From assembly GCA_026770705.1 (NCBI GenBank), contig JANJGN010000012.1:45818001-45882000 (forward strand): a DNA stretch of 64,000 nt, written 5' to 3'. Source of the stretch: Isurus oxyrinchus (lineage: Eukaryota). Position numbers and translations under genes: made by a program. The notes under the pieces are model-generated. The model worked only from the letters and a program-made list of their open reading frames with translations, searched no databases and was not told the origin of the DNA. Below are positions 1 through 64,000 of this stretch, one piece after another (position 1 is the stretch's first letter; the number at the start of each line of letters is the position of its first letter).

Positions 1-674
1 GATACAGATGGTCTGACCAGTAATTTTTATATGCCAAAGCTGGATACCTGGCCAGTATCAATGGGCAGTGGTATGTAAAGAGGGTGGACAGCAGCACCAC
101 TGTAGTTGGCTACCTTGGGCTAGGCCAAGGGCCAAAAGGGGAGACTGTTAGGGGGGAATATAGGGATACAGTAAGAAATTATTGAAAGGGAATGAATTAC
201 TTAAAATCTCCAAGCAGCCAGTACTACCAAGCACATTGGCAGTTAAAGGTGACCAGATGAACCTTGCACAGCCTTAGGGCCTGCAAACTAGAAAGGCTTT
301 GGGAACTGGACTGGAGTCAGAAGGTGGCAATACATAGATTAAGTGTGCTCTTCAACAGATAGGGGAAGAACAGATGGTCCTAATTTAGATAGGAGGGAAG
401 GTCTCTGACTGGGTGAAAACAAATAGGGACATATGGTGCATGTACTTGTTACCAGAGATGTCTGTTTAATGTAAACCTATATGTTGACGAGATTGGAATC
501 TGGAAACTGTTCTTGTACGTGACCAATAATGTATAAATATACTGAACCCTTGTAATTTAGCAGAGTGCTATCTCAAGCTGCATTGAGATGGTTGTCCCCT
601 TGCAATTGCTCAAATAAACGATCATGGCCTGTACCTGAGACTCCTGAGGTCCATTTGTCAAAGTGACCACAACA
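1..674 (+). mobile_element. 3' end of an endogenous retrovirus (3' internal sequence, PPT, 3' LTR 146-674); same family as the provirus at 33435-40872
   Basis: 1-145 aligns to 40221-40377. The PPT-like AAAAGGGGAGAC is followed by TGTTAGGGGG...CACAACA (TG...CA termini). TATA-like GTATAAATA near 530 and AATAAA at 613-618. Confidence 0.85.
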
Positions 675-679
675 CACAT

Positions 680-995
680 TGTACCTATCTTAGCTAAACA
701 AAATAATTGGTAGCCATTCATTGACTTATTCCTCCGGGCAATGCCTTGACCAATCATGGTCAAGCTGCCTGGTATAAATTTCAAACAATGCTCAGCAGTT
801 AACTGTCAGTCACCATCAATTGGTGCATTCTCACAGCAATGCCCCTACCAATCAGAGAGCACTTGCCTATCAATCAGCACTCTCTTCTCATACAGTGTAA
901 ATTGTTGTTTTCCCCTTACTTTGGTATTCTTGTGAAGTGTCCTGATGAGTGCAAGATGAAAAGCCTTGATATGTCTCTTTTTTTTTCAGCAATAC
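680..995 (+). repeat. Penelope-associated repeat remnant with a degenerate hammerhead-ribozyme-like core
   Basis: GTGTC-CTGATGA-GTGCAAGAT-GAAA-AGCCTT-GATAT at 937-972 follows the CUGANGA...GAAA layout; stem III is degenerate. Confidence 0.4.
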
Positions 996-1049
996 CCAAT
1001 TTCTTTACTACCAAACCACTACTTATTAGGCTTTAAGGAACCTCATGAT

Positions 1050-1472
1050 CAACACTGCCTTCCTACCTCATTTGAGAGGCCCTTGTCTCTCTCCTGCTTT
1101 AATACTCCAAGCTCCTGCTGGAACACCTTCTGCTCCCTTCCCTCTTCACTTTGCTGTCATCCATTGACCTTATTGCTGTTCCTTTGGGACATTTTTTGTG
1201 ACTCTTGTGTTGCACATTCTGAGGCTAGATCTCAGGTCTGGGTGGATTCATTCTGATATTGTGTGGACCAGAATGCCTAAGTAATTGGACTCCGGTAGGA
1301 GTGACACTGTGGTGAAAGGTCTTGCTGGGTCTGTGCTGAAGTTTGGCTTTGAGCACTGACACCCAGACCAGGCCTCACACCATTGGCTCACTGTGAATTG
1401 CTACTGGTTGTCAAGTCAACCTTGTACCTGTCCAGTGGGCTAATGTTGCAGTGTACATTGCTAGCAGCCTCA
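1050..1472 (+). other. 5' part of the J-C intron of IgL cluster A
   Basis: Collinear similarity to 44060-44461, e.g. TTTGAGCACTGACACCCAGACCAGGCC vs TTTGAGCGCTAACACCCAGACCAGGCC. Homology resumes at about 9010. Confidence 0.8.
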
Positions 1473-1756
1473 TGGAACCCGAGGACATTGAGGAAAGTAA
1501 AGGTGGAAATTGTGGAGATGCTGGCCATGATCTTCTAATCACCCTTAGATACAAGGGTGCTGCCAGAGGATTGGAGAACAACAGATGTTACATGCTTCTT
1601 CAAAAAAGGGTCCAAGGATAAGTCCAGCAACTACAGTCCAGTCAGTTCAACCTCTGAAAGCTTTCAGAAACTAATCCAGAACAAAATTAACAGTCACTAA
1701 TTAGTCAAATATGGATTAAGGAAAGTAGCATGGATTTGTTAAGGGCAAATTGTGCT

Positions 1757-4700
1757 ACATACATACATACGAACAAGGGGCAGGAGTAGGCCATTCAGCC
1801 CCTCGAGCCTGTTCAACCATTTAATAAGATCATGGCAATCTGATAGCAACTTGAAATCTGAATCCTGCCTACCCCCAATAACCGATCACTCCCTTTGCTT
1901 ACCAAGAATCTATCCACCTCTGCCTTAAAAATATTCAAAGACTTTTCTTCCACCACCTTTTCAGCAAGAGACTTCCAAAGATTTATGACCCTCTGATTGA
2001 AAAAAAATTGCTACATCTCTGTTTTAAACAGGTGACCCCTTATTTTTAAAGTCACCCCTAGTTCTAGATTCTCTCACAAGAGGAAATATCCTCTCCACAT
2101 CCACCCTGTCAAGACCCCTCAGGATCTTATATATTTCAATCAAGTCACCTCCTACCCTTCTAAACTCCAGTGGATACAAGTCTAGTTTGTCCAACCTTTC
2201 CTCATAAGACAACCCATCAATTTTAGATATCAGTCTGGTAAACCTCCTCTGAACTGCCTCCAACGCATTTACATCCTTCCTTAAATAAAGTGACCAATAC
2301 TGTACACAGTACTCCAAATGATGTCTCACTGGTGCCCTGTATAACTGAAGCATAACCTCCTTACTTTTGTATTCAATTTCCCCTCGCAATAAATGATAAC
2401 ATTCTATTAGCTTTTCTAATTACTTGCTGTAACTGCATACTAGCCTTTTGTGATTCACGTACTAGGACACCCAGATCCCTCTGAATCTCAGAGCTCTGCA
2501 ATTTCTCACCATTTAGATAATATGCTTTTCTTTTATTCTTCCTGCCAAAATGGGCAGTTTCACATTTTCCCACATAATACTCCATTTGCCAGATCTTTGC
2601 GCACTCACTTAACCTATCTATTTCTGTTTGTAGCCTTCTTATGTCCGCTTCAAAACTTACTTTCCTACCTTTCTTTATGTCATCAGCAAATTTGGCAACC
2701 ATCCCTTCTATCAAGTCATTTATATATATAGTAAACAGCTGAGGTCCCAGCACTGATCCCTGTGGCACACCACTCATTACATCTTGCCAACCTGAAAAAG
2801 ACCATTTATGCCTACTCTATACTTCCTGTTAGCCAGCCAATCTTCTATTCATGCCAATATGCTACCCCCTATACAATGAGTGTTTATTTTCCACAATAAC
2901 CTTTGATGTGGCACTTTATCAAATGTCTTCTGAAAATCTAAGTACAGTACATCCACTGGTTCCTCTTTATCCACTGCACATGTTACTTCCTCAAAGAACT
3001 CAGATAAGTTGGTTAAACACAATTTCCCTTTCACAAAACCATGTTGACTCTGCCTAGTGAACTTGAATTTATCCAAATGTCTTGCTATAACTTCTTTAAT
3101 AATAGTTTTTAACACTTCCTCTATGATAGATGTTAAGCTAACCGGCCTGTAGTTTCCCGCTTTCTGTCTTCCTCCCTTTTTGAATAATGGAGTTACATTT
3201 GCTATCTTCCAGTCTAATGGGACCTTCCCCGAATCTAGAGAATTTTGGAAAATCAAAACCAATACATCAGTTATCTCACTAGACATTTATTTTAAGACCC
3301 TAGGATGAAATCCATCAGGACCCGGGCTCTTGTCAGCCTGCAGCTCCAACAATGTACTCAGTACCACTTATCTGGTGACTGTAATTTTCCTGACTTCCTT
3401 CCCCACTTCCATTTCCTGGTTTATAGCTGCTTCTGGGATGTTACTTGTATCCTCTATAGTGAAATCTGTTGCAAAATACCTGTTCAATTCATCTGCCATC
3501 TCCTTGTTTTCCATTATCAATTCTCCAGTCTCACTTTCTATAGGACCAATGCTCGCTTTGTTAACTTTCTTTTTAAAATATTTATAAAAACTCTTACCAT
3601 CAGTTTTTATATTTCTGACTAACTTTCTCTCATACTCTAATTTTTCCCTCCTTATTAGTCTTTTAGTCATTCTTTGCTGTTTCTTATATTCTGTCGAATT
3701 TTCTGACCTGCCACCTGACTTTGCACAATTATATGCTTTTTCCTTAAGTTTGATACCATCTTTAACCTTTCTAGTTTACCATGGATGGTGTGTCTGTCCC
3801 TTGGACTTTTTCTTTCTTGTTGGAATGTATCTATTCTGTGCATTCTGAAATATCCCCTAAAATATTAGCCACTGCATCTCTATTGATCTATACCTTAACC
3901 TAATTTGCTTAGCCAGCTCTGGCTTTCATGCCCTCATAACTGCCCTTATTTAAGTTCAAAAACTTACCACAAACCCATTCCTCTCTCCCTCAATCTGAAT
4001 GTAGAATTCGATTATATTACGGTCGCTGCTACCTATGAGGAAGCTTCACTATGAGATAATTAATTAATCCAATTTCATTTCACAAAACCAGGTTTAGTAT
4101 AAAACAAAAACAGAATTACCTGGAAAAACTCAGCAGGTCTGGCAGCATCGGCGGAGAAGAAAAGAGTTGACGTTTCGAGTCTTCATGACCCTTCGACAGA
4201 ACTTGGTTCTGTCGAAGGGTCATGAAGACTCGAAACGTCAACTCTTTTCTTCTCCGCCGATGCTGCCAGACCTGCTGAGTTTTTCCAGGTAATTCTGTTT
4301 TTGTTTTGGATTTCCAGCATCCGCAGTTCTCTTTGTTTTTATCTCAGGTTTAGTATAGCCTGCTCTCTGGTTGTTCCAGAACATGCTGTTCTAAGAAACT
4401 ATCCCGGAAACATTCTATGACCTTCTCATCTAGTCTACCTTTGCCTATCTGACTTTTGCAGTCTACAGGTAAATTAAAATCCCCCATGATTATCACTGTG
4501 TCTTTCTGACAAGCTCCTATTATTTCTTCCTTTATGCTCAACCCTACCATGTGGTTACTATTAGGGGGCCTGTACACAACTCCCACAAGTTACTTCTTGC
4601 CTTTACCATTTCTCATCCCTACCCAGACCGTTCCCACATCCTGGTTTCCTGAACTTAGGTTATCCCTCTCCAAAACCATCATTAACTAACAGAACCACCT

Positions 4701-5075
4701 CTGCACCTTTTCTTTGTTTCCTGTCCATCCTAAATATCCCACATCTTTCAATATTCAGGTCTCAATCCATGTCCTCCTGCAGCCATATTTCCAGATTAGC
4801 TGTCTATTCGTAATTATTTAATTCTATGTGCGCTCTCAGTTCATGTTTTGTTTTGAATGCTTCATGCATTCAGATACAGAGCTTTTAGTTTCATCCTTTT
4901 ATTCTTTTTGTAACCTCTAGTTTCATCTGTTGATTTACTGTTTGATTTGTACTCTATCCATTCCTGTCATGGTCTGCTTATCATTTCCCGTAATAATACC
5001 TTTTTTTTTGTCTTGCCTCTGCTCTTTGATTCACCACATCTTCCCAAATTTGATCCCTTGCCTCCACTATTTAGT
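1757..5075 (-). mobile_element. CR1 LINE, degraded ORF2 (APE endonuclease + RT) with 3' microsatellite tail
   Basis: Minus-strand fragments GVVYRPPN, IIMGDFN, NYRPVSLTS, QHGFVKGK, YLDFQKTFDKVPH, SGVPQGSVLGP, FADD and LEYCVQYWS. (TACA)n tail at 1757-1770. Confidence 0.9.
4102..4344. mobile_element. Penelope terminal-repeat insertion forming a perfect 102-bp inverted repeat
   Basis: Arms 4101-4202 and 4206-4307 with loop TTG. TSD CAGGTTTAGTATA at 4089-4101 and 4345-4357. Sequence matches the Penelope ends at 6361-6440 and 8500-8600. Confidence 0.85.
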
Positions 5076-5158
5076 TTAAATTGTGTTTAACTGACTTGCT
5101 GGAGTTTTCTGAGGTAACAGAGTGTTGTTGAGAGGAATGTGGTTGATGTGGTTACATG

Positions 5159-5631
5159 AGGCAGAATCTTCGGCTCGGCGAGCAGGGGTGAGGCTTGTTG
5201 CCGAGATGTAAAATGACACGGGGTCACATCGGGTGTGCGTCCCGACGTCACTGCGCATCTTTCAGGTTTTCAGTTCACTGGGCAGGCACCCGACTCGGCT
5301 GAGTGCCCGCCGAACTGTCAAAGGCCTATTAAGGCCAGTTAATTATCAATTAAAACAATAAACTGAGCTGCCCGTCCAACCTTCGCATTTTTCATGGAAC
5401 CTCATCCACTGGGGGAGGAGGTTTCATAAAGGTTTTTAAAGGTTTGAAAAATTTTTAAATAAATTCATAGACATGTCCCAGCTCATGTGGCAGTTTCACA
5501 TGAGGGGACATATCCTAAAAAATTTTTTTTCCTTTATTAAAATTTTTTAAACTTAAACTAATCTCCCTGAAGCAGCTCTGTGCTTTAGGGAGATTCCTGC
5601 ACTCTTTTGCGCATGTGTGAAAATTCTCCCC
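5159..5631. mobile_element. Non-autonomous Harbinger-like MITE; related copies at about 10660-11250, 13790-14385, 46614-47268 and 49275-49810
   Basis: Short GGGCAGAAT-type inverted ends and a 3-bp TSD (ATG). Most copies share GGCCTATTAAGGCC and an ACATGTCCC...CACATGAGGGGACAT hairpin. Confidence 0.65.
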
Positions 5632-8600
5632 ATGGATTTGCAAAAAGCATTTGATAAAGTGCCACATAACAGGTTTATCAGCAATGTGAAAACTCATGGA
5701 ATAAAAGGAGCAGTCACAGCATGGATATGGAAATTGGGTGAGTGGCAGGAAACAGTAGTGGTGAATGGTTGTTTCTTGGACTAGAAGAAAGTATACAGTG
5801 GTATTCGCCAGTATTTACAGGTGGCACAAAATTTGGAAGTATCATGAACTGTGAGGAGGATAGTGATAGGTTTCAAGTGGTCATAAAGAGGCTGGTGGAA
5901 TTGGTGGATACATAACAGATGAAATTGAATGCAGAGAAATGTGAAGTGATTTATTTTGGGTGGAAGAACTGGAAGAGGTAATCTTTTAAAAAAAAAAGGT
6001 ATAATTCCACAGCGGGTGCAGGAGCAGATGTACCTGGGAGTATATGTACAAAAATTGTTGATGTTGTCAGGGCAAATTGAATAAGTGGTTATACACTTAT
6101 GGGATCCTGGGCTTTACAAATAGTGGTATTGAGTAAAAAGGCAAGGAAATTCTGAAGAACCTTTCTAAAATACTGGTTTGGCCACAACTGGAGTATTGTG
6201 TCCAATTCTGATTAACACATTTTAGGAAGGATGTGATAGCATTAGAGAAGCTACAGAAAAGATTTACAGAATGGTTCCAGGTATGAGGGACTTCAGCTAC
6301 GTGGATAGATTGGAGAAGGTGGGGTTACTTTCCTTGAGAAGACAGGGTTAAGAGGAGATTAAAAACAAAAAACTGCGGATGCTGGAAATCCAAAACAAAA
6401 ACAGAATTACCTGGAAAAACTCAGCAGGTCTGGCAGCATAGGCAGCATCAAGCCATTGTTTCCAGGACTGTCACTGACCTCATCTCCTCTGGGGATCTTC
6501 CTCCTACAGCTTCCAACCTGATAGTCACCCAACCTCGGACGGCCTGCTTCTACCTCCTACCCAAAATCCACAAACAGGACTGTCCTGGTAGACCAATCAT
6601 GTCAGCCTGTTCCTGCCCCACGGAACTCATTTCTCGTTATCTTGACTCCCTTCTCTCTCCCCTTGTTCAGTCTCTTCCCACCTACGTCCGTGATTCCTCT
6701 GACACCTTACGTCACATCAACAATTTCCAGTTCCCTGGCCCCAACCGCTTCCTCTTCACCATGGACGTCCAATCCCTCTACACCTCCATCCCCCATCAGG
6801 ATGGTCTGAGGGCCCTTAGCTACTTCCTCGAACAGAGGCCCGAACAATCCCCATCCACCACTACTCTCCTCCGTCTGGCTGAACTTGTTCTCACACTGAA
6901 CAATTTCTCCTTCAACTCCTCTCACTTCCTCCAAATAAAAGATATGGCTATGGGTACCCGCATGGGCCCCAGCTATGCCTGTCTCTTTATGGGGTATGTG
7001 GAACATTCCTTGTTCCAGTCCTACTCCGGCCCCCTTCCACAACTCTTTCTCCGGTACATCGATGATTACTTCAGTGCTGCTTCGTGCTCTCGTTGGGACT
7101 TGGAAAAATTTATTAATTTTGCTTCCAATCTCCACCCCTCCATCATTTTCACGTGGTCCATCTCTGATACTTCCCTTCCTTGACCTCGCTGTCTCAATCT
7201 CTGGTGATAGACTGTCCACCAATATCCATTACAAGCCTACCAACTCCCACAGCTACCTTGACTACAGCTCCTCACACCCTGCTTCCTGTAAGGACTCCAT
7301 CCCATTCTCTCAGTTCCTTCACCTCTGTCGCATCTGTTCCGATGATGCTACCTTCAAAAACAGTTCCTCTGACATGTCCTCCTTCTTCCTTAACCGAGGT
7401 TTTCCACCCACGGTCGTTGACAGGGCCCTCAACTGTGTCTGGCCCATCTCCCGCGCAACCGTCCTCACGCCTTCTCCTCCCTCCCAGAAACATGATAGGG
7501 TCCCCCTTGTCCTCACTTATCACCCCACCAGCCTCCGCATTCAAAGGATCATCCTCCGCCATTTTTGCCAACTCCAGCATGATGCCACATTTTCCCTTCA
7601 CCCCCACTGTCGGCATTCCGAAGGGCTCATTCCCTTCGGGACACCCTGGTCCACTCCTCCATCACCCCCTACTCCCCAACCCCCACCTATGGCACCACCC
7701 CATGCCCACGCAAAAGATGTAACACCTGCCCCTTCACTTCCTCTCTCCTCACCGGCCAAGGGCCCAAACACTCCTTTCAAGTGAAGCAACATTTCACTTG
7801 CATTTCCCCCAACTTAGTCTACTGCATTCGTTGCTCCCAGTGCGGTCTCCTCTACATTGGAGAGACCAAATGTAAACTGGGCGACCGCTTTGCAGAACAC
7901 CTGCAGTCTGTCCGCAAGAATGACCCAAACCTCCCTGTGGCTTGCCATTTCAACACTCCACCCTGCTCTCTTGCCCACATGTCTGTCCTTGGCTTGCTGT
8001 ATTGTTCCAGTGAAGCCCAACGCAAACTGGAGGAACAACACCTCATCTTCCGACTAGGCACTTTACAGCCTTCCGGACTGAATATTGAATTCAACAACTT
8101 TAGGTCTTGACCTCCCTCCTCCATCCCCATCCCCTTTCTGTTTACCTCTTCCTTTTTTTTTCCAATAAATTATATTGATTTTTCTTTTTCCCTCCTATTT
8201 CCATTATTTTTAAATATTTTTAAATCTTTTATGCTCCCCCCACCCCCACTAGAGCTATACCTTGAGTGCCCTACCATCCATTCTTAATTAGCACATTCGT
8301 TTAGATAATGTCACCAACTTCGACACCTATGTGTTCTTTTGTTCTGCCGCCTGTGACATCTTTTGATGATATGCTTCCATCACTGCTTTTGCCTACAACC
8401 ACACCACCCCCCTCCACTTCTCTCCCCCCACCCAACCCCCACCCGCCCCCACCACCACCTTAAACCAGCTTATATTTCAACCTCCCTGGGATTCACCTAG
8501 TTCTGTGGAAGGGTCCTGAGGACTCGAAACGTCAACTCTTTTCTTCTCCACCGATGCTGCAAGACCTGCTGAGTTTTTCCAGGTAATTCTGTTTTTGCTT

Positions 8601-8995
8601 AGGGTTAAGAGGAGATTTGACAGGGGTGTTTGAAATCATAAGGGATCTGGACTGAGTAAATAGGGAGAAACTGTTCCCATTGGTGGATGAGTGGAGAACA
8701 AGAAGCCACAGGTATAAGGTGAATTATGAACAAACCAAAAGCCACATGAGGAAAATCCTTTTTTTTATATCACAGCGACTGGTTAGTATGTGGAATGCAC
8801 TCTGACACTGATGGAGGCAGATTGAACCATGGCTTTCAAATGGAATTGGATAATTATCCAAATAGAAAACATTTGCAGGGTGATGGGGAAAAGCTGGGGC
8901 AGTGGGGCTAGCTCTGTTGGCCTTGCAGAGAACTGGCATGGACATGACGGGCCAGATAGCCTCCTTCTGTGCTGTACCCATTCCATGATTCTGTT
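5632..8995 (+). mobile_element. Degraded CR1 LINE 3' half, split by the Penelope insertion at 6361-8600
   Basis: DLQKAFDKVPH-like coding at 5632 and LEYCVQF at about 6190; continues after 8617 into a CR1 3' UTR ending at about 8990. Confidence 0.8.
6361..8600 (+). mobile_element. Penelope-like retroelement (RT + GIY-YIG endonuclease), 5'-truncated, with an inverted terminal piece
   Basis: RT motifs FTMDVQSLYTSIPH, MGTRMGPSYA and RYIDD (6599-7183), frameshifted at about 7180. GIY-YIG NLVYCIRCSQCGLLYIGET (7781-8110). 17-bp TSD AGGGTTAAGAGGAGATT at 6344-6360 and 8601-8617. Confidence 0.92.
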
Positions 8996-9199
8996 CAGTC
9001 AGCACATGTAGAATTTTTAGACACTTTGCAACTTTCTATTTCTAATCATTTACACTTGGATATTGAGAATTGTCCCTTTCATTCCCTCAGGACTGTAGCC
9101 ATGGGAATTGTGAATCCCAGGGAAGGATCGCTGAATATCAAGCAGGAAATGATATTAGCCTTTTATCTGCTCTCCCTACAGAAGGCTAATGTGCTAACT

Positions 9200-9720
9200 G
9201 GAGCATCATCACAGACCATTCACTGACTTGTCACTTACTAGTCTGTAGACCTGAGGACCACGCACCTGCTACCCTCACCTAGTGCGGCACTGGAGAGTTT
9301 GAGATACTTTTATCCTTCCCATGGCAGTGGGTGGCACAGAGAGACATTAATGATGGGTTGTGTGCAAAGGGGTGAATGGAAGAGAAAGAGCTGGTAGGAC
9401 AGTGTGGATACATGATCCGGGTTTGATGCCACTTTATATTGATAGTTTGTGTTTTTGAGTCCATTAATGGCTGTGTCAGAACCCATTGAAGTAGATTTTC
9501 AGAGGTAGTGATCACTTAGTTTTTGGTGAGAAGTGGGATCCAGAGAAGGAAAATCGGAATCACTTCCCTCCTTGTTCAAGGACGCTGAGATCAAATGACG
9601 AGTCCCTGCTGCGCTCACCCAAGACCAGCCAACTCAACACAGACTGGGGATAGAACCTAGGAGCTGGAGTGAAGTACCCACAGTGAGTGATGCTCTAATC
9701 CACAGAGTCACCAGGAGGGT
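9200..9720 (-). repeat. Ancient tRNA-derived SINE (AmnSINE2-like) in the J-C intron; paralogous copy at about 45160-45461
   Basis: Minus strand reads GGTTCTATCCCCAGTCTGTGTTGAGTTGGCTGGTCT..., resembling AmnSINE2 as I recall it. It sits at the same intron position in both clusters. Confidence 0.5.
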
Positions 9721-9942
9721 TCTAAAAGAAATAATTTTATTTTAAGAAATTGTAGCTTTTTTTGTTTTGACAACATCTGGACAATTTTAAAGGGGCAATG
9801 CCCTCTCGCTCAATGAATGGGTCAATGGGTTCCACTATAGGAAGCTGCAACCTTTGAAACCTGCTCCTATTAAATTCTGAAATGATCCTATGTTTTTCTC
9901 TAACTTTATACAAACATGTGTTTTCTCTGGTTCCGATCACAG

Positions 9943-10259
9943 CTCAGCAAATCCCTTCGGTAAAACTGCTTGGACCTTCAGCCAATGAGATGTCCACTAA
10001 AGGAGCCGGCACGTTAATTTGCCTGGTCAGCAAACTGTCCATGGGCTTTGCTGCGGTCAGCTGGACAGTCGATGGGAGCCCGACGAGCAGCAAAGTCCAA
10101 ACCAGCATGGCGTCGCGGAACCCAGACAACACCTTCAACCTTAGCAGCTACCTGACAGTCCCTGACAGAGATTGGAGCAGTGGGAAGGTGTACTCCTGTA
10201 CAGTTCAACAAGGAACAGCTTCAAAAATAACCACAACTGCTTCACAATCCAATTGTTAA
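9943..10259 (+). CDS. Ig light-chain constant exon, sigma type (cluster A)
   Basis: Acceptor ...ATCACAG at 9942, phase 1. C1-set domain GTLICLVS...VSWTVDG...FNLSSYL...DWSSGKVYSCTV with terminal Cys-stop (SQSNC*). About 96% identical to 45691-46013. Confidence 0.93.
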
Positions 10260-10596
10260 ATAGATCGAAGTTTAGCTTGTGTCTGTTGCCTGAATAGTGA
10301 GAATATGTCACTTTATCTTCCTCCACCTTTATCCACCCTCTACCCTGGTATCTGCTGCATTTTGTGTTTCTGTTTTGCTTTTTGTGATTCTGCTATATCA
10401 TTTGAAATGTTTGTACCTGAGGTAGGTTTTGCTGCACCAGGGTTAAAGTGACCAGTTATTTGACTTGAACCAGAGATTTCAGTTCAAATGTCTGAACGAG
10501 CACCAATGCTCGTTCTAATGAAAGTTATTAATGAAAATAGTTTCTGATTAGCCAACAGCATCAGACTGGTAATGACTGTCACTGAGTTTAAATTCC

Positions 10597-10602
10597 AATA
10601 AA
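10597..10602 (+). terminator. PolyA signal of cluster A C gene, followed by a (GT)11 tract at 10628-10649
   Basis: AATAAA in the same context (TTCCAATAAAGAG) as 46387-46392 in cluster B. Confidence 0.7.
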
Positions 10603-12094
10603 GAGGATCTGTGCAGGAAATATTTCCGTGTGTGTGTGTGTGTGTGTGTTCAGTCATTTGGGTAGAATTTAATACTGCCCCGCCCCCTGACCCCCCCACA
10701 GGTGAGTCCAGAGTTGCTGGGGGGGAAGGGGCATGTGATCAGGTTGCTGGGTGTGGGGGAATACTGTTGCCATCCTGTCACCTTCTGATTAAGTCTGGGA
10801 CAGAAAGTCCTGCAGGCAGCCTTCCCACCCGGAGCCAGCTGAGGCCTTAGGTAGCTATCTAAGGGCCCTGCCCTGCTGCCACTGGTATTCAACCTGTAAC
10901 AGGGTTGGAGGGGGAGCTCTCCATCAGGGGAGATCCCCCCCTCCCTGCAGCTAACCCTATTGGGGTGCCATTCGTCTTCTGGGGTGCTCCCCTGTACTCT
11001 GTGTCTGATTGAGGCACCTGGCATCGGCAAGGGAGATGGCCCACAAGGAAGTCACCCCCCACCAAGTCACCCTTCCCTTGCAGTCGATGTTCACCCTGCT
11101 CACATTTATCTCTTTTTGGGGATCCATGGCCGATTCTTCCTACAGGTCCCAGCACAATACCAATGGTGATCGCTGCTTCTGCTGGCACTGCCGTTACATG
11201 TACAACTGCTGATCTCTGATTGGCTGGCACTTCTCGAGGGCAGGATTTCCATAGCACAGTGAAAAGTGTACCAGTTAAGTGACTCCGCCAGAGCTGGTAG
11301 ACCCTGGTAGTATAAATCCCTCACCCAATTCGGAACTTAAATCAACTGAGGAATCCAAGATTGGGTTTATGGGGTTGGCACCAATGTTAAAGGGGCAATG
11401 CCCTCTTATGGGTGTGGTTGAGCCCCCTGCTGCCCATATTAAATTCCACTCATTGTGTTGCACTTCCCACCCCTAACCCCATCAAATGGTTTAGATCTGA
11501 GGAGCAAGGTGACAACATTGTGTGCCTTGTACAAGATACACTGCAACAATTCGCCAACAACTTCTAAACTTGGGACCTCTATCACCTAGAAGAAAAAGGG
11601 CAGCAGATGAATGGGAATCCCACCACCTGCAAGTTCCCCTCCAATTCACATAGCATTCTGATGTGGAACAATATTGCCATTCCTTCACCCTTGCTGGGCC
11701 AGAATGCATAAACTTCCTCCTGCCACTATTGTGAGTGTACCCACACCACATGGATTGCAGCGGTTCAAGAAGCTGGCTCACCATCATCTTCTCAAGGGCA
11801 ACTAGGGATGAGAAACAAATGTTGGTCTGGCCTGCACTGCTCACATCCCATGAAAGAATTTTTAAAAAGTCTCAACGCTTTGCTCCAGTTCTGATCCAGT
11901 TTCCATGCATGCAGGGACGTTATGGAAAGTCAGACAGGGCCTGATCAAAATTTTTCAAAGGTCCCTGGATATGGGAGTTGGGTCAGATGTCTGGAGAGTT
12001 GCCAGTATAATATTTCTTTCTAACCAAATAAACTAGGAAATTATAGACCAACAGAAGGCAGCACTGGTAAACCTGTAGGTGAGTGAGAGTGATT

Positions 12095-13250
12095 TCCCTT
12101 GACATCATGGCAGCATTTGACTGAGTGTGGCCTCAGGGAGCCCTAGCAAAACTGGAATCAATGAGAATCAGGGGGAAAACTCTCTGCTGGTTGGACTTGT
12201 GCTTCCTAGCACAAAGGAAGATGGTTGTGGGTGTTGGAAGTCAATCATCTCAGTTCCAGGACATCACTGCAGGAGTTCCTCAGGGTCGTGTCCTAGGCCC
12301 AACCATCTTCAGCTGCTTCATCAATGACATTCCTTCAATCATAAGGTCAGAAATGGGGATGTTGGCTAATGACTGCACAATGTTCAGCACCATTCCTGAC
12401 TCCTCAGGTACTGGAGCAGTTCATATCCAAATGCAGCAAGACCTGGACAATATCCAGGTTTGGGCTGACAAGTGACAAGTAACATTCATGTCACACAAGT
12501 GCCAGGCAATGACCATCTCCAACAAGAGAGAATCTAACCATCACCCCTTGACATTCAATGGCATTACCATCACTGAATCCCCCACTATCAATATCCTGGG
12601 CGTTACCATTGACCAGAAACTGAACTGGACTAGCCATATAAATACTATGGCTACAAGAGCAGGTCAGAGGCTAGGAATCGTGTGGCGAGTAACTCACATC
12701 CTGAGTCCCCAAAGCCTGTCCATCATCTACAAGGCACAAATCAAGAGTGTGATGGAATACTCTCCACTTGCCTGGATGAGTGCAGCTCCAATAACATTTG
12801 TGAAGCTTGACACCATCCAGGACAAAGCGGCACACTTGATTGGCAACCCATCCACAAGCATTCGCTCCCTTTACCACCGACACTCAGTGGTAGCAGTGTG
12901 CACCATCTACAAGATGCACTGCAGGAACTCACCAAGCTTCTTTAGACAGCACCTTCCAAACCCATGACTGCTCCCATTTAGAAGGACAAGGGTAGAAGGT
13001 GCATGGGAACATCACCACCAGTAAGTTCACCTCCAAGCCACACATCACCCTGACTTGGAAATATGTCGCTGTTACATCACTGTCGCTGAGTCAAAATCCT
13101 GGAGCTTTCTCCCTAACAGCACGATGGGTGTACCTACACCACATGATTCAAGAAGGCAGCTCACCATCACCTTCTCGCGGGCAATTAGGGATGGACAATA
13201 GATGCTGGCCTAGCCAATCAAGCCTAAATCCCATGAATGAATAAAAGAAA
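12095..13250 (+). mobile_element. CR1-group LINE family B, 3' part; further copies at 11520-11860, 21230-23225, 23230-23890 with 25360-25940, and 32940-33434 with 40878-41110
   Basis: GVPQGRVLGPTIFSCFIND, INILGVTIDQKLNW, MEYSPLAW. Common 3' tail ...ATCCCATGAATGAATAAA. Confidence 0.8.
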
Positions 13251-13569
13251 AATTAGCATTCACCTGGAGCCAGAAAGAGGTAGAATGCTTTTATAAAAGT
13301 CAAGTTTCCTCTGACAGTTGTTTTATGAGGATATAGTCCATTGACAAAGAAAATACAGTAGATGTTGTGTGTACAGAATTTTAAGAGATGATTGATAAGT
13401 TGCAAAATACAAGGCTTGTTAAAATTAAGACTGTGGCAACTTTGAATGTACAGGAGAGGATTGTGGTTAATTCGTGTTTATCCTTGGAGGGAGAAATGAA
13501 CAGTAGTGTTTGGCTATAATTTCAATAAATATAGACATGGCAGGGCACCTCCATCCCATCAAATGCAGA

Positions 13570-15926
13570 TTTTGATTCATGTGGGAACTCCAGGACATTT
13601 CTCTGGGTGGAAGTTTAGAAAGCAATAGTGCTAGAGGTTCTATAGTTGGAGGAACAGACAAGCTGTTGTTTGTCTGCAGTCATGATTCCAGGATGGAATG
13701 TTGCCCCCTGGGTGATAAGGACAATGATGCCACTGAATGGTTGCAGAGCATTCTGAGGGGTGTGCAAACTGTCAAAGATCATGGTTTGAACCTTGACCTT
13801 GTTGGGCAGGCTCGGTGGGTGTGGTCAGGAAGCTGACCACTGCTCCCAATCGAGGCCGGAAGGTGTTTTCACACTGCTGGGCCAATAAGCCCCGCCCAGC
13901 TTGAAATGCGAGTGGCAGCGCAGCCTGTACGGGCAGGGTGGAGGGCACAGAACCGCCTCAGGGAGATGAAGAGTTTAAAAAAAAATAAAGAAATTAAAAA
14001 ATGTTATAAAACATGTCCCCTCATGTGACTCTGTCACATGAGCAGGGACATATTATTAACTACATTTTAGAATTTTAATTTTATTTTTATTTGCTTTAGG
14101 AAACCTCATCCCGCCTAGAAAGTGCAAAGGCCGCTTGGCATTTTCGCCTGCCCACCAACCGTAAGGCTGGATGGGCAACGAAAAATGTCAGTTAATTGAC
14201 ACTTTAATAGCCTTAACAGGCCTTTTAATTGTCGGCTGGCATGCTGCTGACTCCGGCGTGTGCCAACCAAAATATTGCGCGACTGTGAGTTGAAGTTGGG
14301 ACACTCACCCGATGTCAAAGTGTTGCGTTTTATGCTCACGTGGGTTGTGTGTGCGCCTGCCCACTGAGCTAAACATTTTGCCCCATTTTTCAAATCAGTA
14401 CCAATGACATAAATAGAAAGAGGGATGAGGTCCCTGAGGCAGATTTTAGGGAGCTTGGAAATAATTAAGTAAACAGGAACTCAAAGGTAGCAATCTCTGG
14501 ATTACTCCTGGTGCCACACGCTAATAAGCATAGAAATTGGCGGATAGTGCAAATGAATGCATGACTGGAGAGATGTTTCAGGAGGGAGGGATTGCTGGGA
14601 CAGTGGTTCAGGTTCTGGGACTGGTGAAACCTGTGCAAGGTTTGCAGATTGCACCTCAACAGAGCTGGAAGTAATATCATCCTGGGTGTTTTGCTCTTGC
14701 TATTGAGGAGGATTTAAACTAGCTTGGCAGAGGGATGGGGACATGAGTATAGTTTCAGAAGGGAAAGAAGCTTCTCTACTTTGGTTGGGGAGGGTTTAAA
14801 CTAAATTGGCAAGGGGATGGGCACCAGTATATTGAAATTTTAAAAAATGAATGAGGTGCATAAAGGAGTGAGAGTGTTGAATGGTTCTAGATAAGGAAAT
14901 AGTACAATATTAAATAGGTGCAGACTAAGAAGGACAATGAAGAATACAAAGCATGTACAAAAAGTGTTGTGAATAAAATTATTGAGCTACAGGCACAAAC
15001 AGCCAAGTGGGATTATGATTAATTGGCAATAATGGAAATGTGGCTTAAAAATGGTGAGGACTGTGCAAAAATATTCAAGGATCAAAAGTGTTCAGGGAAT
15101 ATCGGGAGGAAAAAGGGGAGGTGGAGTGGCAGTACTGATTAGGGAAAGCATTGTAGTGTTGGAAAGTGAGAATGTCCTTGAGGAGGTAAAGGTGGAGTCC
15201 ATTTGGTTAGAGTTGGGAAGCAAAAAGTGTATGACCACACTACTGGGGATATTCTACAGGTCTCCAAATAGTGAGAGAGATAGAGGAACAAATCTGAAGG
15301 GAAATCACAGAAATATGCAAGAACTATAGAGTAGTGATATTGAAGGGCTTTAATTACCCAAATATTGATTGGAATAATCAATTAGAGTAAAGAATGTGGA
15401 GAAGAATTCTCTGAAATGTGTTCTTGGGAAATTCCTTAAGCAGTATGCTCTCGCTTCAACAAGAAAGGAGGTACTACTGAATCGGGGGGCTGGGGAATGA
15501 GGTGAGCCAAGACGACCAAGCGAGTGTGCGGAAAAACTTGGGTAAAAGTGACTGTTGTATCAAAAGGTCTAGATTAGTAATGGAGAAGAGCGAGGATCAA
15601 CCTAAAGTAGAACTTCTAAATTGGAAGACGTCTAGCTTCAAAGGTTTGAGAGGGGATCTAGCCAAGGTAAAATGGAACCAAGGAGTGGCAGGAGAAACTG
15701 TAACAGAACAGTGGATGATCATGAAGGAGAAGTGGTTTCAGGTACAGGCTAGGTATATTCCAATAATGGAGGAAGATAGGGAACAAAGCCAGGGCTCCTT
15801 GGATGAAGAAGGAGATAAGATAATATGATGAAAAAAAGAAAAGGATGTATGATGCATGTCAGGTGAATTCTTCAAGTGAGAGTCAGACCAAATACAATAA
15901 ATTGAGAGGAAAATTGAAGAGGAAAA
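13570..15926 (+). mobile_element. Degraded CR1 LINE 5' part; continues at 26693-27600 after the Gypsy insertion
   Basis: KRGGGVAVLIRE and LLGIFYRSPNS (endonuclease). CR1 sequence resumes after the Gypsy TSD with INRGIEYKS and LEYCVWFWSPH. Confidence 0.75.
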
Positions 15927-18012
15927 TGTTGTGCTTTTATAATGATATAAAGGCACCAATCACTCATAAGGGATTGGGCAGACACGTTGTGGGTTCATTA
16001 ATAGAGATTAGGCACGTGAGACCATTTATGCAAAGATAGGAAGCTTGAAGACATCAGCAGCAGAGTTTTGTATGTGTGTGCTCTGCTCAAAGCAAAAGTG
16101 AAACTAAGACTTGATCACATGACACACTTCCCTTCTAGTGATGTCATGCTTCTATCCCTTAAAGACATATTACAACATCCCTTTTTCTTTTCAAGGATAC
16201 TTTCCCCCCCTTCCAAAGAAATATAACTATTTACAATACATGCTCCTATATAGTTACTATTATATAAGTGTATAGACCAGATGAAGCTGAATCTCTCAAG
16301 TGTAGAGGTAAATCTGCTGATGCACCCAGATCTTGAAATGATAGCCTTGTCTGGAGGTGTCTTTAATTGCTCACAGTGATCTGTGGGATTGTCATTCTAG
16401 GATGTTCTTTCTGGTTTAATTTAAGATCTTGTGTTCAATGCAATAGGACTGTATGGTGGTTGAGGAGCTAGAATGGATCTGATTTGCCCTCCATTACACC
16501 TCACCTTTGTGCCTTTTTGTATAATGACTTCTTAGGACCTTGGTCCTGAACAAATCCTTGTCACCTCGACTGGCTGCCATGTACCTTCTGTGGGATCCTG
16601 GATGTGAACTTGTTCTCCCAACTGTAAGCTTGGCAATTCTGTACCTGCATTTTTATCGTGTACTTTGGTCATCTTCTCTTGCAGTTTTGTAAGTTGCTTT
16701 CTAGTTTCTGAGAGAGAAGAATGGATAAGAATAGGCAGATTGGGACACACTGGCTTGCTGAACGTGAACACTGCTGGTGATGGAGTAGTTGCTCTTAAAG
16801 GTGTTACTCTCAGATGTGGCATTGTATTGTGGAAGATCTTGCTTGGTCTGTCTACATTTGAGAATTAGGGATTTCACTGTGTGAATCATTTGTTCAGCCA
16901 GGCTGTTAGATCTAGGATAATGAGGAGGAGAAGTAGTGTGATCAGTATTCCACTTCTAACATATATCCTGAAATGGCTTACCAATAAATTGCAGACTGTT
17001 ATCCATAATGTTCTCTCTAGGATTACTAAATTTCACCAAATAGACCAAAAGTAGTACTTGGAGTGTGTGCAACAGTTGTGATTGAGGTGTAGTGCGATTG
17101 TTGAATGATGGGATACTTGGAAAAGTAGTTGACGATGTCAATTAAGTCTGTGCCATGGACACGAAAGATAGATATGAAAATGCATGATTCTAAACACTAA
17201 AGCTATTGTTTCCTACTCAATGTTGGAGTGGCTGGATTGCTTTATGGACAGAGATTTTGCCTTTTTGTAGTCTGTATGCTCCCAGAAAGTTCTGCAAGGC
17301 AACTATCTTCACGGTAATTGTTTCCCTAGGATCTTAAAACTGCAAGTTTATGCTTCTGATAATTACTGTTTCTGTGCTTCAAAGGGATATTGGTCTTCAT
17401 GTCACAGGAAAAGCACATCCTTTCTCAATAATTCCCTTAGTGATTTTATAGTAAAATTAGGAATGTATGGAGACAAGGAATTAAAGAGACCTAGACGTGT
17501 TGGAACGTTGTCCCGAGTTGGCATGGTTTTAATATCCTCTATTTTACTTGGATCAGGATGTATACCCGCACTGGAATAAAGAGAACCAAAGAATTTGATA
17601 TGTTGCAAGTTGGTGGCACATTTCAGACTGAAGAACACCAATCCTTCATTATGCGCTCCTTTCATTAAGAAGTGCAGACTATGGTCATGTTCTTGCTTTG
17701 TTCTTCCCATAATGGCAATGACATCAGTGATACAGTTATATCCTGGCACAATGCATGTGATGTGGTCCATGTGAGCTTGAAAGAGATCCTGGCTAACAGA
17801 TAGCCCAAAAGGAAATAATCAAAAACAGTTTTGTCTGAATGGGATACAAAATATAGTAAGCTGTTGAGACTTCTCTGTGAGATATACTGACCATTAGCCA
17901 TGTTTGGTATCAACATTGAGAAAAAAACATTGCCCCTGCAAATCTCAGATTTAACTCGTCTACTGTGAGTATTTTGTAAAGGCAACATTTCAAAGCTGCT
18001 GTTGAGTTTCTA

Positions 18013-19089
18013 TGTCATGGAATGAAACCCAAAACTATGTGTTCAAAATTGTACCCTTATTGCTAATTTTTTAAAAACTGGATTCTTAATGCTGAGAAAA
18101 GAAAATTAAGATGGCTGCTACAAGTCAACTGATCACAGGGTTGGCCCTCTGTCTGGGAGCTATCCCCAGCAGTTTCAAGTACAAAAGAATTATATTTTCA
18201 GCTTCGTTGTACAAACCCCTTGTAATCAATGAAAGCAGAGGAAGTGCAGATGAACAGGCTCCCCCATCCTGCACTATCACAAAAGAGAAAGATCAAAACT
18301 CATTACTTGAAGAGATGCTAATAATCAAGTTGTCCCTCTCCTAAGGAGGAACAATGGAATCTTGGCCAGGAGTACAGGAAATAATTGTTAAACTGCAATA
18401 AACCAATAAGAGGCCATGTTACATAACCCAAGCCTCTGGCCTTTTGGACAGTTTTAACATTGTACCTCTGAGCCTCACAGGCAGACTGGTGTTTTAACAT
18501 TAACTGGACAGATCTCCAGCAGCCATGCTGGGTAAGCAGTCTCAACTCCACGATGACTGTTTGATTCCAATGGTCTCTGATAAATGCCAATGATCTAAGC
18601 ACAGAAAAGATCCTTGTGCAGCAACATAATTCTTTTCAAGGATTTTCATATTGTTTAACTAACTAGAACCTCATCAGAATGGAACCCCACCATGAAGGAA
18701 ACACCCTTTGGATTCTGACTTTGGACTCTGGACTAATGTGAACCTAATGGACCTAATATTTGTTTTCTGTGGTCTTTATACTGTAAAACTCCTTTTTCTC
18801 TATTCCCCTTCCCCATCCCCTGACCATTTTACTGTGTGAATGTGCAGAGTGGGAAGTGCTGAACACTCCATTTTCCAGGTTTGGATATGTAAAATAAACT
18901 AACCTTCTGAATTAATCCTAACTCGAGTTTGCTCTGGATTATTAGTAAAATTGGATCACAAAAAGCCAAGGGATTGGGAAAACACCCTGCCGCTTATCCT
19001 TTTAAAAACTAATTCAGAACACCTTCTGCTTCCACACAGGTAGTAAGAAGAATCAGTGCAGGTTGTCTGTCTCTCTCCAGTTCGTAACA
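18013..19089 (+). mobile_element. Probable solo LTR inserted in the Gypsy pol; a related LTR-like unit lies at about 47960-48913
   Basis: TGTCATG...CGTAACA termini and AATAAA near 18893. It interrupts otherwise collinear RT coding sequence. No clean TSD seen. Confidence 0.5.
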
Positions 19090-19847
19090 TTACATTTAAA
19101 TGCTGTGGATCAAGTAATACTCTCAATGATCTGTCGTTTATGACACAAGCAATTGAGCTGCACCAGTCTGTGAGCTCTTGTACTCTTCTAATGATTCCAT
19201 CTTTCTACATTTTGTCTAGTTTGATCTTCAATTTGTCTTGTAAGTGGATGCTGCATTTAAGTGGTGGATCAATTGACCAACTTACATTCTCCTGCAAGTG
19301 TAACCATGCAGCTCCCTTGAAACTGCCAATTTTGTCAAAATATTCTGGATATTTCGATGTTAGTACATGAACTGAGGTGATAGGAGTAGTTTCTGAGGTT
19401 GATCTGCTCAGTGATGTCTGACTGATTCCATGCATTGTCACTAGTGTGAGGTCACAGCATGCCAGCAGACCTGTGATCACCGGATCTTTAGTCTCCATGA
19501 TGTAGAACATCTGTGACACCCAGGGTGATTGATTTGCTTGCACTCCAGGACTATGGAACCTGCACATGGAATTAGTGAACCGTTGTTTGTAGTAGTAGGT
19601 TTCGCCTTGGCCTTCCATGTCTGTGGATCCATGTGTTTTAGACTCCATACAGGTAGTATGTTGGCACTTGCCCCTGTGTCAATCTTGGCCAATAATGAGT
19701 AGTTACCAACTTTCTCATGGCAGGTGACTTGAATCTTGACAACCAAGTTATATGGTGAGATGACATCTATTGTTCTCATGAGATTGATGGTGTGAAGCGT
19801 GTGTTCACCACTTGTCGTCTTGTCATTCTCATCATCATCATTTTCTG

Positions 19848-19981
19848 AGTTGAAGCAGGATTATACAGACTTGAAATTTTAACTCTGTTTCTCTCTCCAC
19901 AGGTGCTGTTAGACCTGCTGAGCTTTTCCAGCATTTTCTGTTTTTATCTCAGATTTCCAGCATCAGCAACATTTTGCTTTT
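19848..19981 (+). repeat. Short Penelope-end insertion; another at 54309-54404 on the minus strand
   Basis: GACCTGCTGAG...TTTCCAGCATC motif. TSD ATCATCATTTTCTG at 19834-19847 and 19982-19995. The 54309 copy has TSD CTGTAAGCAG. Confidence 0.65.
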
Positions 19982-20789
19982 ATCATCATTTTCTGGTTTG
20001 TCAATCACCTCATGTATATGTTCCTGACAGGACACCGGATGGCCATTCTTATTGATTGAATGTACCCATTGTGTACAGTCTGTTTAGATCAGGGCACAGC
20101 TCTTTGTAGCTGCATCAGCCTTTGCTCGAGTGCGCTGCCTCTGCCAATGGCCCTTTCTGCCACATGCTTTGTAGAATTGCTGGAAAGCTGGACATTTCCT
20201 TGGTGCATGCAAAAGGGCACACCTTCCACATGTCTTACTAGGTTTGGGTGTTCCAGTGAGTACATCAACAATTGGGGTTGTACTTAGGACCTGTAAGCTC
20301 TGTTGACCTGCAATGATCATTTTGTACTTATGTCCATCCTTGAGTAGTTCAGTGTTGCTATATGTTTTGGTTTGTCTAGAAGATCTTCTGGAATGCTTCC
20401 AAGGGAGTGGATGCGATCACCAACACAACAATTCTGTCTGCTGGTTCTGCATTTGAAAAATTGCAGTATATATTCTTTTCTTCTTTTCTCTGCACCTGCT
20501 GATGAAGAGGTCTATGGATTCTGAAGGCTGTTGTTAAGATGACATGAACCCCTGTCAATGAATATGGAAGTTTAGCCTGAGCCTGAACTGGTCTTCCAAT
20601 GTTGTCCATGTCTTTTGAGGATCCTTTGGCTCTTTTTCTATTAATCCTAAAGCGTTCAGCCTGTGTAGACCTTCATTCCCAATTGATGGGTGAATTTTTA
20701 TGGCTTGCTTGTCTAGTTCAGCCGCACCTTAATCAATAAACCATCCCTCTGCAAATTGTTTAAACATATTGAATTTGGCTAGTAGGTCA

Positions 20790-21100
20790 GGGGGAGGCGG
20801 TGGTGTAGTGGTATTGTCACTGGACTAGCAAACCAAAGACCCAGGGTAATGCTCTGGGGACTCAGGTTTGAATCCCACCATGGCAGAATTTAAATTCAAT
20901 AAATATCTGGAATTAAAAGTCTAACGATGACCATGAAACCATTGTTGATTGTCATAAAACCCCATCTGCTTTACTAATGCCCTTTAGGGAAGGAAATCTT
21001 CCATCTTTACCTGGTCTGGCCTACATGTGACTTCAGACCCACAGCAATGTGGTGGACTCTTAAATGCCCTCTGAAATGGCCTAGCAAGCCACTCACTCGA
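20790..21100 (+). repeat. tRNA-headed SINE (SacSINE1/DeuSINE-like); other copies at about 30525-30897 (-) and 52660-52900 (+)
   Basis: A-box TGGTGTAGTGG, B-box GGTTTGAATCCC, and core CTGGTCTGGCCTACATGTGAC...GCCCTCTGAAATGGCCTAGCAAGCCACTC. Confidence 0.6.
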
Positions 21101-23889
21101 ATCAAACTGCTATGAAAGAAGACAGACCACTGGGCATCAATTTAGGTGCTGGCAATGGCAAACTCAGGCCTGTTGACCCTGCAAAGTTCTCCTGAATAAC
21201 AACTGGGACTTGTGCCAAAATTGGGAGAGCTGTGGGCCCTGACAATATTCTGGCGATAGTACTGAAGGCTTGTGCTCCAGAACCTACCACGCCTGTAGCC
21301 AAGCTGTTCCAATACAGCTACAACATTGGCATCACCCAGCAATGTGGAAAACTGCCCAGGTATGTTCTGTACACAAAAGACAGGACAAATTACCAGTCTA
21401 CTCTTGATCATCTGTAAAGTGATGGAAGGGGTCATCAACAGTATTATCAAGTGGCACTTGCTTAGTAACATCCTACTCACTGATGCTCGGTTTGGGTTCC
21501 ACCAGAGTCACTGGAGGAGGAGGCTCCACAAATATCCCCACCCTCAATGATGGGGGAGTCCAGCACGCCAGTGAAAAATATAAGGCTGAAGCATTTGCTA
21601 CAACCATCAGCCAGAAATGCTGAGTGGATGATCCATCTTGGCCTCCTCCGGAGGTCTCCATCATCTCACATGCCAGTCTTCAGCCAATTCATTTAGTCCA
21701 CGTGATGTCAAGAAATGGCTGAAGGCACTAGATAGTGCAAAGGCTATGGGCCCTGATAATATTCCGGTAAACATACTGAAGACTTGTGCTCCAGAACTTG
21801 GCGCGCTCCTAGCCAAGCTGTTCCAGTGCAGCCACAACACAGATATCTCCCAGCTATATGGAAAATATTGTAACAAAAAGCAGGATAAATCCAACTCAGC
21901 CCCATCAGTCTACTGTCAATCATCAGTAAAATGATGGAAGGGGTCATCAACAGTGCTATCACGCAGCACTTGCTTAGCAATAACCTGGCTCACTGACGCC
22001 CAGTTTGGGTTCCGCCAGGGCCACTCAGCACTGACCTCATTACAGACTTGGTTCAAACATGGACAAAAGAGCTGAACTCCTGAGGTGAGGTGGGAGTGAC
22101 TGTCCTTGACATCAAGACAGCATTTGATTGAGTGAGGCATCAGGGAGCCCTAGCAAAACTGGAGTGTATGAGAATCAGGGGGAAAACTCTCCACTGATTG
22201 TATTCATATCTAGCACAAAGGAAGATGGTTGTGGATGTTGGAGGTCAGTCATCTCAGCTCCAGGGCATCACTGCAGGAGTTCTTCAGGGTAGAGTCCTAG
22301 GCCCAACCATCTTCAGCTGTTTCATCAATTAATTTCCTTCCATCATAAGGTCAGAAGTGGGGATGTTTGCTGATGTTCAGCACTATTCGTGACTCCTCAG
22401 TTACTGAAACAGTCGATGTCCAGATGCAGCAAGACCTGAGCAATATCCAGGTTTGGGCTGAGAAGTGGCAAGTAACATTTGCGCCAAAAAGTGCCAGGCA
22501 ATGACCCTCTCCAACAAGAGAGAATCCAACCATTGTCTCTTGATGTTCAATGGCACTGCCATCACTGAATCCCCCACTATCAACATCCTGGGGATTACCA
22601 TTGACCAGAAACTGAACTGGACTAGCTATATAAATACTATGGCTACAAGAGCAGGTCAGAGGCTAGGAATCCTGCAATGACTAACTCATCCCCTGACCAC
22701 CCAAAGCCTGTCCACCATCTACAAAGCACAAGTCAATGACTTGTGCCTGGATGAGTGCAGCTCCCACAACACTCAAGAAGCTTGACACTGTCCAGGACAA
22801 AGCAGCCCACTTGATTGGCATTACATCCACAAACATTAACTTCCTCCACCACCGACACACAATAGCAGCTGTGTGTACCATCTGCAAGATGCACTGCAGG
22901 CATTCACCAAGGCTCCTTAGACAGCAAACCCACGACCACTACCATCTAGAAGGACAAACGCAGCTGATAGATGGGGCATCACCACCTGGAACTTCCCCTC
23001 CAAGTCACTCACCATCCTGGCTTGGAGATATATCGCTGTTCCTTCACTGTTGCTGGGTCAAAATCCTGAAACTCTCTTCCTAACAGCATTGTGGATGTAC
23101 CTACACCAGATGGACTGCAGTGGTTCAAGAAGGCAGTTCACCACCACCTTCTCAAGGGCAACTAGGAATGAGCAATAAATGCTGGCCCAGCCAGCAAAGC
23201 CCATGTCTTCTGAATGAATAAAAAAAAAACTCAGCTCCTGACCTCATTACATCCTTGGTACAAATATAAGCAAAAGAGCTGAAATGCAGAGGTGAGGTGA
23301 GATTGACTGCCCTTGACATCAAGGCAACATTTGACCGAGTGATGCATCAGGAAGCCTTAGCAAAACTGGAGTCAGTGAGAACAAAGGGGAAAATTCTCCC
23401 CTGTTTGGAGTCATACCTAGCATAAAGGAAAATGGTTGTGGTCATTGGAGGTCAATCATCTCAGTTCCAGGACATCACTGCAGGAGTTCCTCAGGGTAGT
23501 GTCCAAGGCCCAACCATCTTCACCTGTTTCATCAATGACCTTCCTTCCTTCATAAGGTCAGCAATAGGGAGTTCGCTGATGATTGCAAAATGTTCAGCAC
23601 CACTCATGATTCCTCAGATACTGAAATAGTCTATGTCCAATTGCACCAAGACCTGGACAATATCCAGACTTCGGTTGACAAGTGGCATCACATTCACCCC
23701 GCACAAGTGTCAGGCAATGACCATCTCCACCAAGAGAGAATCTAGTCATCACCCCGTGATATTCAGTGGTATTACCTTCACTGAATCCCCCACTATCAAC
23801 ATCCTGGGAGTTATCATTGACCAGAAACTGAACTGGACTAGCCATATAAATACTTTGGCGACAAGAGGAGGTCAGAGGCTAGGAATCTT

Positions 23890-25360
23890 CCCTAGACTCA
23901 GGGGAGGTGCTAGAGGACTGGAGAATTGCAAACAATTGTTCAAAAAAGGTTGTAAGGATAAGCCCAGCAATTGCAGATCAGTCAGTTTAACTTCACTGGT
24001 GGGCAAGATTCTAGAAACAATTATTTGGGATAGAATTAGTAGTCACATGGAAAAATTTGGGTTGATAAAGAAAAGTCAGCATGGTTTCTAAGAGGGAAGT
24101 CATGTTTAACTAACTAGCTGGAATTTTTTGAAGAGGTAACTGGAAAAGGTCGATGAGGGTAATGCTGTTGATGTGCTGTACATGGACTTCCAAAAGGCAT
24201 TCGATACAGTGCCACACACCAGACTTGTGAGAAAAGTTATTGGTCATGGAATAAAAGGGACCGTAACAATGTGGATGCAAAATTGGCTGAAAAATAGGGA
24301 GAAGAGAGTAATGGTCAACGGATATTTTACGGGCTGGAGGAAGGTTTGTGGTGGAGCTCCCCTGAGGCTGGTATTGGGACCCTTGCTTTTCCTCATATAT
24401 TAATGATCTAGATCTTGGTGTGCAGGGGACAATTTCAAAGTCTGCAGATAATATGAAGATTGGGAGTGTTGTGAACTGAGAGGAGGACAGTGCAGAACTT
24501 CAAAAGGACATAGACAAGTTGGTGGAGTGGGCAGAGAAGTGACAGATGAAGTTCAGTGTGGAAAAGTGTGAGGTCATGCATTTTGGTAGAAAGAACATAG
24601 ACAATAAAAAATAAGGGGTGAAATTTTGAAGCAGGTGCACAAGCAGGAAGACCACGGTCTATATTTTCATAGATCATTGAAGGTGACAGGACAGGTGGAG
24701 ACAGCAGTTAATAAAGCATATAGTATCCAGGCTTAATTAATAGGGGCACAGAGTACAAGAGCAAGGAGATTATACTGAATTTATATAAGACACTCGTTAG
24801 ACCTCAACGGGAGTATTGTGTACAGTACTGGGCGTCACAGTATAGGAAGGACATGAACACTTTGGAGAGAGTGCAGAAGAGGTTTACAAGAATTGTTCCA
24901 GGGATGAAAAACTTCACTGATGAAGATAGATTGGAGAGGTTGGGAGTATTCTCTTTGGGGAGAAGAAGGCTGAGAGGAGATTTGATAGAGATGTTCGAAA
25001 TCATGAGTGGGCTGGACAGAGTAGATAGAGAGAAGCTGTTCCTGCTCATAAAAGGGTCAAGAGTGAGAGGTCACCAGTTTAAAGTGATTTTCAAAAGAGG
25101 TAAATGTGACATGAGAAAAAACTTTTCCACACAATGAGTGGTTCGATTCTGGAATGCGCTGCCTGGAAGTGTGGTGGAGGCAGGTTCAATCAAGGAATTC
25201 AAGAGGGCATTAGATGATTATTTGAATAGAAACAATGTGCAGGGGTATGGGGCAAAGGCAGGGCAATGGCACTAGGTCATAATACTCATTTAGAGAGCTG
25301 GTGGAGACATAATGGGCCAAATGGCCTTCTTCTATGCTGTTAAACTTTTGTGATTCTGTG
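23890..25360 (+). mobile_element. CR1 LINE 3' fragment nested in LINE family B
   Basis: KSQHGF, YMDFQKAFDTVPH, LERVQKRFTR. Family-B sequence resumes at about 25360 (GAATCCTGCGGTGAGTAACTC). Confidence 0.85.
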
Positions 25361-27604
25361 AATCCTGCGGTGAGTAACTCACCTCCTGATTCCCCAAAGC
25401 CTGTCCATCATCTACAAGGCACAAGTCAGGAGTGTGATGGAATAATCTCCACTTGTGTGGATGAGTGCAGCTCCAACAACACTGACGAAGCTTAACACCA
25501 TCCAGGACAAAACAGTCCGCTTGATTGGCACCATCTACAAACATTCACTGCCTCTACAACCGACACACAGTGGCAGCAGTGTGTACAACCTCCAATATGT
25601 GCTGCATGAACTTACTAAGGTTCCTTAGGCAGTACCTTCCAAAGCCACGACTGCTACCATCTAGAAAGATAAGGGTAGGAGATACATGGGAACACCAGCA
25701 ACTGCAAGTTCCCCTCCAAGCCACTCACCACCCTGACTTGGAAATATATCACCATTCCTTCAATGTCACTGGGTCAAAATCCTGGAACCCCCATCCTAAC
25801 AGCACTGTGGATGTACCTATGCCATATGGACTGCAGCAGTTCAAGAAGGCAGCTCGCCACCACCTTCTCAAGGGCAATTAGGTATGGGCAATAAATGCTG
25901 GCCCAGCAGTGATGCCCACATCTCATGAATGAATAAAGAAAAATCCCTTTGATCTTCCTCCTTTTTCCATTCAATTTATCGCTCAGCAACTTCCGAAGCC
26001 ACCCGTTATTATTGAAACATTCTCTGGACCGATTTTATGATAGTTTTGTTTTGTTTCTCTCTTTGTTTGACTCTCACTTGCTCGTTATTGATAGGGCACA
26101 CACTCTGGTCACTCACCTTTCCTGACTGAGCTAACCTGGCGCTGGTCCTTTCAATGCGCTATCCTACTGACTGAACTGACAGGCTACGCACTGCAATTTC
26201 ACCACAAGGGATCTGTCTGCTTACCAGCTCTTTATTCAAGCACTAACTTTGAACTCTGTCTTCAAAGCTTTTCTGTGCAGTCTTCACACTCAGATTTCAA
26301 CACTCTCTGACATTGCGAATTCTTTGCAATCTAACCAAAACATCAAGGTTGGTCTCATGCCATATAGCACAATCTGTGGCTGTTCACCATGCCATACCTG
26401 TACTTAATCTTGCTGCCACACTGTTTGACCACCACTGAATATCATGTGCTTTTATAATGATATAAAGGCACCAATCCGTCGTAAGTGATTGTGTAACATG
26501 TGGTTTCATTTATTGAGACTAGGCACATGAGAACAATTATGAAAAGTTAGAAAAAGTGAAGATACCAGCAGAAGAGCTGTTTGTGTTGTGCTCTGCTCAA
26601 AGCAAAAGTGAAACTAATACTGGATCGCATGAAACACTTCCCTCCTAGTGATGTCTTGCTCCTATCCCTTAAATGTGTTGTACAACAGAAAATAATACAA
26701 TCAAAGAGAGAATATGAAAATGGAATGGCAGTTAACATAAAATCAGATGTAAATAGAGAGGTAGGGTAAGTCCGTTATGCTTAGAGGCATAGGGTAGTGC
26801 TGGAATACTTAATGAGCATATTTTTTCAGTATTTACTTAGAAAGACGATGCTGACAAAATATTGGTAGAAGTGGAGATGGTAGAGGTAATGGATGGGGTG
26901 AAAACTGATAGGCAGGGATGTACTGGGTAGGACGATCATTAAAGGTGGCAGGACATAATGAAAGGACAGTTAACAAAGCATATGGGATCTTGGTCTTCAT
27001 AAATAGAGGTATTGAGTACAAAAGCTGGGAAGTTTTGCTGAACTTGTGTGAAGCTCTGGTTAAGCCACAACTGGAATACTGTGTCTGGTTCTGGTCACCA
27101 CACTTTAGGAAGGATACAAGAGTCCTTGAAAGAATGCAGAGGAGATTTTCCAGAATAGTTCTGGGGTGAGAGATTTTAGTTACAAAGTTGGTTTGGAGAA
27201 GCTGGGATTGTTCTTGGAGCAATGGCAATTGAGAGGAGGTGTACAGATTATGACAGGTTTAGATATGATAGGCTAAACAAAGCTGATGCCATTAGCTGAT
27301 GGTACAAGGACTGGACGAGACAGATATAAGGTTTTGAGCAAGAGATGCAGAGGGAATGGGAGGAAGAACTTTTCTGCACAGTAAGTGGTTTTGATCTGGA
27401 ACTTACTGTCTAGGAGTGTGGTGGAAGTAGAGATGATGAATGATTTCAAAAGAAAATTGGATGGGTGTTTGATGGAAATCATATAATAATATAATAATAA
27501 AAGGGATTCAGAAGGCATTTGGGACTGATTGGATTGCTCCACAGTGAGCCAACATGCACACAATGGGCTGAACAGTCTCCTACTTTGCAATTGTGACTTA
27601 TAAC

Positions 27605-29917
27605 ACAGAATCACAGAACCTCAGTGCAGAAGAGGCCCTTCAGCTAATCGAGTCTGCACCGACAGGTGAGAAACACCTGACGTACCTACCTAATCCCATT
27701 TACCAGCACTTGGCCCCTAGCCTTGAATGTTATGATGTGCCAAGTGCTTATCCAGGTACTCTTTAAAGGATGTGCGGCAAGCCTCTTCCACCACCCTCCC
27801 AGGCAGCGCATTCCAGACTGTCACCACCCTCTGTGTAAAAGGTTTCTCCTCACATCTCCCCTAAACCTCCTGGCCCTCACCTTGAACTTATGATCCCTTG
27901 TGACTCACCCTTCAACTAAGGGGACCAGCTGCTCCCTATCCACCCTGTCCATGTTCCTCATAATCTTGTACACCTCGATCAGGTCGCCCCTCAGTCTTCA
28001 CTGCTCCAACAAAAACAATCCAAGTCTATCTGACCTCTCTTCATAACTTAAATGTTTCATCCCAGGCAACATCCTGGTGAACTCCTCTGCACCCCCACCA
28101 GTGCAATCACATCCTTCCTATAACGTGGTGGCCAGAACTGCACATGGTACTCCAGCTGTGGCCTCACTAAGGTTCTATACAACCCCAACATGACCTCCCT
28201 ACTTTTGTAATCTATGCCTCAATTGATAAATGCGAGTGTCCCATATTTCTTTTCACCACCCCATTAACATGCCCCTCCGCCTTCAGAGATCTATGGACAC
28301 ACACGCCAAGGTCCCTTTGTTCCTCAGCACTTCCTAGTGTCATGTCATTCATTGAATACTTCCTTGTCAAATTACTCCTTCCAAAGTGTATCATCTCATA
28401 CTTCTCAGGATTAAATTCCATCTGTCACTTATCTGCCCATTTGACTATCCCATCTATATCTTCCTGTAGCCCAAGGCACTTAACCTCACTATTAACCACT
28501 CGGTCAATCTTTGTGTCATTCGCAAACTTACTAATCCTACCCCCCACATAGTCATCCATTTCGTTTATATAAGTGACGAATAATAGGGGACCAAGCACAG
28601 ATCCCTGTGGTGCACCACACTGGACACTGGCTTCCAGGCATGAAAACATCCTTCTGTCATCACCCTCTGTCAGCTACAACTAAGCCAATTTTGAATCCAT
28701 CTTATCAAATTACCCTGAATCCCATGTGCATTTGCCTTCTTTATAAGTCTCCCTTGTGGGACCTTGTCAAAGTCTTTGCTGAAATCCATATAAGCTACAT
28801 CAACTGCGCTACCCTCATCTACACACCTGGTCACCTCCTCAAAAAATTCAATCAAATCTGTTAGGCATGACCTCCCTCTGACAAAGCCATACTGACTATC
28901 CCTGATCGAATCTTGCCTCTCCAAGTGGAGGTAGATTCTCTCCTACAGAATTTTCTCCAGTAGTTTCCCTACCACTGATGTGAGACTCACTGGCCTGTAG
29001 TTCCCTGACTTATCTCGAAAACCCTTTTTAAATAGCGGAACCACATTTGCTGCTCTCCAGTCCTTCCCCGTGGCCAGAGAGGAATTAAAAATTTGGGTCA
29101 GAGCCCCTGTGATCTCCTCCCTTGCCTCCCTCAGCAGTCTGGGACACAAATCATCCGGACCTGGAGATTTGTCCACTTTTAAGCCTGTCTGTCAATGCCT
29201 CCAATACCTCGTCACTCCCTATATCAATTTGCTTAAGAACCTCGTAGTCTCTCTTCTTGAGTTCAATACCTTCATCCTCATTCTCTTGGGTGAAGGCGGA
29301 TGTGAAGTATTCATTCAACACTCTAGTGATGTCCTCTGGCGCCACCCATAGATTGCCCCCTTGGTCCCTTATGGGCCCTACTCTTCCCCTGGTTATCCTC
29401 TTGCCATTGATATACTTATAGAATATCTTGGGATTTTCCCTACTTTTACCAGCCAGAGCTTTCTCATATCCCCTCTTTGCTCTCCTAATTGCTTTCTTGA
29501 GCTCCACGTTGCACTTTCTATTCTCCAATAATGCCTCCACTGATTTGCTTCTCTTGTACCTGCTAAAATCCTCTTTTCCTTCTCATCGTAATCTGAATAT
29601 CTCTGGTCATCCATGGTTCTCTGGGCTTGTTACTCCTTCCTATCACCCTAGAGGGAATATGTTGAGCCTGTACCCTCCCCATTTCCTTTTTGAACTGCTC
29701 CTCTGTAGATTTCTCCACAAGTAGCTGTTCCCAGTCTACCTTGGCCAGGTCCTGCCTTATTTTACTAAAATCCGCTCTCACCTAATCCAAAACATTGTTT
29801 TGCAACTTGCCTATTTCTTTGTCCATAACAAACTTAAACTGTACCATGTTGTGGTCGCCATCACTAAAATGCTCACCCACCACCACCTCAGCCATCTGTC
29901 CGGCTTCATTCCCCAAA
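27605..29917 (-). mobile_element. CR1 LINE; an upstream part or a second copy lies at about 31695-32260
   Basis: DKSPGPDD, NYRPVSLTSVVGK, QYGFVRGRSC, APQGSVLGPLLF. Confidence 0.88.
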
Positions 29918-31470
29918 GGTGGTAATGAACTCCTTTCTTCTGAATTCACTGCACATACCTTCTTGTAATAAATACAACTTGAAAAATTGTTGTGATAACT
30001 TGGCCAAATTTGTCTTTGCGATTTCCTCAGCCTGGTAATTACCACCTGTCATATCACAACAATGGACAAAAGTATGAATTGATCCTTGTGGGTTGGTGAA
30101 GCTTACAAATCCTGAGTACAACCTCATTTGTTGATGCACTCACTCTAACCCAAACATAGCAAGACATGTGGGAGATTTGGCTTTCTGCATGCACCAAGGA
30201 AATGTCCAGATCTCCAGCAATTCTGCAAGGCATGTGGCAGAAAGGGCCATAGGCAGTGGCAGTGGCAATGCACTCGAGCAAAGGCTGGTGCAGCTACAAA
30301 GAGCCATGCACTGATCCATACAGACCGTACACAACAGGTACCTTCAAGCAACAAGTATGATCATCCTGTATCCGGACAGAAACATATACGTTAGATGATT
30401 GACAAACCAAAAAATGACAATGTTGTGCAAGACAAAGAGCGGTGAACACATGTTTCACACCATCAATCTAATGGAAATCATTGATACTATCACACCGTCT
30501 GAAGCATTTGCCAAGATTCAAATTATCTTTTTGCATCTCTTTCATGGGATGTGGGCACTGCAGGCAAGACCAGCATTTGTTGCCCATCCCTAATTGCCCT
30601 TGAACTGGCTGGCTTGTGAGGCCATTTCAGAGGACAGTTAGTAGTCAACCACATTACTGAGGGTCTGGAGTCTTGTGTAGGCCAGTCCAGGTAAGGATGG
30701 CAGATTTCCTTCCTTAAAGGACATTAGTAAACCAGATGGGTTTTTACATCAATTGACAAGCTTTTCATCTTGATTTATTAATTGAATTTAAAGTGCACCA
30801 GCTGCCAGGGTGGGATTTGAACACATATTCCCAGGGCATTAGCCTAGGCTTCTGATTTACTAGTCCAGTAGCATTACCACAATGCCACCAACTCCCCCAT
30901 ATGTCTGTCCTAGGAAAGTTGGTAACTATTCATTATTTGCCAAGATTGACACAGGGGCAAGTGCCAACATACTACCTCTGTGAATTCTAAAAGGACATGT
31001 ATCCACAGACATTGTAGGCCATGGTGAAACCTATGGCTGTGAAACCTTCTGCGTACCCAGTTCACTAATTCTACATGCAGTATCCAAAGCCCTGGAATGC
31101 AAGTAAAATCAATCATCCTAGATGTTTCAGAAGTTCTACATTGTGGAATCTAAAGGTCCAGCGATTGCACACTAGTAACAATCCATGGAATCAGTCAGGC
31201 CTCATATGGCTGATCAGCCTCAGAAACTACTCCGATCACCTCAGTTCATGACCTAACATTGAAATATCCAGAATGTTTCAACAAAATTGGGAGTTTCAAG
31301 TGAGCTGCAATATTACACATGCAGGAGAATGCAAGTCCATCAATTATCATGTAAGTGTACTTACAAGACAAATTGAAGATCGAACTCGATAAAATGGAGA
31401 AAGCTGGAATCATTAGAAGAGTACAAGAGCTCACAGACTTGTGCGGCTCAATCACATGCATCATAAAGGC
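29918..31470 (+). mobile_element. Internal gag-protease fragment of the same Gypsy family, opposite orientation, interrupted by a SINE
   Basis: Plus strand encodes CGRFGFLHAPRKCP...CKACGRKGH (about 30165-30260) and KIDTGASANI (about 30940). Reverse-complement similarity to 19140-20480. Confidence 0.75.
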
Positions 31471-33953
31471 CTCATAACCCTTCTATATCTAATTCTCACT
31501 AGCGGAGGAATGGTAGGCTCTGTCTTTGCCAGTTTTTCCTGTCGGTTTGGAGGTTGAGCTGGCATCTGGATACTTTACATTCTTTTCTTCTATTGCATCA
31601 TGTTGAACTGCACTTGGTTGGTTCAGCTGTTGCGCTGATTGATGGATGCCACTGTAACTCATTTCTTGTGGGTTGGATGAACATTGTACTCGTCTCCTTG
31701 TTATCACTAAATTGTTCCCCTACCACCACCTTCTCCACCTGTCTGGCTTCATTCCCCAGAATTAGGTCCAGCACTGTGCCATCCCTTGTTGGACCCTTGA
31801 CATATTGACCTAATAGGTTCTTCTGTACACATTTCAAAAAATCCACTCCATCCAAGCCCTTAATATATGTCTGTCCCAATTGGAAATTTGACATCACCAA
31901 CTACAATGATCCTATTGTTATTATTTTTACACAACTCCGTAAATTGTGCACATATTTGCTCCTCAATTTCCCACTAACTATCTGGGGGTCTTTAATAAAC
32001 ACCTCACAATGTGGCTGCCACTTTTGTATTCCTAAGCTCTACCCACAAAACTTCATTCGATTTCACCACCCCACCCCCCCTCTCCTTACTGCAGTAACTG
32101 ACTCGTTAACTCATAATGCAATACCTTCTCCTTTTTCACCCCCTCTCTTGTCTCGCCTTAAGATTATATCTCCCGGAATGTTGAGCTGCCAATCTTGCCC
32201 TCTCTCAACCACCTCTCTGCGATGGCTACTATATCACAATTCCACATGTCAATCCTCATCCTCATGCTATCTATGATTTTGACTGACGATGGCTGATCCA
32301 GATTATTCACAGCCTTGCTATTCTATCTGATCATGAACTGAGCTTCTGACCCACATCTACTCCATTATCAAGGCTGCCTAGTTATATATCCATAATATGC
32401 GCCCCTGCCTCAGTCCATCTGCTGATTAGAGTTCATCCATGTTTTTGTTACCTCCAGTTTTCACTATTCTAATGCTCCTCTAGCCATTCTTCCACTTTCC
32501 CTCTGATGAGGAATATCTTGATAGGACTTTCTCCTGGTACTTCTCCTGCATTCCCTCTTCGACCTACTGAAGCGGAAGAGGATGACGAGGATGAAGAAGA
32601 TGTTGAGGAGGAGGAGCCAAAGACATTTCCCCTACATATCCTGGTAACCTCTCCCACCTAGACAAACCTTTTGAGATTTCTGTGCTCCTCCAATTCTTCC
32701 CACTCGTATATGTCTGATTTTTATTGCTCGGGATGGGATAGCTAATCCTCCTCATATGAAATGAGAGTGACAACTGCTTTCAATGCTCCTGGGGCTACAA
32801 GTCAAAAATTCAGCCAGAATTCCCACAGTCCTGACCCCTGTCAATCACCATGATTCCTAGACGTGAGATGAGGACAGAATTGCGTTGCTTTGTGCCTGCA
32901 CTGTCGATCTACATTCTTTGTCTAGTGTTCCACATGGAGACATTGACATTCAATGACATTCTCATCGCTAAATCCCCCACAATTAATGTCCTGTTGGTTA
33001 TCAATGACCAGAAACTGAACTGGACCTTCCATATAAAAACAGTGATTACAAGAGCAGGTCAGGGTCTAGGAATCCTGCGGCGAGTAACTCACCTCTTGAC
33101 TTCCCAAGACCTGTCCACCATCTACAAGGCACAAATCAACAGTGTGATGGAATACTCTCCACTTTCCTGGATGAGTGCAGCTTCACCGACACGCAAGAAG
33201 CTTGACACCATCCAGGGGAAAGCAGCCCGCTTGATCGGCATCCCGCCCAACACCTTCATCAATCACTTCCTCCGCCACTGATGCACATGGGCAGCAGTGT
33301 CTACCATCTGCGAGATGCACTACAGCAACTCACCAAAGATGCTTTGACAGCACCTTCCAAACCCAAGACCTCTACCACCTCAAAGGACAAGGGCAGCAGA
33401 TGCTTGGGAACATCATCTCCTGGAAGTTCCCCTCTGTTAGGGGGAAGTAAAGGGATACAGTAATTATTAGGGGGAATATAGGGGTACAGTAAGAACTTAT
33501 TGAAAGGGAATGCATTACTTAAAATCTCCAAGCACATTGACAGTTAAAAGTTACCAGATGAACCTTGCACAGCCTTAAGGGCCTGAAAACAACAGAAAGG
33601 CCTTGGAGCCAGACTGTAATCAGAGGATGGCAATAACAACTAAGATTGAGTGTGCTCTTCAACAGATAGAGGAAGAACAGATGGTAAGCTCTCTGCCTGG
33701 GTGAAAACAAATAGGGATGTACTTGTTACCACAGGTGTCTTGTAATGTAAACATATATGTTGACAAGATCAGAATCTGGAAACTGTTCTTGTACATGACC
33801 AATAATGTATAAATATGGTGAACACTTGTAGCTTAGCGGAGTACTGTCTCAAGCTGTATTGAGATGGTGTCGTCCTTGCAATTGCTCGAATAAACGATCG
33901 AAACCTGTACCTGAGTCTCCTGTGGTCCGTTTGTCAAAGTGAACTCAACAATT

Positions 33954-33971
33954 TGGCGTAGTCGGTAGGAT
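33954..33971 (+). promoter_or_regulatory. Primer-binding site complementary to tRNA-Ser
   Basis: TGGCGTAGTCGGTAGGAT is a 17/18 match to the complement of the vertebrate tRNA-Ser 3' end (TGGCGTAGTCGGCAGGAT). Splice-donor-like GTGAGT at 34009-34014. Confidence 0.85.
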
Positions 33972-34155
33972 ACTTGGATCGGATCCTTGGGACGGCTCTG
34001 CAAAGTGGGTGAGTATATTCATTTACCACCCGTAGTTAGTGCAGCAAGCCTACCCAAGAACAATCTGGTCAAGTATCTAAGAATGAGGAGGAGGACTCAG
34101 GGCAGAAGATAGCCGGGGTAAGAGGGGGAGCCGGGCAGGTGGGCTAGTGGGCCCA

Positions 34156-34520
34156 AAGCCGCGCAGGAAGGCCAGAACCATTACCAGAGATAGGAGGCAG
34201 AGCCGTCCTGGCAGGTTATGGTTTGAAACAAAACCTTAACCAAAGCCGCACAGGGAGGCCAGACCCCAGTTAAGAGGAGGGTGGAGTCGTGCTGGTGGGT
34301 TACGGTTTGAGATATAACCTTAGCCGAAGCAGCGCAGGGAGGCCAGAAGCCAGTCAGCGGAAGCTGGAGCTGTGCTGGCAGGTTACGGTTTGAAATATAA
34401 CCTTAGCCGAAGCCGCGCAGGGAGGCCAGAAGCCAGTAAGAGGAGGGTGGAGCTGTGCTGGCGGGTTCCGGTTTGAAATATAACCTTAGCCGAAGCTGCG
34501 CAGCGGGGCCAGACCCCAGT
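34156..34520 (+). repeat. About 4.3 tandem copies of an 84-bp unit in the ERV 5' leader
   Basis: AAGCCGCGCAGGGAGGCCAGA...GGTTACGGTTTGAAATATAACCTTAGCCG recurs at about 34156, 34242, 34327, 34410 and 34493. Confidence 0.85.
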
Positions 34521-34559
34521 GAAATTGCACATACTGCAAGAAACTAAGTTGTTCGGACC

Positions 34560-35600
34560 GTGCGAACGTACCGCGCAGAGATAGATGGAAATAAGAACAG
34601 AGTGCCATCAAGGAAACAGAATAGTGCTGTGGAACTCGACTGGGGAACAGCAGACTCCATTACGAGGTTCATAGCGGAACAGCAGTCAAAACTAATCACT
34701 AAAATGCAGAAGGAGGGGCGGAACCCACAGGGAACCCCCGGAGAACAAAAACAGTGGTGGATTGAGCAGGAAAAGGATAAGGAAAAGAAAGGGGTAAAGG
34801 TTATTACTTTCTTGTATCTGCAGTTCTGCAGACAGGTTAATACGAAGTGTCAGTCGAAAGAGAGAGACAAAGTCAGATTCAGGACAGATCAGAACAGTGG
34901 TGGCAGCTTGTAGTGATACTGATCAAGAGGAGGAGAACTCCAAAGGAGAAACCTATGATGGAGTCAGGGCAAAACCCCCCCTCATATGAACCAACCGCCC
35001 CACTGTGCCTGTTGAATCCAATGACCCCTATGGCAGTAACTGTTAGGAAAAGTAAAGTCAGGAAAGGCGAATTAAAAACTGAAGGGAGAACGGGGGGCTG
35101 AGGAATAGGGGGAGGATGAAGAGATTGAGAGGGTTATGGAGAAAGTTAGACATGTAGCAGACAGTCCAGGGGAGAAACAGGTTTTACTTAAAGAACGGCC
35201 GAAACTCAAGCCTCGGCATAATAACCCAGATTTCTGGACCAAATTGTGGGAAATGCAGGATTTCCATGCAATGCACCCCTTGATACCCATATACTGCTGA
35301 AGGCTAAATGCCCAGGGGATATCTGGGGAAGATTACCCCTGCAGTTTAGAAGTGGAAACTGGGCCGTCCCAGATCGGGAGAAGGCGACAGCCCTGCTCAG
35401 GGAGTTTGAGAGGGCAGTCGAGGAAGCTTGGAGGAGGGAGAAATGAATTGGGGGTGTATAATGTCCCGTGCGGGATGATGAGATTTTCCTGAAAATGTGG
35501 AAGGGTGATTGGGACCCGAAAGATTCGCTACTGAATTTTCTGTAACTTAAAAAAATGAATTGATCTAAGTTACAAGAGCTTCTTGTGCTGAAGAGAGAGA
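34560..35600 (+). pseudogene. gag: ERV gag remnant, frameshifted
   Basis: Position after the leader; basic N-terminal region; late motifs PPSYEPTAP at 34976-35002. Confidence 0.6.
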
Positions 35601-36066
35601 GAGAGAGAGAAAGAGAGAAAAGTGGGGCACCCCTAGGGGCGTTAATAAGCACTGACAGGCAGTAGCAGGGGAAATGTGAGCTTTCGTCAGTTTGATTGTC
35701 CCTATAGGTGGAGCCTTCAAGATCCCTTTATTTCCCCCAGTGCTATTTGAAGTTTCGTTTAGATTATGAGAGTTTTAAATTGTTAGACAGCTTCCAAGCT
35801 GATTGGGATTGATACATACAAGTTACATTAATTCATATGAGTTAGTATTCTAAACATTGAGGAAAAGAAACTACCTGAAGTTCAATGGATTCTAGGAAAA
35901 CCAAAAGGCACGGTCTAAGTGGTTCCAGTGGATAAAAAGGGGTTTCTTTTGATGAGATTAATTAAATATGAAAGGAAATCTGCACCCCAACAGCCCTGAT
36001 AATTTCTCAAAAGGGAATTTTCATTTTAAAAAATTTGACAACAATTGGCACTAATTCAACTGTTGC

Positions 36067-37549
36067 AAGAACAAAGAACAAAGAAAAGTACAGCACAGGA
36101 ACAGGCCCTGGCCTGCGCTGATCATCTTGCCCGTCAACTAAAACATTTTGCACTTCTGGGGTCCGTATCCCTCTATTCCCATCCTATTCATGTATTTGTC
36201 AAGCTGCCTCTTAAACACCACTATCATACCTGCTTCCACCACCTCCTCTGGCAGCAAATTCCAGACACACACTACCCTCTATGTAAAAAACTTGCCCCGC
36301 ACATCTCCTCTATAGTTTTCTCCTCTCACTTTAAATCTATGTCCCCTAGTAATTGACTCTTCCACCCTCGGAAAAAGCTTCTGACTATCTACTCTGTCCA
36401 TGCCATTCATAATTTTGTAAATTTCTATCAAGTCGCCCCTCAATCTCCGTCACTCTAGTGAGAACAATCCGAGTTTCTCCAACCTCTCCTCATAACTAAT
36501 AATCTCCTGACAAGGCAGCATCTTGGTAAATCTCCTCTGCACCCTCTCCAATGCCTCCATATCCTTCTGGTAATGTGACGCCCAGAATTGCACGCAATAT
36601 TCCAAGTGTGGCCTAACCAAGGTTCCATACAGCTGCAGCATGACTTCCCAGCTTTTATACTCAATACCCCTGCCAATGAAGGCAAGCATGCCATATGCCT
36701 TCCTGACTACCTTATCCAGATCCCTCTGCCCGTCAATGCACTTAAGGGTTCTGGCTTTTACTGTATAATTCCTGCCTGTATTAGATCTTCCAAAATGCAT
36801 TACCTCGCATTTGTCCGGATTAAACTCCATCTGCCATTTCTCCGCCCAAGTCTCCAACCGATCTATATCCCGTTGTATATTTTGACAATCCTCTTCACTT
36901 TCTGCAACATCTCCAAGCTTAGTGTCATCTGCAAACTTACTAATTAGCCCAGTTACATTTTCCTGCAAATCATTTATGTATACTACAAACAGCAAAGGTC
37001 CCAGCACTGATCCCTGCGGAATTCCACTAGTCACAGCTCTTCATTCAGAAAAGCACCCTTCCACTGGTACCCTCTGTCTTTTATGACCAAGCCAATTCTG
37101 TATCCATCTTGCCAGCTCACCTCTGATCCCATGCGACTTTACCTTCTGTACCAGTCTGCCATGAGGGACCTTGTCAAAGGCCTTATTGAAATCCATGTAT
37201 ATAACATCCACTGCCCTTCCATCGTCGATCATCTTTGTCACTTACTCGAAAAACTTGATTAAGTTAGTGAGTCACGACCTCCCCTTCACAAAACCATGCT
37301 GCCTCTCACTAATACGCCCATTTGCTTCCAAATGGTAGTAAATCCTGTCACGAAGAATCTTTTCCAATAATTTCCCTACCACTGACGTAAGGCTCACCGG
37401 CCTGTAATTTCCTGGATTGTCCCTGCTACCCTTCTTAAACAATGGAACAACATTGGCCATTCTCCAGTCTTCTGGGACCTCACCCGTAGCCAGTGAGGAT
37501 ACAAAGATTTCTGTCAAGGGCCAGTGAAGATACAAAGATTTCTGTCAAG
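36067..37549 (-). mobile_element. CR1 LINE 3' fragment inserted in the ERV
   Basis: SGIPQGSVLGPLLF, FADDTK, YMDFNKAFDKVPHG. Tail repeat near 36067-36085. Short duplication of the 5' end at about 37490-37549. Confidence 0.9.
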
Positions 37550-38179
37550 CTTTTGTATTTGTAAGTCTGTCCCCAAAATAAGCTAAGCTCAAGACCTTGA
37601 CAAAGTTTGGCAGAAATCCAATTTTTGGCTGTGTTAATGAATCTGGGATAATTCTAAAGAAATGGGTCAGAAACAATTTAGTGGGTTATATTTGAGACAA
37701 TAAAATGTTTGAGAAAATAAGGAAGCAAAACATGTCAATGCCTGATTTCTGTTTTTAAAACTGTTATGAGAATATTTTATTTATTTTAAAGTCTCTCCAG
37801 GCAAACCTGAACAAGATCATGGTCAGGGGAAAAAACTTAGAGGTAAAAATATGTGGAATCTGTAGTTCAGGAATTGAAATGTAAGGAGAAATAATACTTA
37901 ATAACAAGTTACCACAAGATGGATACAGGTAAAGGGAAAGCTGGAAAAAGGCTAAATAGATGTATTACTGATTATATTAATGTGCCTGCAAGGTACTAAA
38001 AGTAAGACCACAGGATTAACACTACGATGACAGACAGAGTTAAGTGGCTCGCAGAGAGAACCATCACCTGTAGTGAAGATACTGAGCCATTGAAAGATAG
38101 GATAAGAAGGTGCACTGTAGAGTTGTGTCGGCAGTTTAAGGAATTGAGGTCTCAAGTGAGACAGCAACAGGAGAGAGTA

Positions 38180-38793
38180 GACTGGAAGGAGTGGAGGGTG
38201 CCTATCCAGATGGATTCAGATCAAGGAACTCATTTCACAGGAAGAGCCATTAAAGAAATGTATAAATTTAAATATAAACAGAAATTCCACATTCCCTACC
38301 AGCCACAGAGCTCGGGAATGGTGGAAAGGATGAACTGAACTTTTAAAAAAAAAATCATCAATCACAAAAGCAATTCAAGAGACAGGGAACAGCCCAATAT
38401 TCTAATGAGCTTTAGGGGCTACCTCAAGCAGGACCACGGGGTTCACCCCATCTGAAATAATGACAAGGAGAACAGTGCAATTACCGAATGATTTCATAGT
38501 AGGTGTGGGAGATGTAGGACCAGTAAAAGGAAGGATGTGAGACTATATGAGGGAAATAAGTAAGCAATTGCATGAGTTAAGAAAGGAAGTCAGAGACCAA
38601 CAGGTGGTTAAGGACATGGAAACAGGCAAATCCAAAGAGCAACAATGGACTAAGTGGGGAGTAAAGTGAGATTTGAGGGAACAGGCATGGACCATACGAG
38701 GTAATTATGACAGGTGATACATGCGCAGTGGTAGATATGAAAACGGGAAGTAAATGGAGACATTACACACAGTTAAAGATACATGAAAATTGA
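38180..38793 (+). pseudogene. pol: ERV integrase core and C-terminal remnant
   Basis: DDE motifs MDSDQGTHFTG and FHIPYQPQSSGMVERMN, followed by stops and frameshifts. Confidence 0.85.
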
Positions 38794-38999
38794 CCACGCA
38801 AGAACAGGAGCCGATGCTAATGTCTCCACAAATCTACGATCCTAGTCGTGGACGTATCGGACTGGCAACAAGGTTGGGGATCTTCAATATTACGATATTC
38901 AATATAGGGACATCAGTGGTTAATTCAGAGCCTGGCAACTGTTGACCAGAAGGTCCGTACCCTGAGCTTTAAGCTTAGGAAATTCTAGAGCAGGGACAG

Positions 39000-40227
39000 G
39001 GAATTCATAACACCCAATGAAATACAGACCAGGACATGACATGGTTAATCCAAAGCCTGGCTACCGTGCTCGAAAGTCATGTGGGGGCTATCGACTAACT
39101 GATTGAAATAGGGAAAAATATTTCAGACGAAGCGAGCAGAAATGATGTTTGCAGCACCTACGGATCTTGGGCACTGGAATAAGCACAAGAGTAGTTAAGA
39201 CAGATTAATGAAGGGATCGATCCTTTATGGGTAACTAATGAGCATTTATTTAACCTTTCATGACACAAGGATCATGACTTGACCGGTCGCCAGCTCAGAG
39301 GTGTAATACACGTATATAGAACGAATGTTGAATGTATAGTGAATAGGAATATGCTAAGAGGCATTATATTAGTAATACCTGTTATACCTATGTCAACACC
39401 TGGCAGGACATTATATAGAGTAGAAAACATTGGGGTTATATGGGAGAATTACTATATTAAGTATCACGATATTCCACCATACGCAGTAGACATAGTAGGA
39501 AATATATTTAGCACCACATTAGAAGGGTGTAGTATAGAGACCACCGAGGTAGTATGTGCACATCCAATATATGAGACGGAAGATGCAAAGTGCGGATTTA
39601 AAGCAGCAGCAAATTGTACAATGGAAACTATATGGCCTGCAAAAGAACTGACCCATGTTGCATATGCAGGGAATGGGAGATATTGTATCACCACGTGACA
39701 GTATAGAATCGGGGGTAACTGGATATGCCTCATCTACAATCATTTGGTGTGCCTACACCCACAGATGCCAACAAGGGTGGGGAAGGTGGAACTGGTCGAA
39801 ATATACAAGGGAGGAACGACTACTATTCAGGTCAAGGAAAGCCTTAAGGATAACCTGACACAATATTTGAACCAGTTCTCCTATGAAATTCCCCTATTAC
39901 CAGAGCACCTAACCACGATTTGAAGACAGGCTCAGCAGATATACACTGTAGCAACAGGTTAGAGCCTTAAAGACGGATATTGAACAAATAGGTGCTTCCA
40001 CCTGGTGAGAGGATCTGTGGAATTGGGGCTTGAACGTACAGATACTCTGCTGGATTCAGGTTATCACCCATGCCCTAGTCATACTTCAGCTGATATTGAT
40101 TGTGTTTCCAACGCACTTGATATACTATACCCGGAGGTCACAAAAAAGGTGGTGTTGCGGGAGTTTTAGTAGGTGGAGCAGGAATCTGGTAAGCCAGAGG
40201 TTCGGATTAAAGGACCCGATGATGTAG
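39000..40227 (+). pseudogene. env: ERV env remnant resembling foamy-virus/lokiretrovirus Env (F-protein-like)
   Basis: ORF 39279-39698 has the pattern LYRVENIG...IPPY...LEGC...VVC...KCG...NC...GNGRY. Trp-rich segment and hydrophobic TM (WNWGLNVQILCWIQVITHALVILQLILIVF) at about 40018-40107. Confidence 0.65.
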
Positions 40228-42948
40228 ATGGTTTAACCAGTACCTGTACCCTTTACATGCCAAAACTGGATACCTGGCCAGTATCAATGGGCAGCAGTAC
40301 GTAAAGGGGAGGGTGGGAATGGACAACACCACTGTAGTTGGCTACCTTGGGCTAAGCCAAGAGCCAAAAGGGGGGACTGTTATGGGGAAATAAAGGGATA
40401 CAATAATTATTAGGGGGAATATAGGGGTACAGTAAGAATTTATTGAAAGGGAATGAATTACTTAAAATCTCCAAGCGCATTGGCAGTTAAAAGTTACCAG
40501 ATGAACCTTGCACAGCCTTAAGTGCCTGAAAACAACAGAAAGGCCTTGGAGCCAGACTGTAACCAGAGGATGGCAATAACAACTAAGATTGAGTGTGCTC
40601 TTCAACAGATAGGGGAAGAACAGATGGTAAGCTCTCTGCCTGGGTGAAAACAAATAGGGATGTACTTGTTACCACAGGTGTCTTTTAATGTAAACCTATA
40701 TGATGCCGAGATCGGAATCTGGAAACTGTTCTTGTACGTGACCAATAATGTAGCTTAGCAGAGTACTGTCTCAAGCTGTATTGAGATGGTGCCCTCCTTG
40801 CAATTGCTCGAATAAACGATCAAAACCTGTACCTCAGTCTCCTGTGGTCCATTTGTCAAAGTGACCACAACACCCTCCAAGCCACACACCATCCTGATTA
40901 GAAATATATCGCTGTTCCTTTGCTGCTGCTGCTGGGTCAAAACCATGGTCTCCCTTCCTAATAGCACTGTGGGTGTACCTCACAGACTGCAGTGGTCCAA
41001 GGAAGCAGCTCACCATCACCTTCTTAAGGGCAATTAGGGATGGGCAATAATTCTGTGATTCTGTGAAATACTGGCCTAGCCAGCGAAGCCCATGTCCCAT
41101 GAAAGAATAAAAAAAGTGTGACTGATTGCTGCTGACACCCTCAGCTCCTGAGGGGCAGCTACCAAAAAAGGAGCAAAAATTCATCCAAAGAAAAAATAAA
41201 ATCACATATTGGATCACTTGACCTTTGGGTGGAGATGCAAAACAGGTGATATTTGGATTTAAAGTCATTGTATATCTTGATGGATTTTCCTCCTATGACT
41301 TTGATTGAAAGGGAATTAAACTCAAGCAGTATAATGAAGGCCAATTCGATATCAATATCACCCCAAGTTAAACAGAGCCCGTAATATGTTAAGTGAATAA
41401 AGTTGCTGGGTGCAGTAACCTGAGCAACCAACATAGCAGAATATCTGAAGCAATTCTTGTTAAAATTGACCTTGCTCAGGCTCCCCACAATATCGTTTCA
41501 AACAGTGAGTGTCTGACAGGTACTTAAAGAAATTTGTCAAATGGAACAGAAACCAAGTTATTTGTGTAATGTTGATATAAAATACAGATCTGGAGGGCTT
41601 GTTTGTTCTGGACAGTCCCTCTCCTTAAAATAGCAGTGCACAGATCCTGCTGGGACCCCAGGTGTTTATCAGTTTCACCCACATGGGGCTTCTGGTTTGG
41701 GCTGCATCAAATCGCATTCACATACTGAAAGCTGATTTGGTGAAGATGCAGTTTAGCTTCACCCCAACCCCCTTCAATATTTAAATGAGGTACAATTACA
41801 TACATAGATAGGTTGCATGTATGTTTTATGCTGTAGATTCACACTTTCTAGGAGATGAATTTCAATGATGTGCTGAATGCAGCACCATATATTAGGAACT
41901 CTGTATAACTATTGATGACTGCTTTCTTCATTTTCTTTATCCAACAAGAGCCAACTTGTCCCAAAACAATTATGATTATGCTGGGTATGGATTTAAAAAC
42001 AGCCAGAAATAGACACTGGGGTCTTGACTACATATCCACCATCATTCCCACCAGCAACAACTGACGGCACAGAAACAGGCCATTCAACTCAAACAGTCCG
42101 TGTCGGTGTTTATGCTCCACTTGAGCCTCCTGCTACCTTTTCTCATCTAAATCTATCAATGTAAACATCTATTCCCTTCTCTCTGAAATGCTTGATGAGC
42201 TTCCTCTGAAATACTCCTACACTATTTGTTTCAACTGATCCCTATGGTAGTGAGTTCAACATTCTTACCACTCTTCAGGTAAACAAGTTTCACTCTCAAT
42301 GTTCTAATTCTATGAAAAGTACAGAGTGAGATAATAGAATGTATTTAACAGTTATTAGAATATGTTGAATAATTTTAATAGTCAATTGCTGATGGAAGGC
42401 TAGAATATGATTGTTAGATGGCAGGCACTGGTGACTAATTATACTTCAGACCTTTCCTTCAGCACCTTCATTCACTGTTGTAGCAGTGGCAATGTCCACA
42501 TGGCAATATTGTCTGTGCACTAACTGAGGGGTTCACCCTTGTGTCTATGCAGGCATCACACAGTAAGTGTGCTATTGTGAGGGGCTTGTAATATAGAGAA
42601 TGTTTCAGATTGTTTTTTCTGAAAGGAAGCTACCTGTAACATATGCCTTATCAATGTGTGGTTTAGAAGTGTCACAGAAATCCAGTTTTATAAGGTGTCT
42701 GTACTGTTGAAAGAACCACAAGAGAAGAATGTTGCTCCAGAATGCAGTATAGCAGAGAATTTTTGTTTTAATTTAAACTCCAGCCCAGGACAGAATAAAC
42801 AAGCAAACAAAAAGAGGGTACAGTGGGAAATGTCAGATAACTAACTTTCTTCAGTTTAAGATGTAAGTTAATTACTAACAACACTGAGGTCTCATTCTCT
42901 CAATCTGTCTTTCTGACACTGAATGGGAGGGTTTCAAATCCTTGCTTT

Positions 42949-43012
42949 GATTGGTCATTGTGAATCACTCTAACTTGCATGGATTTCCTTCCTGATGTGA
43001 ATGGGTTTATAA
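42949..43012 (+). promoter_or_regulatory. Candidate V promoter
   Basis: Inverted CCAAT (ATTGG near 42950), octamer variant ACTTGCAT at 42973-42980, and TATA-like TTTATAA at 43006-43012, 80-140 bp upstream of the leader ATG. Confidence 0.55.
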
Positions 43013-43091
43013 CTGGGTTCAATGGGCAGCTGCTGCCACAGTCTGTCACAGATACACTGGGTGAAGGGAAGCAGGAAGCTCACTGGCAGAA

Positions 43092-43140
43092 ATGATGCGG
43101 ATGTTGTGTTTTTTCTGGTCTCTGGCACTGTGGCTGGACT
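43092..43140 (+). CDS. IgL leader exon (cluster B)
   Basis: MMRMLCFFWSLALWLD plus 1 nt, then donor GTAAGT at 43141. A 106-bp intron runs to acceptor TTTTACAG at 43246. Confidence 0.88.
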
Positions 43141-43246
43141 GTAAGTACAAACAATAAACTCTGCTCCTCCTGCAGGAGCAAATGCAGGGGTTCGGAATCA
43201 TTTTTAAAGAGTTGATTTATAATGTTTAATCCCTGCTCTTTTACAG

Positions 43247-43573
43247 ATGGACAGTCTCAGACTCTCACTCAGCCTCCAGACGTGACTGTGAAACCGGGAA
43301 ACATGGCCACACTGGACTGCAACATTGGAACGGCTGATAGCTATGTTATAAGCTGGTATAAGCAGACACCAGGAGCAGCTCCTCAATGGATCCTCTATTA
43401 CCATTACTCTAGCAGTGCCCCTACCTATGGTTCTGGGTTTAGCAGTGACCGTTTCACATCGACAGCCAACAGCGGCCACAACATGTACCAGTTAATCATA
43501 AAGAATGTGGAGGTGAATGACGCTGCCGTCTATTACTGTGAAAAGTGGTTTTCCTCGAGCAGTACTTATGTGC
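43247..43573 (+). CDS. Ig light-chain V segment, sigma type, unrearranged
   Basis: QTLTQPP...LDC...SWYKQTPG...long CDR2 YYHYSSSAPTYGSGFSSDRFTS...DAAVYYCEKW. The long CDR2 with YGSGFSS is characteristic of sigma-group V. Frame is open. Confidence 0.93.
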
Positions 43574-43601
43574 CACAGTGACAGAAGGTAAAACAAAAAC
43601 T
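43574..43601 (+). promoter_or_regulatory. V 12-bp-spacer recombination signal sequence
   Basis: CACAGTG + ACAGAAGGTAAA (12) + ACAAAAACT. Confidence 0.95.
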
Positions 43602-43915
43602 GGGAACAGGACATATTATACAGTTAATGCCATTGTATCTGATAAAGCACTATAATATTTTACCTTTCATAAAGTCACATTAATTTTATTCTTTATTCTG
43701 TATTTTCCAATTTATAACATTTAATTATTCATAACATTCTGAATCTCACTGCTCACTATTGGGTTTTGAAAACATTTTAATGTCAGTGTGTGGATGTTGC
43801 TGTGAGTTCAATCCTTACTGTCCCTCACCAGCAGGAACACTGGAAATACATGAAGCATGATTCAGATGCTCCAGTCCCACCATTAATGTTTTTCCTGTCT
43901 GATTCCAGGATCCTG

Positions 43916-43954
43916 AATAACTGTACGGACTGAACCCTAGAACATCACACTGTG
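43916..43954 (-). promoter_or_regulatory. J 23-bp-spacer RSS with a perfect heptamer and a degenerate nonamer
   Basis: CACTGTG at 43948-43954. At 23-bp spacing the nonamer reads AATAACTGT, 4/9 to GGTTTTTGT. Confidence 0.7.
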
Positions 43955-43991
43955 TAGGTGTTCGGCCAAGGGACCAAACTCTTTGTTGCAG
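43955..43991 (+). CDS. IgL J segment (cluster B)
   Basis: TAG GTG TTC GGC CAA GGG ACC AAA CTC TTT GTT GCA G|GTAAGT = *VFGQGTKLFVA, with the FGxG motif and a phase-1 donor. Confidence 0.93.
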
Positions 43992-44650
43992 GTAAGTAGC
44001 TGGAAATTCCCTCCTGTGGAAACTAGAGGTGTTAATTTAGACATTTAGAAATGAATTCATAAATTAAACAGGGACACTCTCTTTCCTTCTCAAATTTCCA
44101 TCTCCATCCTAAGGATCACCACCCGCAACTTCCTCTCCCTTCCCTCTTCCCCACGTTGTATCCATTTACATCTTTGCTGCTCTTTTGATTCTTGTTGCTG
44201 TGATTCTGGATGCTACAAATTCTGAGTCTGGAGCTGAGGTTCTGGGGTGAATTCACCCTGATGGTGTGTGGCAACCAGAATCTCCCATAGCTGGCCTTTG
44301 ATTGGAAAGGGTCAGGTTTGTGCTGATGTTTGTCTTTGAGCGCTAACACCCAGACCAGGCCCCTCACCACTGGCTCAGTGTGAACTGCTGCTGTTGTGTC
44401 AACATTGAGTCAGTGCCAGTGGGTCAGTGTTGCTGCATCGTGTACGTTGTCAGCAGCCTCAGATCTATCAGTATTTTGTGATTTTTCTTTTGCAAAACTC
44501 TTTGCAACTTCCTATTTCTTACCATATACACTTGGATATTAAGAATTATACCTTCCATTCCCTCAGGCTTGTATCCATAGGGGTTTTGATCCCTCCCACC
44601 TCTGCCCCAATTGACCATTCTTCTTGGATTAACTGGGTCAGTTAATGTTG

Positions 44651-44984
44651 TTGGGTGGCATGATGGCGCAGTGGTCAGTGCTGCTGCCTCACAGCTCTAG
44701 GGACCTGGGTTTGATTCTGACCTCTGGTGTCTGTCTGTGTGGAGGTTGCACATTCTCCCCGTGTTCACGTGAGATTCCTCCGGGTTCTCTGATTTCCTCG
44801 CACCGTCCAAAGACATGCTGGTTCAGTGGATTGGCTACAGTAAACTGCCCCTTAGTGTGTGCCCTGTGATGGTCTGGCGTCCTGCCCTGGGAATACCCCA
44901 CCTCGCACCCATTGCCTGTTGGAATAGGCTCCAACTTCCTGTGACCTGAGTTGGATGAAGTGGTTCTGGAAAAGTGAGTGAATG
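44651..44984 (+). repeat. V-SINE/HE1-like SINE in the J-C intron of cluster B
   Basis: tRNA head TGGCGCAGTGG...GGTTTGATTC and V-domain-like GTGTGGAGGTTGCACATTCTCCCCGTG...CCAAAGACATG. TSD AGTTAATGTTG at 44640-44650 and 44985-44995. Confidence 0.75.
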
Positions 44985-45690
44985 AGTTAATGTTGGTGGG
45001 TCACTCACCTGTTAATAATCCTGTCCTTATCTCACACCCATTACTGCACCCCCTTCCATTGGGGGTAAGGGGCCAATGGGGAAAGGGCCACTGTTTTCAA
45101 CCAGGAAAAGGGATGTTAGATTTTCAAACCCCTCTCTCAACTGAGGGCTGATGTACTAATTGGGGCATCATCACAGAACATTTGTTGCCCTGTCACTTCC
45201 TGGTCTGAGGAGCTCAGGATCACAAACCTGGTGCCCTCACTCAGGCTGTGGAGAGTTGTTCCTATAAAACTACTGAGTTTTGATTAGAATTAGGTCCAGA
45301 ATCACTTCTCTCCCTGATCAGGGATGCTGAGGTCGAGTGAAGAGTCCCTGGTGACTCACATGCGATCAGTCAACTCAACACAAGCTGGGGATAGAACTTG
45401 CGAGCTGGAGGAGAAGTACCCACAGTGAGTGATGCTGTAATCCATAGAGTCACCAGGAGGGTTCTAAAGTGAATAATTGTATATTGAGAAATAGTAACTC
45501 TTCTTGTTTTGACAACACCTGGACAATTTTAATGGGGCAATACCCTCTCACTCATTGAATTTCTGGGGTCTACTGTGGGAAGCTACAACATTTCAAACCT
45601 GCTTCTATCAAGCTCTGAAATGAACTCTGAAGTGATCCTAAGATTTTCTCTTACTTAATACAAACATGTTTTCTCTGGTTCTGATTGCAG

Positions 45691-46013
45691 CTCAGCAACT
45701 CCCTGACGCTTCGGTAAAACTGCTTGGACCTTTAGCCGATGAGATGTCCACTAAAGGAGCCGGCACATTAGTTTGCCTGGTCAGCAAACTGTCCATGGGC
45801 TTTGCTGCGGTCAGCTGGACAGTCGATGGGAGCCCGACGAGCAGCAAGGTCCAAACCAGCATGGCGTCGCGGAACCCGGACAACACCTTCAGCCTTAGCA
45901 GCTACCTGACAGTCCCTGGCAGAGATTGGAGCAGTGGGAAGGTGTACTCCTGTACAGTTCAACAAGGAACAGCTTCAAAAACATCCGCAACTGCCTCACA
46001 ATCCAATTGTTAA
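45691..46013 (+). CDS. Ig light-chain constant exon, sigma type (cluster B)
   Basis: Acceptor TTGCAG at 45690, in phase with J. (A)QQLPDASVKLLGP...GTLVCLVS...YSCTV...SQSNC*. Confidence 0.95.
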
Positions 46014-46386
46014 ATAGATCAAAGTTTATTTTGTGCATTCTGCCTGAGTAGTGAGAAAATGTTAATTTACCATCACCCTCCTACCCTCTCAGCCACCTTT
46101 ACCCACCTTCTTGCCTGATATCTGTTGCATTCCGTTTTGCTTTGTGCGATTTTGCTGTATCATTTTAAATGTTTGCACCTGAGGTAGGTTTTGCTCAGTC
46201 TCTTCCCTTGCAAGAGGCTACACCAGGGTTAAAATGACCAGATACTTGGCTCCAACCAGGATTTTCAGTGCAAATTGGTGGCTTGTTCAGCACCAGTGGT
46301 AGATTGAATGAAAATGATTAATGGGGGTAGTTTGTGATCTGCCAACAGCACCAGCCAGACAATGCATGCCACTGAATGTAACTTCC

Positions 46387-46392
46387 AATAAA
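46387..46392 (+). terminator. PolyA signal of cluster B
   Basis: AATAAA conserved with 10597-10602, followed by a GT-rich element. Confidence 0.7.
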
Positions 46393-49300
46393 GAGAATCT
46401 GTGCACAAAATATATGTGTGTTCTGTCACCTTGTCTGGTCCTAAGCCCACCAAATGTTCTAGACATAAGGAGTGCAATGTCAACAGTGTGTACCACCTAC
46501 ATGATGCACAGGTACATGGGAACACCACTGCTTGCAATTTCCCCTCCAACTCTGGCACCATCCTGACTTGGAATTATGTCAACGTTTCTTTGCTATCACT
46601 GGGTTAAAATCCTGGGCCAGGATATTGCTGTCGGTGTGTGGGGTCTGGCCCGACATGCCAATTCGTAAAATGACGCGAGATGATGTCGGGCGTGCGTCCC
46701 GATGTCATCGCGCATCATTTTGATATTGTGTTCGACAGGCGCATGCCGGAGGTGGCTGTGCACCTGCCAATCTGTCAAAGGCCTATTAAGGCCAATAGGA
46801 AAGTAATTTAGCTGATTAACAACAATGCCCATCTAACCTTAAGGTTGGCGATCAGGCAAAGAGCCCAAATGGCCTTCGCGTTTTCCAGGCCTCGTCCATG
46901 GGTGGGATGAGGTTTGCTAAAGGTTTAATAAAATAATGTAATAAATTTTGCAAAATTCACAAACATGTCCCAGCTCATGTGATATTGTCACATGGGGGGA
47001 CATGTTTGAATAATGTTTAGGTCACTTATTGAAAAGTTTCATTGTCAGCTTCATCTCCCTGAGGCAGCTCCATGCCTGCACAGGCCCCAACTCTCCCTCC
47101 TGCTCCCGCCCACACAGGTAACGCTGAGCGCTACCGACCACATGTTATGTTGGGTGGGCCTTAATTGGCCTGCCAATGTAAAATGGCGACGTGCAGCCGA
47201 TCGCAGGCCGTGATTAGCTCCACGCCAGCTCCCACCCAGCCTGCCCAACATAGGTAAGATTCAATCCCTGGAACTCCCTTTCTAACAGCATTGTGGTATA
47301 CCTACACCCCAAACTACAGCGGTTGAAAAAGGCAGCTCACCAACACCTTCTCCAGGGCAATTTGGGATGGGAAATAAATGCTGACCTTGCCAGCGATGCT
47401 CACATTGTATGAAAGAATGAAAAAGCTCAACACTTTGCTCCATTTCTGCTACAGTTTCCATGTATTCATGAATGCTATGGGTATTCAGACAGAGTCTGAT
47501 AAAAATCTTTCAAAAATCCTTCGATATGGGAATTGGGTCAGATGTCTGGAGATTTGTCACTAGAACATGTGTTTATAAATGAATAAACCAGGGAATTATA
47601 GACCTGCCAGATTAACAGTAGCAGTGGCAAACATCTGGCTATCACAATGCAAAATGAATTAATGTTCACATTGAGACACGTGCTCATTAAGGAGAATGAG
47701 AAAGTTTTCATAAAAGTCACGTCATCTGATAAATGTAAGCGTATTTAATGAGACAGCCTACTGACAATGGAAATACAGTACGTGTTATGTAAATGGACTT
47801 TCACAAGGGGTGAAAGAGTATTTAATGAATAGATTCACAGTGCTGCTGTTGATTTTTAACAAAAAGATAAAACATTTATTTAGCAGGGAACAACAATTTG
47901 CCAGATGGTGTATAATGTGGAAAAATGTGAGTGTGATGCTTAGAAAAATGTGTTTCTCTTCCATATTCTCTTGTTTAAATTCTGTTTTTAAAAATGGGCA
48001 AAGACTAATCCATCAACCTCCTGGAACATGACACTCCTTGCATTGTATGAACATTCCACCCAAGCCAACACAAGGAACATGAGATGTCTGCACCAGCTAA
48101 CTCTGGACAAAGGCAGAACTATTGTGATCCCTCATCTCCAATGTTGCTCTAATGGTTTCATAGTTATCTGCTCAAAATACAATGGGTTTTAACAAGGGTC
48201 CTTAAAGTACATTGTTAGATGAATGGCTCAACCCAAAAGCACCCGGCCACAAGACCAAGTCTTGATTTGTTGGAATTGCTTTAATTACACAGCTTTGGAT
48301 TGTGACTTCAGTTGCTGTTTAACCTCAGAAAAGAAAAAACAGGACTCCAGGCTAGTAGCCTACCTCTGACCTCCATTTCTCCCAAAGTCTGATCTCGAGA
48401 AAGAATGCTGTTTTTCGCCTACAAAGTGAACTAATTTCCAGTATACAAGAATACTTTGCTGCATCTTCAACTGCCTCAACCAAGTTCCTAGGACAAAGAC
48501 CAGAAATTCTGCCAGACCAAGCCACCTAAAAGAACCTTCATTGGACAATGACTTACTGGATCTACTCATGTGAATTGATGCCAATACCTTTTGATTTTTT
48601 TAAGTAGCTCACAATTTGTGACTTCTTTGTCTTTCTTTCTCTGCCTTTGTATGTTCGTGGGTGTGAATGTGTGTCGTGATCCATTCCTCGGGTTTTGAAT
48701 GTGTTAATAAATCCTCGTTTTGTTTCATCTTAAAGAATTTGGTGTGTGGTTATTTTTAACATTGGACCTCATAAACAGGGGTTTGGGAAACAGACCATGA
48801 TCCATTTGAATAAGGGAAAGGATACTAACGGAAACAAATTAAATTAGAAATTAAAACTACCGCTGTCAACTAATGGAAACAAATTAAATTAGAAATTAAA
48901 ACTATCGCTGTCACAGGCAGAAGAGAGGAACAGTAATAATATTTCAATTCAATTTAGATTTAAGGTAAGGGGCAGGAGGTTTAGAGGGGATGTGAGGAAG
49001 AATTTTTTCACCCAGAGGATGAATCTGGAACTCACTGCCTGAAAGGGTGGTAGAGGCAGAAACCCTCATAATATTTAAGAAGTATTTGGATGTGCACTTG
49101 CGATGCCATGACATACAAGGCTATGGGCCTAGTGCTGGAAAATGGGATTACAATAGTTAAGTATTTGTTTGACCAGCACAGATTCGATGGGCCAAAGGGC
49201 CTTTTTCTGTGCTGTAGACCTCTATGACTCTAAGAACAAATGAAGTATATGACACCACTCCTTCATCCACAGCTATGGGCAGGATCTGAGTTTGGCATGC

Positions 49301-52300
49301 AGGCATGGGCGGCCGGCCTTGGAATGACTGGGAAACAGGCCGCCACCTGCGATCGGCCCCCCGACTGTGATTTCATGCTGGCTGGCCAATTAATGGGCAG
49401 TCAGCATGAAAGGTGTGCTGAAATGCTCAGCGCTGCCTGGGTGGAGGGGGGAGGAGGGTGAGCACTGAAGTCAGCGTGGGCACGGGGGTGCGTTCACGGA
49501 AAGCTCCCTGAAGGCAGAGAGCTGCCTCAGCGAACTGAAGAATCCAAAAGCCATAAATAAAGATTTTAAAATGCTGAAAAAAATGTCCATGCATCAGAAT
49601 GAGTCATCTAAATATATGGATGCTGAAAATTCTGTCCAAACATATTTATATTTTTTAAAATTAATCTCAGAAACCTCATCCCGCCTGGCTGATTCACTGC
49701 CCACCAACCGGAACGTTGGGTGGGCGATGAAAAATCCCCGGTAATTGCAACATTAATGGCCTTTACTGGCATTTTGATTGTTGGTGGGCATGCACATTAT
49801 ATTCCATCTGCCAATTTTTTCCTCACTCAGTTAATTTATCTATATTCCCCTGCACAGTCCTTATTTCCACCTAAACAACTTACTCTCTGACCTACCTTTG
49901 AGTAATCAGCAAATTTAGCAACCATACACTTGATCCCTTCATCCAAGTCATTCATATAGATTGTAGAAAGGAAGGAGACAGAAAACAGGAAACAGGCCAG
50001 TTAGCCTAACATTTGTCATAGGGAAAATGCTCAAACCTATTATTAAGGAGGTTATAGCAGGTCATTTAAAAAATCTCAATGCGATCTAGCAGAGTCAACA
50101 TAGTTCTGTGAAAGGGCAATAATGTTTGACTAATTTATTACAGTTCTTTGAGGAAGTAACAAGCAATGTGGATAAAGGGGAAATTGTCGATGTGCTATGC
50201 TGGAATTCCAAATGGTATTTGATAAGATGCCATATCAAAGATAATTGCACAAAATAAGAGCTCACGGTATAGGGGGTGACATATTAGCATGGATAAAGGA
50301 TTGGTTAGCTAACAGAAAGCAAATAGTAAGGTTAAATGGGTCATTTTTGGATTGGCAGGCTGTAACTAATTAAGTGCCACTGGAATCAGTGTTGGGGCCC
50401 CAACTATTTACAATCCATCAATGATTAGGATGAAGTTACTGAAACAAAAGTCTGTGGTTGGTATCTGCTGTCTTCAATAGTTGGGTGTCTTAATGGTGTT
50501 GCAACTCTGGCTGGACATATTCTAGGAGATGTCATCACATGACCACCTACCTACAACTGCTCCTTCCCCTGGTCACCCAACATGTCAATCATTGTGGAGC
50601 CCAGCCTTCTCAAGTCTTTTCAATGTATCCCGGTTTTGACTTTTGTCTCAGTCTGACTGTTGCAGACTCAAACTGACCTCGGTCTACTGTGGAGAGGCAA
50701 AAGCTGACCTCTGACCCCTCTGAATCAAGCAATGGCTCATCAAGTGCCAATCAAAACTAATACCTTGAATGAGAAACTGCTTTCCTTGGCTTGGAGGCTA
50801 TTGCTAAACCTGGGTCACAGTAGGACGCATATTACCCACATTGTGCCAGGATTTAGTTCCTTTTAATTTTGAGTAAAGGACAAAGTATTGGAGGAAAAAG
50901 CCTGAACGAAAGCAAGGTGCACAATGGGAAGGGAATCACCAGTCAGTCCCTGTTTGCCTAGCTCAAAGCAAACATTTTTTTCATAAAATGAAACATTTTG
51001 AGAAACTTTAGTGAAAGTCAAGACATTGCAAATGTTGAAAAGAGTACCATGGGGAGAAAAAGATAAGGTAACTTTAAAAAAATGTAGCTTGGGTTTAAAA
51101 CAATTGGATTATAGGAGAAAGGAGTGATTCAGGAGTTTCACATCTCTGAGATTCTGAAAAAACAATTAAAATGAGGGATATTGTGATGCATCTTGATTGT
51201 AACACGGTGACAATGCAGGAAGGATGATGGGAATGTTGGATACACAATTTGAACAATAGGATGAATAAGAGAGGGACGTTTAAATAGCAACAAAAGTGAT
51301 AAAATAGATAGAAATAATGTTTCTGAGTAGAAAATTGAAAAGGAACTCTGGGTGTAGTTCTAATGCCAATATCCACCTTGCCTGAATAAAATGCGTGCAT
51401 GACAGCTCGAGAATCCTGGCCTGCTTGGGAATAAAACCAGTTTATCTGGCAGTGGACTAGAGTATTTTTGTTCACAGTGAACAATTAACTTATTTTTGCA
51501 TTTATTTCCCCTAGGCCTGGTGTGGGTTTGCAGTGTAATTAAATTTGGTGAAAGCATGTGGCGGGGGTGGGGTGAGGTGTGGCGGGGGGAGGGAGGGGGG
51601 GTGGAAGTGGAGGATATGGAGTGGTGGATCTTGGTGATAACAGGAGCATTAGGATCTGCTGAGGTGCTGTTGTGGCCATCTCCATGAAACCCAGGGTGTT
51701 AAAAGGAATTGGGACCAGGGTTATGGGGATGACCTTATCTGTTGGAGCCTGGCCTCCTGAAACCCCAACATAATGTATGCTGTCAGTGTACTGGGGTGAA
51801 CCACAAGAGTGTTCCAGACCATCTTAATTGCATGGATCACTCTGATTTAGTGACCTCAAAGAGATGGGAGCCCTTATAACAAGAGGGCTGATTTTAAAAT
51901 CTTCTGATCTTTTCATACACAGTCCTACATGTTTCAGCTTGATGAACCTGACAAATGCTATATTTTGCTCTCCTGCTCTCTAGGGCTTGTCCAAGAGGAC
52001 ATTGACCACTGGCTTGGGTGTCAGTGATGTAAATAATCTAACCTCAGGAAGATTTAGAAAAGCAGATGTCTGCTTCTATTGATACTGTTGCCAGGTGGCC
52101 TTATTATGAACGTTTGGCTGAGCTCCAAGAATAACAAATGTACTCAGCCCAACAGCTAGTGTTTATATGCCTTGCATGGGAGTGAAAACCTGGCTTACTG
52201 ACATCTTTAACAACTTATAATAAATTTTTAAAAAATGCAGTTTGTGTATTTATTTACACAAGATTAAGCGGACAAAAGCGGGCAAAATTTTTGACATCAA

Positions 52301-54559
52301 TACTATGAATGGCTGTGATTGATTTACAGCTTTATGGGAAGATAACAGGGCCAATTCAAAGGAAATGCTGAACACTTTTTTTGGTTGCTGACTCAAGGCC
52401 AGGGTTTCCCGTGGTTCATGACTCCTCAGAGGTCATGAACCATGTCTACTGACAGAAGGAGTCCGACTACATGAAAATTGCTGGGGGTTGGTTTTGAACT
52501 ATCTGCCCCATAATGGAGCCAGTAAGGGCAAGATTGCTGCATTTAGACTCGCTTATCCACACCCTTATCTCACAGAAACAGGCTGGGAATCCTGAAATCG
52601 GGCCCTGCCCACCATTTTTAAAGGGTTCCTGAGTCAGCTCAACACAGCAGAAATTCACACCATGAGTTCAACTCCCACCTGAGAATTTGAATTCAATTAA
52701 TATTCTAAAAAAACTGGAATAAAAACCTAGTATTGGTAATGGTGACCATGAAACTACTATCTGTTTTATTAATGTCCTTGAGGGAAGAAAATCTGGTGTC
52801 CTTGCCTAACCTGGCCTTCATGTGATTCTAGACCCATAGCAATATGCTTGATTTTTAACTTCCCTCTGAAATGATCTAGCAAGCCACTCCGTTGTATAAG
52901 GGAATAGTTCTCAATGTCGATTGGGGATTAACAATAAAGACTTGCTATTCCAGGGATTCCCACTTGCTGTCAATTTATCAAAAATGCAAGTTATTGTTGT
53001 TATTGAGATATATATCACAAGGTTTTTGTTACTCACATTAAAGAGGTCAAAGCTGCAACCATGGTCCAGGTTGCATTTTAGCATTACTGTCCCAAGGAAA
53101 TCAGTCCAATTTGTGCTTACATTGTTGATTTGTTATCCTATTGGGAGGGCTGTTTGATTATCTAAACTAGATAGGTAGACTTGATTACCCTAATGCTCTT
53201 TTGGACAACCTCCCATCTCACATATGCTGAAATGGTAGCACAAATGGAGGAGGAGTAACGCACAAACACTGGACCCGCTGCTTGAGGCTCTGACAATGCA
53301 GGCCCCTGGCTCGAGGGAGACCAGGTAGATGTTGATCTCCAGGCAGATGACGAGCTCTGGAGAGCCACCTGTAAGGCAGCCAATGCTGGATATACAGTGG
53401 GAGGTGAGTGAAGATCTGGCAGTGCTTCCAGAATGTACGCTGCCCTGGCACAAACAATGGAGGATCCATCCAGGCCATGAGTGCTGCAACCTCCATCTGC
53501 TCTGAACTTATAGCTGACTATGGAAAAGGACAACAAACAATCCTGAGTAAGGATAGTTAACTAAGGGAAAGCCAACATCAATGGGATAAGAACTGATCTG
53601 GGCTGAATAAATTGGAGTCAAAGGTTGGCTGTAAAAATGATAGCTGAACAATGGTCTTCCTTGAAAGAAGAGGTATTTTGGGTGTTTAACAGGTGGATAT
53701 CTATTAACCAAATCAGGCAGCAGAATTGTTTTATTGTTAATCTATAGTTCAGTACAATACCAGTTTCCACTCTTCCCTCTGGATGCTCTCCTTCTCCAGA
53801 AGTAGCCCCTCACTGTGGAAAAACCCAGCTCTTAAGTACAGGCTTCAATGAGCATCACCTGCTCTCAATTCACTCTGAAGCTTGTCCTGGTTTACTCTTA
53901 AAGGGGCCTGCATTTCTAACATTGTCATCGGGCACAGTCTGTTGTGATATGAATCAAACATAGATAACCAAGTACCAGAAACACAGAGTGCTACTACCAT
54001 TCCTCCAAACATGACAGACCAAGGTGTGGAAGCACTGTCAAGCCTCATGATTATCTGAATTTATGAAGTCAGAAGCTTGAGCTGGGAGGCAACGATAGCA
54101 AGTAAAGATTGTATTGTAATACTTCACTGGAAGGGCGAAAAATCTCCTCTGGAGGAGAAAGGGGGATGTTGTGATATCTGCCTGCATGCATTGTAATTGG
54201 CAGAGCAAAGGTTAACATGGGACTGTAGAGTAGCACTGCCTATGTTATGATGTATAGAGTCACATGGTATACTCTGACTGAACTCTCTAGAAGCAACACT
54301 GTAAGCAGAACAAAAACAGAATTACCTGGAAAAACTCAGCAGGTCTGGCAGCATTGGCGAAGAAGAAAAGAGTTGACGTTTTGAGTCCTCATGACCCTTC
54401 AACTCTGTAAGCAGCCTGCCTGCATGGCAGTAACAGCTCCCTACATGATAGTAACCTTGGAACTGTAAATAGTTAAAGATTGCTAATAAAGAGTTCAAAT
54501 TTAAATAAACAACTCTGTAGGATCTCATCTTTGAGCCACCATCCCGCCACAGCAGAAAG

Positions 54560-55735
54560 AACACATATCACAACACAGTCAATGTATATTCCCTCAAAAG
54601 GGAAAGGTACAGCAAACATATCCAGAGCTCCCTGGATGACAAAAGAGATGGAAATTAAATACAGAAGGAAAAAGTGTGCTTATGACAGATGTCAGGTAGA
54701 AATTACAATTGAGAACCTGGGTGAATAAAGAAGGTTCAGAGGGGAGGTGAAAAATCTAGTAAGAGAAGCAAAGAGAGAGTATGAAAAGAGATTGGCAGCT
54801 AACATAAAAGGAAACCTCCAAGTCTTCTATAGGCATATAAATAGTAAAAAGGTGGTGAAAAGAGGAGTAGGGCTTTTAGGGGCCAAAAATGGCATCTGTC
54901 TTTGCCAAGGAAGGAGATGCTACCCAGGCCATTGTGAAATAGGAGGTAATTCAAACAGTAAAAGGATTTCAAATAGTTAAGGAAGAGGTATTGGATAGGC
55001 TGTCTGTACCTAAAGTGAATAAAGCACTAGGACTGGATGAGATGCATCCAAGGATACTGAGGGAAGTGAGGGTGGAAATTGTAGAGGCACAGGCCACAGT
55101 TTTTCAGTCTTCCTTAGACTTGGCGGTGGTGCCAGAGGATTGGAAAATTGCAGACATTATACCCTTGTTGAAAAAAGGGTGTAATGATAAACTACAGGCC
55201 TGGCAATTTAACTTCAGTGCTGGGGAAACTTCTAGAAACAATAATTCTGGACTAAATTAACAGTCACATGGACAAATTAGGGTTAATTAAAGAAAGCAAA
55301 CATGGATTTATTCAAGGAAAATCACATTCAACTAACTTGCTGGAGTTTTTTGAAGAGATAATAGAGAGGGTTGATGAGGGCAATGCAGTTGACCTGTGAG
55401 CAAAATTATAGCTTATGGGATGAAAGAAGAGGAGCAATGTGGATGCAGAATTTGCTGAGTGACAGGCTGGAAGAAGCTTTGTAGTGGAGTTCCCCAGAGG
55501 TCAGTGTTGGGACCTTTGTTTATCCCAATAAATATTAATGACCTAGACAATGGCGTTATGGGCACAAATCCAAAATTTGCAGATGATATGAAATTTGGAA
55601 GCATTGTGAACTGTGAGGGGAAAAGTGTAGAACTACAAAAGGACATTGACAGTTTGGTGGAATGGGTGGACAAGTGGCAGATGACATTCAATGCGGAGAA
55701 GAGATTCATTTTGGTAGGAAGAACATGGAGCATGT
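54560..55735 (+). mobile_element. Degraded CR1 LINE; smaller CR1 pieces at about 48945-49230, 49810-50430 and 63820-64000
   Basis: EMHPRILREV, VVPEDWKIA, SGVPQRSVLGP, FADD. Confidence 0.85.
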
Positions 55736-55744
55736 TGCACTCTT

Positions 55745-58610
55745 AGGTGCCTCAATACAATGTCATTTACTGCATACATTAAATAACAAACATACAGCTT
55801 GAGGGGTTCCATAAGTTACCAGCTGCTTGGTACACTTTGGCAGAAAAGCCTTAGACAGTGGCCTTTCCCCACTGTGCCCTTGATTGGCTGCCCCAAGCTT
55901 TAGTGAATCCCTTAGAAGGTAGTCCTGGATCTTGGAATGTGCCAGTCTGCAACACTAAGTATTGGACAACTTTTTACACTGGAGGACCAACAGATTTTGG
56001 GAAGACCAAAGAACGTCTTTCACCAAGTTGATGATCCTCCAGCAGCAGTTGATATTTAGCTTGATGTGTGTCCCTGTGAACAGCCTGTAGAGCACAGTGT
56101 CCTGTGTCATGGAGCTGCTCAGGATGAACCTCTACAAAAACACTGCATCTCTTTCCAGACCTTCTTTGCAAAGGCACGTTCCAGAAGGAAGTGTGTGACT
56201 GTCTCTTCCTCCCTGCAGCCACCTCGAGGGTAGCATGTGGTAGCTCAGAGACTTCGGGTGTGTAGGAAGGATCGGAGGGAGTGCCCTCCTCATCACCAGC
56301 CAAGCTAGGTCTTGGTGCTTGTTTGAGAGTTCTGGCAATGAGGCATTCTGCCAAATTACTTTGACAATCTGCTCAAGGAACCATCTAACAGGATCTACCA
56401 CCTCCTTTTCCCATAGGGCCTTGAGGACGTTATGTGCAGACCACTGCCTGATGGACTTGTGGTCAAAGATTTTCTTTGCACAAACTTTTCCATGTCAAAT
56501 ACAAATAAGTCGGTAAGCCATTGCTCCCGGGAGTTTTACTCGTCTTGAAGGACTTGACGGACTTCATCAGCTTGTCCAGAATTAGAGGTTTGTCCAGACT
56601 CTCCCACTTGCCATCATCTAAGCTCCATGTGATAGAAGACAGGAAGGCCTGGGAGACCAGGCTGTCTATGGGTTTCACGTCACACAATCTGGTATAAAAG
56701 GATTTGCTGATTCTCAATATGTCAGACTGCAATGAGCCATCTTCTTCCTTCAGGTTGCTGATCACAGAGCTTTTGGAAGCAGAAATGTGGGCACGATTCA
56801 CCCTGCTCCATTGAGCAGGCTTTGTGACAAAGGATGATCTTGGAGGCCTCCGAGACAAAAAGTGAAGCTTTCTGGCTGATCCCCATCAACTGCAGCAGGA
56901 GCAGTTTTGCACATTTTTCTGAAGTCAGGATATTTCCCCCATCTCTCTCTTACCTTCTGAACACCTTTGAGGATGAAAACTTCTTGATGTTTGCCTTGAT
57001 TGCTTCCCACCAGTGTGATGAGGATTCAAAGAGGAATTTAACAGTTCTCCAGCCTTTGTAATCTCTTTTGAGTTCCTCAAAGTTTTCTGGGGTCAACGAT
57101 ATCACGTTCAGCTTCCATGTCCCCCTGCCACCCCTCTGATCTTCCTGTAAGTGACAATCAGCCAGTAGGAGGCAGTGGCTAGAGAAGAACACCAACTTGA
57201 CATCAGTAGATCTGACCATGAATGCTTGAGATGTAAATAGGATGTCTATCCCGGGCTGGACGGTCCCATCTGGCAGTGACCAGGTATATCTACGCTGTGC
57301 TCCATCTGCAGGGTTGCTGAAGTTGTCATGCAGCTTGGCATCTTTTATCGTTTCCCTCAGGAGTCTGGACATAATGTCCAGATTGCTGTCGGCCCTGCCG
57401 GATCACCCAGCCACATCAATGATGCAGTTGAAGTCACCGCTTAGAACGATTAGTCTGGATGTCACTGACAATAGTGGGAGCTGCTGAAGGATGGAAAGAA
57501 GCCCGCTCTTTAGAGCGGGGACATGCATGTTAATTAATCTCAGGGGAGCATTTTTGTACATCACGTCTGCTACGAGGAGACAACCATCCACCACCTTTTT
57601 AACTTTGCCTCCCCGCAGCACAATACCTAGGCCAAAGGAATGGCAGTCATTTGCCCCTGACCAGATTGATGGCCCATGGGACCACAAGAATAACTGTCAT
57701 CTGTAGCTGCTGAAGAGTGATATCCCACATTCCTGCAGGAACTGAAGGTCAGCTTTGGCGTTGGCCAGCTAACTCAAGGTGGAAATACATCGCAAAGTGG
57801 CTTTAATACTATGCATGAGATCCTGGTTTCCTGGAACTGGGGTGTACTGGTCATGTTGCAGATCCTGGTTTCCCGGAGCTGGGGTTTGCTGGTTAGGTTG
57901 CAGATCCTGGTTTCCCAGAGCTGGGGTGTGCTGGTCAGGTTGCAGATCCTGGTTTCCCGGAGCTGGGGTGTGCTGGTCAGTTTGCAGATCCTGGTTTCCC
58001 GGAGCTGGGGTGTGCTGGTCAGTTTGCAGATCCTGGTTTCCCGGAGCTGGGGTGTGCTGGTCAGTTTGCAGATCCTGGTTTCCCGGAGCTGGGGTGTGCT
58101 GGTCGTGTTGCTGCTCTCTGCGCCCTGCAGCAGGTGTTCCCTGACTCCTTCACTAGGTCCAGTGTTTCTCAGCTGGGGGCCCTCAAACTCTTTTAGCTCA
58201 TCAGTGCTCTGCTGTTTTGTTTGTTGATGAAGGCTTTCTTTCTCTTCTTCATCCAAGGAGGAGCAGCTACTGGTATCTGCTTGTGACATCAGCCACTTGC
58301 TTGGATAGCAGCTTTTCCCTCCTTCTGTGTTTTCCACCTAAGGTTTCTCCTTTTCACCGTATGCCATTCCTCTTCTTGTTTTACTGCTGCCTTCTCTTCC
58401 ATTGAGTCTGCTTTCTCTAGAGGAGGCTGAGGCCTTTGATCAGTTTATGGAGGGTCCTTCACCTTTTACTCACAAGCCTTGCCCCCTTTCCCACTGTCTT
58501 GTGTACCGACAGCTTTGTTGGAGGGTGCGGGTGCGAACCTCCTTAGAGGCAGCTCTGCTTGTTGCTCCTACTTTGATCACTTGAGTGTAGTTAGCACCCC
58601 ATTTTTGGCA
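55745..58610 (-). mobile_element. Tx1/L1-clade non-LTR retrotransposon, internally deleted
   Basis: APE motifs VLSGDFNC, GIDILF, SSHCLL and GTWKLN. RT start KTPGSNGLP. ORF1-like low-complexity region at 57774-58337. Confidence 0.78.
57815..58103. repeat. 42-bp minisatellite, about 7 copies, in ORF1 of the Tx1-like element
   Basis: GCAGATCCTGGTTTCCCGGAGCTGGGGTGTGCTGGTCAGTTT repeated; encodes TSTPQLRETRICKL on the minus strand. Confidence 0.92.
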
Positions 58611-59058
58611 GGCCTTGTTGCCAGATGAAACAGACACAAATACATTTGCATAACATTTGTATAAAATACAGGTCTTGAGGGTTTGTCTGTCCTGGACAGT
58701 CCCTCTCCTTAAAATAGCAGTGCACAGTTCCTGCTGGGACCTCATGTGTTTATCAGTTTCACCCACACGGGGCTGCTGGTTTGGGCTGCATCAAATCACA
58801 TTCACATACTGAAAGCTGATTGGGTGAAGCTGCCACCTCAGTGCAGTTTAGCTTCACCCCAATCCCCTTCAACATTTAAATGAGATGCAATTAGCTCTCA
58901 GTGTTCTGATTCTATGAAAATAGCAGATGCTCAGATATAGAATGTGTTCAGCATTTAGTAGAATATATTTCTTCATAGTCAACTGTTGACTGATAGAAAA
59001 ATATGATAATTGGGTAGGAAGTCAGTATGAGATGCAATTAGCTCTCAATGTTCTGATA

Positions 59059-59437
59059 CTCTTTCGAGCACAAACCCATTTCCATCTGTTTCAGATGAAG
59101 TTACATTGTTTCATAGTTTGCCATTGTGAGATTTGAACTCCCGATCTTGGGGTTACAAACCCAGTACCATAACCACTTGGCTATTTAGGCCAAGCACTCA
59201 ATGTTCTGATACTCTTTCGAGTACAAACCCGTTTCCATCTGTTTCAGATGAAGTTACATTGTTTCACAGTTTTGCCATTGTGAGATTTGAACTCTTGATA
59301 CTCTTTCGAGCACAAACCCGTTTCCATCTGTTCCAGCTGAAGTTACATTGTTTCATAGTTTGCCATTGTGAGATTTGAACTCTTGATCTTAGGGTTACAA
59401 ACCCAGTACCATAACCACTTGGCTATTTAGGCCAAGC
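59059..59437 (-). repeat. Tandem array (full, partial, full) of a roughly 135-nt tRNA-Thr(UGU)-like SINE
   Basis: Minus strand ATAGCCAAGTGGTTATGGTACTGGGTTTGTAACCC...GAGTTCAAATCTC. Target sequence CTCAATGTTCTG recurs at about 59044, 59197 and 59438. Confidence 0.65.
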
Positions 59438-59724
59438 CTCAATGTTCTGCTAGTGGAATGAATTTAGCAGTCTTAATTGTCAGCTGCTGATTGATAGATG
59501 ATTGGTATATGTTAGTCAGGTGGTAGGCAAGTTAGCACACGTGATTAAATTTTCTTCAGCCCCTTTCCTGTACAGCATGTTCATTCACTGTTGTAGCAGT
59601 GGCAATGTCCACATGGCAAGATTGTCTAAGCACTAACTGGGGTTCACCAACACATTGTGTTAGGGCCCACTGCAGGTGTCACACAGTAAATGTCCTTTAG
59701 TGCGGAGCTTGTTGTATAGACATT

Positions 59725-62700
59725 GGGTGGAATTTTCTGTGCTCAGTGCGTGTTCAGTGGCGTGAGCGGGCAATATGGGGAGAAGGCCAAAAATTGATTT
59801 CACAACATTGTGAAACCAGTTTGCAATTATCAGCTCAGCCCATCAATTCTGGGCCGTGTTTTCCGCCAATTGATGTTGGGAAAATCTCATTGTAATACAT
59901 CTGCATATCATTATAAGGCCAGCCTGCAAGAATCAACCCCCAGGCTGGATTGCCCGCCAATGTCAGTGGGAAACACGCAGGTGCAGAACACTTCTTGACA
60001 AGTGTGACGTGCAGAAGTCGGGACTTACCGCCAATTCTTGCTCACATTGCTGACATTTGAAGAGCAGAAGATGCTGGAGCCTGACAGCAACTTGGAATGC
60101 TGGGTGGATTTTCATGGACATGGCTCCGCCGTGAAGCAATTCACGGAAGGTGGGAAGACACCGTTGAGGGTCTGCTCACAACGGATGATCATCGAGGGGA
60201 TGGAGAGGAAGGACCGGCTGTGTTTAGGAGACGAAGATGTACCGGGGGCTGGGAGAGGAAAGTTTAGGATCGACTAGGAGAGGAAGGTATGTCAGGTGGA
60301 GGGTGAGGTTAGAAGTGGGGAGAACAAGGGTGTCAGGAGTGTGAGGTTGGGGGATACAAAGATATCAGGGAGGTTGAAGTTGTGGGGGGAATGAAGTTGT
60401 CAGGGGTGTGAGGTTGGGAGTAGGCAAAGGTATAGAGGAGGGTGAGGTTGGGAGGGGGGAGGGAGTACAAGGAGAGGAGGAGGAATCAAGGGAGAAGACA
60501 GCAACTGGAGGCGTAGGTGTAAGGGAAGGGGATTGGAGGGGGGAAGGAGTCCAGAGAGGGGAGGGAGTCCAGGGGAAGGAATAAGGGTGGTGGAATGAGT
60601 AAAGGTGGAGGAAGGAGTCAGGAAGGGGGAAGCTCTAAGACAGGAGGGGGAGTCTGGGGGTTGGCAGGGTCGGGTGTGAGTCCGGAGTGGGAGGGGGGAG
60701 TCTGGGGTTGGGGGAGGGAGTTCCAAGAGGAGAAGGAGCTCCAAGGGGGTAAGGACTCTGGAGGAGGGGGGATGTCCAGGTGAACATGCAAGGGAGGACT
60801 GTTGAGTCCATGACTGCCTCCTGAGAAGCCAACTGAGGGTGGGCATGGAATGGGAGAATAGTGAGAATGACTGAGGGCAGGGTGAGGCGGTAGGTGGGAG
60901 CATTAGAGTGAGACAGTATCGGTAGAAGGGGTGGTGAGGGTGGTTGGTGGGGACTTAGAGGCAGACACAGCCCCTGGAGATGGGAAGGAGGAGGTCAGGG
61001 ATGTTAATGCGGATGGGGGTGGGATTTGCGGGAAGGAAGGGAACCTGCATGTTCACCTGGACATTCCCGAAAGAAAAAGCTTGTGGCTGGTAGGTAATGG
61101 AGGAGAGATACATGGTGATGCCAGGGGAGTTCGACAGTGACTGGGGAAAGGAAATGGGTGACTGGGAGAGGGGAAAGGATGGAAGAGCGCAAAAACTACT
61201 GTTGCACTACCATGCTAGCTAAATCGAAAGTGAAACGAGAATCGTGGTGGGTGAGAGCAGGTGCTGCATGGGATTGTGATCAGTGGCTGGGCGGAAAGGG
61301 AACCCCAGCAGGCAGCATTGAAGATGCTCAGGGCATTCAGAGGAGTTTAAGGTGGGAAGGATCTGTGTGCATGGGAGAGAGCTTGCACGAGGCTCCAAAA
61401 GGCCCTGCCACACACACACTTCTACCTCCAGAATTACTTCTGTGTGTAGCTGAGCTGCTAGCTGGGGGATGGGGGTGCAGTGGGAGGACTAGCGAAGCCT
61501 CTCAATGAAGCTGAAAGACACCATTACACGTTATTTAGTGAAAGTGAATATATTTTCAGATTGTAAGGTGGAAAAATGTGTTCACTGTGCAACCAACAGT
61601 GATCAGGACTTCTTAATTTTTGAACGCCCTAGACTTCCAGATGTTGCCCTGACACCTACAGCAGGGGCGGAGAGAGCCTGTGCAAATGTTGGCCATATTA
61701 CCTCTGATGTTTTCGGCGTGGGTCTTCTGGAGAGCTGATGCCTTGGGGGCCCCGGCTTGTTTTGGCTGCCCTTCTGTGGGCCAGCTGGTCCCTCTTCGGT
61801 GACAGAGGACAAGGTTGAGGGGGTCATAGACAAAGGGGACTCGGAGGGAGAGGGCAGCCTCTGATATTCCTGAGCGGATAAGCCAGAGTTGTCCAGCTGC
61901 CGCTCCTCCTCCCTTTGGGTGCCTGATGGCCTCAGCCTGACTGTTGAGGGGAAGGAGCACTTGGAAGGACATCGAGGTGCCCCATTTCCCTCTCACATTG
62001 CCACAGCAGGAACTCATCCATGGCTATTGTGATGGAGTGCAGGTGTGCACACATCCCTGCATTCTGCTGGACCAGGGTCTCCATGGTGCCTGCCACCCTC
62101 CCCATGGAGACCTCCATACGCACACATGTGGGCACCACTTCATCAGAGAGCAGGCAGACGCACTCCTCCGAATTGCTTGCCATTATTTTGAGGGCTTCCA
62201 ACAACTCTGTATGATGTTCACTCCAATACTGCTGATTATACAGGATGCGTTGGATAGCCGAATCCAGAGGCTCATCATCTGACCCGGACCTTTCAGATGC
62301 CTTTTCCCAAGCAATCCTTTGAGCACCAGGGAGTTTGGCTGAAACAGCTTCCTCCTGCTGTGGACATGTCTATGTGGTAACCATCAAATTGTGAACCCAA
62401 ACCTGCTCTAGATCTAGGTCCCATCGAGGTATGTATCTCCGCGCTCATGAAGGGTATGGGTAAGCACCGTGATGGGTCCCCCAGGCTGCTTATTTCCAGC
62501 TCTTCAATGGAGGAGGTGTCTTCTTGTCTGAAGGTGAGGCCCTGGATGGAGTTGAGGGACTGGCTGGCTGAAGGTGTCAGTCACTTGGCAGATCTCCCTG
62601 TGAACCAAAGTAGGGATGATTAGTGCATGTCAGCAGAATCAGGGGCAGGACAGAGAGCATTCGCAGTTGTGTTGAGGGAGCAATGATGTGGTGCAGGACC

Positions 62701-63612
62701 CTCATGAGGATGTTCACCACCGACTTCACCATCACTGCAGGCACAGTCCACATCCTCACTAGTCAGCACGATGGCACATTCCTAAAACCTGAGTGAGGGG
62801 ACTAATGTGGGCCACTCCATCCCCAGTCTGGGACCTCCCCCTGCTGTTGTGAGCCAGCTTCTCCTGCATGAAAACAGATGGAGAGAGTGGGAGCAGGACA
62901 TGTGGCACTGTTACACACTGTTGGCATAGCGTGGAATGTTTGTGTGGTGAGTGGAGACATGATTGGGATGATGGAGGTGAACTCCAGAGGATATGAGCCT
63001 GAGGAAGACCTGAGGGTGTGTGTGAGAGTTAGGGGTGTTGTCCCTTGAGGCATGAGATCCCTGTAGATGTGTGATGGGTTTGTGAGTGTGTGAGTTGAAA
63101 TTGATGAGAAGAGTGATTTACCCTGGAGGAACAGATGAGACCATTCATCCTGTTGTGGCACTGGGTGGTTGTCCTTTTTTGCAGGGCACTGGCACTGACT
63201 ACCGCTGCCACCATGCTGGATTAGTAATGTGGCTTCCCATCCTGTGGCCAGAGCAAGGGTAGAGGACATCACAGCAGGCCTCCACTGTGTCTAAAAGGCA
63301 CTTGAGGGATGCATCATTAAACAGGGGCAGCTGCAGTTTTTTTGCCTTTTGGTGCCATGTCCTCTTTGCAGCAGTCGTGGGCTTGAAGCACTGAGAAGTG
63401 TGTGTGCCCGGCTTGAGGAAGCGGCACAGTGATAGTGTGGCGGGTAAACGAGAGCACACCCACCATCGAACCTGTCTGTTTCCCAGGAATGCATAATTAA
63501 TAAGGTGGGATTGAGACAATACAGCGAGAAAAGCTGCCATTGCGTCTGGTGGATAAAATGTCCTTTTCCTGCCCTTTACCGCACTTAGTGCAAAGCTGGG
63601 ACAATTCCGCCC
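59725..63612 (-). mobile_element. PIF/Harbinger-like DNA transposon with a Myb/SANT-like ORF remnant
   Basis: TIRs GGGTGGAATT / AATTCCGCCC with 3-bp flanks ATT/AAT. The empty site GAGAATGTTTCAG is present in the paralog at about 42596-42608. Minus-strand FNDASLKCLLDTVEACCDVLYP resembles Harbinger Myb/SANT proteins. G-rich purine tract at about 60240-60930. Confidence 0.72.
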
Positions 63613-64000
63613 AATATTTCAGATACTTCTTGTGGTAGGGAACTACTAGTACTGTCAGTGTGTGGTTCAGTAAAGTGAAATTCAGTTTTATAATGTTTCT
63701 ATTAATGAGAGAACCACAAGCTAAGAGTATTGCATCAACATGTGGTTGTTATTGGACATATAATCTGCAATTTACACTCCAGCCCAGGACAGAGGGAGCA
63801 GTCACTGTTATGAAGTTTCTTGAAAATCCAAATCTTTGAAGCACAATCTACATAAGACGCTTGTTAGGCTTTATCTGAAGTACTGCGTCTAGTTCTGGGC
63901 ATCATACTTGAGGAAGGATATGAAGGCTTTGGAGAGAGAACAGAGGAGATTCACAAGAATGATTCCAGCAATAAAGGACTGTAGTTATGAGGATAGATTG

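Follow-up and report, generated by a model that had tools for sequence, protein, structure and literature searches.

Several described retroviruses bear on the endogenous retrovirus (ERV) reported here. Lokiretroviruses, whose reverse transcriptases (RTs) form a clade sister to those of other retroviruses, combine a tether plus RNase H with an Env similar to the fusion (F) protein of Mononegavirales (Wang and Han, 2021), and the same authors left four scenarios open for the origin of retroviral Env. Fernandez et al. assign orthoretrovirus Env as a whole to class Ia, with an origin separate from that of foamy virus Env and F. Among the ERVs of sharks, the majority of RTs have been reported as clade III, and the foamy-like CmiFLERV and its frog counterpart XtrFLERV are known from pol only. 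A primer-binding site (PBS) for tRNA-Ser is already known from one ERV of the elephant shark and from a class III ERV of a frog.

The window analysed here is a stretch of 64,000 nucleotides from the genome of Isurus oxyrinchus. At 33435..40872 it holds a real provirus, which is a defective copy of a large ERV family (Table 1). Two LTRs, a flanking target-site duplication (TSD), a Ser PBS, a polypurine tract, an integrase (IN) remnant and an env-like frame had been proposed by a sequence-only reading of the window, and all of them lie where that reading placed them. Both LTRs have TGTTA...CAACA termini and agree at 470 of 495 aligned bases, with 21 gap columns; the PBS matches the 3' end of this genome's own tRNA-Ser(AGA) at 17 of 18 bases, the purine tract ends one base ahead of the 3' LTR, and the LINE fragment around CCCTC is continuous across the empty site. 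The 5-bp duplication holds for this insertion and not as a constant of the family, in which TSDs of 4 and 5 bp are mixed. We consider it probable that the provirus belongs to a family whose Env is predicted to be paramyxovirus-F-like (class Ib), whose Pol likely sits on the class I stem, and some of whose copies, this one included, were likely helper-dependent.

Table 1. Features of the provirus and its flanks (window coordinates).
Feature	Position	Strand	Evidence or remark
5' TSD CCCTC	33430..33434	+	within older LINE fragment
5' LTR, 516 nt, TG...CA	33435..33950	+	K2P distance to 3' LTR 0.052
PBS for tRNA-Ser(AGA/TGA), after a 3-nt spacer	33954..33971	+	match to genome's own tRNA-Ser
Leader, four ~84-nt tandem copies, 73-88% alike	34187..34520	+	leader repeats also present in other family copies
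gag remnant, broken, stops short of zinc knuckles	34548..35521	+	tblastn with P0045 residues 8-342, E 7e-38
AT-rich filler replacing protease, RT and RNase H; common to RT-less subfamily	35522..36069	+	
Later insertion, 5'-truncated LINE	36070..37549	-	RVT_1 E 3e-13
Duplicated, decayed piece of integrase C-terminal half	37947..38170	+	P0129 residues 993-1069, E 2e-6
Integrase remnant: second D and E of core, plus C-terminal part	38192..38778	+	P0129 residues 929-1139, 37-60% identity; rve E 0.014
env signal-peptide region remnant	38821..38886	+	frame translation against other copies
env transmembrane unit (F1-like), stops and frameshifts	38892..40152	+	73-76% identical to P0001 residues 295-722
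Polypurine tract	40366..40376	+	
3' LTR, 495 nt	40378..40872	+	
3' TSD CCCTC	40873..40877	+	

The interior of the provirus is heavily reduced. Protease, RT and RNase H are absent, as in five other copies with the same filler; more than 500 nt of this filler are held in common with 5 of 21 tested loci and part of it with a sixth. Because these copies share both the pol loss and the filler, the provirus was likely mobilized with the help of another element. The duplication of the integrase piece recurs in five other copies, and the LINE, which we take to be CR1-like, is missing from other family copies, with an empty site in copy L014. The integrase DDE remnant that had been noted upstream of env is indeed there, but the first D of the motif and the HHCC region are missing, which leaves the second D plus the E. 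Behind the signal-peptide region the furin site and most of the surface unit are deleted, and the longest stretch of env that remains open, 144 aa, runs from 39264 to 39698. This one copy has decayed to a fossil and gives no indication of function.

We found at least 151 env matches in the genome (150 scored out of 2195 candidates), and the complete order LTR-PBS-gag-pol-env-PPT-LTR with a TSD, as expected of an ERV of the Retroviridae, is present in copy L033, where, as in other copies, RT occurs together with this env and LTR. The pol deletion is common to several copies, and the family includes an RT-less, env-bearing subfamily. RT_RNaseH_2 and RNase H domains were both found, which is the second RNase H plus tether arrangement of Retroviridae, and Gag carries zinc knuckles (zf-CCHC, E 3e-10; two in P0045; L035 and L036 each with a single intact one). 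A 700-aa YIDD frame within copy L038 looked Pol-like at first and was dropped as an inserted, unrelated RT. Homologues of the Env are present in both sharks and frogs. The median env dN/dS is 0.38 (300 pairs from 25 copies, chosen by protein similarity, which lowers dN), and purifying selection on env points to spread by reinfection. On this model, the parent virus would have used tRNA-Ser as its primer and, for cell entry, a furin-cleaved Env that refolds like F; the N-terminal ~175 residues of this Env may form a receptor-binding module. RT-less genomes would have been copied and integrated by the enzymes of RT-bearing relatives, env meanwhile being kept under purifying selection; the copy in the window would later have received its LINE insertion and then decayed.

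In a natural Env of the family, a signal peptide is combined with a single furin site, long helices, a core rich in Cys and an anchor at the C terminus. As had been stated from the letters alone, the gamma-type ISD/CX6CC is missing (none of five long family Env proteins carries either motif), and hhalign gives 3% or less against the MLV, Xen-1 and L053 Envs. The Cys spacing that had been matched by eye to the foamy virus TM recurs in the same register in hhalign (79.6%, E 1.5e-5). Foldseek with the predicted Env model (pLDDT 69.6, pTM 0.53) returned RSV post-fusion F as its top PDB match (E 5e-12), and all 40 rows listed were F proteins; in VIA the best match was NDV F (Z 12.3, rmsd 17.2, 356 aligned), with only F proteins and foamy Envs among the top 11 rows, the latter at Z 8.6 and 8.3, and Atlas gave 0.94 to a cluster with Fusion_gly at 21% and Baculo_F at 11%. 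Counting against an F fold, TM-scores to F proteins reach only 0.27-0.43. Pfam and PDB sequence searches with Env returned nothing significant, and Fusion_gly was not among the Pfam matches listed for 47 Env rows, so that the similarity to Mononegavirales F by which lokiretroviruses are recognized is seen in the predicted structure and not by Pfam. The likeness to paramyxo- and pneumovirus F concerns predicted fold and element order over Env residues 205-690; unlike these proteins, the family Env shares only 9-12% identity with them, has ~200 extra N-terminal residues and is part of a retroviral genome. Folded without an alignment, the N-terminal module reached pLDDT 29.5 and Atlas 0.76, with no fold assigned. 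The F-like, foamy-related fold proposed earlier is borne out by Foldseek and VIA at the level of the model, and we predict that the family Env folds like the fusion protein of measles virus or RSV (class Ib).

The best match among 25 reference Envs was WDSV (hhalign 94.6%, E 7e-8; hmmsearch 24.8 bits, where 500 shuffles reached 6.2 at most), and the WEHV-1 Env was matched by Foldseek (E 2e-8). For SnRV Env, the alignment starts at the furin site (hhalign 76%, E 2e-5), and the hmmsearch score of 6.0 bits is not above shuffles. A match to a gamma- or epsilon-type TM, which the sequence-only reading had named as evidence against itself, was thus found in part: the best match is WDSV, but the WDSV Env is itself F-like. 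Because the walleye epsilonretrovirus comes first among reference viruses, followed by foamy and snakehead Env, an F-like Env is not diagnostic of a retroviral group.

From 140 RT rows, 81 entered a fast tree and 56, plus 2 new ones, a careful tree; those dropped were short, redundant gamma-like or, in some cases, Gypsy rows. The RT tree joins the family to P0044/45/46 (100/95) inside Retroviridae (100/99), and two starred nodes between it and the Gypsy rows separate it from Metaviridae (Ty3/Gypsy errantivirus). Deltaretroviruses joined the epsilon viruses there on a long branch, which we take as an artefact, and the teleost sister group P0069-75, considered as fish foamy-like ERVs, was ruled out as such by motif. 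RT alone gives a polytomy. In whole-Pol trees of 31 rows, where P0126 and P0129, drawn from other sources, stand in as proxies and a single long loki branch with a reportedly shuffled IN serves as root, the shark clade groups with class I at 99/99, and at 100/100 in a 22-row tree under the LG+C20 mixture model, with three nodes between the family and crown class I; alpha, beta, lenti, fish FLERV, CmiFLERV and ERV4 rows are not part of these trees. Support toward class I also comes from thumb plus tether (98/98), IN (90/94) and RNase H (85/79), and P0129 scores 384 bits on gammaretroviral RT-RNase H versus 194 on foamy. Taken together, these comparisons make it likely that the family Pol diverged on the stem leading to class I (gamma plus epsilon). 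The claim of the sequence-only reading that this is a deep lineage belonging to no named genus stands, and in the RT and IN trees, which that reading had proposed as a check, neither protein nests in gamma, epsilon or Gypsy groups.

A class III ERV related to SnRV (clade Huo), in which the pull to class I would reflect domain exchange or a rooting error, was our initial reading, revised on the whole-Pol trees, and we now regard it as unlikely though still the most serious competitor. The family shares with this group RT-core motifs (the class III-like DIANGFW), a 5-bp TSD in many copies and the Ser PBS, present in CmiERV I and XtERV-S and preceded by the same 3-nt spacer in CmiERV lineage I, which clusters with SnRV; its zinc-knuckle context resembles SnRV Gag by eye, SnRV is the top match to the family RT in viral contigs, and the RT-only AU test does not reject the grouping (p=0.285). 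However, whole Pol rejects both shark plus SnRV (p=0.03) and a tree that unites every non-class-I row in one clade (p=0.0009), three separate domains all lean to class I, the family forms a separate clade in every tree and its TSDs vary in length. Moreover, CmiERV I and XtERV-S both have a gamma-type Env, with a different tether in the former as read by eye, and XtERV-S lacks Cys-His boxes. An assignment to the shark and frog foamy-like ERVs is improbable. It draws on the class Ib Env core, on DxANGFW and YVDD in RT, on Env homologues in the same pairing of sharks and frogs as reported for CmiFLERV and XtrFLERV, and on scores, which also count against a class I stem: the RT core alone is highest on foamy RT (137 bits versus 116 for MLV), and IN is best on PFV among matches listed, which were solely foamy and HIV integrases. 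The earlier suggestion of a spuma-related element thus holds for RT-core motifs only, as class I is favoured by thumb/tether, RNase H, IN and whole Pol. Grouping with foamy viruses, represented by mammalian ones only, is rejected (RT p=0.008, Pol p=0.02), and the fish FLERV RT motif is missing from all 140 RT rows. In contrast to foamy viruses, the family has a short N-terminal signal peptide, one furin site, a Ser rather than a Lys, Asn or Thr PBS, TSDs of 4 or 5 bp rather than 4 bp, and an extra module that probably sits at the Env N terminus and not within the F core; its Gag zinc knuckles set it apart from fish foamy-like ERVs as well.

Two further assignments carry very little weight. That the family consists of ordinary epsilonretrovirus-like ERVs is suggested by the WDSV and WEHV-1 Env matches, zinc-knuckle Gag and a class I-side Pol, but grouping with the sampled epsilon viruses WDSV/WEHV is rejected (RT p=2e-6, Pol p=7e-8) and the family lies outside crown class I; it also differs in Env length (727 versus 1229 aa), in YVDD instead of YMDD, in its Ser PBS and in that no accessory frames were seen. 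Least probable of all is a first lokiretrovirus in cartilaginous fish, the loki-like affinity raised by the sequence-only reading. As described for loki, the F-like Env has a signal peptide, a single RXKR site, coiled coils and an anchor, and Pol has a tether plus RNase H; the Cys register also agrees with that of loki Env by eye. The family RT, however, nests inside Retroviridae and has LPQG, not PFG(Y); loki motifs occur in none of nine family RTs, and the AU test, with P0057 (identified by published loki motifs) as single loki proxy, rejects the grouping (p=0.0009). Nor does IN lie closest to CGIN1/NYNRIN as in loki, being placed away from the loki proxy and the NYNRIN-like rows. A loki-type RT query reached 37-39% identity at best among top matches in the genome (150 of 19167 candidates scored), and the two of these that entered the tree were SnRV-clade ERVs, and further loki rows were found neither in viral contigs (first scan) nor in metagenomes.

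We conclude that the provirus belongs to an unclassified deep fish-type ERV lineage, and that such a lineage carries an F-like Env suggests that this type of Env is ancestral in retroviruses. More tentatively, and with somewhat less than even confidence, we propose that a so far undescribed, deep lineage of retroviruses is widespread in sharks, branches on the class I stem and retains a compact F-like Env, which, together with the walleye epsilonretrovirus, snakehead, foamy and loki Envs, would make a paramyxovirus-type fusogen the ancestral retroviral envelope, replaced later, and more than once, by gamma-type Env. With F-like Env present on the stem of class I, in WDSV/WEHV and probably in SnRV, class Ib Env would be found on both sides of the retroviral tree, which favours an ancestral F-like Env and can be tested by structure-based trees. 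Finally, shark ERV groups of this kind have mostly been known as counts of RTs; for one of them the family provides the complete anatomy, with hundreds of copies, a subfamily that bears env but no RT, and TSDs of mixed length.

The element is a real provirus, and the features by which the sequence-only reading had recognised it hold. Both LTRs start with TGTTA and finish with CAACA, with 25 differences over the 495 bases aligned (K2P 0.052), and CCCTC stands at either end; this duplication is real because the flanks rejoin as a single LINE fragment. Behind a 3-nt spacer, 17 positions of the 18-nt primer binding site (PBS) match the 3' end of the genome's own tRNA-Ser(AGA), three of the four fetched tRNA loci being called Ser. 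The LTR distance gives an age of ~12 or ~119 million years at a yearly 2.2e-9 or 2.2e-10 substitutions for each site, both rates being published ones and neither measured for the host shark.

Coordinates of the features (window positions, or locus handle and position)
Feature	Position	Strand	Remark
Provirus studied	33435-40872		two LTRs, 516 and 495 nt
LINE insertion	36070-37549	minus	~1.5 kb
Second provirus	1-674 (L136:2684-9175)		3' end and 3' LTR, same RT-less subfamily, ~33 kb upstream; LTR 80% alike to studied LTR, hence separate insertion
Fragments akin to the LINE inside the provirus	2712-3231, 6122-6267, 23901-25040, 26975-29100, 63863-63958
Five overlapping open frames	6338-8110		173-281 aa; GC-rich skewed stretch, probably repeat
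RT frame, other retroelement class	L038:4356-6455		700 aa, inserted in pol of a family copy
WDSV Env	L097:5962-9648		aligns with F-like family profile
SnRV Env	L051:6131-9535		aligns with same profile, more weakly

The copy studied has a gag that ends ahead of the nucleocapsid and no protease, RT or RNase H; its integrase (IN) is reduced to the second half of its core, partly duplicated, and its env, with most of the surface unit gone, carries stops and frameshifts. The same filler and integrase duplication recur in five of 21 loci tested (L012, L014, L018, L020 and L136; a sixth in part) and in no RT-bearing copy among those tested, so the pol deletion is older than these insertions, and the RT-less copies would form a helper-dependent subfamily. 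Two short copies, L013 (3.4 kb LTR-to-LTR) and L015 (5.3 kb), keep the env TM region and little else, and appear to represent further deletion subfamilies.

One natural family copy carries an env frame of 727 aa, with a hydrophobic N-terminal stretch and a Pro/Thr-rich linker. Its single RDKR site lies at 284, and it holds 18 cysteines and an anchor at the C terminus; none of five long family Envs contains an ISD or CX6CC. Searched against the PDB, a model of residues 205-690 (47-row alignment; pLDDT 69.6, pTM 0.53) matched the F proteins of RSV, hPIV3, NDV and henipavirus, the best at E 5e-12, with 247 matches at E <=0.001 and TM-scores of just 0.27-0.43. In a wide structural search F proteins and foamy Env filled ranks 1-11 (Z 12.3 to 8.3). 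Predicted viral structures gave matches to F-type proteins of lispivirus, fish filovirus and baculovirus, the Envs of the walleye epsilonretroviruses WEHV-1 (2e-8) and WDSV (5e-6), and feline foamy Env (6e-6). Of 25 reference Envs, the family profile scored WDSV at 24.8 bits, feline foamy virus at 9.5 and snakehead retrovirus (SnRV) at 6.0, against a top score of 6.2 in 500 shuffles, while hhalign gave 94.6% for WDSV, 79.6% for a foamy profile, 76% for SnRV and at most 3% for each of three gamma-type Envs. The foamy and F likeness first noticed by eye is therefore real, but it is found in several retroviral lineages and is no mark of a lokiretrovirus.

Placement of the polymerase used reference genomes from viral_contigs, with nine labels checked by published RT motifs (SnRV also by published length); the delta label and the identity of locus L053 are taken as probable from motif class. 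A tree of RT built on 58 rows and 237 columns unites the family with proteins P0044, P0045 and P0046 (100/95) and joins this clade to teleost-type ERVs (95/94). It sets the clade within Retroviridae and away from loki (100/99), where a basal polytomy also takes in the foamy, ERV-L-like, SnRV and class I (gamma and epsilon) groups. AU tests rejected the family with loki (p=0.0009; one proxy, P0057, the sole carrier of published loki motifs among 140 RT rows), with WDSV/WEHV (2e-6) and with foamy viruses (0.008), and did not reject the wider group with the SnRV clade (p=0.285). In the whole-Pol tree (31 rows, 902 columns), where cluster members P0126 and P0129 stand in for the family, its clade is united with class I, together with three unplaced relatives, at 99/99, its branch lying below theirs. 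A mixture model (22 rows) returned the class I grouping at 100/100, and it recurs for thumb plus tether at 98/98, for IN at 90/94 and for RNase H at 85/79; in the trees of tether and of IN, natural family fragments fall with the proxies. Tests on Pol rejected the shark family with SnRV (p=0.03), WDSV/WEHV (7e-8) or foamy viruses (0.02), as well as a single clade of all non-class-I rows (p=0.0009). Two points count against the class I placement: RT core and IN score best against foamy structures, and one long branch sets the root. On the tests available, the family is neither a lokiretrovirus, 'loki-like' having been one proposal of the sequence-only reading, nor a foamy virus; it is an unclassified lineage whose most likely position is on the class I stem.

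Searching the 4.98-Gb genome with the env stretch gave at least 151 matches (150 of 2195 candidates scored), and with the LTR 1936 candidates, 40 of them scored; RT adjoins the same env and LTR in several copies. Target site duplications vary in length: 14 putative solo LTRs aligned at both ends comprise four exact 5-bp, four exact 4-bp and six imperfect cases, and five paired copies with clean ends two of 5 bp, one of 4 bp and two unclear. Median pairwise env dN/dS was 0.38 (300 pairs of copies selected by protein similarity, which qualifies the value), with 0.25-0.72 for the studied copy. The protein library holds 38 Env homologues at E <=0.001; of ten looked up, seven belong to sharks (Heterodontus, Heptranchias, Pristiophorus, Mustelus, Chiloscyllium) and two to frogs (Pelodytes, Xenopus). 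Three unbroken long homologues (P0012, P0019, P0039; 723-749 aa; bamboo shark and frog among the sources) may be young insertions or host-kept genes, and an env TM fragment belonging to the family, annotated within fbxo15 isoforms of Heterodontus francisci (P0002/P0003) may reflect exonisation or an annotation artefact. The same genome carries a more distant sister family (L041, L043, L045, L046) with a different PBS sequence, its Env 25-35% identical to the family Env P0001 and 40-46% to a Mustelus protein, and a second ERV family of SnRV-clade/NYNRIN type (L099, L101-L103). Many near-alike RT copies cluster on small contigs (L037; G000 contigs C44, C59, C213); L037, with RT and IN and no env match, is possibly an env-less, locally amplified subfamily.

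In the accessible parts of the papers cited here, no lokiretrovirus is reported from cartilaginous fish, the supplementary Chondrichthyes row reading 3 and 0 (PMC7947760), and shark ERVs close to SnRV and epsilon viruses are already known (PMC4422223), whose lineage I shares the Ser PBS but has, judged by eye, a gamma-type Env. Foamy-like ERVs of shark and frog are known from pol alone (PMC5512871), foamy Env is described as F-like within a modular class Ib scheme (PMC11468914), epsilon Env is said to fall outside both the gamma and the beta type (bioRxiv 2021.11.23.469661), and zebrafish ERVs are mentioned as 'ancestral' to epsilon and gamma viruses (PMC8672886). No shark ERV that joins a Ser PBS to a zinc-knuckle Gag and an F-like Env, and no statement that WDSV or SnRV Env is F-like, turned up in the literature searched, outside which most subscription papers lie; a 2023 cartilaginous-fish foamy paper, Calcraft et al. 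2024 or Repbase may cover part of the finding.

We believe that the infectious ancestor most likely primed reverse transcription with tRNA-Ser, packaged its RNA via a zinc-knuckle Gag and entered cells via a furin-cleaved, F-like Env with presumed fusion activity. An analogy with the class Ib modular scheme suggests that the N-terminal Env module, which gave no fold on modelling, may have bound the receptor. The germ line was entered many times, probably through reinfection, and RT-less genomes would later have been amplified in trans by helpers. Observed parts of this course of events are the primer, the domains and the deletion. The family is an unclassified deep ERV lineage that worked in the manner of an F-enveloped retrovirus.
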